This document shows positions 1 through 36,138 of a stretch of 36,138 nucleotides of DNA, piece by piece (positions within the stretch are counted from its first letter, which is position 1; each line of letters begins with the position of its first letter). Made by a program: the position numbers and the translations under genes. The DNA comes from a virus: UHGV virus genome UHGV-0014975; one strand, given 5' to 3'. The notes under the pieces were generated by a model, which saw only the letters and a list, made by a program, of their open reading frames with translations, was not told the DNA's origin and did not search any database.

Positions 1-51
1 GAAGCCTTCATGGCCGTTCTGAAAATGGACGAGGACGAACCGAAGAAATAG
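1..51 (+). CDS. 3' end of host gene (partial CDS, ...EAFMAVLKMDEDEPKK*), product unknown
   Basis: Open frame from the window edge to TAG at 49..51; lies outside the prophage direct repeat and is followed directly by a strong hairpin terminator. Confidence 0.3.
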   Translation, partial: EAFMAVLKMDEDEPKK

Positions 52-55
52 CAAG

Positions 56-89
56 GGGTCTAGCCAATGGGCTAGACCTTTTCTTTTTC
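56..89 (+). terminator. Rho-independent terminator of the host gene
   Basis: Perfect 9-bp stem GGTCTAGCC/GGCTAGACC (57..65 / 70..78) with a 4-nt loop, followed by TTTTCTTTTT. Confidence 0.75.
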
Positions 90-92
90 ATT

Positions 93-111
93 TTCCCACA
101 TTCTTCCCACA
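93..111. repeat. attL core (direct repeat TTCCCACATTCTTCCCACA)
   Basis: Exact 19-bp copy of the sequence at 35969..35987. It overlaps an inverted repeat TTCCCACAT(104..112)/ATGTGGGAA(121..129) next to the int 3' end. Confidence 0.75.
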
Positions 112-138
112 TTTTTTTCGATGTGGGAAGGGGGAGAA

Positions 139-1284
139 TTAAAATTGATTTTGTTTTAACATCTGTTCGAAAATATCTACAGTTTCTTTTTTCATCTTTT
201 GAGTGACATGAGCATACGTATCCATTGTTGTTGCTAGACGTGAATGTCCTAGTCTCCTCTGAATTTCCTTGGGTTTTGCACCATTTTCCAGCAGCATAGT
301 TGCATGGGTGTGCCGAAAAGAATGAAAATTGAAGTCTACACCTGTTTGTTTACGGATTTTTCCTGTATACCATTTTATTGAGTTTGGAGTCATAGGTTTT
401 CCGTTCTCCTTAACACAGACGAAATCTGAATCTATATAATGACTACCATAGAAAAGTTTGTTTTCTTTTTGGCGATTGCGCATCTTTCTTAATATTCCAG
501 TTAGGGTAGAGCCCATTAAGATTGTTCGATAAGATGATTTTGTTTTTGGGGTTCCAATAACATAGTCCTTACCATCATTTATCATAATTCTTTCGACTCG
601 CAACGTTTCATTTTCAAAGTCAATATCTTTCCATTGGAGTCCACATACTTCTGCACGTCTAAGTCCAGTTTGAAAACTAATCATCATAGGGAGATAATAG
701 GGATCGCTAGGCCCAACAACTTCAGTTAACTTTTTGAAATCGGACATTGAAATAATTTTTAAATCTCCTCGATCACGCCATTCTTTTTCGTCGTATCTAG
801 GGATTTTCGCAAAACTTGTCGGGTCATTTTTAATGAATTGATAAGGGTATACAGCCATTTCGAACCCTTTATTTAAGACTCCTTTTGTTATTCCGAGAGT
901 TTGTCTAGCAAATCCTTTTTTAAATTCCTCATTTAATAAATCTTGAATGGTACCTGGGCGAACATTTTTCAGTTTATATAAACCTATATAGGGAAAGATA
1001 TGATTATCCAAAATGCCTCTATAGTTTTTTTGAGTGTTTAACTTTAGATTTACAAGTACATAATTTTGATACCAATACTCGAAATAGTCTTTTACGGAAA
1101 TATCTGTTTCATCCATAAGCTGCCCGGTTGTTTCATATTCGTAAATTGCTTTTCGCATAGCCTCTAGTGCTTCAGGCTTTGTTCTACCTCCGTAACGTTC
1201 AATTTGGTTTCGTTCACCATCTATGTAGGCAAGATCTAAACGGTAATACCAACTGTTTCCTCTTTTTCTTACAGTTCCATTCAT
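139..1284 (-). CDS. int: Phage tyrosine integrase (site-specific recombinase)
   Basis: 381 aa with the N-terminal 'RKRGNSWYYR' SAM-like domain and the C-terminal catalytic region ...HSFRHTHATML...LGHSRLATTMDTYAHV (conserved R..HxxR..Y nucleophile context). Confidence 0.9.
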   Translation of the reverse strand: MNGTVRKRGNSWYYRLDLAYIDGERNQIERYGGRTKPEALEAMRKAIYEYETTGQLMDETDISVKDYFEYWYQNYVLVNLKLNTQKNYRGILDNHIFPYIGLYKLKNVRPGTIQDLLNEEFKKGFARQTLGITKGVLNKGFEMAVYPYQFIKNDPTSFAKIPRYDEKEWRDRGDLKIISMSDFKKLTEVVGPSDPYYLPMMISFQTGLRRAEVCGLQWKDIDFENETLRVERIMINDGKDYVIGTPKTKSSYRTILMGSTLTGILRKMRNRQKENKLFYGSHYIDSDFVCVKENGKPMTPNSIKWYTGKIRKQTGVDFNFHSFRHTHATMLLENGAKPKEIQRRLGHSRLATTMDTYAHVTQKMKKETVDIFEQMLKQNQF

Positions 1285-1547
1285 ATAAAATCATCCTTTC
1301 GTACAAAAGCAAAATAAATCCGACAATACGGATTATTTAAAGGGGGGACACATAAAAAAACTCGAATTTCTCGGAAAATCAGATAACAAATACAAACGTA
1401 TGTTCTTTTTGTTTTAAAAAGAAAAGCCCGAAGGCTAATCTAATTAAAATTAAATTTGATGTTGTATTGCGAAGGTTATTCAATTATACTTAATTTGAGT
1501 TAAGGGGCACCATTACTATGGGACAAACCCTTTACTATCCGCACCTT

Positions 1548-3185
1548 TCACCCATTCAAATGGGCTTGAGAGGTTTTTTTGTGTTGAATAATCTCATGAT
1601 CACCATTAATAAGAAGGTCATAACCATAAAAAAGTTTTCGGTAATCTGATCTAATATTCGTTCCATGTTTAACGCTATATGCAAATTCGGGAAAAGCTGT
1701 CTCTTGTAAATATTTTTTTAATTCTTCCAGAGATAGTCTCTTTAAATTAAAAGTAAGTATGTTCACTAATCTTGTTTTATTATAATTTTGATCAAGAATT
1801 TCCTGCAATGATGCATGCTCTTTTTTACAATATTCAGGAATGTTTGAAATAAGATCTTCTAATCTCATTGTATTTTCAATTTTGTTATTCAATTTTGATA
1901 TGGTAATTTCCTCTAGGTTTAGTGAGTATACATCATTTTCTTTTAAGTATTTTCTAAACGGGGTTTTTGTGAGCCGACTTCCATCTTTAGACGCAAAAGT
2001 TAACGCAACAGAGGGTAAAAAATCATTTGTCTCGAACAAGTAATCTTGAATGTAAGATACAATATCAGGAAATACAAAGATGTTTTTCTTGTTACCTAAA
2101 GCGACAACGATATTTTTCCCATCTTTAATTTGTTCTTCTAGGTTTTCCATTTGATTCGGAGAGATTAATACGGCGTCTAATCTTCCCTGAGATCCTGCAC
2201 TTAATACAATATTTTTGATTGCTTTTTGGTATCTTAGTACTTCATGAGGAGACAATCCTTCATTTATAGTTGATATTTTATTATAAAAATCTTTATAGTT
2301 GTTCGTTTTTACAAGAAGATATCCTATATCAAGCTCTTGATCTCTCATCATTTCTTCACTCAAATTAGACTCATTAGGCTCATAGGAAACAATTACAATC
2401 CTATTCGTAGTCTTTCTGACATCCTCACTGGGTAATTGCGAAGCAAAATCAGAGAGTAGTTTTCTTACATTTCTATCACTTAAAGAGTAACCTAAAAAAA
2501 CTATAGGCGAGTCAATCATGTTTACAAGTATTTTTGCACTTATTAAAATTGAGTTACTATCATATTTTATATAATCTTCATCAGTAATTATTATCGACTT
2601 AGGATCTGTAACGTCTCCATGGATTTTGAACAATTCTCCCCAATCATTTGTAGGGTCAAAGAAACCTTTCTGACCAACAAATATAGATGGTTTTGCAGAT
2701 ATTTCCTCTAATAAGTTCTCAATAAATGGGTCGTAGTTTGTAGTCACAATTACTTTTGCTTTACTGATAAATTTTTTATATGAAATTAGTTCTTCATGGA
2801 ATTCTTCCTTAATTTCATAAGTTTTAAATCTATTTGCAATGTCAAATTTGAAAGGAGAAATAGAGTTTTTATATGCAGTTTTGATATCTAATCCGTCTAC
2901 CAAAATTTTTTCTTCAAAAAATAAATTATCAAATTTTTCTTGAATATAACCAGCTGTTTTTGTATTTGTATAAAAATCTTTTTCCGCTTCAGATTTATCA
3001 CGAATTTCATCACTATTTTTAATGGATCTCATAAATGTATAAAAATTTTTAGAGTCATTAATTCTATCCCAATACTCATTTAATAAATCATTCCAATTAG
3101 GAAAATCTTTTAGGTAGCGCTTTGATAATCCGGAGCCAATGAAAACAATAGGATACCGATTAGACTGTATAATATCTTTTAACAC
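1548..3185 (-). CDS. SIR2_2-family (sirtuin-like, DSR/ThsA-like) domain protein, 545 aa; candidate NAD+-depleting anti-phage effector
   Basis: The N-terminal ~280 aa carry SIR2_2 hallmarks: IVFIGSGLSKRYL...NWNDLL (Rossmann GxG start), KIHGDVTDPKSIIITDEDY and VFLGYSLSD. The C-terminal ~260 aa match no domain I recognise. It sits in the int-repressor 'defence/moron' slot and no TIR or HerA partner is present in the window. Confidence 0.6.
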   Translation of the reverse strand: MLKDIIQSNRYPIVFIGSGLSKRYLKDFPNWNDLLNEYWDRINDSKNFYTFMRSIKNSDEIRDKSEAEKDFYTNTKTAGYIQEKFDNLFFEEKILVDGLDIKTAYKNSISPFKFDIANRFKTYEIKEEFHEELISYKKFISKAKVIVTTNYDPFIENLLEEISAKPSIFVGQKGFFDPTNDWGELFKIHGDVTDPKSIIITDEDYIKYDSNSILISAKILVNMIDSPIVFLGYSLSDRNVRKLLSDFASQLPSEDVRKTTNRIVIVSYEPNESNLSEEMMRDQELDIGYLLVKTNNYKDFYNKISTINEGLSPHEVLRYQKAIKNIVLSAGSQGRLDAVLISPNQMENLEEQIKDGKNIVVALGNKKNIFVFPDIVSYIQDYLFETNDFLPSVALTFASKDGSRLTKTPFRKYLKENDVYSLNLEEITISKLNNKIENTMRLEDLISNIPEYCKKEHASLQEILDQNYNKTRLVNILTFNLKRLSLEELKKYLQETAFPEFAYSVKHGTNIRSDYRKLFYGYDLLINGDHEIIQHKKTSQAHLNG

Positions 3186-3338
3186 GTCATCATCTCATTT
3201 CGTTATTAATCTTAAATCAATAGTTGAGTGATCAAAAGAATTTTCCGAATCTAGAAAAGCAAGATAAGCAATTTAGAGACCGAAGAATAAAGAATGAAAA
3301 AAAGAAAGGTTGAAGAAAAAAGCTCAAGCACAGTTCTA

Positions 3339-4127
3339 TTAATTCCATTTATATTCTGTAACTGATAATACTTTTGATCTTCCTAAAGCATTTTTGCCAT
3401 TGTAGAAATAAATATGAGAACGTTCGTCTTGAAGACTATAGCTCATTACAGCACCTTGAATAGAGCTTGCAAGATTATCTTTCTCATCTGAGGAAAGGCT
3501 TCTAAAATCTTCTGTCACTTGAACTTCAATATCGGTGCCTGTCCATTCAATAGAATTGACTAGAAGCCAGTTTTGATATTCAGGATTTGGTTCCCCATTT
3601 TCAATGGAATTTCCATTCTCATCTATAGTACCAAGGGCCCAACCTTGATTAAGTTTCAAATGTTCGTCAATTTCATTATTAATTTCTGTTAACTCAGAAT
3701 CGACCGAACTAGATTGCTGGCTATCTTCTTTGCTATTACTTGATTGTTCCGGAAAGGGGGTAATAGTAATAGACTTACTTGCTTTTTGTCCATCTTTTGA
3801 AACATTGATTTTAAGTTCTTTTTCTTCATCAACTTTTTTGTAAATTAATTCAAACTCACCGTTTGAATCAGACTTAGTAGAATCTCCAACAATTCCTTTG
3901 CCGATTTTTACTTTAGCATCTGGAATAGTTGTACCAGTAATTTTTACTTTGCCATTTTCATCAGCTTGAAATTGATCTGGAATATCTAATGTTATTTCCT
4001 CATCGCTACTGATCACTGTACTTTCAACAACTTCGCTATTTGACACAGAATCTTTACCAGATTCAGAACACGATGCCAAGACTATTGTCGAAAATAAAAT
4101 TATCACAGCATATGCTAACTTTTTCAT
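3339..4127 (-). CDS. Prophage lipoprotein (signal peptide plus lipobox LASC); candidate superinfection-exclusion protein
   Basis: N-terminal MKKLAYAVIILFSTIVLASCSE, a typical SPase II lipobox, followed by a Ser/Asp-rich linker and an Ig-like beta region. It lies between int and the repressor, where Ltp-type Sie lipoproteins sit in other Firmicute phages. Confidence 0.6.
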   Translation of the reverse strand: MKKLAYAVIILFSTIVLASCSESGKDSVSNSEVVESTVISSDEEITLDIPDQFQADENGKVKITGTTIPDAKVKIGKGIVGDSTKSDSNGEFELIYKKVDEEKELKINVSKDGQKASKSITITPFPEQSSNSKEDSQQSSSVDSELTEINNEIDEHLKLNQGWALGTIDENGNSIENGEPNPEYQNWLLVNSIEWTGTDIEVQVTEDFRSLSSDEKDNLASSIQGAVMSYSLQDERSHIYFYNGKNALGRSKVLSVTEYKWN

Positions 4128-4138
4128 ATGTACATCTC

Positions 4139-4612
4139 CTACAAATTATTAAACGTTTTCAAAACACCAACCGTTCCATCCAGATGAAACATGATAGTAT
4201 AGTTGTTTTCCGTTTTGATTCCGTTCCACTTTCTCGAATACCATTTTATTGCATCTGTGAATGTTGCTTCGGGAATTTGTAAATACTCCGCACATTCCCA
4301 AACCGAAACAAATCCTGCTTCAAAACAGTTGATAATATCGGTAGGGGAGACCAGCATCACAGCTCCAATATCACGAGCTTTTCGTTCTTGTTTTCTACTT
4401 TCCGGCTTGCTTAGATCCGATATATCTCCTGCAGATGTGAGATAGTGAGCAATTTCTTCTGCAATCGTAGCTGTGAGTTCAGCTGTTGATTGTCCAGGTC
4501 TTAAATAAATTGTATCCCCAATAATTAATCCGTCCTGCTGTACAGGCATACTTGGTTCGAACTTGTACTTCAGCTCGGGATACAGAGCCATAAGTTGTTC
4601 AGCTTCGTTCAT
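4139..4612 (-). CDS. ImmA/IrrE-like (DUF955-like) protein, partner of the cI-like repressor
   Basis: 157 aa located directly downstream of, and co-oriented with, the XRE repressor. The segment TIAEEIAHYL aligns to the ImmA metal-binding motif TIAHELGHYL, but the first His is replaced by Glu (EExxH instead of HExxH). Confidence 0.45.
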   Translation of the reverse strand: MNEAEQLMALYPELKYKFEPSMPVQQDGLIIGDTIYLRPGQSTAELTATIAEEIAHYLTSAGDISDLSKPESRKQERKARDIGAVMLVSPTDIINCFEAGFVSVWECAEYLQIPEATFTDAIKWYSRKWNGIKTENNYTIMFHLDGTVGVLKTFNNL

Positions 4613-4624
4613 TCAAAATTTTCC

Positions 4625-4960
4625 CTACTCTCCGCCATGGTCTCTCATTTTTATAAATTTGATGAAGTCTTGAACTTCTTTTTTCTGTTTTTCAGTCAAG
4701 TCATCATCTACGTGAGTTGCAACAAGGAGGTTCGGGTCTGCTTTAGATTCGGTACCATTTAATAAATAATCGGTAGAAACACCAAAAAGTTTGGCAAGGC
4801 TAACTAATGCCTCTGAATTAGGTTCGGCTCTGCCGACTTCCCAACTCCCAATAGTTTGCTGAGAAACATTCAACTTTTTAGCAAGTTCAGCTTGAGTCCA
4901 TTTTTTTGAAGATCTTAAAGCTTTTATTCTATTTTTCAGCATGGGTAACTCCTCCTTCAC
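4625..4960 (-). CDS. cI-like XRE-family HTH transcriptional repressor
   Basis: Helix-turn-helix TQAELAKKLNVSQQTIGSWEVGRAEP plus a C-terminal extension; divergently oriented to cro with an operator-rich intergenic region. Confidence 0.85.
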   Translation of the reverse strand: MKEELPMLKNRIKALRSSKKWTQAELAKKLNVSQQTIGSWEVGRAEPNSEALVSLAKLFGVSTDYLLNGTESKADPNLLVATHVDDDLTEKQKKEVQDFIKFIKMRDHGGE

Positions 4961-5086
4961 TGAAATTATATACTACATAATGTAGTAGAAAAAGAAAAAA
5001 ATGAGTATTACAATAAAATGTAGTAAAAAAGATTGACCTACTACAAAAAGTAGTATATGATTACTACATAAGGTAGTTAAAGAGAG
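4961..5086. promoter_or_regulatory. Genetic-switch region with three related operators and divergent promoters
   Basis: Perfect palindrome TACTACATAATGTAGTA (~4968..4984), TACTACaaaaaGTAGTA (~5039..5055) and TACTACATaagGTAGT (~5062..5077). TTGACC (-35-like) and TATATGAT (-10-like) lie between them. Confidence 0.65.
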
Positions 5087-5329
5087 GTGGTAACAATGGA
5101 AAACGAGTTAAAAAATGTTAGAACTGTTAAAGGAATTTCTCAAGAAAAACTAGCACAAAAGCTTTGTGTATCTCAAAAAACTGTTAGTTCTTGGGAGGTA
5201 GGCCGTACTACACCGAAACCAAGTCAAATGCAACAAATCGAGGATTTCTTTAAGGTTCCTAAAGAGAAAATTTTTTTTACAGCTTTTAACTACAAAAATG
5301 AGTTAAAAAGAAAGGAGGTCTCAAAATGA
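5087..5329 (+). CDS. Cro-like XRE-family HTH regulator
   Basis: 80 aa with HTH ISQEKLAQKLCVSQKTVSSWEVGRTTP; first gene of the rightward early operon. Confidence 0.8.
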   Translation: MVTMENELKNVRTVKGISQEKLAQKLCVSQKTVSSWEVGRTTPKPSQMQQIEDFFKVPKEKIFFTAFNYKNELKRKEVSK

Positions 5330-5577
5330 AAGACAAACCACAGACAATTAAAACTACTGTCTGGTCAGAGTTCAGCAATCTATACATTAACCAGTTAATT
5401 GCTGCAATTAAGAGAAAATTTAAAATCGACCTAGGAATCGAACCTGACTTCCTTAGCGAGAGTGGGCAATCTGAGCTGATTATTCGATTCCTAGCGAATG
5501 ATGAAGATGCAAGTCTAGTTTACGAGTATATCATCAGTAAATGGCAATTTGTGAGCGAACCTGAACTTGTATCTTAA
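5326..5577 (+). CDS. Hypothetical early protein (83 aa)
   Basis: ATGA start/stop overlap with cro; no recognisable motif. Confidence 0.45.
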   Translation: MKDKPQTIKTTVWSEFSNLYINQLIAAIKRKFKIDLGIEPDFLSESGQSELIIRFLANDEDASLVYEYIISKWQFVSEPELVS

Positions 5578-5632
5578 AAGTATTATAGGTCATTATTGTC
5601 CGTTTAAGGGCTAAATAATAACGAATGAAAGG

Positions 5633-6190
5633 ATGTTAATTATGCCAAAAACAGCAAAAATAGGCGAATCACTGAAATTGTCGCTTTTTCTTTCAGGGAA
5701 ACGTCAAAAAGAATTAGCAATTGATGCTAAAACTCCTAACGCAACGATTAGTGATCACTTAAATGGTGCGAATGTAAACATCGACAAAGCAATTGAGTAT
5801 TTGGAGGCGATGCGAGACAACGAATACGAAGCAACAAACGAACTTACCAGCGAGATGAGTAATAGTTATCTTGGATTTTTCAAATCCATGGACGGTCAAC
5901 TGGCAAATGTTAAATCAACCAACGATCTAGAGATCTTCCAAGAGATTGAATCAAACGAGAGAAAAGAAAGAAAAAAAGTTGCTCAGCGCTTAGCGGCAGA
6001 ATCGCAAGTTAGGAATCTTTCAGATGTGGAACGTACTGAATTACGAAGCTACGTTGATGAGTTCTTAGATGAAATAGTCGTGGAGATGGCAATTGTATTT
6101 TCGATACTAAAGATTTTACATTTAAACATCCAAGATGTTATTCAAGCTAGAATGCCTCATTGGATAAAGAAAAGATACATGAAAGGGTGA
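5633..6190 (+). CDS. Hypothetical early protein (185 aa), possible DNA-binding/antirepressor-position protein
   Basis: Weak HTH-like N-terminus (KRQKELAIDAKTPNATISDHLNG) and a charged coiled-coil C-terminal half; RBS AAAGGATG upstream. Confidence 0.45.
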   Translation: MLIMPKTAKIGESLKLSLFLSGKRQKELAIDAKTPNATISDHLNGANVNIDKAIEYLEAMRDNEYEATNELTSEMSNSYLGFFKSMDGQLANVKSTNDLEIFQEIESNERKERKKVAQRLAAESQVRNLSDVERTELRSYVDEFLDEIVVEMAIVFSILKILHLNIQDVIQARMPHWIKKRYMKG

Positions 6191-6195
6191 CTATA

Positions 6196-6477
6196 ATGGC
6201 CGAACAAGATTCTAAGGTGATTATGACTTTTGAACCATTGGCAGTAAAAGTACAATCGGCTGCGAAAATGATGGATACAAGTGAAAACGTGGTAAGAAAC
6301 TTGGTTAAGGCAGGATATCTGAAGGCCATGAAATTTCCCTCAATCACTATTCCTGTTGCTGAGATAAAAAGATTCATTGACTATGCATTAGAAAATAACC
6401 TTGATTTTACTAAGTTTGGAGATCCTTATTATATGAAATCAAAGGACAATAAAGTAGTTAAGTTGAAGGAGGCATAA
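6196..6477 (+). CDS. Small DNA-binding protein, HTH_17/excisionase-like (possible Xis)
   Basis: MAEQDSKVIMTFEPLAVKVQSAAKMMDTSENVVRNLVKAGYLKAMKF resembles winged-helix excisionase/MerR-type binding regions. An alternative upstream start at 6160 overlaps the previous gene. Confidence 0.35.
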   Translation: MAEQDSKVIMTFEPLAVKVQSAAKMMDTSENVVRNLVKAGYLKAMKFPSITIPVAEIKRFIDYALENNLDFTKFGDPYYMKSKDNKVVKLKEA

Positions 6478-6480
6478 ATC

Positions 6481-6672
6481 ATGAAACGATCAATTAAAGA
6501 TACATTCATTGTCACAGCATTTTTACTATGTTTAGTAATCTGTACAGCAATTCATGTAGTAGCAGGATTAGTTTTAGTATTTCTATGGTCTTTCGCAAAT
6601 ATTGTCTATGACATGGCCGCAAAAGATTATCAAGACAAAGAAAAAAGACTTGCTAGCCGTCCAAAGCAATAG
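6481..6672 (+). CDS. Small membrane protein (63 aa, 2 TM)
   Basis: Hydrophobic FIVTAFLLCLVICTAIHVVAGLVLVFLWSF with a charged tail; starts 4 nt after the preceding stop. Confidence 0.45.
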   Translation: MKRSIKDTFIVTAFLLCLVICTAIHVVAGLVLVFLWSFANIVYDMAAKDYQDKEKRLASRPKQ

Positions 6673-6820
6673 CAAGTCCATCAAGTATTTAGATAAATAT
6701 CTTTGTCTCCATTTTAAAACAGAAAAGGGGAAATGACAATGAATTCTTTCGAGAACGCATTAGATCAGTATCTAACAACACCGGGTTGGGGACAGCCGAC
6801 TCAAAGAGAGGAGCCAGAAA

Positions 6821-7765
6821 ATGAGAAGTAAATCAACTCTTGAAATGACTCATGACGAGTGGTTGTTGGACCGCCGAAAAGGTATAGGCGGTTCAGATGT
6901 TGCTACTATCTTAGGACTAAATAAATGGAAATCTCCATATCAGTTATGGCTAGAAAAAACTGGTCAAATCGATTTAGAACACACTGAGAGCGAGCCAGCT
7001 TATTGGGGAAATGTCCTAGAAGGAATTGTAGCAAAAGAATTTCAAGAACGTACTGGTAAAAAGGTTCGTCGAAGGAATCAAGTGTTTGAACATCCACTAC
7101 ATCCTTTTCTACGAGCGAACATTGATCGGGACGTAGTTGGAGAAAACGCCATTTTGGAATGCAAAACAGCTAATGCATTTCTTGGTAAAGAGTGGGAAGG
7201 CGAAGAAGTTCCTTTAAGTTATTTGTGCCAAGTACAGCACTACATGAACGTTTTAAATAAAAAATATTGCTATATCGCTGTTCTAATCGGAGGACAGAAA
7301 TTCATCTGGAAGCGAGTTGATCGTGATCAAGAGCTAATTGACATGATTACTGAACGACTTGTTGAGTTTTGGGAAACAAATGTCCTGGATGGACAAGAGC
7401 CAGTTATAGATGGCAGCGAAGCCACATCAGAGTTTTTAAAAGAAAAATATTCGAACACTAAGGAAGACGAAACAACGTTACCTACTTCTTTTGATGACTT
7501 AATTGATCAAAAGCGTGAGCTGAAGAAAGCAAAGAAAGAGATCGAAACGGCTATCCGTCAGATTGATAACGAGATTATCAATGAGCTTGGAAAACGCAAA
7601 GCATGCATTGGTATTGCACCAAGGAACATCATTTCATGGAAATTGGTTTCTACGAAACGTATGAACAGCAAAAAGCTTGCTGAAAAATATCCAGAAGTAG
7701 CTAAAGACGAGGAAATCTACAACGTTACTGAATCACGAAGACTCACAGAAAAGGAGATTAAATAA
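6821..7765 (+). CDS. YqaJ-like viral recombinase-associated exonuclease (lambda Exo/PD-(D/E)XK family)
   Basis: N-terminal HDEWLLDRRKGIGGSDVATILGLNKWKSPYQLWLEKTGQ signature of YqaJ domain proteins; paired with the downstream RecT. Confidence 0.85.
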   Translation: MRSKSTLEMTHDEWLLDRRKGIGGSDVATILGLNKWKSPYQLWLEKTGQIDLEHTESEPAYWGNVLEGIVAKEFQERTGKKVRRRNQVFEHPLHPFLRANIDRDVVGENAILECKTANAFLGKEWEGEEVPLSYLCQVQHYMNVLNKKYCYIAVLIGGQKFIWKRVDRDQELIDMITERLVEFWETNVLDGQEPVIDGSEATSEFLKEKYSNTKEDETTLPTSFDDLIDQKRELKKAKKEIETAIRQIDNEIINELGKRKACIGIAPRNIISWKLVSTKRMNSKKLAEKYPEVAKDEEIYNVTESRRLTEKEIK

Positions 7766-7766
7766 T

Positions 7767-8606
7767 ATGGCCACAAATGATGCATTAAAGAGTCAGCTCG
7801 CTGAGAAACCACAAAAACAAGTTGCTGCTGGTCAGTTAGGGCTTAAAGCATTGATGAATACACCAACAATGAGGAAAAAGTTTGAGGATGTACTCAAAGA
7901 TAAATCAGATGGATTTATGGCCAGTGTCCTGAATCTAGTTAGTAATGATTCGTATTTGAGTAGCACAGAGCCTATGACTATCGTAACAAGCGCCATGGTT
8001 GCGGCTTCGCTTGATTTACCAGTTGATAAAAATCTTGGTTACGCATGGATAGTACCTTACAAAGGGAAGGCACAATTTCAACTTGGTTATAAGGGGTATA
8101 TTCAATTAGCTCAGCGATCGGGTCAATACAAAGCACTGAACGTGATTGAAGTGTATGAAGGCGAATTAAAAGGTTGGAATCGATTAACCGAAGAATTTGA
8201 ATTTGATCAAAACGGAAAGCAATCGGATGAAGTGATCGGGTATGTGGGATATTTTGAGTTATTAAACGGTTTTAAGAAAACAGTGTATTGGACCAAACAA
8301 GAAATCGAAGCCCACAAACGGAAATTCAGTAAATCAGATTTTGGCTGGAAAAAAGATTATGACGCTATGGCTAAAAAAACTGTTCTAAGGAATATGTTGA
8401 GTAAATGGGGAATCTTGTCTATCGATATGCAGAGAGCTTCGATCAGCGATGAAACTGTGGTGAATGAAGTCCAAGAAGACGGTTTTATCATATCTGAAAA
8501 CGATGAGACTAATCAGCGAAAAGAGGCTGAACCAATTAATGACACAGAAACTAACGAAAACATTGAAAGTCTGTTTGATTCATCAAATCCACCGTTAAAC
8601 AAATAA
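7767..8606 (+). CDS. recT: RecT-family single-strand annealing protein
   Basis: 279 aa, motifs ...NLGYAWIVPYKGKAQFQLGYKGYIQLAQRSGQYK...; immediately follows the YqaJ exonuclease. Confidence 0.85.
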   Translation: MATNDALKSQLAEKPQKQVAAGQLGLKALMNTPTMRKKFEDVLKDKSDGFMASVLNLVSNDSYLSSTEPMTIVTSAMVAASLDLPVDKNLGYAWIVPYKGKAQFQLGYKGYIQLAQRSGQYKALNVIEVYEGELKGWNRLTEEFEFDQNGKQSDEVIGYVGYFELLNGFKKTVYWTKQEIEAHKRKFSKSDFGWKKDYDAMAKKTVLRNMLSKWGILSIDMQRASISDETVVNEVQEDGFIISENDETNQRKEAEPINDTETNENIESLFDSSNPPLNK

Positions 8607-8644
8607 TGAGGGAGTTTATCTCCCTCTGATTAGGAGGAATAAAC

Positions 8645-9568
8645 GTGGCAAGACCGACTAAGAAAGGTCTTGATTATTTTCCTCTAGATGTCGATTTTTT
8701 ATCAGATCTAAAAGTTCGAAGAATTATTAAAGCATGCGGTAAAGAAGCCGTTCATATACTGGTCGCCCTGCTGGCTAATATTTATCGTGATGAGGGGTAT
8801 TACGTTTTGTGGGATGACGACCTTGCGTTCTTAGTGGCTGACGAAGTTGGTACGAAGGAGGGCACAGTTGAAGAACTGGTGAAAAAAGCCGTGCAAGTAA
8901 AATTCTTTGATAAAGATATTTTTGATAAATACTCCGTATTAACTTCTAAAGGTATTCAAAGCAGATACATTTTGGCCACTAAGGAACGCAAAAAAGTTGA
9001 GCTTGAATATAAGTATTTGATGACAAATGAAGTTAATCGATCGAATATCTCGATTAATGGGCGGAATAACTCGGTTAATCAGGGGAATAATCAACAAAGT
9101 AAAGAAAAGGAAAGTAAAGAAAAGGAAATAAAAGAAGATGCTACTGCGAGCGAGAGTGCGTCTCTTGAAACTTTTCAAAAGTTATGGTTCTTTCCGAATG
9201 TTGTACAGGTCGATGATCTACTTAATCTGGTGGATATTTATGGCGATGAACTTGTAAATGCTGCAATTAAACTTGCTGGTAGTAAAGACGTTCCTAAGAA
9301 TCGAGCCATTAGTTTTTTAACAGCTTCTCTACAGGAATGGGCAGATGCTAACGTAAAAACCATTGAACAGGCAAGGGAGTACCAACGGACAAGAGGTGCT
9401 AAAAAGCAAGGATATAATCAAAAGCCGATTCGTGAAGAACAGCTTCCTGATTGGGCAGAAAATCCGGTTGAAGAACCTCAGATTTCTCCAGAGAGACAGG
9501 CTGAAATTGATGCCAAGCTAGCTGCCTATTTAAGCAAAAAGAATCAGCGAAAGGAGCAAGTTGAGTGA
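8645..9568 (+). CDS. Phage replication initiation/replisome-organizer protein (Lin1244/Lin1753 N-domain plus DnaD-like C-domain)
   Basis: GTG start with AGGAGG RBS. N-terminus MARPTKKGLDYFPLDVDFLSDLKV...GYYVLWDDD, typical of the Lin1244 family; C-terminal ...VNAAIKLAGSKDVPKNRAISFLTASLQEWADANVKTIEQA resembles the DnaD domain. Confidence 0.75.
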   Translation: MARPTKKGLDYFPLDVDFLSDLKVRRIIKACGKEAVHILVALLANIYRDEGYYVLWDDDLAFLVADEVGTKEGTVEELVKKAVQVKFFDKDIFDKYSVLTSKGIQSRYILATKERKKVELEYKYLMTNEVNRSNISINGRNNSVNQGNNQQSKEKESKEKEIKEDATASESASLETFQKLWFFPNVVQVDDLLNLVDIYGDELVNAAIKLAGSKDVPKNRAISFLTASLQEWADANVKTIEQAREYQRTRGAKKQGYNQKPIREEQLPDWAENPVEEPQISPERQAEIDAKLAAYLSKKNQRKEQVE

Positions 9569-9972
9569 AACTCATTATTCCTATTGCGCCTAAACCACAG
9601 TCGAGACCACGGTTCACCAAGCATCGTAAGACTCCTTACGAGGAAACAGCAATGAAATCATACAAAAATGCGGTTAAGTATCACGCTATGGCCACAAAGC
9701 CGATGCTGATTGAGAAAGAACCTGTAATGATTGATGTCTGCTTTTTTATCTATCCGCCGGCCTATATCTCGAAAGTAAAGAAAAACAGGACTTTGCTTGA
9801 TGATGAGACCATGTACTGCGATAAGAAGCCAGACATTGACAATTACTTTAAAGCTGTAACCGATGCAGTAAACGGCATTTTGTATAAGGATGACGGACAG
9901 ATTGCTGTGAGTATTAGTCGCAAGGTATACAGTTGGAACCCACGAACAGAAATTGAAATTCAACCACTTTAG
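9565..9972 (+). CDS. rusA: RusA-family Holliday junction resolvase
   Basis: 135 aa, ...KPQSRPRFT...PDIDNYFKAVTDAVNGILYKDDGQI...; GTG start overlapping the upstream stop. Confidence 0.8.
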   Translation: MKLIIPIAPKPQSRPRFTKHRKTPYEETAMKSYKNAVKYHAMATKPMLIEKEPVMIDVCFFIYPPAYISKVKKNRTLLDDETMYCDKKPDIDNYFKAVTDAVNGILYKDDGQIAVSISRKVYSWNPRTEIEIQPL

Positions 9973-9983
9973 GAGGAAAAACC

Positions 9984-10262
9984 ATGAGATTACAAGACAC
10001 TTTTGTCATTCATCCGGAGGGACGTCGCTATGAGATTCAACCGAAGGTCAGACCAGCAAAAACGAAAGTAAAAGTCGGCAAAATATACAACTGTGCCATC
10101 GAAGGATTTTCGGGATTAGTTAGAGCTGAATGCTTGAAAATCTATGAGAAATCGGCACATGTGAGAATTATTGTCTGTCATAAAGAAAGAGATGAATGGC
10201 GGCAGAAAGTTCTTGGTGATCAAACTGTTGTTAAGCTGAAAAATATGGTTTTGGCTAGATAA
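9984..10262 (+). CDS. Hypothetical protein (92 aa)
   Basis: Strong RBS AGGAGGAAAAACC-ATG; basic protein, no recognised motif. Confidence 0.45.
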   Translation: MRLQDTFVIHPEGRRYEIQPKVRPAKTKVKVGKIYNCAIEGFSGLVRAECLKIYEKSAHVRIIVCHKERDEWRQKVLGDQTVVKLKNMVLAR

Positions 10263-10318
10263 GGAGTTTGTAATCGGAAGAAATTACCAACTAGGAGGAG
10301 AAGAAAATAAGTAAAGAA

Positions 10319-10735
10319 ATGCACGAAAAATGGATGTGTTCTGTGGATGAAGAGCGTTGGCAAGCCGCTGAATATTTTGACACTAAAGAAGAAGCCGTGA
10401 GATTTGGTATTGAGTCAATTCAAACATTTAACAAGAATCCAGAAGACGGGTGTTTGGATGATGAAATGGGAAGTACACCAGAAGAAGTTGTAACTAGCTT
10501 TTATGTGGGACAAGCGTTCTGTCCAGGGATACCTTTCAACGTTGATGATTTACTAGAACGTATACAGGAAGCTGCTTATGAAGACGGGGGAGAGTTTGCC
10601 GAAGACTATTTAGATGATGTAACAAAAGAACACAGGGAAGAACTAGATGACTTAATTCAAAACTGGTTCATAAAGCACAAATATTTACCTAACTGGTACA
10701 ACATTTATGAAATTGATGAAATTAGTGTGATCTGA
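10319..10735 (+). CDS. Highly acidic hypothetical protein (138 aa), possible DNA mimic
   Basis: Very D/E-rich (e.g. EAAYEDGGEFAEDYLDDVTKEHREELDDLIQ); early-region location. Start uncertain because the RBS is ~17 nt upstream. Confidence 0.4.
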   Translation: MHEKWMCSVDEERWQAAEYFDTKEEAVRFGIESIQTFNKNPEDGCLDDEMGSTPEEVVTSFYVGQAFCPGIPFNVDDLLERIQEAAYEDGGEFAEDYLDDVTKEHREELDDLIQNWFIKHKYLPNWYNIYEIDEISVI

Positions 10736-10777
10736 TTCCACTATCCACCAAAATAGCAAACTGAAAGGAGGGCACCA

Positions 10778-11539
10778 ATGATCGTTTGGGCGCTATTCGA
10801 CAGCGGAAATGGTTGTTATTCAAAAGCTGCAAAAAAGTTTGAAGATATTGAGATTTATTCGATTGGAATTGACCGCAAGAACAAGAGTAATCATTTTATC
10901 AATCTGAACTTAGCATATTATTCTAGGTTGTTTGGAGATAATACTTTATTCGATCACTTAGATAGCTTGCCAAATCCAGATCTTATCATTGCAAGTCCGC
11001 CGTGTGAATCCTGGTCTGTGGCAAGTGCTATGGATAATGGGAATGCCTGTTGGAAACAAGAAAAGGGAGATGGACTCTTTGAGCCGCAAGTACCTTTATC
11101 TCGCTTTACTATCAGATACAGGAGTGACTACGATCGGTATCAATTCAAGCCAGAAAAGTCACTAATGACGCGAATAAATGGCGAGCTTTGTGCATTTAAC
11201 ACGATTGAAATCATCAAACGATATCAACCAAACGTTTACATCATAGAGAATCCGGCTCATGGCCGTTTGTGGGAATATATTGAGAAGATTCTAGGCTTTG
11301 AGATTCCCTATGAGAATCTCACTTATTACAACAATTATGATTATCCAATTAAAAAACCTACTAAATTCAAAAGCAATATAGATTTAGACCTAAAAAAAGA
11401 TATTATCCCAAATGAAGTTGAGTTTAAGTCTGGCTTTAGTAGAGACTATAACGAGCGATCAAATATACCGGCTGCATTAGTAGAGGACATATTTCATAAA
11501 GTTCTGGCGATGGGTTTAGTTAGTAATCCGACGAAATAG
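10778..11539 (+). CDS. Compact divergent C5-cytosine DNA methyltransferase-like protein (253 aa)
   Basis: Ordered C5-MTase-like motifs: I LFDSGNG (FxGxG), IV ASPPCESWS (PC catalytic Cys76, codon 11003..11005), VI IIENPAHG (ENV-like). Unusually short and lacks an obvious TRD. Confidence 0.45.
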   Translation: MIVWALFDSGNGCYSKAAKKFEDIEIYSIGIDRKNKSNHFINLNLAYYSRLFGDNTLFDHLDSLPNPDLIIASPPCESWSVASAMDNGNACWKQEKGDGLFEPQVPLSRFTIRYRSDYDRYQFKPEKSLMTRINGELCAFNTIEIIKRYQPNVYIIENPAHGRLWEYIEKILGFEIPYENLTYYNNYDYPIKKPTKFKSNIDLDLKKDIIPNEVEFKSGFSRDYNERSNIPAALVEDIFHKVLAMGLVSNPTK

Positions 11540-11568
11540 CAAACAAAAAAGACTAATAGAAATTAGCC

Positions 11569-11778
11569 TTAAAGTTTGCCTTTAGAACGTTTAGTAGCAA
11601 GTAACATATTCAAGACAAAGTTTACAAAAAATAAGAAGCTAGCAATCTTTAATCCGGTACTTCCATTGTTTATGAAGACCAAAAGTAATGCACTAACAAA
11701 GTTGACGAGGGCGATAAATAGATAGAAATTTAGTAAGGTTCTTTTTTTCAAAGTACTCACCCCTTTTATAAATATCAT
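11569..11778 (-). CDS. Small hydrophobic protein (69 aa, 2 TM), questionable
   Basis: Only minus-strand ORF in a 300-bp gap of the rightward early operon; strongly hydrophobic but no Shine-Dalgarno. Confidence 0.25.
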   Translation of the reverse strand: MIFIKGVSTLKKRTLLNFYLFIALVNFVSALLLVFINNGSTGLKIASFLFFVNFVLNMLLATKRSKGKL

Positions 11779-11844
11779 GATAAAAGAAAAATATAATTAA
11801 TTCAACAATCGTCAGCGATAAGTAAATGGAGGGATAAGGTAATT

Positions 11845-12060
11845 ATGGAAAAATGTAAAGCATGTTCCGACTATTTCAAATGGGATGATGAAGTAATAGA
11901 AGTGGATGATGAGTATTATCACAAAGACTGCGTAACTCTCTATCCAACAGGATATGTCGCTTTTTTAGATGATGACTTCCTCGGAGAAACTGAAAATGCA
12001 GATGGAACTACGGCTTATAGTATTTTGGAAGAAGGTCAATATATAGATGACGAAGATTAA
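11845..12060 (+). CDS. Acidic zinc-ribbon-like small protein (71 aa)
   Basis: C-x2-C ... H-x2-C (CKACSDYF...YHKDC) plus a very acidic C-terminus; good RBS GGAGGGATAAGG. Confidence 0.5.
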   Translation: MEKCKACSDYFKWDDEVIEVDDEYYHKDCVTLYPTGYVAFLDDDFLGETENADGTTAYSILEEGQYIDDED

Positions 12061-12265
12061 GAACAGGAATAAGCAAATGAATGATAGTCTATCCATCATC
12101 ATAATACTGTTATCGATTGCAGGTCTAAGTTGGCTATCCTATACAATTGTGGACCAGCAAAAGCAGATTGAACAGTTAGAACAACAGTTAGAAGAAGTAC
12201 AAATGAAGTATGAAATTATCAAAAATGATCCGTTAGCTAGGGATGCCATGGAAGCAGGAGGATGA
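12047..12265 (+). CDS. Small membrane/coiled-coil protein (72 aa)
   Basis: One TM (LSIIIILLSIAGLSWLSYTIV) followed by QQKQIEQLEQQLEEVQMKYE coiled coil. Confidence 0.45.
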   Translation: MTKIKNRNKQMNDSLSIIIILLSIAGLSWLSYTIVDQQKQIEQLEQQLEEVQMKYEIIKNDPLARDAMEAGG

Positions 12266-12268
12266 AAC

Positions 12269-12520
12269 ATGATAAGAGAATGCGAAAGAATAATTCAAGA
12301 AAGCTTTTACAAACTCAATTATGCTCATGAACGTTTAATAAAACGTGGTATTCATGGAAAAATATTACGTTTTGAAATGAGCCAAACAACTTATCGAATG
12401 CTAAAAGACAGCATTTCAATTACTAGAGATGATTCCCAAATCACCTTATATGGAAAGACGATTTTGATTAATGATGAGTTGCCTAGGGGACAAGTTAATG
12501 TGTTAGGAGTAGAGGCATGA
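12269..12520 (+). CDS. Hypothetical protein (83 aa)
   Basis: RBS GGAGGATGAAAC-ATG; no motif. Confidence 0.45.
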   Translation: MIRECERIIQESFYKLNYAHERLIKRGIHGKILRFEMSQTTYRMLKDSISITRDDSQITLYGKTILINDELPRGQVNVLGVEA

Positions 12521-12693
12521 CAGTTGCAGTGTTAGGGTTCACAGGATTTGTCTTTTTAGTAGCTATCTGTGTAGTTGTTGGTAAGGCTACAGATAAAAAG
12601 GAGCAAGATTATGGAGGAAGCTATTTTATGGAACAAGATGGCTTTGATAGTGGAAACAATACTGATGGAACAAATAAAAGAAATTGAAACGAA
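12517..12693 (+). CDS. Small membrane protein (58 aa), not in the ORF track
   Basis: ATGA-coupled to the previous gene; MTVAVLGFTGFVFLVAICVVVGKATDKKEQDYGGSYFMEQDGFDSGNNTDGTNKRN. Same strand as the operon, unlike the antisense 12556..12798 ORF. Confidence 0.4.
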
Positions 12694-12797
12694 AGCAAAA
12701 TAAAAAAGCATTAAGCAGTTGCCCAATGCCCAACAAAATAATGATTTTGTACCCGCCAAGGTAATTTCATTATACCAAATAAAGGGGCGATTGAGCA

Positions 12798-13211
12798 ATG
12801 ATGCTATTAAGAGAGATAGATTTTCGTAGGACTAGGCAGAATGCAAAAAGCATTTTGAGAAATTATCGTCGGTTGGAGCGGATTGCTGGTCGATCTAAGA
12901 TTGATGTCCGCTCACCGATCATCACTGATATGCCTAAAACACCAAGCAACGGCAACAAATCAGAAGATGCGATCATCCAGATGATGGATGCAGAGGCAGA
13001 AAGGGATGCTATTGTAGTAGCTCTTTTGGCGTTGGGAATAGATAGCCGCCAAGTTTTGTATTACTCGTATTGCACTGTTGATCGATACTCCAATGTTGGA
13101 ATTGCTCAGCAAATGGGTTACTCGGTCAGGACAATCGAATACTACAAGGCAACTGCCTTGATTGAATTCGCTGAAGCCTATCGAAAAGGAAAATTAATAG
13201 AATATTGCTGA
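12798..13211 (+). CDS. arpU: ArpU-family phage transcriptional regulator (late gene activator)
   Basis: 137 aa; ...LRNYRRLERIAG...DAEAERDAIVVALLALGIDSRQVLYYSYC...GYSVRTIEYYKATALIEFAEAY is typical of ArpU/sigma-like late regulators found immediately upstream of terminase genes in Firmicute siphoviruses. Confidence 0.8.
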   Translation: MMLLREIDFRRTRQNAKSILRNYRRLERIAGRSKIDVRSPIITDMPKTPSNGNKSEDAIIQMMDAEAERDAIVVALLALGIDSRQVLYYSYCTVDRYSNVGIAQQMGYSVRTIEYYKATALIEFAEAYRKGKLIEYC

Positions 13212-13295
13212 ATCGATGTGGTTTTTATGTGGAAATACTGCGGTTTTTACATGAATTTGCGTAGTATTATTGTAGTATCAACTATTGTAAATAAC

Positions 13296-13444
13296 AGGGC
13301 GCACTCCTTTATGATTGTTGGCAGATTTCTCCTTTCTGAATTTCATTTTCAGCGCCCTGTATTTAAACTAAGACGGCGACAAAAAATCTAAAATAGAATG
13401 GAGTTGAATTCACTCCTTTTCTTCATTCGCTAGCCGTCTTTTTT
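13296..13444 (+). promoter_or_regulatory. Highly structured intergenic region (nested long hairpins ending in a T-run); candidate terminator or small RNA
   Basis: ACAGGGCGC(13296..13304)/GCGCCCTGT(13352..13360). AAGACGGC(13371..13378)/GCCGTCTT(13433..13440) encloses the palindrome GGAGTtGAATTCACTCC (13400..13416), and TTTTTT follows. Confidence 0.4.
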
Positions 13445-13518
13445 CAGGAATTGGCTCAGTTTGGTAGAGTGTCAGATTTTTAATCTGAAGATCGTAGGTT
13501 CAAGTCCTGCATTCCTGG
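13445..13518 (+). tRNA. tRNA-Lys (anticodon UUU), phage-encoded
   Basis: Manual cloverleaf: acceptor CAGGAAT/ATTCCTG, D-arm GCTC-AGTTTGGTA-GAGT, anticodon arm TCAGA-TTTTTAA-TCTGA (U33, UUU, A37), variable AGATC, T-arm GTAGG-TTCAAGT-CCTGC, discriminator G. No encoded CCA. Confidence 0.7.
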
Positions 13519-13643
13519 TTGGGAGTTGTCGATTGGATTACTCACATGATCTTTGATACTTCCTACTTAACAGCCTTTCGGGGCTGTTTTTTTCTATTGG
13601 GTATCACTCTGTTTATTGGTATGATATAGGAAAAGGAGTGAAA

Positions 13644-14174
13644 ATGTTGAATAGTGAAATAACCGATTTTTTTAAAATGCAAATTGAGCATGCAAATTTT
13701 GTGTCTGATTCCATGATAGCTATATCAGGTATAATGCTTACACTGTCAGTATTTGTTGTTACGTATCAATTAGTTTTAAATAAAAAAACAATAGATACTT
13801 TGAAGAAAGATAATCAAAAATTAGTCAAAGATATAACCAAATACACATTTATAATGGGAATTAGAAATCAAGCTGAAACTTCATCAAGACTAGAAAATGT
13901 AAAAGATACAGTAGAATACTTTAATAAATATTTTTCTAATGACCTAGATGTATTTGATGAAATGAAAAAGTATAGATTACAAATCTTTAGAAATGAACTT
14001 TCTAGTTACCCCTCACATCCAAATATATCTCCGGAAAATAATCACGATGAGGTAAATAAATTGTTTGCGAAAGCATTTAATGAAATAGAGTCATCAGGTG
14101 AAGTTGATGTGAATACAAATGCTATGATAAAAGATACTCGAGAGATAATTAATTTGTTAAAGGATTTTTACTAA
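13644..14174 (+). CDS. AT-rich membrane-anchored moron protein of unknown function (176 aa; alternative GTG start at 13638)
   Basis: RBS AAGGAG; one N-terminal TM (MIAISGIMLTLSVFVVTYQLV) and a K/N/E-rich soluble domain. Markedly lower GC than its neighbours, own terminator downstream, located between the late regulator and terminase. Confidence 0.55.
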   Translation: MLNSEITDFFKMQIEHANFVSDSMIAISGIMLTLSVFVVTYQLVLNKKTIDTLKKDNQKLVKDITKYTFIMGIRNQAETSSRLENVKDTVEYFNKYFSNDLDVFDEMKKYRLQIFRNELSSYPSHPNISPENNHDEVNKLFAKAFNEIESSGEVDVNTNAMIKDTREIINLLKDFY

Positions 14175-14190
14175 TTAGCTAGGACCTCTT

Positions 14191-14216
14191 AGGACCTCTC
14201 ATGAGGTCTTTTTTTA
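14191..14216 (+). terminator. Rho-independent terminator
   Basis: GACCTC-tcat-GAGGTC hairpin followed by TTTTTTTT. Confidence 0.7.
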
Positions 14217-14263
14217 TACATAGAATTACAAAACGAACACAGATTGCGAGGTGGTGGAAATGG

Positions 14264-15019
14264 ATGGCTAGAAAACGTAATCCGATGCGAGATCAAGCAT
14301 ATCGCATTTGGATAGAATCTAATAAACAAAAGCCATTGAAAGATATTGCTGAAGAATTGGGAGTATCTTCTTCAACTGTCCGAAAGTGGAAATCTGAGGA
14401 TAAGTGGGATGGTGAAACGAAACGGAGCGCTCCGAATGAAAAAGAGCGTTACGAATCAATGCGAGGTAATCAGAATGCAAGAGGGAATCCTGGGGGTAAA
14501 CCACCGCCTAATAACAAAAATGCTGTAAGCCACGGGTTGTTTGCAAATTGGCTACCAGACGATACGAAGCAAATTATTCAGGAACTTTACACCTCAGAAC
14601 CTGCAGATATTATTTGGAACAACATCATGATTCAATACACTGCTATCATCAGATCACAAAAGATTATGTATGTTAAGGATGAGTTTGACTCTACAGAGGA
14701 TGTTGTAAGCGCAGAAATCAATCCGATGTTAGTAGATCCGGAAACAAATAAAGCAGTCCAAACAAAGTTAACGCGACAATTTCAATACGCTTGGGATAAA
14801 CAAGCTACTTTCTTAAATGCTCAATCAAGAGCGATGGGAACCTTGTCAAATCTCATCAAACAATTCTTGGCCATTGCTGACGAACAGGACGAACGCAGGA
14901 AGAAACTTGAATTGATGGATGCCCAAATTGCCAAACTCAAATCAACAACTAATGATGATTCGAACACCGGCGGCGGTGATATTGTTATTGTCGATGCTTG
15001 GGGTGATTCGGATGAATAG
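14264..15019 (+). CDS. terS: Terminase small subunit
   Basis: Start MARKRN with RBS GAGGTGGTGG (the track ORF begins inside the terminator at 14201). HTH IAEELGVSSSTVRKWKSE; position upstream of TerL. Confidence 0.75.
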   Translation: MARKRNPMRDQAYRIWIESNKQKPLKDIAEELGVSSSTVRKWKSEDKWDGETKRSAPNEKERYESMRGNQNARGNPGGKPPPNNKNAVSHGLFANWLPDDTKQIIQELYTSEPADIIWNNIMIQYTAIIRSQKIMYVKDEFDSTEDVVSAEINPMLVDPETNKAVQTKLTRQFQYAWDKQATFLNAQSRAMGTLSNLIKQFLAIADEQDERRKKLELMDAQIAKLKSTTNDDSNTGGGDIVIVDAWGDSDE

Positions 15020-16325
15020 AATTGACATCCAAAAAGAAGTAAATCCTCATTTTAAATCAGTTTGGATCAGTAAGAAGCCTTATAACATCTTGAGAGGCGG
15101 AAGGAATAGTTTCAAATCGTCTGTCATTGCGCTCAAGCTTGTTTTTATGATGGTTGGATACATTATGACCGGAAGGAAAGCAAATGTTGTAATCATTCGT
15201 AAGGTGGCAAATACGATACGAGATTCAGTATTCTTAAAAATCCAGTGGGCAATCGGAAAATTCTTTCTCTTAGATCAGTTCAGCTGTACTGTTTCTCCAT
15301 TTAAAATCACCCACAGGAAAACAGGATCTACATTTTATTTTTATGGCCAAGATGATTTTCAAAAGCTGAAATCAAACGACATCGGTAATATTATTGCAGT
15401 GTGGGTCGAAGAAGCTGCAGAGTTTAACAGTGCAGAAGAATTTGACCAGATGAAAGCTACATTTATGCGGCAAAAACCAGTCGATGCCGTGCAGGTACAA
15501 TTCTTCTATTCCTACAATCCTCCTAGAAATCCATATCATTGGATTAACGAGTGGACCAACGAATTAGAAGGACATAAAGATTACTTGATTCATTCATCAA
15601 GCTACAAAGATGATGCGTTAGGCTTTGTTACGCAGCAAATGATAGATGAAATCAACCGGATCAAAGAGAACGATTATGACTATTACTTGTACTTATATGA
15701 AGGGTTGCCGGTTGGGTTCCAGGATAATGTGTACAATGTTGAAACATTCAGAAGAATAGTAGATTTGCCTAGCGATGACTATGTCACCGCTATTTTTTAT
15801 TCCCTTGACGGCGGTCATGCTCAGTCAGCAACAACAGTTCTTTGTTTAGGATTGACGGCAAAACAAAAAGTCGTATTGCTAGACACTTACTATTATTCAC
15901 CTGCCGGAAAAAGCGTGAAGCTTGCACCTTCCCAGCTTTCCACAGAGGTGCATAAGTTCATTTCTAAGACACTTGAAGATGATCGGTGGAAGAATGCTCA
16001 AGTTATTAATAGAACGATTGATAGTGCTGAGGCAGCTCTTAGAAATCAGTATTATCTCGATTATCAAATACGCTGGAATCCAGTAGCTAAGAAAGATAAA
16101 CAAACCATGATTGACTTTGCGACAAATTTATTTGCGCAAGGTCGTTTTTATTATCTCGATACAGAAAGCAACAAGATTTTCTATGAAGAACATAAGCACT
16201 ACCGGTACAAAGAAGGTACTGCCGATACGGATAACCCGGTCGTAATCAAAGAAGATGACCATACCTGTGATGCATTTGAATATTTCTGCGTAGATAATGC
16301 ATCCATTTTAGGAATAGCAGTCTAG
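15012..16325 (+). CDS. terL: Terminase large subunit (ATPase/nuclease)
   Basis: Start MNRIDIQ overlapping the TerS stop. Walker A-like LRGGRNSFKSS, Walker B VVIIRK...VWVEEAAEF, C-terminal nuclease DxD/E motifs; 438 aa. Confidence 0.85.
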   Translation: MNRIDIQKEVNPHFKSVWISKKPYNILRGGRNSFKSSVIALKLVFMMVGYIMTGRKANVVIIRKVANTIRDSVFLKIQWAIGKFFLLDQFSCTVSPFKITHRKTGSTFYFYGQDDFQKLKSNDIGNIIAVWVEEAAEFNSAEEFDQMKATFMRQKPVDAVQVQFFYSYNPPRNPYHWINEWTNELEGHKDYLIHSSSYKDDALGFVTQQMIDEINRIKENDYDYYLYLYEGLPVGFQDNVYNVETFRRIVDLPSDDYVTAIFYSLDGGHAQSATTVLCLGLTAKQKVVLLDTYYYSPAGKSVKLAPSQLSTEVHKFISKTLEDDRWKNAQVINRTIDSAEAALRNQYYLDYQIRWNPVAKKDKQTMIDFATNLFAQGRFYYLDTESNKIFYEEHKHYRYKEGTADTDNPVVIKEDDHTCDAFEYFCVDNASILGIAV

Positions 16326-16336
16326 GAGGTGATAAA

Positions 16337-17851
16337 TTGGGACTAATTCAGTCAATTAAAAGCTTATTTAGAAAGGGGGCGGAGGCTATCTTGCCAGTTC
16401 AAAGTCTAAACTCGATCTTGGACCATCCGAAGATCAACTTAGAGTCAGAAGAATACAACAGAATCATTGAAAGCCTCAGATACTATGAGGGTAAGCATGA
16501 TGATATTCAATTTAAGAATAGCAACGGAAAGACAAAAAAACGCCCTTTTTCTAGCATTAACATGATGAAAAAAGTTGCTGGGCAGTATGCAACAGTAGTT
16601 TTCAATGAGCAATGTGAGATTGAAGTAGATGGTGATGCAAAAGAGTTCATCGAAAAAGTATTCGAACACAACGATTTCAAGAAGAACTTTGCTAAGTATC
16701 TAGAGCCAATGTTTGCCCTTGGTGGCCTAGCATGTAGACCGTATTTGGATAAGAAAACCAATCAGATTGAATTTTCTTGGGCATTAGCAGATGCGTTTTA
16801 TCCATTAGATAGTAATTCAAATAATATTAGTGAATGTGCTATTCCTTTCAGGACTATTCGTACAGAAGGCGGAAAACAGGTCTATTACACACTGCTAGAA
16901 TTTCATGAATGGCAAGAAAATGGGATGTATACAGTCACAAATGAGCTATATCGATCGGAGATTCCAGAAATAGTAGGATCGCAGGTCGATTTATCTTTGC
17001 TTTATGATGATCTAGAACCTCAGTCAACTTTCAATACAGGCATATTATCCAGACCGTTATTCGCATATCTAAAAACAAGTGGGTTTAATAATATTTCTCC
17101 TTATTCTCCCTTGGGATTAGGTGTTTGTGATAACTGTAAGAAGACATTAGACCGTATTAACCGGACGTTTGACGAATTCAACGAGGAAATCAGACGAGGA
17201 AAGAGACGGATCGCTGCGAGTGAGATGCTTCTGAAAAGTCGTGTAGAGAATGGCCAGGTCAAAATGTACTTTGATGATGACGAAGACATTTTCCAAATTA
17301 TCCCTGGGGCCAATATGGATGATTACACAATCAAAGATCTAACCACTAGCATTCGGACAACGGAATACGTTGCTGCGATCAACCATCATCTGAGAACCTT
17401 GGAAATGGAAACAAATCTTTCTAGCGGAACATTTAGTTTCGATAGTTCTGGAAAGTTATCCACAAAAACTGCTACAGAAGTGGTCAGCGAGAACTCTCAA
17501 ACTTATCAGACACGATCAATGCAAATCACCAATATCGAAAAGTTTGTTAAGGAACTGGTTATCACTGTTTGCGAGCTAGGTAAATCATTAAACGTCTACG
17601 ATGGTTCAATTCCGTCATTTGATGATATAGGTGTCAATTTTGATGATGGAGCATTTACATCGACGAGTGAAAAACTCACGTTTTATCAGCAACTGATAAC
17701 GCTAGGTTATCCAGTTAATAAAGCTTTTGAGAAGATTTTGAATCTTCCAGAAGACGAAGCATTGGAACTTTATCAGTTAGGATTGCGACAAAGTGCGGAT
17801 AAGTTATCCGGAATGATGTCTAATGCAGGTCTACCAGAGGAAATGGAGTGA
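16337..17851 (+). CDS. Portal protein (SPP1 gp6-like)
   Basis: 504 aa, TTG start 6 nt after AGGAGG; size and position after TerL; typical portal core composition. Confidence 0.8.
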   Translation: MGLIQSIKSLFRKGAEAILPVQSLNSILDHPKINLESEEYNRIIESLRYYEGKHDDIQFKNSNGKTKKRPFSSINMMKKVAGQYATVVFNEQCEIEVDGDAKEFIEKVFEHNDFKKNFAKYLEPMFALGGLACRPYLDKKTNQIEFSWALADAFYPLDSNSNNISECAIPFRTIRTEGGKQVYYTLLEFHEWQENGMYTVTNELYRSEIPEIVGSQVDLSLLYDDLEPQSTFNTGILSRPLFAYLKTSGFNNISPYSPLGLGVCDNCKKTLDRINRTFDEFNEEIRRGKRRIAASEMLLKSRVENGQVKMYFDDDEDIFQIIPGANMDDYTIKDLTTSIRTTEYVAAINHHLRTLEMETNLSSGTFSFDSSGKLSTKTATEVVSENSQTYQTRSMQITNIEKFVKELVITVCELGKSLNVYDGSIPSFDDIGVNFDDGAFTSTSEKLTFYQQLITLGYPVNKAFEKILNLPEDEALELYQLGLRQSADKLSGMMSNAGLPEEME

Positions 17852-17855
17852 TTAA

Positions 17856-19004
17856 ATGGCAATCACTCAACGACAACTAGACATTAAATCTGCTGCAATA
17901 CAAGATTCTTACTTAACTCTTGAAGAAGAAATTATGCAGCTAGTTGTTGATCGATTAAAGATTAAAACTAATGCAGAACTCTCCAAGGATACTGTTTTTC
18001 AGTGGTATCTTGAAAAATTGGATCAACTGGGGCTACTTAACTGGGAGACAATCAATGAGTTGGTTGAGGAAACCAACGGTGTTACCAAGAATGAGCTAGC
18101 CGATATTGTTACAAAAGAAGGCTACAAGAAGAATCTGCAAGAAAACAAGAAACTTGCTAATTTGGCCAAAACACCCGTTAAAGAATGGACTAACTTGGAT
18201 CAAATACTCAACCAATATTTCGAAAGTCAATGGTTAGATTTTGAGAATCATATCAATCAGACACTTTTGTCTACCAATTATCAAGTAAACTCAATTGCAA
18301 AGATGTATCAGCAAGTTCTGAATGATACGGTCGCAAGAATCATCGGGGGTCTGGTAACGCCACAGAAAGCTTTTAGAAGGGCAATCTATGAAATGGTTCA
18401 AAAAGGGATTGATGTCAGTCTAAAAGACAAGTCAGGGAAGTCGTGGACGCTTGAGGCGTATGTACGTACCGTGATCAAATCAACAACAGGCACTGTATTT
18501 AATGATTTGAGACTCGAAAGAGGTATAAACGAATATGGAATAGTTACAGCTCTTATGAGTCATCATCCGGCAGCTCGTGATGCTTGTAGCAAGATCCAGG
18601 GTAAATATGTTCTGATGGTTCCTAAAGCTCAAGCACCTGCAGAATACCGTCACTTACCTAGCGTATACGACTATGGTTGGAAGACACCTGCCGGATGTAA
18701 CGGTATTAATTGTAATCATCGTTGGTATTCTCAACTACCTATGGAAGATACTGGCATGACTGATCCTGTGAACCCAGAAATTGCTCAACAAAACGCTAAA
18801 ATTGTTGCTAAACAACGAAGATTAGAGCGATCAATTAGAATGGCTAAGAAATCTCTCAAGGCTTCCGAATGGTTAGGCGATCAAGAAGACATCGAACACT
18901 TTAAATCGATTGTACGAGCAAGACAAGCTGTCCTGCGACAATTTATTGAAGACAACAAAACTCTTTTACATCGATCATATGATCGGGAACAAGTTTATTC
19001 ATAA
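17856..19004 (+). CDS. Minor head protein (SPP1 gp7 / Mu F-like head morphogenesis protein)
   Basis: 382 aa immediately after the portal; central region ...MSHHPAARDACSKIQGKYV...GCNGINCNHRW typical of this family. Confidence 0.7.
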   Translation: MAITQRQLDIKSAAIQDSYLTLEEEIMQLVVDRLKIKTNAELSKDTVFQWYLEKLDQLGLLNWETINELVEETNGVTKNELADIVTKEGYKKNLQENKKLANLAKTPVKEWTNLDQILNQYFESQWLDFENHINQTLLSTNYQVNSIAKMYQQVLNDTVARIIGGLVTPQKAFRRAIYEMVQKGIDVSLKDKSGKSWTLEAYVRTVIKSTTGTVFNDLRLERGINEYGIVTALMSHHPAARDACSKIQGKYVLMVPKAQAPAEYRHLPSVYDYGWKTPAGCNGINCNHRWYSQLPMEDTGMTDPVNPEIAQQNAKIVAKQRRLERSIRMAKKSLKASEWLGDQEDIEHFKSIVRARQAVLRQFIEDNKTLLHRSYDREQVYS

Positions 19005-19126
19005 TCCATATCCAAAAGTCTAGTATTGCTGGGCTTTTTTGTTTTGCTTTAGACCTGCTCGGATGTCTCTAAAAGACGGACTCGAAGCGGGAGTTGCCGC
19101 TCTAAAAACACTTAGGAGGAATATTG

Positions 19127-19693
19127 ATGAAAAAAGAAGACTTAATCGCTTTAGGAATTGACGAAGATACGGCTAAAAATGTGATGGCTTTGCACGGTAA
19201 GACAGTAACGCAACTTAATGCGCAAGTAGCTACCGCAGAAAGTGAGCGTGACAGTGCGAAACAGGAACTGCAAGCCAACCAAGCTGAATTAGACACGTTG
19301 AAAGAATCAGCAAAAGGTAATGAAGATCTCGAAAAGCAACTTGCTGACTTACAAACAAAGTTTGACGAATCAAAAACCAATTCCGAAAAGCAATTTGCTG
19401 AACAACAGAAAGATTTTGCTATCAAATTGGCGCTTAAAGAAGCACAGGCGCTTGATGAGGACATTGTCCTTACTCAATTAGACAAGGACACGATTAAAGT
19501 CGTTGATGGCAAATTACAAGGATTTGATGAACAACTAAAATCCCTACAAGAAAGCAAAGCATTCTTATTTCAGCAACAAGAACAAAACGAGGATAAACCA
19601 ACTCCTACGATCTTTGCTGGGGGCATTCCTAAAGGAGCTGGCAGCAATGAAAAAACGATGGTACAAAAAATTCAAGAAAGATTAGGTGAATAA
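19127..19693 (+). CDS. Scaffolding protein
   Basis: 188 aa, acidic, almost entirely coiled-coil ([45 protein letters not shown]); AGGAGG RBS 7 nt upstream; precedes the capsid gene. Confidence 0.75.
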
Positions 19694-19695
19694 AT

Positions 19696-20556
19696 ATGGC
19701 TTTAGTATTAGACAGTAAAGACTTAGCAACTATTGATAAGGAATTCCGTGCCGATTCTCAAGTTTGGGATGTTCTGACCCAAGGAGCAAAGAGCATCACT
19801 GCGGCTGACTTTGTCGGAGCAAATGAAGTCCGAATTAATAAAATGAGTGGATTTGTGGAAGCAACACAATATAAACGTAATCAAGACAATGCTAGAAGTG
19901 CAGTTAGCATTGAGAAGGAAACGATCAAACTTACTCATGAAGACTGGTTTGCATATGATGTAGATCAGTTAGATCAATCTGAGAGTGCAGCTTTGACAAT
20001 TAACAATGTTGTAACTGAACATAAACGATTGATTACCGTTCCTCATCGTGACAAAGTGGCTATTCAAGTTATGTTCGACAATGCAGGTAAAAAAATCAAT
20101 GAAACTCTGACTGCGGCAAATATTCTCACTGCATATGACGCTGCAGAAGAATACATGACAGACAATGAAGTTCCTGGCGGATATGTGATGTTTGTTTCGG
20201 CAGCTACTTATCGATTATTGAAAAATGCTGATGGAGTCAGCAAAACTTTCTCCACAAATCAAATGCAGATTAACGGAATCAATCGTACGGTTGCTCAAAT
20301 TGACGGTGGTGTGCCAATCATCAAAGTTGCAAAAGGCCGTATGTCTGGTTTGACAATTGAAGACACTGTAAACTTTATCATTACACCACTAACAGCAATT
20401 GCTCCAATCGTTAAATTTGGTACGGTTGACACTGTTCCGGCTAGTCAAGATCGCAATGGCTACCGTGATACAATTAAAGGTTTGGACTATTACGATGCGA
20501 TTGTATTTGATAATGCTAAAAAAGCAATTTATGTATCTTACGTCCCAAAAGCGTAG
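19696..20556 (+). CDS. Major capsid protein
   Basis: 286 aa, position after the scaffold, HK97-fold-like composition; ends ...SYVPKA* with a slippery site in the last codons. Confidence 0.75.
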
Positions 20557-20813
20557 CCCCATCAGGAGTGACGTTAGATCAAACGACGTTATCTCTTGAA
20601 GTTGGGGGCACAGCGACGTTGAAAGCTACCGTTTCGCCTGCAGAAGCAAGTGACAAATCAGTTCAATTTAGTTCAAGCGATACGGGAATTGCGACTGTCA
20701 CTCCTGTACAAGGGAAAGTAACAGCGGTAGCGGCTGGATCTACAACGATCACAGCAACAACAGTAAATGGCAAAACTGCAACTTGCCAAGTCACCGTGAC
20801 GGAGGGAGCTTAA
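20550..20813 (+). CDS. -1 frame Big_2 (bacterial Ig-like) extension of the major capsid protein via programmed ribosomal frameshift
   Basis: The -1 frame is open from 20514 to 20813. The canonical X_XXY_YYZ heptamer C_CCA_AAA (20544..20550) sits two codons before the capsid stop. After the slip the reading is ...[85 protein letters not shown] (Big_2 signature). Confidence 0.7.
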
Positions 20814-20828
20814 TAAGCTCTCTTTTTT
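20806..20828 (+). terminator. Terminator after the capsid gene
   Basis: GAGCTT-aat-AAGCTC hairpin followed by TCTTTTTT. Confidence 0.5.
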
Positions 20829-20842
20829 GGAAGGAGGGACTT

Positions 20843-21232
20843 ATGGCTTACTTGACTTATACGGAATACAATGAAATCGGATATACATCAATGACTGAAG
20901 ACGAGTTCGATGAGTTAGTCAACAAAGCTTGTGATCTTGTTGATGTACAAACAAGAAATTTTTATCAGTTCAACGATTTAGAATCTGACATTGACTTTCG
21001 CAAATCGAAATTCAAAAAGGCAGTTGCAGCTCAAATAGAATATATGTATCAAGCGAATGCTACTTCGACACTTGAGATCAACAGTCCTCAAAGCTGGTCA
21101 GTAGATGGTATGAGCGTAACTGAAGCTAGCAGATACAATAATACAGGAGCAAACGAGTCGCCCTCTATTATGTCCGACGATGCTATCCTGCTTTTATCAG
21201 GTACAGGGTTGCTGTTTAGGGGGCTAGGGTAA
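20843..21232 (+). CDS. Head-tail connector / DNA-packaging adaptor (gp6-like, SPP1 gp15-like)
   Basis: MAYLTYTEYNEIGYTSMTEDEFDELVNKACDLVDV..., an N-terminal signature of the phage gp6-like head-tail connector family; RBS GGAGGG. Confidence 0.65.
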   Translation: MAYLTYTEYNEIGYTSMTEDEFDELVNKACDLVDVQTRNFYQFNDLESDIDFRKSKFKKAVAAQIEYMYQANATSTLEINSPQSWSVDGMSVTEASRYNNTGANESPSIMSDDAILLLSGTGLLFRGLG

Positions 21233-21570
21233 TGGGTTATTATCGTTTACCACCAAAAAAAGCGTTCTGTCACACGATTACCTATAAGGAAGTAATCGGG
21301 GAAGATGACTGGCAAAAGCCTATTACCAAAGATTGGACGGTTGAAAACTGTTGGTTTAACTTTGCTTCAAAGTTCACTCGTTCAGGAATAAACTCTACTG
21401 ATGATGCTCCAAACGCTTCGGTAACTATGACAGATCGATTCTGTGGACCTCTACCAGATTTCAAAGTAGCAACCAAAATTGAGTTCAAAGGTGATGAGTT
21501 TACAATTATTACTTCTAAACCGTTGATTCTAAATGGACAGTCCATCGGTTGGCGACTGGAGGTAGTCTGA
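21232..21570 (+). CDS. Head closure / head-tail joining protein
   Basis: 112 aa, TAATG-coupled; position between the connector and tail genes. Confidence 0.5.
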   Translation: MGYYRLPPKKAFCHTITYKEVIGEDDWQKPITKDWTVENCWFNFASKFTRSGINSTDDAPNASVTMTDRFCGPLPDFKVATKIEFKGDEFTIITSKPLILNGQSIGWRLEVV

Positions 21571-21899
21571 TGTCGATCAAAGTTGATTTAAGTGGAGTTA
21601 GGAAAAAGCTGTCAACTGAAAACTTTGAGCGTGGTCAATTTAATATGGCATCAAGGATGCATTCAACGATGAACGAAAACTTTGTTCCTGAAAAAGACGG
21701 CGATCTACGTAAAATGAGTAATGTCGCTCCAGATGGTAGTCAGATTGAATGGATTTCCGTTTACGCTAGACGCCAATTCTATGCGCCGGGCGGTTGGAAG
21801 TACACGACTCCAGGAACCGGACCAAGGTGGGATCTAAAAGCAGAAGCAATCTTTATGAGCGACTGGATAAAAGCATTTAAGAAAGGAGCCGGGTTGTAG
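21570..21899 (+). CDS. Head-tail joining protein (HK97 gp10-like)
   Basis: Start MSIKVDLSG (ATGA overlap, GGAGG RBS); ...WISVYARRQFYAPGGWKYTTPGTGPRW motif region. Confidence 0.5.
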   Translation: MSIKVDLSGVRKKLSTENFERGQFNMASRMHSTMNENFVPEKDGDLRKMSNVAPDGSQIEWISVYARRQFYAPGGWKYTTPGTGPRWDLKAEAIFMSDWIKAFKKGAGL

Positions 21900-22306
21900 T
21901 GGACTTTATAGAACGCTTAAATCAATCAGTGAATACTATTCCAAACTTACCGCTTAAATGTGTTCTGGGATATCTGCCACCAAAGGATGAAGCTTTTGTT
22001 TTGTACCCGTTAGCAGGTGGCCAAGTGACCCAAGAATTCTTTGACGGTACAAAAGATCAAGAGTTGAACTTTGAATTTGCAATGAAGTCACAAGATCAGC
22101 AGAAAATAAGTAATGCACTTTGGCTTGTGCAAAATTATCTAGAAGAGCTGTCGGAACTAAATAGTTCTGATGGCTCTTTTGATTTCGACTCTATTAGCAT
22201 TACAAACAAACCATTTATCAATCAACTGGATGAAATAGGTACTTACATCTTTTTGGTTGATATTAAAGCAAAAATCACAACTTATCCTAAGGGGGAAACA
22301 AACTAA
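21899..22306 (+). CDS. Tail completion / tail-to-head joining protein
   Basis: GTG start overlapping the previous stop; 135 aa; position immediately before the major tail protein. Confidence 0.5.
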   Translation: MDFIERLNQSVNTIPNLPLKCVLGYLPPKDEAFVLYPLAGGQVTQEFFDGTKDQELNFEFAMKSQDQQKISNALWLVQNYLEELSELNSSDGSFDFDSISITNKPFINQLDEIGTYIFLVDIKAKITTYPKGETN

Positions 22307-22764
22307 TGGCAAGAAAAAAGAACGCCCTACGGCAACATTTTGTTGCTGACTATGATGCAACTAAGCCAGACACTAAACCATTGGAAGACGCCTATAAGAA
22401 ATTTGGGCGCTACGTAACGACTGTTGAAGATGATGGCGATGTGCAATCGGAAGATTATGCCGATTACGCAGGCGATGGTACTTTATCAACCGATGTTACT
22501 GGCGTAACCGAAAAATGGAATTTTTCTGGTTATTGGGATCCAGAGCAAAAAGCGCAGCAACTTGTCAAAAAGAAAAAACGTGCTAAAGGCAATGATCGAA
22601 AAGTTTGGCATAAAATCATTGAAACAGACGGAACGACAATCGAAGGAGTTGGAACTCTTAGCGAGAAGATCGTAGCAGGTTCTGGGGAAGCTTCTGATTG
22701 GGAAGAATTCAGTTGTGCTATCACTTATGACAAAACACCAGAAGTAACGGAACCTACACCCTAA
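22306..22764 (+). CDS. Major tail protein
   Basis: 152 aa; position between head-tail joining genes and chaperones/TMP; ends CCC_TAA, a shifty stop leading into the FN3 extension. Confidence 0.65.
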   Translation: MARKKNALRQHFVADYDATKPDTKPLEDAYKKFGRYVTTVEDDGDVQSEDYADYAGDGTLSTDVTGVTEKWNFSGYWDPEQKAQQLVKKKKRAKGNDRKVWHKIIETDGTTIEGVGTLSEKIVAGSGEASDWEEFSCAITYDKTPEVTEPTP

Positions 22765-23104
22765 TGCTCCCCGGAACGTAACCGGGGAAATCAAAGAAGA
22801 TGGATCTATTTCTCTTGGTTGGGATGCTGTAGATGATGCTCAAGCTTATCTTGTGCATTACGGTAATGCGAATCAATCGGAACCAACCCAAGCTGTTAAT
22901 ATGGGCTACACAGAAACAACTAGCTGGACTTTAGCAACAGGTGATGTACCAGAGCTTACAACTGGAGATAAGATTTATCTCTATGTTCAGACTTACAGAG
23001 AAAAAGGTGTAGGCGCAACGGATGTTGAGAAAGCACGTTTCTTGCATGACGGTCCATATACTGGTTCAGCTTGGTCAACACCAACTATTTTAACTAAAGA
23101 CTAA
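22760..23104 (+). CDS. +1 frame FN3-domain extension of the major tail protein via programmed +1 frameshift
   Basis: The +1 frame is open from 22748 to 23104. The slip is at CCC_UAA (22759..22764), with tRNA-Pro re-pairing on CCU. The continuation NAPRNVTGEIKEDGSISLGWDAVDDAQAYLVHYG...TSWTLATGD...GDKIYLYVQTY is a classic fibronectin type III pattern. Same arrangement as SPP1 gp17.1* and Listeria phage PSA Tsh-L. Confidence 0.65.
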   Translation, partial: PNAPRNVTGEIKEDGSISLGWDAVDDAQAYLVHYGNANQSEPTQAVNMGYTETTSWTLATGDVPELTTGDKIYLYVQTYREKGVGATDVEKARFLHDGPYTGSAWSTPTILTKD

Positions 23105-23149
23105 AAGGGAGGGCTTATTGCCCTCTTTTTTTATTAGGAGGAAACAAAC

Positions 23150-23593
23150 ATGCAATTTGAAATTAAACGTTCTGGATTTCCTATTAACATCGGAAAAATT
23201 GAGTTTTTCTTTGGGACAACAGTCGAGGAATTAACACGCTTTTTCGATGTTCAAGACGAAGTCGAAGAAAAGATTGCGCCATTGGTGAAAAAGCGAGAAA
23301 AATTAGTGATCGATCAAGAAAATATTACTAAACGTGATGCTGAAAGTCTTATTGAGATCTCTAATGAACTTAATGCTATTCAGTACGATGCACTTCTTGG
23401 TGATGGATCCTATGAAAAAATCTATTCGAAGTACCAAGATGCAATTCAATTGTTCGATTTATTTGATCAAATCTTTGAGAACATTATTGAAGCGATTGAA
23501 AACTATGCAAAAGAGCGTGAAGACAAGTTAGCACAACGCAAAGCAAATATGCTGAAGAAGAAAGCTCTTAAAAACAAAAAGAAGAAAAAGTAG
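23150..23593 (+). CDS. Tail assembly chaperone-like protein (gpG position)
   Basis: 147 aa, acidic with a Lys-rich C-terminal tail; strong RBS AGGAGGAAACAAAC-ATG; sits between the major tail protein and the TMP. Confidence 0.5.
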   Translation: MQFEIKRSGFPINIGKIEFFFGTTVEELTRFFDVQDEVEEKIAPLVKKREKLVIDQENITKRDAESLIEISNELNAIQYDALLGDGSYEKIYSKYQDAIQLFDLFDQIFENIIEAIENYAKEREDKLAQRKANMLKKKALKNKKKKK

Positions 23594-23602
23594 GTGATCT
23601 AG

Positions 23603-24172
23603 ATGCGGTTGAATGACCCATTGACCACTGAAATTGAATTTGAAGGTAGTGTGTATCCACTTGATCTGGCTTTTGATAATGTCTTGGATGTTTTAGATAC
23701 CATCTCTGACAGGTCTTTGATGGCTTGGGAAAAGGTTGATTTAGCTCTCAATCTTCTTGTAGGTGAATCTAATCTTACCTTCGAGAAACAAATGGAGCTT
23801 TGGGAGTTGATTTTGAATCGACATATTCAGATCGGAAGTCAAGAGAAAGTGATTTATGACTTAGAAGGCAATCCTATGCCAACACCTAAATCTTCTGATG
23901 ACAAAAAGAGTATGGACTTGGTCCAAGATGCTAAGTACATATATGCCTCCTTCCGTCAAATCGGCATTAATCTTTTTGAGGAGCAAGGGAAAATGCACTG
24001 GGAAGAATTTCAAGCTATCCTAGAAAGCCTTCCAGATGACACAATTCTTCCAAAAATTGTTCAAATCCGCAACTGGTCGCCTAGTAAAGGTGAAAGCGAA
24101 AAGGAAAAAGAGCGCATGAGAGAACTGCAAGCCAAATACTCCTTAAACAAGGAGGTGGATGCTGATGGCTGA
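23603..24172 (+). CDS. Tail assembly chaperone-like protein 2 (gpT position)
   Basis: 189 aa; same frame as the upstream gene, separated by two stop codons; stop overlaps the TMP start region. Confidence 0.5.
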   Translation: MRLNDPLTTEIEFEGSVYPLDLAFDNVLDVLDTISDRSLMAWEKVDLALNLLVGESNLTFEKQMELWELILNRHIQIGSQEKVIYDLEGNPMPTPKSSDDKKSMDLVQDAKYIYASFRQIGINLFEEQGKMHWEEFQAILESLPDDTILPKIVQIRNWSPSKGESEKEKERMRELQAKYSLNKEVDADG

Positions 24173-27100
24173 TGGAAAAATTGTTATTGCTGTGGATGTT
24201 GATGGAAAACAGGTATCTGTACTAAATAAGAATTTGGATCAATTGGAAGGAAAGTCTTCCAAAGCCGGAGCTTCCATAAAAAACATGGCTGTCAGCATGG
24301 GGCTTGTAAAAGTTGCCGGTGCAGCATTTAAAGTCCTAGCAAACTCTTTAGATAGTGCGATAAGTCGATTTGACACGATGCAAAAGTTTCCCAAAGTAAT
24401 GAATGCACTAGGTTTTAGCGCAAAAGAATCACAAAAATCTATTGATAAACTATCCAATGGGATCGACGGTCTTCCTACTAAGCTTGATGACGTTGTTGCA
24501 AGCACCCAGCAAATGACTGCTATCACAGGGGATTTGGATAAATCTACCGATACTGTTCTAGCCTTGAATAATGCTTTTCTCGCATCTGGAGCCTCTACAG
24601 AGGACGCTAGTCGAGGAATGCAACAATTTAATCAAATGTTATCAACAGGCACCGTTGACTTAGAAAGTTGGAAAACTCTTCAAGAAACGATGCCTTTAGC
24701 TTTGCAAAAGACCGCTGAAGCTATGGGATTTGTTGGCAAGTCTGCTCAACGAGATTTGTATGCTGCTTTGAAAGATGGAACCGTAACGTTTGACCAATTC
24801 AATGACAAGCTTATTGAACTCGGAACAGGCACTGGAATGCTTGCTGACCTTGCCAAAGAAAACAGTTTAGGTATTGCTACTTCTTTTGGAAATTTGAGCA
24901 ACGCTGTAGCTAAAGGTGTAGCCAATGTAATTACTAAGTTAGATGAGTTGTCTAAGGTTTTGACAGGTAAAACAATTGCTCAAAACATAGATAGTGTTAA
25001 AGGAATTATTAATGATGCATTTAGCGCCGTTGTTGATTCAATGGACATTCTTATAGAAAATTCAGACGAACTTATCAATACTTTCGAAACTTTGGTAAGT
25101 ATTGTTGAGCTTTTGGCCCCTGCATTCGTTGGAGCAACTGCAGCTTATTTAACCTTTGAAGCTGTTACTTCCGCAGGAACTGCATTTAAAGCAATCTCCA
25201 AGGGAGTAACAAGTTTAATCGGTAAATTTGAAACCATGCAGATATTAATGCTTTATCTCGTGAATGATGGATTTGGAGCGATGCTTAGTGCAGCTGCACC
25301 GCTAGCAGGAGGATTTCTTGGATTAGCAGGAATTATAGCTGCGGCTATTGCAGCAATAGTCGCTGTTTTTGTATATTTCTACAAAACGAATGAAACTTTT
25401 AGAAATGGAGTTAACAAAACAGTATCAGTCCTAAAAGAAGGGCTTGTTGCTGCTTTCAACTGGTTAAAAACTGTTTTAGCCGGTGTTTTACCAACGCTTC
25501 AAAAAGTAGCTTCTGTAATCGGCACGGCAATAGTCAGTGGATTCAATAAAATGGTAGCTGTTGGTTCTGCAATTCTATCCGTTGTTGTTCCAGCTTTGCA
25601 ACGATTCGCAAGTGCTGCAAAGGAAGTCTTGTCTACCGGATTGGAAAAAATGGGTTCAATTTTATCTACAATCGGCAATGTTCTTTCGGGCGCTTTTTCC
25701 TCTGGCATGCAACTAGCAGGCGATTTGTTAGAACGTTTAGGTGGTTCTTTTGGGAAAATCGGCGGTGTAGTAAGTATTGTGATTAGCGTACTGACGAAAC
25801 TGGCACTTGTTGCTTTGGGATTAACAGGTCCATGGGGGACTTTGATTTCTTTGGTCCTATCATTTGTTGCGGCGTGGGTCAAAACAGGAGACCTCTCGGC
25901 AGATGGGATCACTCAAGTTTTTGATAACTTGCAGTCAACAATCACTAATGTGGCTAATTTTATAAGTACCAACTTACCTAAATTCGTACAGTTGGCAACA
26001 GACTTTATCACCGGATTTTTGAACGGATTGACTGCAGCTTTACCAGGAATTGTTTCTGTTGCTACAGAAATCATTCAAACTCTGGTTAATGCTATAACTA
26101 CAGTTTTGCCTCAAATTATTTCATTAGCGACGCAAGTGATCACTACTTTAGTTCAAGGGTTAGCAATGGCATTGCCAGCGTTGATGATTGTAGCTTCTCA
26201 AATAATTGTCCAGCTTATTACGGCTATAGCTGATGTCTTACCACAATTGGTAGAAGTTGGTGTCTCTGTCCTTAAAGCCCTAATAGAAGGGATAACGAGT
26301 GCGCTACCAGTCATTATCAAAGCGGCAATAGGCATCTTGAATGCACTAATTGATACTCTTTTATCAGTTTTGCCAATGCTGCTCGATGTTGGTCTGCAAA
26401 TTATCACTACTTTGTTAGACGCAATTATTTCGGCACTCCCTGCGTTGACGGAAGCAGCAACAACGATTGTCACTGGATTACTGACGGCCTTTATAACAGC
26501 TTTACCAATGCTTATCGCCGTTGGGGTACAAATATTAATGGCACTGATCCAAGGGCTGTTATCAATACTTCCAACATTACTAACGGCAGTCTTACAAATT
26601 ATTATGGCACTTGTGACAGCGCTGATTGCGGCATTGCCACAAATCATTGAAGCCGGAATTCAATTATTAATGGCGCTGATCGAAGGTATTTTGTCAATCT
26701 TACCTCAACTGATTGATGCGGCTATTCAAATCATTACTGCACTATTAGGCGCTCTTATCGAAGCCTTACCACAGTTGATTGATGCAGGTGTTCAATTGTT
26801 GCTAGGATTGGTCGCCGGTGTAATATCGGTACTTCCACAACTTGTTGCAGCTGCTTTGCAACTAATTGCAGCTCTTTTAGGTGCATTGATTGGTGCTGTT
26901 CCTCAGTTGCTATCTGCAGGTGTTAAGCTAATTGCAGCTCTAATTAGTGGAGTATTAAGCCTGATAGGACAGTTATTATCTGCTGGAGGTAAGTTAATTA
27001 GTGGATTACTTTCTACAATTTTAGGCTTCTTAGGAGACTTATTGTCGGCAGGTGGAAAATTAATCGCAAGCCTTGTATCTGGAATAGGTGGAGCGATTGG

Positions 27101-27650
27101 TGATGTATTTTCTGCAGCAGGAAATATTGCTAGTGCAGTTGTTGATACTATTTCAGGAATTGACTTATTCGGTGCTGGTAAAGCTATTATCGATGGCTTT
27201 TTAGGTGGCTTAAAATCAGCTTATGAAAACGTCAAAGACTTTGTTGGGGGAATTGCAGACTGGATTGCAGAACACAAAGGACCTATTAGTTATGATAGAC
27301 GTTTGTTAATTCCAGCCGGTAAAGCTATCATGGGCGGATTTGATGAGAGCTTGCAGTCGAATTTCAAAAATGTACAACGTACAGTAAGTGGTATGGCCGA
27401 CCGATTGAATTCAAGCTTTAATTTAACGCCTGAAATGGCTTTAGGTGTTGGAAATATTGGGACAGCAAGTCTAGGATCATCTATCGCGAACAATTCAACA
27501 AGCACCTCGACTGTGATTAACAACCAAGGACTATTGGAAGGCGCTATCTTCCAAGTGAGAGAAGAGGCAGATGTTCAGAAAATAGCAAAAGAGATCAATG
27601 ATTTAACCACAAAAGAAGCTGGAAATAAAGGATTTAGGAGGATGAGATAG
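24165..27650 (+). CDS. Tail tape measure protein
   Basis: 1161-1163 aa; coiled-coil N-terminal part; long internal array of hydrophobic ~11-13-residue repeats (ALPQLIDAGVQLL...); position before Dit; probable start at 24165 with AAGGAGGTG 9 nt upstream. Confidence 0.9.
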   Translation: MADGKIVIAVDVDGKQVSVLNKNLDQLEGKSSKAGASIKNMAVSMGLVKVAGAAFKVLANSLDSAISRFDTMQKFPKVMNALGFSAKESQKSIDKLSNGIDGLPTKLDDVVASTQQMTAITGDLDKSTDTVLALNNAFLASGASTEDASRGMQQFNQMLSTGTVDLESWKTLQETMPLALQKTAEAMGFVGKSAQRDLYAALKDGTVTFDQFNDKLIELGTGTGMLADLAKENSLGIATSFGNLSNAVAKGVANVITKLDELSKVLTGKTIAQNIDSVKGIINDAFSAVVDSMDILIENSDELINTFETLVSIVELLAPAFVGATAAYLTFEAVTSAGTAFKAISKGVTSLIGKFETMQILMLYLVNDGFGAMLSAAAPLAGGFLGLAGIIAAAIAAIVAVFVYFYKTNETFRNGVNKTVSVLKEGLVAAFNWLKTVLAGVLPTLQKVASVIGTAIVSGFNKMVAVGSAILSVVVPALQRFASAAKEVLSTGLEKMGSILSTIGNVLSGAFSSGMQLAGDLLERLGGSFGKIGGVVSIVISVLTKLALVALGLTGPWGTLISLVLSFVAAWVKTGDLSADGITQVFDNLQSTITNVANFISTNLPKFVQLATDFITGFLNGLTAALPGIVSVATEIIQTLVNAITTVLPQIISLATQVITTLVQGLAMALPALMIVASQIIVQLITAIADVLPQLVEVGVSVLKALIEGITSALPVIIKAAIGILNALIDTLLSVLPMLLDVGLQIITTLLDAIISALPALTEAATTIVTGLLTAFITALPMLIAVGVQILMALIQGLLSILPTLLTAVLQIIMALVTALIAALPQIIEAGIQLLMALIEGILSILPQLIDAAIQIITALLGALIEALPQLIDAGVQLLLGLVAGVISVLPQLVAAALQLIAALLGALIGAVPQLLSAGVKLIAALISGVLSLIGQLLSAGGKLISGLLSTILGFLGDLLSAGGKLIASLVSGIGGAIGDVFSAAGNIASAVVDTISGIDLFGAGKAIIDGFLGGLKSAYENVKDFVGGIADWIAEHKGPISYDRRLLIPAGKAIMGGFDESLQSNFKNVQRTVSGMADRLNSSFNLTPEMALGVGNIGTASLGSSIANNSTSTSTVINNQGLLEGAIFQVREEADVQKIAKEINDLTTKEAGNKGFRRMR

Positions 27651-27651
27651 T

Positions 27652-28470
27652 ATGATTACATTAATAGACGGCACAAAATCAATTAGACTTGAAGAGTTTG
27701 ATATGCGTCCTTTACGTAATCATACACGCCCTAGATCTGGTAAGATCACGCATCGTTCTCAACACATTGACGGTCGAATGGGTGATTGGTACTTTGGTTC
27801 TGAGATTGGACCGAAAACATATGGGCTACAGGCCAACACATTGATTCAAGAATGGGACAATTTGGAAGAGCGGTTAGATCAACTAGCTGCTTTTTTATTT
27901 GATTCCAAGGGAAATCCTAAGCTTTTGAAATGCAAGTGGGATAATACCGGAAAGTTTGCTTTCGTACGCCTTGCGGAAGCTATTACTCCTGATGTATCAA
28001 CTATTCTTGAAAAAATTCCTATTCAGTTTATAAATTATGATTCTAATGAATATGCTGAGGCAGATGCATACGATCTGGATCAACCTTTGAAATACGATGC
28101 TGGGAATGAGTATGGATCAAAAGCTTATCCCAACACGAAATCATTTGCTTGGAATATTGTTCCAAATCATTATGTTGGTATCGAAAATTATTCTTATCTT
28201 GATACACCAATCAAAATTACTATTAAAGGTACTGTAAAGGGTGGATCGATAAAACATTTAGAGTCTGCTAAATCAATTTCTTTTCCCGATGTAAGTAATG
28301 GAACAGTCATCATAGATACAGAAACTTATAACATTAGCGTAAATGGGTCCGATATTTTAGAATTTGACGGAGAATTTTTCGAAATGTCAGACGGTAGCAA
28401 CGGATTTCAATTTAGCGCTGAACAAGCGAACGCAACGGTTACTTTTGAATGGTTACACAAATTTATGTAA
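27652..28470 (+). CDS. Distal tail protein (Dit, siphovirus tail component family)
   Basis: 272 aa immediately after the TMP; MITLIDGTKSIRLEEFDMRPLRNHTRPRSGKITHRSQHIDGRMGDW, characteristic of Sipho_tail/Dit proteins. Confidence 0.7.
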   Translation: MITLIDGTKSIRLEEFDMRPLRNHTRPRSGKITHRSQHIDGRMGDWYFGSEIGPKTYGLQANTLIQEWDNLEERLDQLAAFLFDSKGNPKLLKCKWDNTGKFAFVRLAEAITPDVSTILEKIPIQFINYDSNEYAEADAYDLDQPLKYDAGNEYGSKAYPNTKSFAWNIVPNHYVGIENYSYLDTPIKITIKGTVKGGSIKHLESAKSISFPDVSNGTVIIDTETYNISVNGSDILEFDGEFFEMSDGSNGFQFSAEQANATVTFEWLHKFM

Positions 28471-28486
28471 GGAGGCGGTTGATAAA

Positions 28487-30091
28487 ATGCCAATTCAACC
28501 AGTAAGCGGTGAGATAAAAGCTCAGCCGCTTAATGATAATTTTAGTTATTTAGATTCAAAAGTGGATCAAGTGAATGGAGGACCACGAGAGACATTTACA
28601 AGCGAGTCTGCCCTCAAATCCAAATATCCGAGTGGATCAAATTCGGCGATGCTTGTCACGGATGCAAACGGAGCAAACGGCTATCTCTATACTTGGAATG
28701 GTACAGCGTGGGTCAAAGGTCCGCTTTATCAGGCGGCCGGAATAGCTGATAAATCTGTAACTGCGACAAAACTAGCGGAACAGTTTAACAACAGAGGATT
28801 TGTTTCAACTGGTTTACTTAGCTCGTTAGTTTCAAGTGGTCTTTATATTATTAGTCCATCTGGAATATCTGATGCCCCAATTAGTGAGGCGGGAGTATTG
28901 GATAATAAGAAAACAGATGATTATCTAATACAACAATACATTCCTTTTAATACTCCAGATGTCGCCTTCACGCGGACTATTAGACCGAGTATCAATTTAG
29001 TTGCAGAGTGGAAAAAAATTGATACTAAACTAGATGATGGATCAGTCACACGCGTCAAATTAAGTCCTGATTTTGATGCAAAAGGGCATTTTCAGGACGC
29101 TGATCTGAATAGTTTGATCGATAGCGGCACATATCTATTAACTGGCACAACAACAAATATTCCGGTGGGGTTTAATGGCAGCTTATTGTTGACGGTGCAA
29201 AAAAATGGACAATGGATCCATCAGACTCTATCGTTGCTGCAAAACCCTAGCCAAAAAGCTTATCGCTATCATTTCGACACGGGAAATCTTTGGGGCGAGT
29301 GGGAAATTGCAAGTAATAAACCGCTGTCAGGCAAAGTGGTAGTCAATTTCGGAGATTCCCTTTTCGGCAATACTCAAGGAGCTTCGAGTGTTTCAAATGT
29401 CATCTCTAATGTGACTGGTGCAGTAGTTTACAACTGCGGATTCGGCGGATGTCGAATGGCTGGAGGAAAGGAAATTGAGGCCTGGCAAGCATTTAGCATG
29501 TTTAGACTTTCGGATGAAATCGTCAAAGAAAATGATGATCCCACAAAATGGAATCTGCAAGATGCAGCGGTTAACAATGAAAAATGGAACAACAAGCCTA
29601 CTTATTTTGACAACACGCTTAGTGTTTTGAAGGGAATTGATTTTAATTTAGTAGACTTTATCACCATCGCTTATGGCACGAATGACTACACAGGTGGAAA
29701 CTTAATAGACGATGAATCAAATCCATTAAACACTGACACATTTTCAGGTGCCTTAAGATATTCGCTTGAAAAAATTATGGCTAAATATAAACAGCTTAAA
29801 ATATTGATCTGTACACCAACCTATCGCCTTTGGTTTAACTCAGACGGATCTGTAGATTCTGATTCGGATAGTAGAGATTTTGCTGGAACAGGAACTTTAA
29901 CTGGATATGTAGATAAAACTAAAGATATTGCAAAAGAATATAAAATACCTCATTCGGATAATTATTACGAACTAGGGATCAACAGATTTAATGCATTAAA
30001 CTTCTTTACGGTACAAGACGGAACGCATCACAATGCTATTGGAAGAAAAGTATTAGGAGAAAAGATTGGGAGCGTCTTGCAGAATATATAA
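28487..30091 (+). CDS. Tail fiber/baseplate protein with C-terminal SGNH (GDSL) esterase domain
   Basis: Start MPIQPVSGEIK (the track ORF starts upstream in the Dit overlap). SGNH blocks in order: I VVVNFGDSLFGN, II CGFGGCRMAGG, III IAYGTNDY, V QDGTHHNAIG. Confidence 0.65.
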   Translation: MPIQPVSGEIKAQPLNDNFSYLDSKVDQVNGGPRETFTSESALKSKYPSGSNSAMLVTDANGANGYLYTWNGTAWVKGPLYQAAGIADKSVTATKLAEQFNNRGFVSTGLLSSLVSSGLYIISPSGISDAPISEAGVLDNKKTDDYLIQQYIPFNTPDVAFTRTIRPSINLVAEWKKIDTKLDDGSVTRVKLSPDFDAKGHFQDADLNSLIDSGTYLLTGTTTNIPVGFNGSLLLTVQKNGQWIHQTLSLLQNPSQKAYRYHFDTGNLWGEWEIASNKPLSGKVVVNFGDSLFGNTQGASSVSNVISNVTGAVVYNCGFGGCRMAGGKEIEAWQAFSMFRLSDEIVKENDDPTKWNLQDAAVNNEKWNNKPTYFDNTLSVLKGIDFNLVDFITIAYGTNDYTGGNLIDDESNPLNTDTFSGALRYSLEKIMAKYKQLKILICTPTYRLWFNSDGSVDSDSDSRDFAGTGTLTGYVDKTKDIAKEYKIPHSDNYYELGINRFNALNFFTVQDGTHHNAIGRKVLGEKIGSVLQNI

Positions 30092-30109
30092 ATGGACTGG
30101 AGTAAATAA

Positions 30110-32083
30110 ATGATTTCAATTTACAATTTAAGCCGAAAGAAGACTGCTATTCTAAGAAATTTTTATAAAGTCTCATATGAAAAACCAGTCAACCAAATAT
30201 GGTCGGCTGGTTTTTATTTACCTGCAAATGATCCAGCAAGAAAGAAAATTGAACAGTTGCATTATGCTGAAATAAAAGATAAAGATGGAGAGTATATTGG
30301 TTTATTCCGCATCATGAATCGTACTACGACATTCAATTCAACTGGGAAGTATATCAAATATGAGTTATCTCATGTGCTATCTACTTTGATTGATTCGGCT
30401 ATAGAGGGATACAAACAGACAGGGAAAGCATGGACTACAACAAAAGTTATCAATTGGATTTTGTCCTTTCAAAAAGTAAAGAACTGGCAATTAGGGCGGT
30501 GTGACTTTGACCGCCTTTTTGAATACTCTTTTGAGAACCAAAATGGTCTTGCGGATGCATTATTTTCTGTGACTGAACCATTTTCAGAGGAGTTTATGTG
30601 GACCTACGATACTACTTCCTATCCGTGGACGATTAATCTAATCAAGCCAGACACTAAACCAGTCTGCCGGATTCGGGAAGGATGGAATCTAAAAGATCTT
30701 TCTGTAGAAGAAAACCCTTTAAAAGTAGTCAATAAAATTTACGCTTTAGGCAAAGGAGACGGAATCAACAACCTTAATTTCAAAAAAATAAATGATGGTA
30801 AAAATTATGTGGAAGATCTTCAAAGCCAAAATGATTACGGATTGATCGAATATATCTGGAAAGATGAACGATTTACAAACGAGGAATCCTTACTAGCCTC
30901 AGCTACAGCAATGCTGGACAAATTTAAGCGCCCGATAGTTACTTGGACCACAACTGCAATTGATTTAACTAAATCTATTCCGAGCAAATCAACTATTAAA
31001 ATTCCATCAGTGGATAAATTAAGGTCTGGCCAAGTGGTTCAGCTTTGGACAGAAATGTTCGGAGTTGTAAATCTAAGAATCGTCAATGAAAAGAAATCTG
31101 ATATGTTTGGTGATCCGGGAAATATCGATTTGGAGATTGGATATATAGGGGAAACAGTGGCTACTACTCTTGCGGATCTTGAACGTAAAATGGAAATATC
31201 TAAACTTTCTAGTGTTGGAGCAACAAATAAAGATACTGTTACTTTCGCAGAGAATTGCGATGAAAATTTTCCTCTAAAAATCAATTTTTATTGTGAAGAG
31301 GAACTCAAAAGAATCAATAAAATATTGCTTACCTACCAGACAGAAAAATACAGGGCCTATAGTAAAGCTACTAAAGGTGGAGGGGCAATAGTTTCAGGTG
31401 GTACAACTGCGGGTGGTGGTGCTTATGTGAGCGGATCATCTACTCAAAGCGGTGGCGGAACCACTGTTGGAAGTACCTCGCAAAGCGGTGGAGGCAGCAC
31501 ACAAACAAGTAGTGCTAATGGGAGTCACAGACATCTAATGTTTAGAATGGGTAGCAATGCACAAGCAATTAGTTCTGGTTTGGTTTACACGGCGGCACAA
31601 AGCTCAATTGGAGGCTCTCGAGGTGTAGTTCTATCGTCAAAAGACGGAGATCCACCCGGCGATTTATACACAGCAGAAGCCGCAGACAATCACACACATT
31701 CGGTAAATATTCCAGCGCATACACATAATTTTAGTGTTACTGTACCAGCTCATTCACATGATTTTAATATCAATATTCCGAACCATACTCATGATTTTAA
31801 GATAGATATTCCTGATCACACACACGAAATTGATTACGGTATTTGGGAAGATTCAAAAACTCCTTCAAAAGTGGAAGTGAAGATTGATAATAAAGTCGTC
31901 ACTACATTAACAGGTACCAGTGCAGATCGATTTGATATTGTTGAGTTTCTCTATAACGATGATGGATTAGTCACACGAGGCTGGCACACGATTGAAATCA
32001 AACCTATAGGGGCAAGAGCAAGATTTGTCGGTCAATGTACAATATATGGCTTTATAGGAGCTACAGACGGAGGTGAATTTTAA
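30110..32083 (+). CDS. Tail-associated protein (Tal-like; 'prophage tail endopeptidase' N-domain) with Gly-rich linker and C-terminal HxH repeat needle
   Basis: N-terminus MISIYNLSRKKTAILRNFY...GEYIGLFRIMNRTTTFNSTGKYIKYELSHVL matches the phage minor structural protein / Tal N-domain family. A G/S/T linker follows (~31375..31520), then five tandem 11-aa repeats HTHxFxIxIPx (31691..31840). Confidence 0.65.
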   Translation: MISIYNLSRKKTAILRNFYKVSYEKPVNQIWSAGFYLPANDPARKKIEQLHYAEIKDKDGEYIGLFRIMNRTTTFNSTGKYIKYELSHVLSTLIDSAIEGYKQTGKAWTTTKVINWILSFQKVKNWQLGRCDFDRLFEYSFENQNGLADALFSVTEPFSEEFMWTYDTTSYPWTINLIKPDTKPVCRIREGWNLKDLSVEENPLKVVNKIYALGKGDGINNLNFKKINDGKNYVEDLQSQNDYGLIEYIWKDERFTNEESLLASATAMLDKFKRPIVTWTTTAIDLTKSIPSKSTIKIPSVDKLRSGQVVQLWTEMFGVVNLRIVNEKKSDMFGDPGNIDLEIGYIGETVATTLADLERKMEISKLSSVGATNKDTVTFAENCDENFPLKINFYCEEELKRINKILLTYQTEKYRAYSKATKGGGAIVSGGTTAGGGAYVSGSSTQSGGGTTVGSTSQSGGGSTQTSSANGSHRHLMFRMGSNAQAISSGLVYTAAQSSIGGSRGVVLSSKDGDPPGDLYTAEAADNHTHSVNIPAHTHNFSVTVPAHSHDFNINIPNHTHDFKIDIPDHTHEIDYGIWEDSKTPSKVEVKIDNKVVTTLTGTSADRFDIVEFLYNDDGLVTRGWHTIEIKPIGARARFVGQCTIYGFIGATDGGEF

Positions 32084-32289
32084 TGAAGATACGCTATCTA
32101 GTTGAAGGCGAGTCCGATCCAAGAGAGGTTGAAGAACCTAGTTTCGATTTTGAAGAATATAAAAATATCATGATGGGGAAGATAACGGATGAACACGGTA
32201 ATGCTATAAATGATGTTTTTATAGGTAATCGATCTTACAAAAAGATTGCGATCAAATGGTTAGAAGTTTTAGAAGATCAGCCAGAATAG
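32083..32289 (+). CDS. Small acidic protein (68 aa), XkdX-position hypothetical
   Basis: TAATG-coupled to Tal, GGAGGTGA RBS; between the tail genes and the holin. Confidence 0.45.
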   Translation: MKIRYLVEGESDPREVEEPSFDFEEYKNIMMGKITDEHGNAINDVFIGNRSYKKIAIKWLEVLEDQPE

Positions 32290-32311
32290 GGCTTTTTTAA
32301 TAAAAGAAAAG

Positions 32312-32767
32312 GTGGTTAATATGGTGATTATTAATAATGGAATGTTACTGAACGAATTTCGTGGACTGTTAACAAATGGATATATTCAACTTTTTTTGTG
32401 GGTTGTAGTAGGTGATATTGTTACAGGTCTGTGTAAAGGGATTTTTGTGAAAGATGCGAATAGCACAAAAGGTTTGTTAGGAATCGTTAAACACATGCTA
32501 GTTGTCTGCTTAGTAATTATTGCCTACCCGTATTTAAAGATTATGAGTCTTGAGACGTTTGCGACTGCATTCGTCTTTTTTTATATCGCAGTCTATGGGA
32601 TTTCAATTACTGAGAACTTAGGTCAATTAGGTGTACCGATTCCAAATTGGGTCAAAGAAAGACTATCAAAGTTACAGGATACAAATACTAATCCAAATGT
32701 TAATAGCAAAAGTTCAAAGAAGGATTATGGTGATGGACAGGAGTTCACTGAGCGAAAGGAGAAATAA
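32312..32767 (+). CDS. Holin (phage_holin_4_1-like)
   Basis: 151 aa with 3 predicted TM segments (LFLWVVVGDIVTGLCKGIF / LVVCLVIIAYPYL / FATAFVFFYIAVYGISI) and a charged C-terminal tail; directly upstream of the endolysin. Confidence 0.7.
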   Translation: MVNMVIINNGMLLNEFRGLLTNGYIQLFLWVVVGDIVTGLCKGIFVKDANSTKGLLGIVKHMLVVCLVIIAYPYLKIMSLETFATAFVFFYIAVYGISITENLGQLGVPIPNWVKERLSKLQDTNTNPNVNSKSSKKDYGDGQEFTERKEK

Positions 32768-32770
32768 GCG

Positions 32771-33574
32771 ATGTCTATTGAAAACATGATTTCATGGATG
32801 ACAAGTAAGGAAGGGCGAGTCAATTATTCCATGATAAGTCGTTTAGGTCCAAATAGCTACGATTGTTCTAGTGCTGTGTTCTTCTCGTTGATCGCAGGAG
32901 GTTACCTGCCAAAAGGATCAATGGGAAATACAGAAACGCTATTTGCCATGAATGGAACAGTGCTCAAGAAAATTAGTCGTTCAGAAGTGAAACGTGGTGA
33001 TATCTTTATCGCTGGAACTCCTGGGGCTTCTCATGGATCAGAAGGGCACACCGGTATCTTTTTGAGTAACAAGAGTTTTATCCATTGCAGCTATTATTGG
33101 AATGGAATTCACACAGACAGCCATGATTCTTATATGAGCACTCGATTAACCCACCATTTCTACCGAATTGTTGCAAGTGGTAATGCTGATGTAAATACTG
33201 ACAACAGTGCTCAAATGATTAAATTAGCAATCGATGGACAATGGGGACCACTCGTTACTCTACGTTTGCAAGAATACTACAATACTACTCGTGACAAAAT
33301 AGTTAGTCACCAGTACAAACAAAAGTACAATCAAAATATCTATTCAGCAGAATTTGATACTACTTTGATCGGATCCGACGTGATTCGTGCAATCCAGATG
33401 GGTCTCAAAGCAAGAGGATATTATTCTGGTGTAATTGATGGTCTATGTGGTGAAGCAACAATCAAAGCGATGCAAAAAGCATTAGGAACAACGGTTGATG
33501 GTGTTATCAGTCCGCAATCCGATATGGTTAAGGCGTTGCAGAGAGCATTGAACAACAATAAATTGCCATGGTAA
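32771..33574 (+). CDS. Endolysin: N-terminal Cys/His peptidoglycan hydrolase (Amidase_5/CHAP-like) plus two PG_binding_1 repeats
   Basis: N-domain ...VNYSMISRLGPNSYDCSSAVFFSLIAGG...GHTGIF (Cys...His catalytic pair). C-terminal repeats DGQWGPLVTLRLQEYY and DGLCGEATIKAMQKALGTTVDGV match the PG-binding-1 pattern (DGxxGxxTxxAxxxFQ). Confidence 0.8.
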   Translation: MSIENMISWMTSKEGRVNYSMISRLGPNSYDCSSAVFFSLIAGGYLPKGSMGNTETLFAMNGTVLKKISRSEVKRGDIFIAGTPGASHGSEGHTGIFLSNKSFIHCSYYWNGIHTDSHDSYMSTRLTHHFYRIVASGNADVNTDNSAQMIKLAIDGQWGPLVTLRLQEYYNTTRDKIVSHQYKQKYNQNIYSAEFDTTLIGSDVIRAIQMGLKARGYYSGVIDGLCGEATIKAMQKALGTTVDGVISPQSDMVKALQRALNNNKLPW

Positions 33575-33577
33575 ACA

Positions 33578-33610
33578 AAAATAAGCCCGCTTAGGCGGGC
33601 TTATTGATTG
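33578..33610 (+). terminator. Late-operon terminator
   Basis: Perfect 10-bp stem ATAAGCCCGC/GCGGGCTTAT (33581..33590 / 33595..33604) with loop TTAG, then a T-rich tail. Confidence 0.7.
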
Positions 33611-33868
33611 TATTGATCAATTTATTGCAAAGTTTATAGTTGCTATATGGTCATTCAGTAATATGCATTAATAATTTTATTAGTATTCTGCTCTACATAG
33701 ATCACGATGAACCAGACTTTTCTAAACAACATGAATGTTTACAACCGAAACTTAATAAGTAAGTTACCAAATATCTTAATTTCTCAGTTAATTATTTCTC
33801 TAAAATATATTTCCTTTGAATTATATTTAATATATAATCTTAGTTAAGATATATACAAGGAGATTACT

Positions 33869-34774
33869 TTGGCTAGAGAAGTTGTTGTACCTACAAAATT
33901 TACAAAATACGCTTTAAATGAATTTTTAGGAAATATTATTTCCGAAAATCTAGAACCTTTAGATGATACATATATTATAGATCTGACTCGTTTAGAATTT
34001 ATTGACACAGGTGGAGTAGCCTGTTTATACAATATCTGCATGTGGTTAACTGAAGCTGCTTCAGTAGTGGCGACATTTAAAATTAGTAACATTAATACAA
34101 CATACAAAAATAAAGAGGCTATGCGTTATCTTGAAGACTGCGGTTTTTTTTCTCATTTTTTTGACGAAGAGCATATTTTTGGACTTGGAAATTTAAGATC
34201 TACAACATTACCGATTAAATTGTTGAAAGTATCTGATAGTTATCAATGGAATCAATTGACACTGAAAAGTTGGTTGCAAAATTGCACTAAAAGAAATGCA
34301 GAATTTTCTAATATACAAGTTGGAATCGAAGAAATTTTTAATAATATTGAAGACCATTCATCGAAAAACATAGGATGTGTCTTTGGGCAATTTTTTCCAA
34401 GAAGAAAGGATAACCAAATATGTATAACTATCTCGGATTTCGGACGTGGAATTCCAACTGTTATGAGAGAAACCTTCGGAAATCACAATGATTTACATTT
34501 ATTGCTTAAGGCATTAGAAGAAGGAGTTTCGACGAAATCAACTCCAAGAAACAGAGGTGCGGGATTACCTAATATTATGCGAAGTTTGACCACTGCAAGA
34601 GTTGGTACTGTACATATCCTATCAAATCATGCTAAGGTTATTATAGAGGATGGAAAAATCTCCAAGGTTTTTAGTCTTCAAAACTATTATCCAGGTACTT
34701 TTTTCGAGGTATCAATCAATGTAGATAACGATAAGTTATATGAGGGAGAAGAAGAGGAGGAATTCGAATGGTAA
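33869..34774 (+). CDS. Fusion protein: N-terminal STAS-like (anti-sigma-antagonist-like) domain plus C-terminal GHKL/HATPase_c (RsbW/SpoIIAB-like Ser/Thr kinase) domain
   Basis: TTG start 6 nt after AGGAG. N-domain YIIDLTRLEFIDTGGVACLYNI aligns to the SpoIIAA/RsbV STAS core (L..L.F.DSSGlgvL), with Thr47 at the phospho-Ser position. C-domain has the N-box EEIFNNIEDHSS (~34346), G1 ITISDFGRGIP (~34481) and G2 NRGAGLPNIMRSL (~34610). Very AT-rich; own promoter-like region 33790..33860. Confidence 0.6.
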   Translation: MAREVVVPTKFTKYALNEFLGNIISENLEPLDDTYIIDLTRLEFIDTGGVACLYNICMWLTEAASVVATFKISNINTTYKNKEAMRYLEDCGFFSHFFDEEHIFGLGNLRSTTLPIKLLKVSDSYQWNQLTLKSWLQNCTKRNAEFSNIQVGIEEIFNNIEDHSSKNIGCVFGQFFPRRKDNQICITISDFGRGIPTVMRETFGNHNDLHLLLKALEEGVSTKSTPRNRGAGLPNIMRSLTTARVGTVHILSNHAKVIIEDGKISKVFSLQNYYPGTFFEVSINVDNDKLYEGEEEEEFEW

Positions 34775-35061
34775 AAGTTAACTTATTAAATGATTTGAAA
34801 ACTTTTTCGACAAATGATGATGGCGATGTCTTATTTGAGATTTTAAGAAAAAATTTAGATGCTGGAAATAAAGTTGTAGTATCATTCGAAGGTGTCCACG
34901 GACTGAATTCTTCTTTTGTGAATTCAGCGTTTATTCGGCTACTTGACTTATATTCGTTTGATTTCATAAAAAAAAATGTAGGTTTTGAATCTACAAACAA
35001 ACAAATAAATCAATTAATTTTAAGTAGGTTCAAATTTGAAACTTCTAAATGTACAGCTTGA
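34768..35061 (+). CDS. Small STAS-like (DUF4325-type) protein, translationally coupled partner of the STAS-GHKL protein
   Basis: ATG overlaps the upstream stop (ATGgTAA), RBS GAGGAGGAA; 97 aa; ...DAGNKVVVSFEGVHGLNSSFVNSAFIRLLD resembles STAS/DUF4325 cores. Confidence 0.55.
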   Translation: MVKVNLLNDLKTFSTNDDGDVLFEILRKNLDAGNKVVVSFEGVHGLNSSFVNSAFIRLLDLYSFDFIKKNVGFESTNKQINQLILSRFKFETSKCTA

Positions 35062-35083
35062 AAAGATATAGATAATGAAAAAA

Positions 35084-35111
35084 GACCCTAGCTCACGCTA
35101 AGGTCTTTTTT
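35084..35111. terminator. Bidirectional rho-independent terminator between convergent operons
   Basis: AAAAAA-GACCCTAGC-tcac-GCTAAGGTC-TTTTTT (9-bp stem with one mismatch, flanked by A-run and T-run). Confidence 0.65.
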
Positions 35112-35357
35112 CATTGCTTCAAATTCAATCATAATCTTTGTTTTTCCAATCACCGAATACTTCTTCACAACAAATTGCTTACGATCGTTAAACTCCCCAG
35201 CCACAACAATCTGCATTCCTTCGTCCACATCAGCTAAAAAGTTGAGACTGTGTGCAGCAATCAGACAATTCACACCATCAATCGAGAACCGAACCAAAGG
35301 GGTCCTCGACATTTTCAGCACTCGTACCTTCGAAACTACACCTTTCAATGATTTCAC
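35088..35357 (-). CDS. Hypothetical protein (89 aa; true start possibly Met16 at 35312)
   Basis: Last gene of the minus-strand operon, ends inside the terminator stem. Overlaps the upstream ORF by 80 nt in another frame. Confidence 0.4.
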   Translation of the reverse strand: MKSLKGVVSKVRVLKMSRTPLVRFSIDGVNCLIAAHSLNFLADVDEGMQIVVAGEFNDRKQFVVKKYSVIGKTKIMIEFEAMKKDLSVS

Positions 35358-35544
35358 AGTAATCGCCTCCGTATCGTTGTATATAGTAACTATAATCAGT
35401 TTTGCCTAACGTTAGATTGACATAATGCTCAACGCAACGAGTTCCAAAAACACACTCTTGAGATTCGGATATAGAATCCGGAAACTCTTCTAGAAACTCT
35501 GAATAAGAAATATAGCCCTGCTCATACTGACTGATTACATTCAT
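35278..35544 (-). CDS. Hypothetical Cys-rich small protein (88 aa)
   Basis: Start overlaps the YolD-like gene stop by 4 nt (translational coupling); several Cys (CVFGTRCVEH...YCEIIERC). Confidence 0.4.
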   Translation of the reverse strand: MNVISQYEQGYISYSEFLEEFPDSISESQECVFGTRCVEHYVNLTLGKTDYSYYIQRYGGDYCEIIERCSFEGTSAENVEDPFGSVLD

Positions 35545-35912
35545 GAGAGATCAAACCATTTCAATTCTCCTTGATAAAATTCTACATTTCGAATTTCCTC
35601 ATATTCAACGAGAGTAGAATCAACGTAAATTCCTATTTCATTATGCCCAGAAAGGCGGCCTACAATGTCCGGCATGAATTTGTCATTCTGTGTATAGTTA
35701 AGCTGAACAGCAATCTTTTTATTTTTCAAAAGAACCTCTTGTAAGAATTCTCCAATCTCTTCAATTTCCATTTCCGGTTTAGGTGGGTAAGTGTATGCTC
35801 GTTCTTCTTCAACTTTATTTACACTTGTTGTATGTTCAGATAAAAAGAAGCCCATCCATTTTAATTTTTTCCGGTCCTCGTAAGGTTTAATCATTCCCAT
35901 AACTATCATCAC
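35541..35912 (-). CDS. YolD-like protein (UmuD-analogue family of Gram-positive bacteria)
   Basis: 123 aa; KLKWMGFFLSEHTTSV and ...IAVQLNYTQNDKFMPDIVGRLSGHNEIGIYVDS match the conserved YolD-like pattern (KW.pF...E...; v.i.y......G.v..id). Cheo box in its promoter. Confidence 0.55.
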   Translation of the reverse strand: MMIVMGMIKPYEDRKKLKWMGFFLSEHTTSVNKVEEERAYTYPPKPEMEIEEIGEFLQEVLLKNKKIAVQLNYTQNDKFMPDIVGRLSGHNEIGIYVDSTLVEYEEIRNVEFYQGELKWFDLS

Positions 35913-35924
35913 TCCTCACGGAAA

Positions 35925-35952
35925 TTATAAGAACGTTTGTTCGTTTTGTAAA
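35925..35952 (-). promoter_or_regulatory. SOS-type promoter with LexA (Cheo) box for the YolD-like operon
   Basis: On the minus strand: TTTACA (-35, 35947..35952), 16-nt spacer, TATAAT (-10, 35925..35930). The spacer contains AGAACGTTTGTTCG (35930..35943), matching the Gram-positive LexA consensus CGAAC-N4-GTTCG in 13 of 14 positions. Confidence 0.6.
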
Positions 35953-35968
35953 GCGAACAGATTATTAA

Positions 35969-35987
35969 TTCCCACATTCTTCCCACA
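35969..35987. repeat. attR core (direct repeat TTCCCACATTCTTCCCACA)
   Basis: Exact 19-bp copy of 93..111; the sequence beyond it is AT-rich non-phage DNA. Confidence 0.75.
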
Positions 35988-36138
35988 AAAAATTTAAAAT
36001 AATATAATATTCTATAAAACAAAATAACTCTATATAAAATGATAGATAGAGATAATTCACTGTAGTAGCAATGCCTATAAACGATCATATAAATTCGGAT
36101 AAGAGTAGAGAAAAGAGTATAAAAATGGGTGATCTCAA

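Follow-up and report, generated by a model that had tools for sequence, protein, structure and literature searches.

The major capsid gene of the virus genome UHGV-0014975, whose 36,138 nucleotides are referred to here as the window, probably carries near its 3' end a programmed −1 ribosomal frameshift signal that would add a Big_2 (bacterial Ig-like, group 2) domain to some of the capsid subunits. We assign this reading, which is drawn from sequence comparison and structure prediction, a probability of close to nine in ten. It had been proposed in a first-pass annotation of the same DNA, and the slippery heptamer, the downstream hairpin, the purifying selection on the −1 frame, the in-frame fusions of capsid protein and domain in relatives, and the junction of phage A2 all agree with it on computational grounds. 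Signal anatomy, conservation, the coding status of the −1 frame, and the fold of the domain were established by computation. Extensions of this kind are well known in phages. In the window, an A2-type −1 signal, unannotated in public records, is combined with the LL-H-type capsid gene of an enterococcal prophage.

Capsid gene, slip site, and predicted downstream hairpin

The capsid ORF occupies positions 19696..20556 of the + strand (0 frame, 286 aa, 31.5 kDa, TAG at 20554–20556). Its product was identified through PHROGs and tblastn. Residues 1–285 match phrog_422 'major head protein' (E=7.2e-74), and the protein is 62% identical to the annotated major capsid protein gp34 of Lactobacillus phage LL-H. 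Both the full-length profile match and the synteny (portal, minor capsid, scaffold, capsid, adaptor) place it in the LL-H gp34/phrog_422 family. A Pfam profile search with the 286-aa protein found no family, and a PDB sequence search with it found no solved relative (best E=0.016). Immediately 5' of the capsid gene lies the scaffolding protein gene (19124..19693, + strand; PF06810 Phage_scaffold, E=4.5e-38), and the head-tail adaptor gene (20843..21232, + strand; phrog_541, E=4.1e-34) bounds the capsid recoding unit downstream.

The capsid protein is 100% identical to P0002, 'capsid protein [Enterococcus gallinarum]', and its closest genome locus is that of E. gallinarum NBRC 100675 (99%). From these two matches the window is, as far as sequence tells, a siphovirus prophage of the Enterococcus gallinarum type. 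Among deposited phages, Enterococcus phage 4995_2, an unannotated record, is nearest, with 78% nucleotide identity. Prophages of Enterococcus, Listeria, and Lacticaseibacillus commonly encode this capsid protein or close relatives of it.

The 3' end of the capsid ORF reads ...TAC GTC CCA AAA GCG TAG. This end, as well as the position and the X_XXY_YYZ register of the heptamer C_CCA_AAA at 20544..20550 (+ strand), had been given correctly in the first-pass annotation, as direct reading and a check against the ORF list confirmed. A single sense codon, GCG, separates the heptamer from the 0-frame stop, which is itself contained in the 6-nt spacer GCGTAG (20551..20556, + strand). The −1 ORF spans 20520..20813 (+ strand), from the first codon past the TAA at 20517–19 to the TAA at 20811–13. 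The frame had been said to be open from 20514, which is wrong, since TAA stops at 20511–13 and 20517–19 leave it open only from 20520. Both frames overlap at 20520..20553, and the heptamer lies in register inside this overlap, as in a canonical −1 signal. A second candidate slip site at the start of the overlap, AAA AAA at 20518–20523, was discarded: it is unconserved, no suitably spaced structure follows it, and a slip there would make the P-site codon re-pair on UAA.

After a slip at the heptamer, translation would cover 20550..20810, that is, 87 residues; the earlier figure of an 88-aa continuation holds only as a count of codons that includes the slipped Lys codon at 20547–49. The predicted trans-frame fusion would have 285+87 = 372 aa and 39.8 kDa, next to a short form of 286 aa and 31.5 kDa. 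Reading the −1 frame from the heptamer gives the predicted tandem-slip junction ...YVSYVPK/SVAPSGVTL... (the slash marks the frame change), the same as proposed earlier.

The heptamer alone is unremarkable, with CCCAAAA occurring four times in the window against seven expected. In the long open frames of the window, 66 in-frame X_XXY_YYZ heptamers were counted in 12,687 codons, and at this rate chance would place one within the last five codons of approximately one ORF per window of such size. C_CCA_AAA at 20544 is the sole in-frame heptamer within five codons of a stop in these frames. The −1 extension past the capsid stop amounts to 85 codons, and the conjunction of a near-stop heptamer, a long −1 extension, the Big_2 score, and a hairpin at 6 nt exceeds chance.

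The region 3' of the heptamer had been suggested as the place to look for a stimulatory structure, and a stable hairpin is predicted there at 20557..20607 (+ strand). It comprises 19 bp with a CCCC/GGGG base and a 9-nt loop, and starts 6 nt 3' of the heptamer, at a spacing suited to a −1 signal. Its minimum free energy is −27.3 kcal/mol (z=−3.87), and none of 200 dinucleotide shuffles was as stable. Against the genomic background (−25.4 vs −9.0 ± 4.0), none of 200 random 62-nt windows of the same genome reached its stability. An Rfam scan of 19000..24500 had no hit near the junction, and no hit in that interval exceeded a gathering score.

In relatives, the helix starts 5–7 nt past the heptamer in 32 of 44 distinct junctions, including subgroups with sequence-unrelated −1 extensions. 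The junction of Enterococcus phage 4995_2 is identical, and its hairpin is built from other stem bases (z=−4.65). For 28 aligned junctions of the window's type RNAalifold yielded an empty consensus, and the pairing test therefore relied on the minimum free energy structure of the window's own sequence, toward which it is biased. With this structure, 79% of cells were paired, compared to 35–55% in slid registers. The covariation score, likewise obtained with the structure taken from the window's own sequence, was 0.148 vs 0.107, a value reached by none of 500 shuffles. Seven pairs were changed on both sides among the 28 junctions, for example column pair 24–51 (AU12/CG6/UG4). The covariation is modest and the register of the hairpin varies between subgroups. 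Synonymous divergence was 0.49 in the hairpin codons vs 0.65 elsewhere in the −1 ORF. The encoded peptide SVAPSGVTL...LEVGG may account for part of the conservation seen in the arms.

The Big_2 extension and its conservation among relatives

The domain at 20565..20792 (+ strand) had been recognized as Big_2 from the letters alone, and three results bear this out. The first is its match to PF02368 (E=2.4e-16), at 59.9 bits vs a cut-off of 22.8. The second is the match of the −1 product to phrog_215 'structural protein with Ig domain' (E=6.7e-28). The third is an Ig-like fold in the model of a homologue. For the latter, AlphaFold2 was run on the natural fusion homologue P0001 with a shallow alignment of 33 sequences. 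The Big_2 residues were modeled at a pLDDT of ~90, and the capsid part, with a pLDDT below 50, is unusable. Foldseek superimposed the modeled domain on the crystallographic Big_2 domain of 7quz with an rmsd of 0.8 Å over 82 columns; further matches were the Ig-like domains of lambda gpV-C and of the phi29 and mycobacteriophage Douge capsid proteins. A similar Big_2 domain is contained in 955 phage records, many of them annotated as capsid or tail tube. Ig-like domains on capsids are thought to give weak adhesion to surfaces or carbohydrates, or to stabilize the shell.

Loci of relatives were retrieved by protein comparison, 22 from genomes and 80 from viral contigs, with capsid identities of 62–99%. 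The heptamer was found at the same place in 42 distinct junctions, whose capsid homologues share 63–100% protein identity. The codon preceding CCA varies (GTC, GCC, TCC, ATC, ACC, AGC, CTC, or AAC, encoding V, A, S, I, T, L, or N), and its third base is always C. In these 42 junctions, which were selected for carrying the heptamer, the third positions of CCA and AAA are invariant, and neighboring third positions are 33–69% conserved. Within this set of heptamer-bearing junctions, the slip site is conserved beyond the needs of the encoded protein. The 0-frame stop follows one codon past the heptamer in nearly all of them. Capsid homologues lacking the heptamer end otherwise.

The −1 ORF has a median dN/dS of 0.16 (323 sequence pairs) and remains open for 82–95 codons in dozens of diverged lineages; judged from these substitution patterns, it is protein-coding and under purifying selection. 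The same domain also occurs fused in frame to the capsid protein, namely in the Tetragenococcus prophages L016, L082, and L083, and in the 371-aa protein P0042. The capsid protein of these fusions is 80% identical, the linker is a different one (ETIPPVAVVGVTL), and no heptamer is present.

These comparisons bear on the ways in which the Big_2 frame could be expressed. In public records the locus appears as a 286-aa 'capsid protein' followed by an 81-aa Big_2 gene of its own, whose GTG start is unsupported, and the earlier remark that the locus must be annotated by hand was apt, as public gene calls split it into two genes. On this alternative, a free 81-aa decoration protein would be made from GTG 20568, by direct initiation or by re-initiation after UAG 20554. 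Automatic gene callers annotate such a gene in three independent contigs, the ORF list of the window gives 20568..20813 from this GTG, and some relatives, among them Latilactobacillus phage TMW 1.706 P2, have a separately annotated small ORF after a heptamer-less capsid gene. An AGGAG is present near the GTG, at 20564–20568. However, this only SD-like motif of the window overlaps the GTG itself, so that the spacing is zero, and it sits in the 5' arm of the hairpin. Moreover, the GTG becomes GTT, GTA, or ATT in relatives, in which the first ATG, GTG, or TTG of the −1 frame wanders (24, 30, 45, 57, or 75 nt past the heptamer), is not conserved in position, and generally lacks an SD. The peptide SVAPSG, encoded 5' of GTG 20568, is conserved as protein, and the in-frame fusions join the same domain to the capsid protein directly. 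Independent translation from GTG 20568, which the first-pass annotation had named as the alternative, is therefore unsupported, and we regard it as very improbable.

We give similarly little credence to the view that no recoding takes place and that the −1 ORF is the remnant, now decaying, of an ancestral in-frame capsid-Big_2 fusion that a 1-nt indel broke, or that the split is a sequencing error. Such fusions do exist in relatives (P0042, L016). In the 378-aa P0001 the predicted junction, SPKSVTP, even lies within a single frame, which may reflect a real indel or an assembly error, and an indel is possible in either direction. Some relatives have a −1 extension of only 19–26 codons after the same heptamer, which is readable as decay, but these short-extension variants also retain the hairpin at the same spacing. 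A remnant is further at odds with a −1 ORF that stays open in dozens of diverged lineages at a dN/dS of ~0.16, and with the joint retention of heptamer, stop one codon later, and hairpin. Assembly error was ruled out for the window, as 125 contigs show the identical splitting of the reading frame, with the exact capsid protein ending at its stop.

Transcriptional slippage, in which RNA polymerase would add or drop an A and the long form would arise with the ribosome uninvolved, is scarcely credible: the slip site does contain a run of four A residues, but productive slippage of this kind needs homopolymer runs of ~7–9 or more, for which A4 is too short, and the conserved full X_XXY_YYZ register with a hairpin at 5–7 nt is the signature of ribosomal slippage. 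A review covering phage frameshifts treats transcriptional slippage as an alternative route to a frame change.

Proposed mechanism and a possible portable cassette

Under the preferred reading, programmed −1 frameshifting, most ribosomes would decode GTC CCA AAA GCG and terminate at UAG, yielding the 286-aa capsid protein. In a minority, the 19-bp hairpin 6 nt downstream, standing at the mRNA entrance, would cause a pause while CCA is occupied by tRNA-Pro and AAA by tRNA-Lys. Both tRNAs would slip one base in the 5' direction, onto CCC and AAA, after which the −1 frame AGC GTA GCC CCA ... would be read for 87 codons. This would yield a capsid protein of 372 aa in which a short linker, SVAP, leads to a C-terminal Big_2 Ig-like domain. 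Since both forms share the whole capsid fold, the long form would be expected to co-assemble into the shell, displaying Ig-like domains at sub-stoichiometric density. We infer the slip itself, its efficiency, the incorporation into virions, and an adhesive or stabilizing role from the precedent of A2 and from general knowledge of frameshifting.

Annotating the 372-aa trans-frame product would give the likely composition of the virion. Sub-stoichiometric display set by the efficiency of frameshifting would be a tunable design. With its strong predicted hairpin and 6-nt spacer, the signal lends itself well to measurements of −1 frameshifting in enterococci, and for phage engineering the site would be a natural position for low-copy display on the capsid. 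Current understanding is unchanged by these results, as phage A2 has provided an established case of the mechanism since 2004.

We put forward, tentatively and with somewhat less than even confidence, that the recoding signal is not tied to one capsid family but forms a portable cassette. Such a cassette may consist of xxC_CCA_AAA_GCG_UAR, a GC-rich hairpin 5–7 nt downstream, and a linker PKSV(A/T)P. Among the matches listed for the 17-mer CCCAAAAGCGTARCSCC, 118 of 120 viral contigs have it closing a long ORF that ends in ...PKA and a stop, and the same 118 cases open a −1 ORF beginning with PKSV(A/T)P; part of this apparent conservation is built into the search, which used the exact 17-mer as its pattern. 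The genes upstream of CCCAAAAGCGTARCSCC fall into at least 19 clusters and include major head proteins of at least seven PHROGs (422, 10, 247, 840, 544, 29, and 267). Other genes closed by it encode major tail proteins, giant multi-domain proteins, and a probable tail-chaperone pair without a PHROG match. The −1 payloads that follow comprise Big_2 domains, a ~57-aa HeH-like module, peptides of 17–26 aa, and proteins of several hundred residues, and from these sequences they appear to be interchangeable. If the proposal is true and the cassette moves horizontally, phages of Gram-positive hosts would possess a reusable device for adding a minor C-terminal variant to a protein.

Comparison with known recoding systems

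The −1 frameshift in the major head protein gene of Lactobacillus casei phage A2 (gp5A/gp5B) is cited as having been described experimentally and as yielding an Ig-like extension. The title of Garcia, Rodriguez and Suarez 2004 (J Bacteriol 186:1714) calls the A2 product a second essential capsid component, and CCCAAAA has been named the slippery sequence of the A2/BH1 phage group (PMC6950654). J-1, PL-1, and BH1 are relatives of A2; the genome record of J-1 contains a joined CDS with the products 'major capsid L' and 'major capsid S'. The major head gene of A2 ends in ACC CCA AAA GCG TAA, and its −1 frame reads PKSVTPDGVTLSQKTL..., leading into a homologous Big_2 domain. The window and A2 (as well as the J-1 heptamer) share an identical C_CCA_AAA_GCG_TAR context with the slip site one codon before the stop. 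Common to the window and A2 are also a −1 product starting with PKSV(A/T)P.GVTL and a Big_2 domain of ~85–90 aa.

The capsid proteins themselves differ. BLASTP of the A2 against the window capsid protein gave no significant similarity (best E=1.3). The A2 capsid protein, of the phrog_10 type, is accompanied by a protease and has a propeptide that is processed, whereas the window has a phrog_422 (LL-H gp34 type) protein and a separate scaffolding protein. On this sequence evidence, the capsid gene of the window probably shares the mechanism of A2 and is not an orthologue of A2 gp5. The host genus differs as well, being Lactobacillus for A2 and Enterococcus for the window. A2 also allows a stem to be drawn shortly 3' of its heptamer (~−18 kcal/mol), whereas the hairpin predicted for the window is closer (6 nt) and much more stable (−27 kcal/mol). 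The A2 stem reportedly begins 9 nt after the heptamer, and the fold computed here is consistent with this. When folded, the A2 hairpin was no more stable than shuffles; a strong hairpin is therefore not common to all signals of this kind.

A further candidate signal was noted downstream of the capsid gene. The major tail protein (tail tube) gene at 22306..22764 (phrog_820) ends in ACA CCC TAA and is followed, 4 nt after the stop, by a predicted CCCCGG/CCGGGG hairpin. The +1 frame of this gene, open over 113 codons as far as 23104, encodes an FN3-like domain matching the C terminus of phrog_7440 'major tail protein'. A +1 shift at this site would give the junction ...EVTEPTP/NAPRNVTGEIK.... The tail genes of relatives retain CCC_TAA or CCC_TGA together with the hairpin, in which both arms are changed (CCCCAG/CTGGGG), and other relatives have C_CCA_AAA or A_AAA_AAA −1 signals at the same position in the tail gene.

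According to a review, Listeria phages A118 and A500 use a −1 shift in the capsid gene and a +1 shift in the major tail protein gene. The window, with its −1 capsid signal and CCC_UAA +1 tail tube signal, presents the same combination, and its tail chaperone genes give matches to the Pfam families of A118 Gp14 and Gp15. The Listeria phage PSA, in contrast, has +1 signals in both capsid and tail genes. Unlike in the Listeria phages, the tail extension of the window is FN3-like rather than Big_2. In Listeria phage LM 4-11-1, C_CCA_AAA_GAA_TAG precedes a homologous Big_2 domain. Other capsid genes reach homologous Big_2 extensions through +1 signals, namely CCC_UGA for lactococcal phage ul36 and CCC_UAA for PLgW-1, which matches the remark in the review that the direction of the shift looks incidental.

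In T3 and T7, gene 10A/10B has a −1 shift near the end of the major capsid gene that gives a minor, longer, co-assembling capsid protein, as is proposed for the window. These are podoviruses of Gram-negative hosts, and both their capsid family and their slip site differ from those of the window. The first-pass annotation had cited T7 10B as precedent for an Ig-like decoration; this holds for an extension made by frameshifting, but per the review the T7 10B extension is not Ig-like, whereas that of T3 is Ig-like and Big_2-related. Finally, phi29 gp8, mycobacteriophage Douge gp8, and the Tetragenococcus prophages carry a C-terminal Big_2/Ig-like domain in frame on an HK97-fold capsid protein. 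As these fusions lack recoding, every subunit carries the domain, whereas on the shell encoded by the window it would be displayed sub-stoichiometrically.

The capsid junction in other genes and with other payloads

The 17-nt junction CCCAAAAGCGTARCSCC closes ORFs ending in ...PKA* in 118 of the 120 viral contigs found by the 17-mer scan (L112-L231, among the matches listed). Within these listed matches, the genes upstream of the junction fall into 19 clusters, and the -1 ORF always starts with PKSV(A/T)P. Major head proteins are represented by at least seven PHROG families; the clusters also comprise giant multi-domain proteins (L114, L152, L189), major tail proteins, and a probable tail-chaperone pair without PHROG match. 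As the search pattern fixes GCGTAR and C[CG]CC, the apparent conservation in this sample is subject to ascertainment bias.

Among capsid homologues, the slippery heptamer CCCAAAA, the stop codon, and the hairpin were also retained where the shifted frame encodes a segment (payload) other than Big_2. Short extensions of 18-24 residues past the slipped Pro-Lys codons (e.g., PKSVAPKVGKLTPTTSGVVIEMEEGA) were found in L059-L064, L065, L067, L088, L093, and L104, a 55-aa HeH-like module with a motif like DAQTIDEIKSWLTAH in L094 and L096, and a 66-aa acidic tail in L078. All are alternative payloads on one predicted -1 signal.

A natural in-frame fusion of capsid protein and Big_2 domain, both homologous to those of the window, was identified in three Tetragenococcus loci (L016, L082, L083; locus positions about 3340..3616) and in protein P0042. 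The linker is ETIPPVAVVGVTL, and the fusion junction contains neither the slippery heptamer nor the CCCC 5' arm. In this type of fusion, the Big_2 domain would sit on every capsid subunit.

In the window, AAA AAA (Lys-Lys; 20518..20523, plus strand) is found right where the capsid frame overlap begins. A low-level -1 slip giving ...NAKK| could occur there, but is probably irrelevant because the third positions differ between relatives, no RNA structure was found at the right distance from this run, and P-site re-pairing would take place on UAA.

A candidate +1 signal in the tail protein gene

The window's major tail protein gene is a candidate for a second recoding event, here in the +1 direction (22306..23104, plus strand). 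The 152-aa ORF, a member of phrog_820, has CCC TAA as its final codons, within the putative slip site ACA_CCC_TAA (22756..22764, plus strand), and the hairpin CCCCGG-N7-CCGGGG (22769..22787, plus strand) begins 4 nt past the stop. Over 113 open codons, the +1 frame specifies an FN3-like domain, which gene callers report as a separate gene of 67-97 aa; the domain resembles the C-terminal end of phrog_7440 'major tail protein'. In relatives, CCC_TAA/TGA is retained, as is the hairpin, with both arms altered.

Directly 3' of the FN3-like ORF, a terminator-like hairpin (GAGGGC-TTATT-GCCCTC, then a T-run; 23104..23135, plus strand) separates the tail tube unit from two tail-chaperone-like genes (23150..24172, plus strand; PF10666 Phage_TAC_8, weak, and PF06854 Phage_Gp15, E=1.6e-38). 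This hairpin probably accounts for the weak, sub-threshold Rfam sRNA matches at 23050..23195. The two genes share one reading frame, with TAG and 9 nt between them. A lysine-rich run of AAG/AAA closes the first gene, and the pair showed no obvious overlapping frameshift of the G/GT type.

Capsid homologues with the tail gene motif

The capsid genes of L011, L057, and L095 (Enterococcus diestrammenae type) end in GTG ACA CCC TAA, lack the -1 heptamer, and are followed by a 55-codon +1 ORF. One capsid family thus appears to use -1 or +1 signals, depending on the member. Their ACA_CCC_TAA is identical to the +1 motif of the window's tail gene.

Follow-up and report, generated by a model that had tools for sequence, protein, structure and literature searches.

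In the 36,138-nt stretch of viral DNA analysed here (UHGV virus genome UHGV-0014975, hereafter the window), a major tail protein gene is followed by an open reading frame for a fibronectin type III (FN3)-like domain that lies in the +1 frame and slightly overlaps the tail gene. This raises the question of how the domain is translated: as a small protein of its own, or as an extension that only some of the tail subunits carry. An earlier note on this DNA had proposed that ribosomes shift by +1 at CCC_UAA, the last sense codon and stop codon of the tail gene. We therefore examined the junction, the two proteins it would join, the conservation of the layout in other loci and the known systems that it resembles.

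Reading frames at the end of the tail gene

The major tail (tube) protein gene occupies positions 22306-22764 on the plus strand, and its zero-frame product is a 152-aa ORF. Read directly from the sequence, its 3' end is GAA CCT ACA CCC TAA, with ACA CCC TAA at 22756-22764. The putative shift site CCC_TAA thus corresponds to 22759-22764 (plus strand), where CCC (22759-22761) would occupy the P site and the stop codon TAA (22762-22764) the A site. In the +1 frame, a stop codon at 22745-22747 is followed by an open stretch that starts at 22748 and closes with TAA at 23102-23104; this stretch shares 17 nt with the tail gene (CGGAACCTACACCCTAA). The end of the tail gene, the opening of the +1 frame and the 17-nt overlap were all given correctly in the earlier note, and its figure of 115 aa for the extension came close, the open +1 frame having 118 codons and 113 residues following the shared Pro. 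These 113 residues (NAPRNVTGEI...ILTKD) and their stop codon span 22763-23104 on the plus strand. Across the shift site the +1 reading is CCT AAT, CCU being synonymous with CCC, and a slip from CCC to CCU would give ...TEPTP-NAPRNVTGEI..., with 113 residues added.

No ATG, GTG or TTG is found in the +1 frame upstream of the GTG at 22853, and no Shine-Dalgarno sequence was found upstream of this GTG. A start at this position, inside the FN3 domain, would cost 30 conserved residues. The ATG at 22764-22766 was also considered and rejected, as it opens a mere 5-codon ORF in the other frame. The 17-nt overlap contains no −1 heptamer of the form X_XXY_YYZ, and the frame of the extension is +1. No prfB-like Shine-Dalgarno stimulator was seen 5' of CCC when the window was inspected.

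CCC is a rare codon here, representing 12 of the 265 Pro codons (4.5%) and 12 of the 8384 codons in the 29 ORFs of the window. The tail gene has a single CCC, which is its last codon, and no other of the 29 ORFs ends in CCC-stop. Given this rarity and this position, a chance origin of the CCC-stop and FN3 layout is not plausible. Moreover, a terminator-like hairpin (GAGGGC-TTATT-GCCCTC followed by TTTTTTT; 23109-23132, plus strand) lies just 3' of the extension and 5' of a chaperone gene, which places the FN3 ORF inside the transcription unit of the tail protein; the scan lists the same terminator stem (23109-23125) on the minus strand only. In relatives that have no extension, such a hairpin is located directly 3' of the tail gene.

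Identity of the tail protein and of the extension

The upstream ORF is a major tail protein according to its match with phrog_820 (E 1.8e-39); no Pfam family and no sequence relative in the PDB were found for it. In tblastn, it aligned with tsh of Listeria phage A500 over residues 1-150 with 39.5% identity (E 1e-17). As for its gene context, it lies between a tail terminator gene (PF12691) and the genes for A118-type Gp14 and Gp15 and the tape-measure protein, the latter having 1163 aa in the window.

The extension matches the C-terminal third of the tail-protein family phrog_7440 (E 4e-33). Against Pfam fn3 (PF00041) it reaches 19 bits (E 0.0016), below the gathering threshold of 25 bits, and it is therefore not a formal member of this family by sequence. 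We then turn to its structure: the AlphaFold model of the extension, which used 33 homologues, has a pLDDT of 95.8 and a pTM of 0.87, and the best matches listed by Foldseek in the PDB are FN3 domains, FN3-based monobodies/adnectins and FN3-containing receptor ectodomains (TM 0.47-0.66 and probability 1.00 for the matches listed). An FN3 fold is confidently modelled for the extension, in agreement with the fibronectin-III-like domain that had been noticed in the +1 frame. The model contains one additional helix (residues 87-96), and its first two strands are built from the first 30 residues of the extension.

Conservation of the layout in related loci

No match was obtained when the region was compared by megablast with 50,697 phage records, and protein-level searches were therefore used. 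A scan of genome contigs with the extension alignment yielded 5 loci, while viral and metagenome scans contributed most of the loci. The resulting junction set comprises 116 loci encoding a relative of the extension, whose junctions were classed by script. CCC-stop with the FN3 ORF in the +1 frame was found at 89 of the 116 loci, which come from isolates, prophages and metagenomes and represent 46 distinct 42-nt junctions; the stop codon is TAA in 76 of them, TGA in 11 and TAG in 2. The junction CCC AGC TAA is found at six loci, and at 13 others the slip codon is a point variant: 10 have CAC and share a single junction sequence, two have TCC and one has CCA. The junction is in the −1 frame at two loci, one of which (L078) has the canonical heptamer C_CCA_AAA, and five loci are in-frame tail-FN3 fusions (phiFL4A gp45, AE4_2, L037, L038 and L082). 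At one locus, L114, the FN3 domain is the N-terminal part of a gene encoding 298 aa, which has an ATG and a GGAGG site of its own.

In the protein alignment of the ORFs called by annotation pipelines, conservation starts abruptly at (L)HPNAP, which corresponds to the +1 translation of ACA CCC TAA TGC; the part upstream is unconserved. For the extension, comparison of the window with four relatives gave dN/dS values of 0.11-0.24 in the +1 frame; in the two remaining frames, where 5 and 8 stop codons occur, the values were ~1 or more. Purifying selection on the extension is confined to the +1 frame. As for phrog_820 homologues without extension, their genes end with TCA AAA TAA, GTT TTA TAA or GGT GGA TAA, and the terminator or the chaperone gene comes directly next. 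Since these extension-free homologues do not end in CCC-stop, this motif tracks the extension and not the tail-protein family. [quoted passage not shown]

The extension stays intact behind the CAC, TCC and CCA variants, so that either change is tolerated at the site or the phages can dispense with the long form and lose it easily. L001 (phage 4995_2), which has TCC, and L023, which has CCC, are identical in their extension DNA; the natural slip-codon variants are very recent and may represent null or leaky alleles of a feature that is dispensable. The antizyme-type +1 site is UCC-stop (PMC10885494). The ACACAC of the CAC variants would allow tRNA-His to re-pair at −2. The CCA locus (L013) also has a premature stop and looks damaged.

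A candidate stimulatory hairpin 3' of the stop codon

Three nucleotides past the stop codon begins a G+C-rich hairpin, U-CCCCGG / AACGUAA / CCGGGG-A (22768-22788, plus strand), with 7 bp and a 7-nt loop, which is a candidate stimulator of the shift. Its C-run is located at +11 from the first base of CCC, and its predicted MFE is -13.6 kcal/mol (z -2.45). The earlier note had not mentioned the hairpin. Of the 46 distinct CCC-stop junctions, 33 have a homologous hairpin (CCCCAG...CTGGGG or CCCCGG...CCGGGG). The 3' arm is absent from 13, and other small hairpins occur in some junctions. Because it is missing from these 13 junctions, and its 3' arm was not seen in that of phage SPP1, the hairpin is not required. 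The stand-alone gene of L114 likewise folds into a hairpin at the corresponding position. A search for Rfam matches at 22700-22800 gave none, the sole hits being sub-threshold and around the terminator.

Covariation in the stem is weak: one pair varies (AU 32, GC 4, UA 2), and the shuffle and slide controls were exceeded for the percentage paired only. The argument for the hairpin is therefore carried mainly by synonymous-codon bias and constant spacing. The Pro at residue 3 of the extension is encoded by CCC in 66 of 66 distinct extensions, versus a background of 5.1% of Pro codons in the related loci; CAG encodes the Gln at residue 4 in 44 of 51 cases (background 17%), and GGG encodes the Gly at residue 8 in 50 of 63 (background 14%). 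In distinct contexts other than +1, the equivalent Pro is CCT, CCA or CCG, never CCC. In the CCC AGC TAA lineage, the stop codon has moved by one codon and the C-run is still at +11 from the first base of CCC. Since the spacing is kept although the stop has moved, the sequences point to CCC as the shift codon and to an element whose action would depend on distance. The hairpin probably raises the frequency of the shift; with CCC in the P site it would sit at the mRNA entry, where it may prolong the pause or resist forward movement.

A probable +1 shift at CCC_UAA and its alternatives

Overall, these comparisons of sequences favour a programmed +1 ribosomal frameshift at CCC_UAA that would produce an FN3-extended tail subunit, a reading to which we assign a probability of about 0.85. 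We infer the slip, its direction and its efficiency as follows. Most ribosomes would stop at TAA (22762-22764) and release the 152-aa tube subunit. In a minority, peptidyl-tRNA-Pro would be held on the rare CCC (22759-22761) while the A site awaits release factor, and the tRNA-Pro would re-pair one base downstream on CCU; AAU would be read next, and translation would continue for 113 more codons, to 23104. The long product would thus have 265 aa and carry the FN3 domain at its C-terminus, on a Pro-rich linker (...TPEVTEPTP-NAPRN...). Both forms would co-assemble in the tail tube with the FN3 domains facing outside, and, by analogy with SPP1, these domains would bind weakly to the cell surface and be dispensable. 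All that the earlier note had predicted at the sequence level from a +1 shift is found here, and its reading gains from the 89 loci, from selection acting on the +1 frame only and from the homology of the tail protein with A500 Tsh.

A long form could also be obtained in other ways. Since a ribosome enters one and the same frame by +1 or by −2, the two are indistinguishable from sequence alone, and a −2 shift or a short hop would enter the extension with another junction peptide; in the 10 loci with ACA CAC TAA, tRNA-His could even re-pair perfectly two bases back on ACACAC. In the window, however, a −2 move of tRNA-Pro lands on CAC, without pairing, whereas +1 lands on the synonymous CCU, and the experimentally studied relatives have been reported as +1 at CCC-stop, which makes a −2 route improbable. 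The tryptic junction peptide would be TPEVTEPTPNAPR under the +1 shift and TPEVTEPTPPNAPR under the −2 shift, and a −2 shift in the window would read ...TEPTPPNAPR. A separate small gene with its own start, for example the 83-aa ORF from GTG 22853, is what automatic annotation suggests, since separate ORFs of 67-134 aa are given in 42 of 42 database homologues, and a stand-alone version of FN3 exists in L114. Yet the annotated N-termini, which read the tail gene out of frame, are not conserved, conservation running from HPNAP; the starts chosen by gene callers vary by locus; and neither a start codon (ATG, GTG or TTG) nor a Shine-Dalgarno sequence precedes the conserved N-terminal 30 residues, while L114 displays a genuine start (ATG and GGAGG). 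We consider a separate gene a shade less probable still.

Two further explanations appear very remote. The layout might come from a sequencing error or a recent indel in an in-frame tail-FN3 fusion, or be a decaying remnant, given that homologous FN3 domains are fused in frame in phiFL4A and AE4_2 (46% identity), and also in L037 and L082, and that some lineages, such as L013, look damaged. A single-base indel near 22759, which the earlier note had named as a finding that would overturn its reading, is contradicted by the recurrence of the same +1 layout in 89 loci with 46 distinct junctions, by the strong purifying selection on the +1 frame and by the independent assembly, which makes a 1-nt error very unlikely. 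Alternatively, RNA polymerase might slip on the C-run and produce an mRNA with one base deleted, as transcriptional slippage is known to let a single gene yield two products (review: PMC5009743). The C-run, however, consists of just three C (ACACCCTAA). Slippage of this kind requires a longer homopolymer, as a rule at least six A or T. Moreover, the strict link between CCC and a stop codon at 89 loci, with all three stop codons in use, is a signature of the ribosomal A site and not of the polymerase.

Comparison with known recoding systems

The +1 shift thus preferred has several counterparts. In SPP1, a +1 shift at CCCUAA adds an FN3 domain to gp17.1, giving gp17.1* (PMC6316719); the extension has 87 aa, the two forms occur in a 3:1 ratio, and the extension is dispensable (PMC6316719, PMC8718954). 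SPP1 resembles the window in its CCC UAA site, in the tail tube protein as carrier and in the FN3 domain added. Its junction, GCT CCC TAA TGC GCC CCA GAA, is close to the consensus of the loci described here, the PNAP(Q/R)N start is common to both, and the extensions of SPP1 and the window are 44% identical over the first 34 residues. In contrast, the SPP1 tail protein is of another family (no SPP1 record appeared among the best 40 tblastn matches of the fused query), and its extension is shorter than the 113 aa of the window, whose model has the extra helix at 87-96. By eye, no CTGGGG 3' arm was seen in the SPP1 sequence. The SPP1 extension has been proven experimentally, whereas the long form of the window is a prediction from sequence.

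In Listeria phages PSA, A118 and A500, a +1 shift at (AAA) CCC_UGA in tsh is utilised (PMC5009743). The Tsh of A500 is homologous to the tail protein of the window (39.5%), and the tail modules are alike, with A118-type Gp14 and Gp15. The A500 junction is AAA CCC TGA, with UGA as the stop codon versus UAA in the window; its +1-frame domain looks, by eye, like a Big_2-type Ig domain, as against FN3 in the window, and no C-run or hairpin is evident at the corresponding distance. The precedents cited in the earlier note, SPP1 gp17.1* and Listeria PSA, are therefore correct, the former with CCCUAA and FN3 (PMC6316719) and the latter with CCC_UGA (PMC5009743). In the lactococcal 936 phage PhiC0139, a +1 shift at CCC.UAG produces MTP-TpeX, and the long form, seen on western blot, decorates the tail (PMC4759559). 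Here too CCC and a stop codon end the major tail protein gene, but the stop is UAG, the tail protein is of another family and the domain added is the 22.6-kDa carbohydrate-binding TpeX.

A homologous FN3 domain (46% identity) is found at the C-terminus of the siphophage major tail protein of Enterococcus phage phiFL4A (gp45) and of AE4_2. There it is in frame and present on every subunit, CCC-stop is absent and the equivalent Pro codon is CCT. In Lactobacillus phage A2, both head and tail genes undergo −1 shifts, as cited in PMC5221750 and PMC5009743. A2 is like the window in that major virion proteins receive Ig-like extensions through recoding; it differs from the tail gene of the window by the −1 direction, with tandem slippage on a heptamer.

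The capsid gene of the window ends with GTC CCA AAA GCG TAG and contains the heptamer C_CCA_AAA, which is presumably the shift site of A2 as well. A Big_2 domain (PF02368, E 4e-16) is encoded in the −1 frame after this gene, and a large stem-loop lies downstream. In L078, the same heptamer joins an FN3 domain of the family to which the extension of the window belongs. That −1 recoding of the capsid gene and +1 recoding of the tail gene occur together, as the earlier note had pointed out, holds at the level of the sequence; it is not special to this Enterococcus-type phage, since A118 and A500 also combine the two (PMC5009743). That the site in the window is a further example of the known shifty-stop mechanism, and not a new one, is well supported.

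Possible mobility of the module

The FN3 module with the (A/G)CA CCC-stop junction is found on at least five unrelated families of major tail proteins (phrog_820, 117, 885, 88 and 238) and on three families of major head proteins (phrog_10, 247 and 422). The FN3 domains most similar to that of the window do not follow the carrier: identity is 68% for L043, whose carrier is a head protein, and 72% for L006, whose carrier belongs to another tail family, but 58% for L001, which has the same tail family as the window. When loci with different carriers are compared, similarity begins at ACA CCC and the sequence upstream differs. The diversity of carriers, the shared junction, the discordance between FN3 identity and carrier, and the point at which similarity begins together suggest a portable cassette. 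This reading is also backed by the occurrence of the junction in SPP1 and by the use of CCC in all 66 distinct extensions versus none of the non-+1 contexts. In such a cassette, (A/G)CA CCC-stop would be followed by a 3-nt spacer, the C-run/hairpin at +11 and the FN3 ORF. The chances appear about even that FN3 travels in this form, together with its frameshift signal, instead of gaining the shift by chance after an out-of-frame insertion.

Significance for phage biology and annotation

ORFs annotated as 'fibronectin type III domain-containing protein' in this position are most likely the C-terminal part of a longer tail-tube subunit. With ~90 loci, one FN3 module and one CCC-stop junction are associated with numerous unrelated genes for head and tail proteins in enterococcal, lactococcal and related phages, from which a simple rule for detecting and annotating +1 recoding can be derived. 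The +1 shifts are a weak point of current predictors, and PRFect found 0/481 forward shifts in RECODE (PMC10885494). Moreover, the loci constitute a natural mutant series for what a +1 shifty stop needs in Firmicutes, spanning CCC versus TCC, CAC and CCA, the three stop codons, presence and absence of the hairpin, and a stop codon moved by one codon.

In the view of the Atkins review, frameshifting for Ig-like extensions results from chance after an out-of-frame insertion (PMC5009743). If FN3 does travel as a recoding cassette, this view would have to be revised, and the cassette would be graftable onto the 3' end of any abundant virion gene, giving rise to a decorated subunit in sub-stoichiometric amounts.

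Variation at the proposed slip codon

The proposed +1 shift site of the window's major tail protein gene (22306-22764) is the CCC of ACA CCC TAA, and we examined it in the collected related loci (L-numbers, with positions on each locus's own DNA). An intact FN3 extension is kept in several natural slip-codon variants. Ten loci (L019, L020, L024, L067, L069, L070, L073, L076, L077 and L081) read ACA CAC TAA at about 2990-3003, and two (L001, 3449-3457, and L075) read ACA TCC TAA; both of the latter have exactly the same extension DNA as L023, which bears CCC. In L013 (2985-3003), the junction is CCA TAA and is accompanied by a premature stop 15 nt upstream, a form that agrees with protein cluster P0024, which has 38 member sequences. 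Such variants could be alleles that are leaky or null; alternatively, another event might serve in place of the +1 shift at CCC, namely a -2 shift on ACACAC or an antizyme-like shift at UCC-stop.

A further lineage (L034, L049, L098, L099, L107 and L110; about 2985-3030) reads ACA CCC AGC TAA G-CCCCAG...CTGGGG. Its stop lies one codon past CCC, while the distance from CCC to the hairpin is unchanged compared to the main class; the slip would here happen while AGC, a sense codon, occupies the A site.

L119, from Latilactobacillus phage TMW 1.1393 P1, carries a homologous tail gene without the FN3 extension, which ends TCA AAA TAA (1630-1710). Past this end, the -1 frame gives KITAPEAVAVAGTKDGGNITAQ and then a stop. 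This stretch resembles the beginning of an Ig-like or FN3 extension that has been cut short, and it may be the remnant of one that was lost.

A conserved helix in the FN3 model

In FN3 domains, an alpha-helix between the last two strands is unusual. Such a helix is predicted in the model at extension residues 87-96 (window 23021-23050), and its sequence, DVEKARFLHD, is the most conserved stretch of the extension family. This modelled helix may be the functional site.

Genes preceding the tape-measure gene

In the window, two genes fill the interval between the tail protein and tape-measure genes (23150-24172): one with a weak Phage_TAC_8 match (23150-23593), which closes with a run that is both Lys-rich and A-rich, and a Phage_Gp15 gene (23603-24172). 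A -1 frameshift of the G/GT type is usual for chaperone genes. These two genes share one reading frame, with TAG and 9 nt between them.

Capsid junction and carriers of the FN3 domain

The major capsid gene of the window (phrog_422; 19696-20556) ends GTC CCA AAA GCG TAG, within which lies the -1 slippery heptamer C_CCA_AAA (20544-20550). Past the heptamer, a long stem-loop begins after ~6 nt and has a folding energy of -31.2 kcal/mol over 101 nt (z -2.1). The -1 frame leads into Big_2 (PF02368, E 4e-16), and the domain ends at 20813. The phage also encodes a tRNA-Lys with anticodon UUU (13444-13519), which reads AAA, the codon at the A-site position of the heptamer.

The junction of L078 (C CCA AAA TCG TAG CCC C...) is nearly identical to that of the window capsid, but it leads into the FN3 family rather than into Big_2. 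Major head proteins (phrog_10, 247 or 422), rather than tail proteins, carry the cassette of CCC-stop junction and FN3 ORF in L008, L025, L027, L028, L030-L033, L043, L079, L086-L088, L093, L101-L105 and L108. One of these carrier families, phrog_422, is also that of the window's own capsid, which instead carries Big_2 by a predicted -1 shift.

In L114, an independent gene of 298 aa (2980-3876) has the FN3 domain at its N-terminus; the gene possesses its own ATG and GGAGG site and lies downstream of a 351-aa ORF. With this stand-alone gene, all four arrangements of the FN3 domain are therefore represented: behind a +1 shift, behind a -1 shift, fused in frame, and as a gene of its own.

Follow-up and report, generated by a model that had tools for sequence, protein, structure and literature searches.

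A prophage-borne STAS-GHKL kinase and STAS protein pair, probably a widespread effector-less variant of the VapK/VapS kind

Relationship to described STAS-GHKL/STAS switches

Two described systems, CapK/CapS and VapK/VapS/VapC (Chambers et al., EMBO J 2026, PMC13373217), come closest to the gene pair of this prophage. In both of them a STAS-GHKL kinase is activated by ssDNA and phosphorylates a STAS protein. [quoted passage not shown] The published outputs are a repressor domain with a downstream operon in case of CapKS and a PIN toxin in case of VapKSC. CapK/CapS genes are often situated immediately downstream of R-M operons, and the immune operons under their control comprise Bub, CBASS, Thoeris, CarolAnn, and others (PMC13373217). 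Structures are available for VapS-VapC (PDB 9Z7O) and CapS (9Z71-9Z73).

The gene pair considered here is located in the virus genome UHGV-0014975, the 36,138 nt of which are referred to as the window, between the endolysin gene (Amidase_5 in Pfam) and attR of an Enterococcus-type prophage. Gene 1 (K) encodes a STAS-GHKL kinase and gene 2 (S) a small STAS/DUF4325 protein, a domain reading already made in the initial annotation and borne out by homology to VapK and VapS. In hhalign comparisons the K family matches VapK at 99.5% (E 1.4e-22) in 270 columns across STAS and GHKL, and VapS (9Z7O) is the sole significant match of the S family in the PDB (E 1e-8), ending at residue 78 of the profile. 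The match of K to CapK is restricted to the GHKL core (85 columns, E 2e-7), and that of the S profile to CapS is not significant (9% probability). The architecture had previously been regarded as unassigned, a view overtaken by the report of June 2026, since CapK/CapS and VapK/VapS/VapC are of the same kind (PMC13373217), and K and S are demonstrable homologs of VapK and VapS.

Both VapKSC and the K-S pair comprise a STAS-GHKL kinase of similar length without HTH (301 aa for K, 302 aa for VapK), encoded by the first gene, and a DUF4325-type STAS protein with a conserved Ser/Thr at the position of VapS S48, encoded by the second. Furthermore, the ssDNA-stacking Phe (VapK F54, K F44) and the catalytic Asn (VapK N160, K N159) are conserved, and both systems occur in defence-type neighbourhoods. 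In contrast to VapKSC, a VapC/PIN gene is absent from the window and from all related loci surveyed, and S (97 aa) lacks the C-terminal inhibitory helix of VapS, residues 94-116, which reach the VapC active site (PMC13373217). Further differences are an acidic/aromatic tail of K, where VapK ends with ...YYRLTSELG, a conserved 7-nt overlap of the K and S genes, and a habitat mainly at prophage ends. Identity is low (approximately 20% for K and VapK, 25-30% for S and VapS), and both activation by ssDNA and the site of phosphorylation are therefore extrapolations from these relatives. The effector-less two-gene form and its occurrence at prophage ends are new with respect to the published systems and are not described there (PMC13373217).

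CapK likewise combines GHKL with STAS, and the protein encoded next, CapS, is a STAS protein carrying a Ser-Ser-Phe acceptor motif (ATDSSF in CapS, GLNSSF in S of the window). They resemble the pair in their placement downstream of R-M genes, as observed for mitis-group streptococcal pairs, and presumably in the logic of sensing ssDNA or DNA damage. CapK differs by an extra N-terminal HTH, whereas K begins directly with STAS, and the C-terminal wHTH DNA-binding domain of CapS is absent from S. Instead of an immune operon, a terminator hairpin and a convergent gene are situated downstream of S.

With the anti-sigma switches SpoIIAB/SpoIIAA and RsbW/RsbV, the pair shares a GHKL Ser kinase of the HATPase_c_2 type (27 of 35 K homologs) and a single-domain STAS substrate with a conserved Ser at the N-terminus of helix α2. 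Neither a sigma factor nor a PP2C phosphatase is encoded in the window or near the surveyed pairs, though, and K begins with a further STAS domain. As a mobile module carried by phages it is set apart from a chromosomal regulon, and in its closest characterised relatives the output runs via the STAS protein, not via the kinase.

The cassette and its two proteins

The coordinates of both reading frames and of their overlap, as initially annotated, were confirmed, and so was the late-operon terminator upstream of the pair (Table 1), which is readable as a terminator on either strand. The assignment to a moron slot between endolysin and attR holds for the position, except that the pair is not located directly at attR: a three-gene cassette on the minus strand (35088-35912) separates it from the att repeat at 35969-35987.

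Table 1. Features of the K-S locus and of the prophage borders in the window.
Feature	Coordinates	Strand	Details
Candidate attL core, 19-nt direct repeat TTCCCACATTCTTCCCACA	93..111		Repeat family D12, 100% identity
Integrase gene	139-1284	minus	Pfam; candidate attL core just outside
Mobile cassette, 2.2 kb	33335..35535		blastn, 94% identity to the otherwise unrelated prophage L005
Intrinsic terminator of the late/lysis operon	33580-33605	+	11-bp stem, 6 G-C pairs; after endolysin
AT-rich leader	33606..33868	+	24% GC; RBS AAGGAG at 33857-33862
Gene 1 (K), VapK-like STAS-GHKL protein kinase	33869..34774	+	301 aa, TTG start
K, N-terminal STAS-like domain (approx. aa 1-100)	33869..34168	+	F44, invariant G49 and N55
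K, GHKL (Bergerat-fold) kinase domain (approx. aa 120-288)	34226..34732	+	Motifs, Pfam, fold
K, acidic/aromatic disordered C-terminal tail (…YEGEEEEEFEW)	34736..34771	+	pLDDT <55
ATGGTAA overlap junction, translational coupling	34768..34774	+	7 nt, gene 1/gene 2
Gene 2 (S), stand-alone STAS/DUF4325 protein, VapS homolog	34768..35061	+	97 aa
S, Ser48-Ser49 codons, N-terminus of STAS helix α2	34909..34914	+	Aligned with VapS S48
Strong hairpin	35070..35118		-24.2 kcal/mol, z = -6.7; A- and U-runs on flanks
Candidate attR core, copy 2 of the 19-nt direct repeat	35969..35987		Spacing 35,876

Apart from the gene pair with its leader and the preceding terminator, the mobile cassette takes in the 3' end of the lysin gene and the convergent small gene. 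In prophage L005 the tail and lysin genes differ while the gene pair is identical; the cassette is thus exchanged between unrelated prophages. The leader (264 nt) moves with the genes inside the 2.2-kb cassette and is presumably the site of the cassette's own promoter. As to the claim that the pair is independently promoted, the travelling leader agrees with it, whereas in a promoter scan upstream of gene 1 promoter-like matches were no commoner than expected by chance. The description as strikingly AT-rich is overstated: GC of the pair is below that of the whole window (31.5% vs. 37.3%), which places it at the 6th percentile, and still lower values are reached in the accessory region near the integrase gene. 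On the other side of the pair, the hairpin 3' of gene 2 matches its own reverse complement at 35074-35115; it serves as a terminator in both directions and separates gene 2 from the convergent next gene, for which no Pfam match was found. An AT-richer cassette between terminators, downstream of the lysin gene and exchangeable among phages, resembles prophage morons and defence hotspots (the lysis-attR slot of Firmicutes, P2 old/tin-type loci), a class likeness of position only, not of mechanism.

The TTG start of K is preceded by AAGGAG at a distance of 6 nt, and the AF2 model of the protein has a pLDDT of 91. F44 (codon at 33998-34000), which aligns to the ssDNA-stacking F54 of VapK, is situated at a position that is aromatic in 114 of 124 homologs. 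The GHKL motifs of the initial annotation are upheld, as their key residues are invariant across the 124 homologs, namely E155, N158, N159, D162, and H163 of the N-box, D190, G192, and G194 of G1 (D190-F-G192-x-G194), and N228, G230, and G232 of G2 (N228-R-G230-x-G232-L). The invariant N159 aligns with the catalytic residues CapK N218 and VapK N160. For the window protein alone, both expected Pfam domains remain below cutoff (STAS E 0.043, HATPase E 5e-4), but they are found at the family level, where HATPase_c is matched by 33, HATPase_c_2 by 27, and STAS by 7 of 35 homologs (best STAS E 3.5e-8). The predicted structure has a GHKL fold, and among the structural targets SpoIIAB is covered best (TM 0.74). 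Thr47 of K, proposed earlier as a phospho-site, is not supported: this position is Pro in 101 of 124 homologs and carries a hydroxyl in only two, and the canonical phospho-site position before the invariant Gly49 is itself Gly in the window protein.

The C-terminal tail of K coincides with the start signals of gene 2. The GAGGAGG run in the tail also serves gene 2 as Shine-Dalgarno sequence, and the start codon of gene 2 is taken from the Trp codon, which explains the terminal Trp of K. The 7-nt overlap, ATGGTRA, recurs across several phyla, in 67 of 101 non-redundant pairs. K homologs of Bacteroidota which lack the overlap keep the acidic-aromatic end nonetheless, and a residual role at the protein level is therefore possible. 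SSB and T7 gp2.5 have ssDNA-mimicking autoinhibitory tails, and the tail of K is possibly another candidate for such an element. A further idea, that the tail, lacking in VapK, substitutes for the missing effector, was rejected, since forms with a nuclease effector fused to S also have the tail.

S is the presumed substrate of K and consists of a STAS domain only, the fold of which is confirmed, without DNA-binding domain; the last STAS helix reaches the end of the protein at residue 97. Judged from the alignment, Ser48 is the predicted phospho-acceptor. Among 150 representatives, position 48 is S/T in 143 (95%), position 49 is S in 129 and A in 14, F50 is aromatic in all, and N52 is present in 143. 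An invariant surface on helix α4 (Q79, I80, N81, I84, R87, and F88) is absent from effector-fused forms. The stand-alone form of approximately 100 aa is the usual one, with at least 214 clusters (50% identity, E<=1e-10), and C-terminal fusions among the 150 representatives are restricted to rare GrlR-like and DUF3606 cases, which are uninformative on the output.

Distribution and genomic context of related pairs

S is located directly after K in 126 of 136 loci. Of the ten exceptions, nine break off at the kinase stop or no more than a few codons away from it, and the remaining one, L042, is a decayed remnant lacking S. Three independent lineages (L050/L133, L054, and L059) have retained an intact S next to a disrupted K. 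Reading this bias as a sign of K toxicity was discarded, since the gene length ratio of 3:1 predicts such a bias and renders it uninformative. Neither a conserved third gene nor a PIN gene was found in approximately 100 non-redundant loci. Co-directional third genes are heterogeneous (ABC ATPase, YolD, an HTH protein, and unknowns), and no recurrent co-directional operon is situated downstream of the pair in related loci.

The cassette spans Firmicutes, Proteobacteria, Spirochaetes, and Desulfobacterota. The neighbourhood survey suggested in the initial annotation revealed prophage ends and R-M or defence islands, apart from distant Bacteroidota pairs, and in no case a sigma factor. For 53 of 67 copies in IMG/VR (79%), a contig end is no farther than 3.5 kb away. 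In Enterococcus, Streptococcus, and Bacillus prophages the pair follows the holin-lysin genes; prophages of Streptococcus agalactiae and S. dysgalactiae are among the carriers, and in Streptococcus phages the pair occurs alongside paratox. In a P2-like Burkholderia phage it adjoins the integrase gene and a BrnTA module. In mitis-group streptococci the pair is situated 20 nt downstream of hsdRMS and is followed by a gene for an HTH_3+Peptidase_M78 protein, and in S. ferus and "caviae" it adjoins other R-M or helicase genes. The Bacteroidota pairs are located among housekeeping genes, and a defence role may therefore not be universal.

Three loci of the same subfamily encode K, the same junction, and then S fused to a MORC-type GHKL ATPase and a NucS-like nuclease. 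A relative of this MORC-nuclease effector without the STAS tag is located inside a Type I R-M operon, and together both observations point to S as a handle on the effector.

A nucleotide search of phage records with the cassette gave no match, so that relatives were found at the protein level only. NCBIfam contains no model for K or S, and in PHROGs both are covered only by the "unknown function" families phrog_3364 and phrog_9989. PADLOC-DB v2.0 contains no model of the pair and gave no match for S; the sole match is that of K to the N-terminus (37-256 of 1750) of one DrmA model (E 1.6e-6). Literature searches on STAS/GHKL or DUF4325 pairs in defence yielded the CapKS/VapKSC paper and otherwise irrelevant mentions.

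Possible modes of action

Taken together, the pair is probably a widespread effector-less variant of the VapKS kind, a lysogen-expressed phospho-switch triggered by ssDNA. By analogy to the characterised relatives, K would be idle in the lysogen. Binding of ssDNA in the groove of STAS and GHKL, with stacking on Phe44, would switch it on, and this ssDNA could arise by damage to DNA or by replication of a superinfecting phage. Active K would phosphorylate Ser48 at the start of helix α2 of S, which is likely made in step with K via termination and reinitiation at the ATGGTAA junction. As in CapS and VapS, a protein-protein interface on this face of S would be broken by phosphorylation, and a bound partner would be released or activated. 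Since the cassette encodes no such partner, S would act in trans on one which, as a guess, is supplied by the host, the prophage, or the incoming phage; equally a guess is protection of the lysogen as its role, be it anti-phage defence or stress-triggered growth control. For this full reading, i.e., an effector-less switch of the VapK/VapS-CapK/CapS kind in a self-contained moron cassette with a trans partner and a function in lysogen protection, we consider the chances evenly balanced. The earlier idea of a lysogen-expressed sensor or defence module stands as a candidate. A trans partner is awkward for a cassette found in several phyla, as such a partner would need to be either phage-borne itself or a cellular component of very high conservation. 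It is tempting to speculate, tentatively, that the pair is a complete portable immune or stress switch of a new type, in which either K is an abortive-infection effector or S controls a universally conserved target. In the former case K would be without precedent as a kinase toxin of the GHKL fold, and a STAS pseudosubstrate would keep it in check; in the latter, S would act through its invariant α4 surface.

The former case leads to the more specific proposal that K is a growth-arresting effector and S its stoichiometric pseudosubstrate or antitoxin in a TA-like abortive infection system, where ssDNA-activated K would phosphorylate and shed S and then modify essential host or phage proteins. 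Two-gene completeness in approximately 100 non-redundant loci would thereby be explained without a trans partner, the K:S ratio would be fixed by the tight translational coupling, and the habitat (prophage ends, a BrnTA neighbour, R-M islands) is typical of TA and Abi systems. Kinase toxins have precedent in HipA, Doc, and Stk2-type Abi, but we know of none of the GHKL type, and the antitoxin gene would follow the toxin gene, the less common order. The three lineages with disrupted K, as opposed to a single S-less remnant, would fit as well, but are what the gene lengths predict. As the characterised relatives use the kinase only as a sensor, with the STAS protein as output, and the fused clade carries its effector on S and not on K, we regard this proposal as doubtful. 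Unlikely is a regulator of the phage life cycle that senses ssDNA or damage for the benefit of the phage rather than for host defence, adjusting induction, the timing of lysis, or decisions on superinfection alongside an ImmR/ImmA-type repressor module. The pair is mostly phage-borne and adjoins the lysis cassette, ssDNA as its predicted signal is also what classically triggers induction, the prophage also encodes an HTH_3 repressor and a Peptidase_M78 protein (Pfam), and a protein with both domains follows the mitis-group pairs. However, the pair also occurs outside prophages at R-M operons and in defence-type islands, is swapped like a moron among unrelated phages outside the conserved regulatory core, lies at the prophage end opposite the lysogeny switch, and includes with S a protein without DNA-binding domain.

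Phages often encode mimics of host immune components, and homology of a phage-borne pair to host immune sensors would also fit a counter-defence decoy that disturbs CapKS/VapKSC-like or other ssDNA-sensing immunity of the host, e.g., by titration of a host kinase by S or of ssDNA by K. Considering the chromosomal R-M contexts and the nuclease-effector fusion, the invariance of all catalytic residues, which would be superfluous in a passive decoy, and the location in a moron slot between two terminators instead of among early lytic genes, we deem a decoy very unlikely. Least probable of all is the hijacking of host sigma-B-type partner switching raised in the initial annotation, with K inhibiting a sigma factor like RsbW/SpoIIAB and S relieving the inhibition. 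Fold and motifs do resemble SpoIIAB/RsbW and SpoIIAA/RsbV, but in agreement with the original observation no sigma factor is encoded in the window or beside the pair in any of approximately 140 related loci examined. Furthermore, the closest characterised relatives act on non-sigma targets through the STAS protein and not the kinase, and the extra N-terminal STAS domain of K corresponds to the ssDNA site of these relatives. Enterococci and streptococci, the main hosts, are not known to possess the sigma-B/RsbVW partner-switching system.

The STAS-GHKL/STAS switch was recognised as an immune sensor only in 2026, in forms with an obvious output. The K-S pair represents a third form, with its output absent from the locus and apparently commoner in phage. 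It is found in prophages of the clinically relevant Enterococcus, Streptococcus agalactiae, and S. dysgalactiae and of Bacillus, and also at R-M operons of oral streptococci. If the pair is a complete portable switch, ssDNA would be converted by the prophage directly into a phospho-signal, with no dedicated toxin gene involved. Due to the small size (1.2 kb) and the self-contained nature of the cassette, which is easy to transplant, the question of its output is directly testable. Resolving how phosphorylated or unphosphorylated S acts would extend the CapKS/VapKSC model, bear on ssDNA sensing as a possible general trigger of prophage-encoded immunity in Gram-positives, and possibly reveal a new effector principle.

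The gene pair and its prophage

The pair represents a new and widespread variant of the VapKS/CapKS kinase-substrate switch that lacks an effector and is carried mainly by prophages. Its genes, encoding the STAS-GHKL protein K (gene 1) and the STAS/DUF4325 protein S (gene 2), are co-directional and overlap by the heptamer ATGGTAA, and both ORFs were read at exactly the positions predicted in the initial annotation. With a GC content of 31.5% (window 37.3%, 264-nt leader 24%) the pair is AT-rich as had been described, but not extremely so, and the presumed independent promoter could not be called above chance in a promoter scan.

A perfect direct repeat provides candidate attL/attR cores bounding a prophage of approximately 35.9 kb, so the pair is located inside it. 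The prophage-end position proposed originally is retained: a holin gene followed by an Amidase_5 endolysin gene is situated upstream, and three small minus-strand genes, forming a further cassette, intervene before attR is reached. Upstream of these genes there is a promoter-like site close to consensus (TTTACA-17-TATAAT, 35952->35924). At the DNA level the prophage is closest to Enterococcus phages, and a protein identical to K is annotated from uncultured Enterococcus. At the opposite prophage end, the SIR2_2 protein probably represents a second, unrelated defence-type moron; the neighbouring lysogeny module seems to belong to the ImmR/ImmA type.

Features of the window and of related loci
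Feature	Location	Strand	Remarks
19-nt repeat TTCCCACATTCTTCCCACA	93-111 and 35969-35987		first copy beside tyrosine integrase
SIR2_2 protein	1548-3185	-	544 aa; PF13289, E 1e-23; between integrase and repressor module
Lysogeny module	4139-4960	-	110-aa HTH_3 CI-like repressor beside 156-aa Peptidase_M78 protein
Terminator	33580-33605		11-bp stem; directly after endolysin gene, upstream of pair
Gene 1 (K)	33869..34774	+	301 aa; TTG start; AAGGAG 6 nt upstream
Dual-coding junction	34736-34774		conserved across phyla; related loci, 101 pairs surveyed
Gene 2 (S)	34768..35061	+	97 aa; ATG start
Strong hairpin	35070-35118		downstream of pair; -24.2 kcal/mol, z = -6.7
Three small genes	35088-35912	-	89, 88 and 123 aa; no Pfam matches
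hsdR-hsdM-hsdS and kinase/STAS pair	L007-L011, L013, L046, ~1900-10430		mitis-group streptococci
STAS-MORC-NucS fusion genes	L032 8795-10978; L143 4036-6222; L142 688-2871		

Homology to VapK and VapS

The assignment of gene 1 as a STAS-GHKL protein is solid at the family level. The Pfam domains expected by the initial annotation were recovered for S (DUF4325, "STAS-like", above threshold with E 4.5e-11 for the window protein alone), whereas K alone matches HATPase_c, HATPase_c_2 and STAS below threshold, and only its homologs bear them out (33, 27 and 7 of 35, respectively, with a best E of 3.5e-8 for STAS). The N-box, G1, and G2 residues of the GHKL domain do not vary among the 124 family sequences, and the AlphaFold2 model of K (pLDDT 91) matches GHKL structures, with SpoIIAB as the most completely covered target.

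A full-text literature search returned a single paper of direct relevance (Chambers et al., EMBO J 2026; PMC13373217). It describes CapK (HTH-STAS-GHKL) and CapS (STAS-wHTH), which together de-repress adjacent immune operons, CapK being activated by ssDNA to phosphorylate CapS at Ser54, and the related anti-phage toxin-antitoxin system VapKSC, in which VapK (STAS-GHKL) phosphorylates VapS, a STAS domain with a C-terminal helix, at Ser48 and thereby releases the PIN toxin VapC (PMC13373217). A system of this kind is thus no longer undescribed, as had been supposed; two-gene or prophage-borne forms are not mentioned in this paper, and PADLOC holds no model for the pair.

VapK, CapK, and CapS sequences for comparison were taken from the source files of PMC13373217. 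The gene 1 family profile aligns to VapK over 270 columns comprising both domains (99.5%, E 1.4e-22) and to CapK in the GHKL core only. F54 of VapK, an ssDNA contact, corresponds to F44 of K (aromatic in 92% of homologs), and the catalytic Asn to the invariant N159. Searched against the entire PDB, the gene 2 family profile matches only VapS (9Z7O) significantly (E 1e-8). Ser48 of S, the first residue of helix alpha2, is aligned on the VapS phospho-serine; among 150 representatives clustered at 50% identity, 95% have Ser/Thr at this position, Ser or Ala follows at position 49, all 150 carry an aromatic residue at position 50 (Phe in S), and 143 keep Asn52. Due to these profile matches and the residue conservation, the window proteins are homologs of VapK and VapS.

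Thr47 of K, initially proposed as the phospho-site, is replaced by Pro in 101 of 124 homologs, and the canonical acceptor position before the invariant Gly49 is occupied by Gly in the window protein. Judged from the alignments, the conserved acceptor would sit on the small partner S at Ser48. Unlike VapKSC, the window pair has no VapC beside it, and nothing co-directional follows gene 2; S lacks both the C-terminal inhibitory region of VapS and the wHTH of CapS, whereas K carries an acidic-aromatic C-terminal tail that is absent from VapK.

Family-wide organization, junction and context

These absences extend to the family as a whole. Considering the window together with loci from phage records, one genome per GTDB species, IMG/VR and public assemblies, a kinase gene is followed by a STAS gene in 126 of 136 loci. 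Of the ten exceptions, nine are truncated because their contig ends at the kinase stop or a few codons from it, and the last, L042, has decayed to a remnant. Neither a recurrent third gene nor a PIN domain was found among 101 non-redundant pairs, and of 214 gene 2-type clusters (E<=1e-10) among 1.8 billion representative proteins nearly all are stand-alone, with 90-110 aa.

The ATGGTRA overlap occurs in 67 of 101 pairs; in most others the overlap comprises 10-22 nt and the same kinase Trp codon still gives the ATG of the STAS gene. Its Shine-Dalgarno sequence, GAGGAGG, lies in the preceding Glu-rich run of the kinase tail, and the kinase stop codon forces S to start with Met-Val. This junction indicates coupled translation and explains two invariant features, the Trp at the end of K and the Met-Val with which S begins. 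Since Bacteroidota homologs, whose genes do not overlap and which lack the Trp, keep the acidic-then-aromatic C-terminus, the disordered tail of K probably also acts at the protein level.

In Firmicutes prophages (Enterococcus, Streptococcus agalactiae, S. dysgalactiae, and Bacillus), the pair follows a holin gene and an endolysin gene, the latter of at least three types unrelated to one another. In a P2-like Burkholderia phage it is situated between the integrase gene and a BrnTA module, and in a Francisella phage, as its published annotation table has it, a 293-aa gene and a DUF4325 gene lie between repressor and integrase. Within IMG/VR, 53 of 67 occurrences lie <=3.5 kb from a contig end. 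The mobile cassette holding the pair (33335-35535) shares 94% identity with L005, a prophage with different tail and lysin genes. There, a homolog of the first small gene likewise follows the pair, adjoining a Y-family DNA polymerase gene. The impB/UmuC-type polymerase beside the pair in L005 (11654-13018) and a YolD-like protein 26 nt downstream of it in Brevibacillus (L050/L133, 9197-9616) belong to DNA-damage tolerance. In locus L137 of the B. subtilis group, an LXG-EndoU toxin accompanied by a SUKH immunity gene comes after the pair, as does an NB-ARC/TPR STAND NTPase (10595-12433, 15657-16906); this end of the prophage thus borders on an island of conflict systems.

In seven mitis-group Streptococcus species, a complete hsdR-hsdM-hsdS operon is followed, at a distance of 20 nt, by the pair; in L010, L011, and L046, for example, a 361-aa HTH_3 and Peptidase_M78 fusion protein, reminiscent of CapH/CapP-type DNA-damage regulators, comes after the pair. 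The pair follows a ResIII/Eco57I-type R-M pair in S. ferus and a PLD-SNF2 helicase matching defence models in S. "caviae". Distant Bacteroidota pairs occur among housekeeping genes.

In L032, L142, and L143, a kinase of the same subfamily with the ATGGTAA junction and ...EW tail precedes a 727-aa protein, in which a STAS module keeping the T-S-S-F-x-N motif is joined to both a MORC-type GHKL ATPase (HATPase_c_3) and a NucS-like endonuclease. About 1,100 effector relatives lack the STAS tag, and one of them (L144, 6001-7962) is flanked by the hsdS and hsdR genes of a Type I R-M operon. Due to this fusion, the STAS module of this subfamily is considered the effector handle and the kinase the sensor, as in CapS and VapS. 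The alpha4 residues Q79, N81, R87, and F88, invariant in stand-alone S, are missing from the fused modules and may thus mark an interaction surface peculiar to the stand-alone form. Residues 38-268 of K also match positions 37-256 of the 1750-position PADLOC model of the DISARM helicase DrmA (E 1.6e-6), so some DrmA proteins may carry an N-terminal module of this type.

Proposed function

The observations cover the homology of both proteins, their conserved residues, the completeness of the two-gene unit, its mobility and its context; ssDNA activation of K and the acceptor site on S are extrapolated from relatives at ~20-30% identity, and output and phenotype are guesses. K would be an ssDNA-activated Ser/Thr kinase with S as its substrate, and phosphorylation at Ser48 would disrupt an interface to which S contributes its alpha2 face. 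The cassette does not encode the partner of S, which is presumed to come in trans. The pair probably serves to protect the lysogen from superinfection or from DNA-damage stress.

As the main rival, K itself might be the effector and S an antitoxin-like pseudosubstrate, which would render the cassette self-sufficient and explain how it can move across phyla; GHKL kinases offer no precedent for this, however. Regulation of the life cycle and counter-defence are less likely, and so is sigma-factor control: as noted initially, no sigma factor is encoded here, nor was one seen beside the pair in any locus examined, and the suggested hijacking of sigma-B is probably wrong. The original observation was largely correct and its interpretation right in kind, although overtaken by the 2026 publication and mistaken in the phospho-site. 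The sensing half of the pair is now predictable and the cassette easy to test, which makes the pair moderately interesting.
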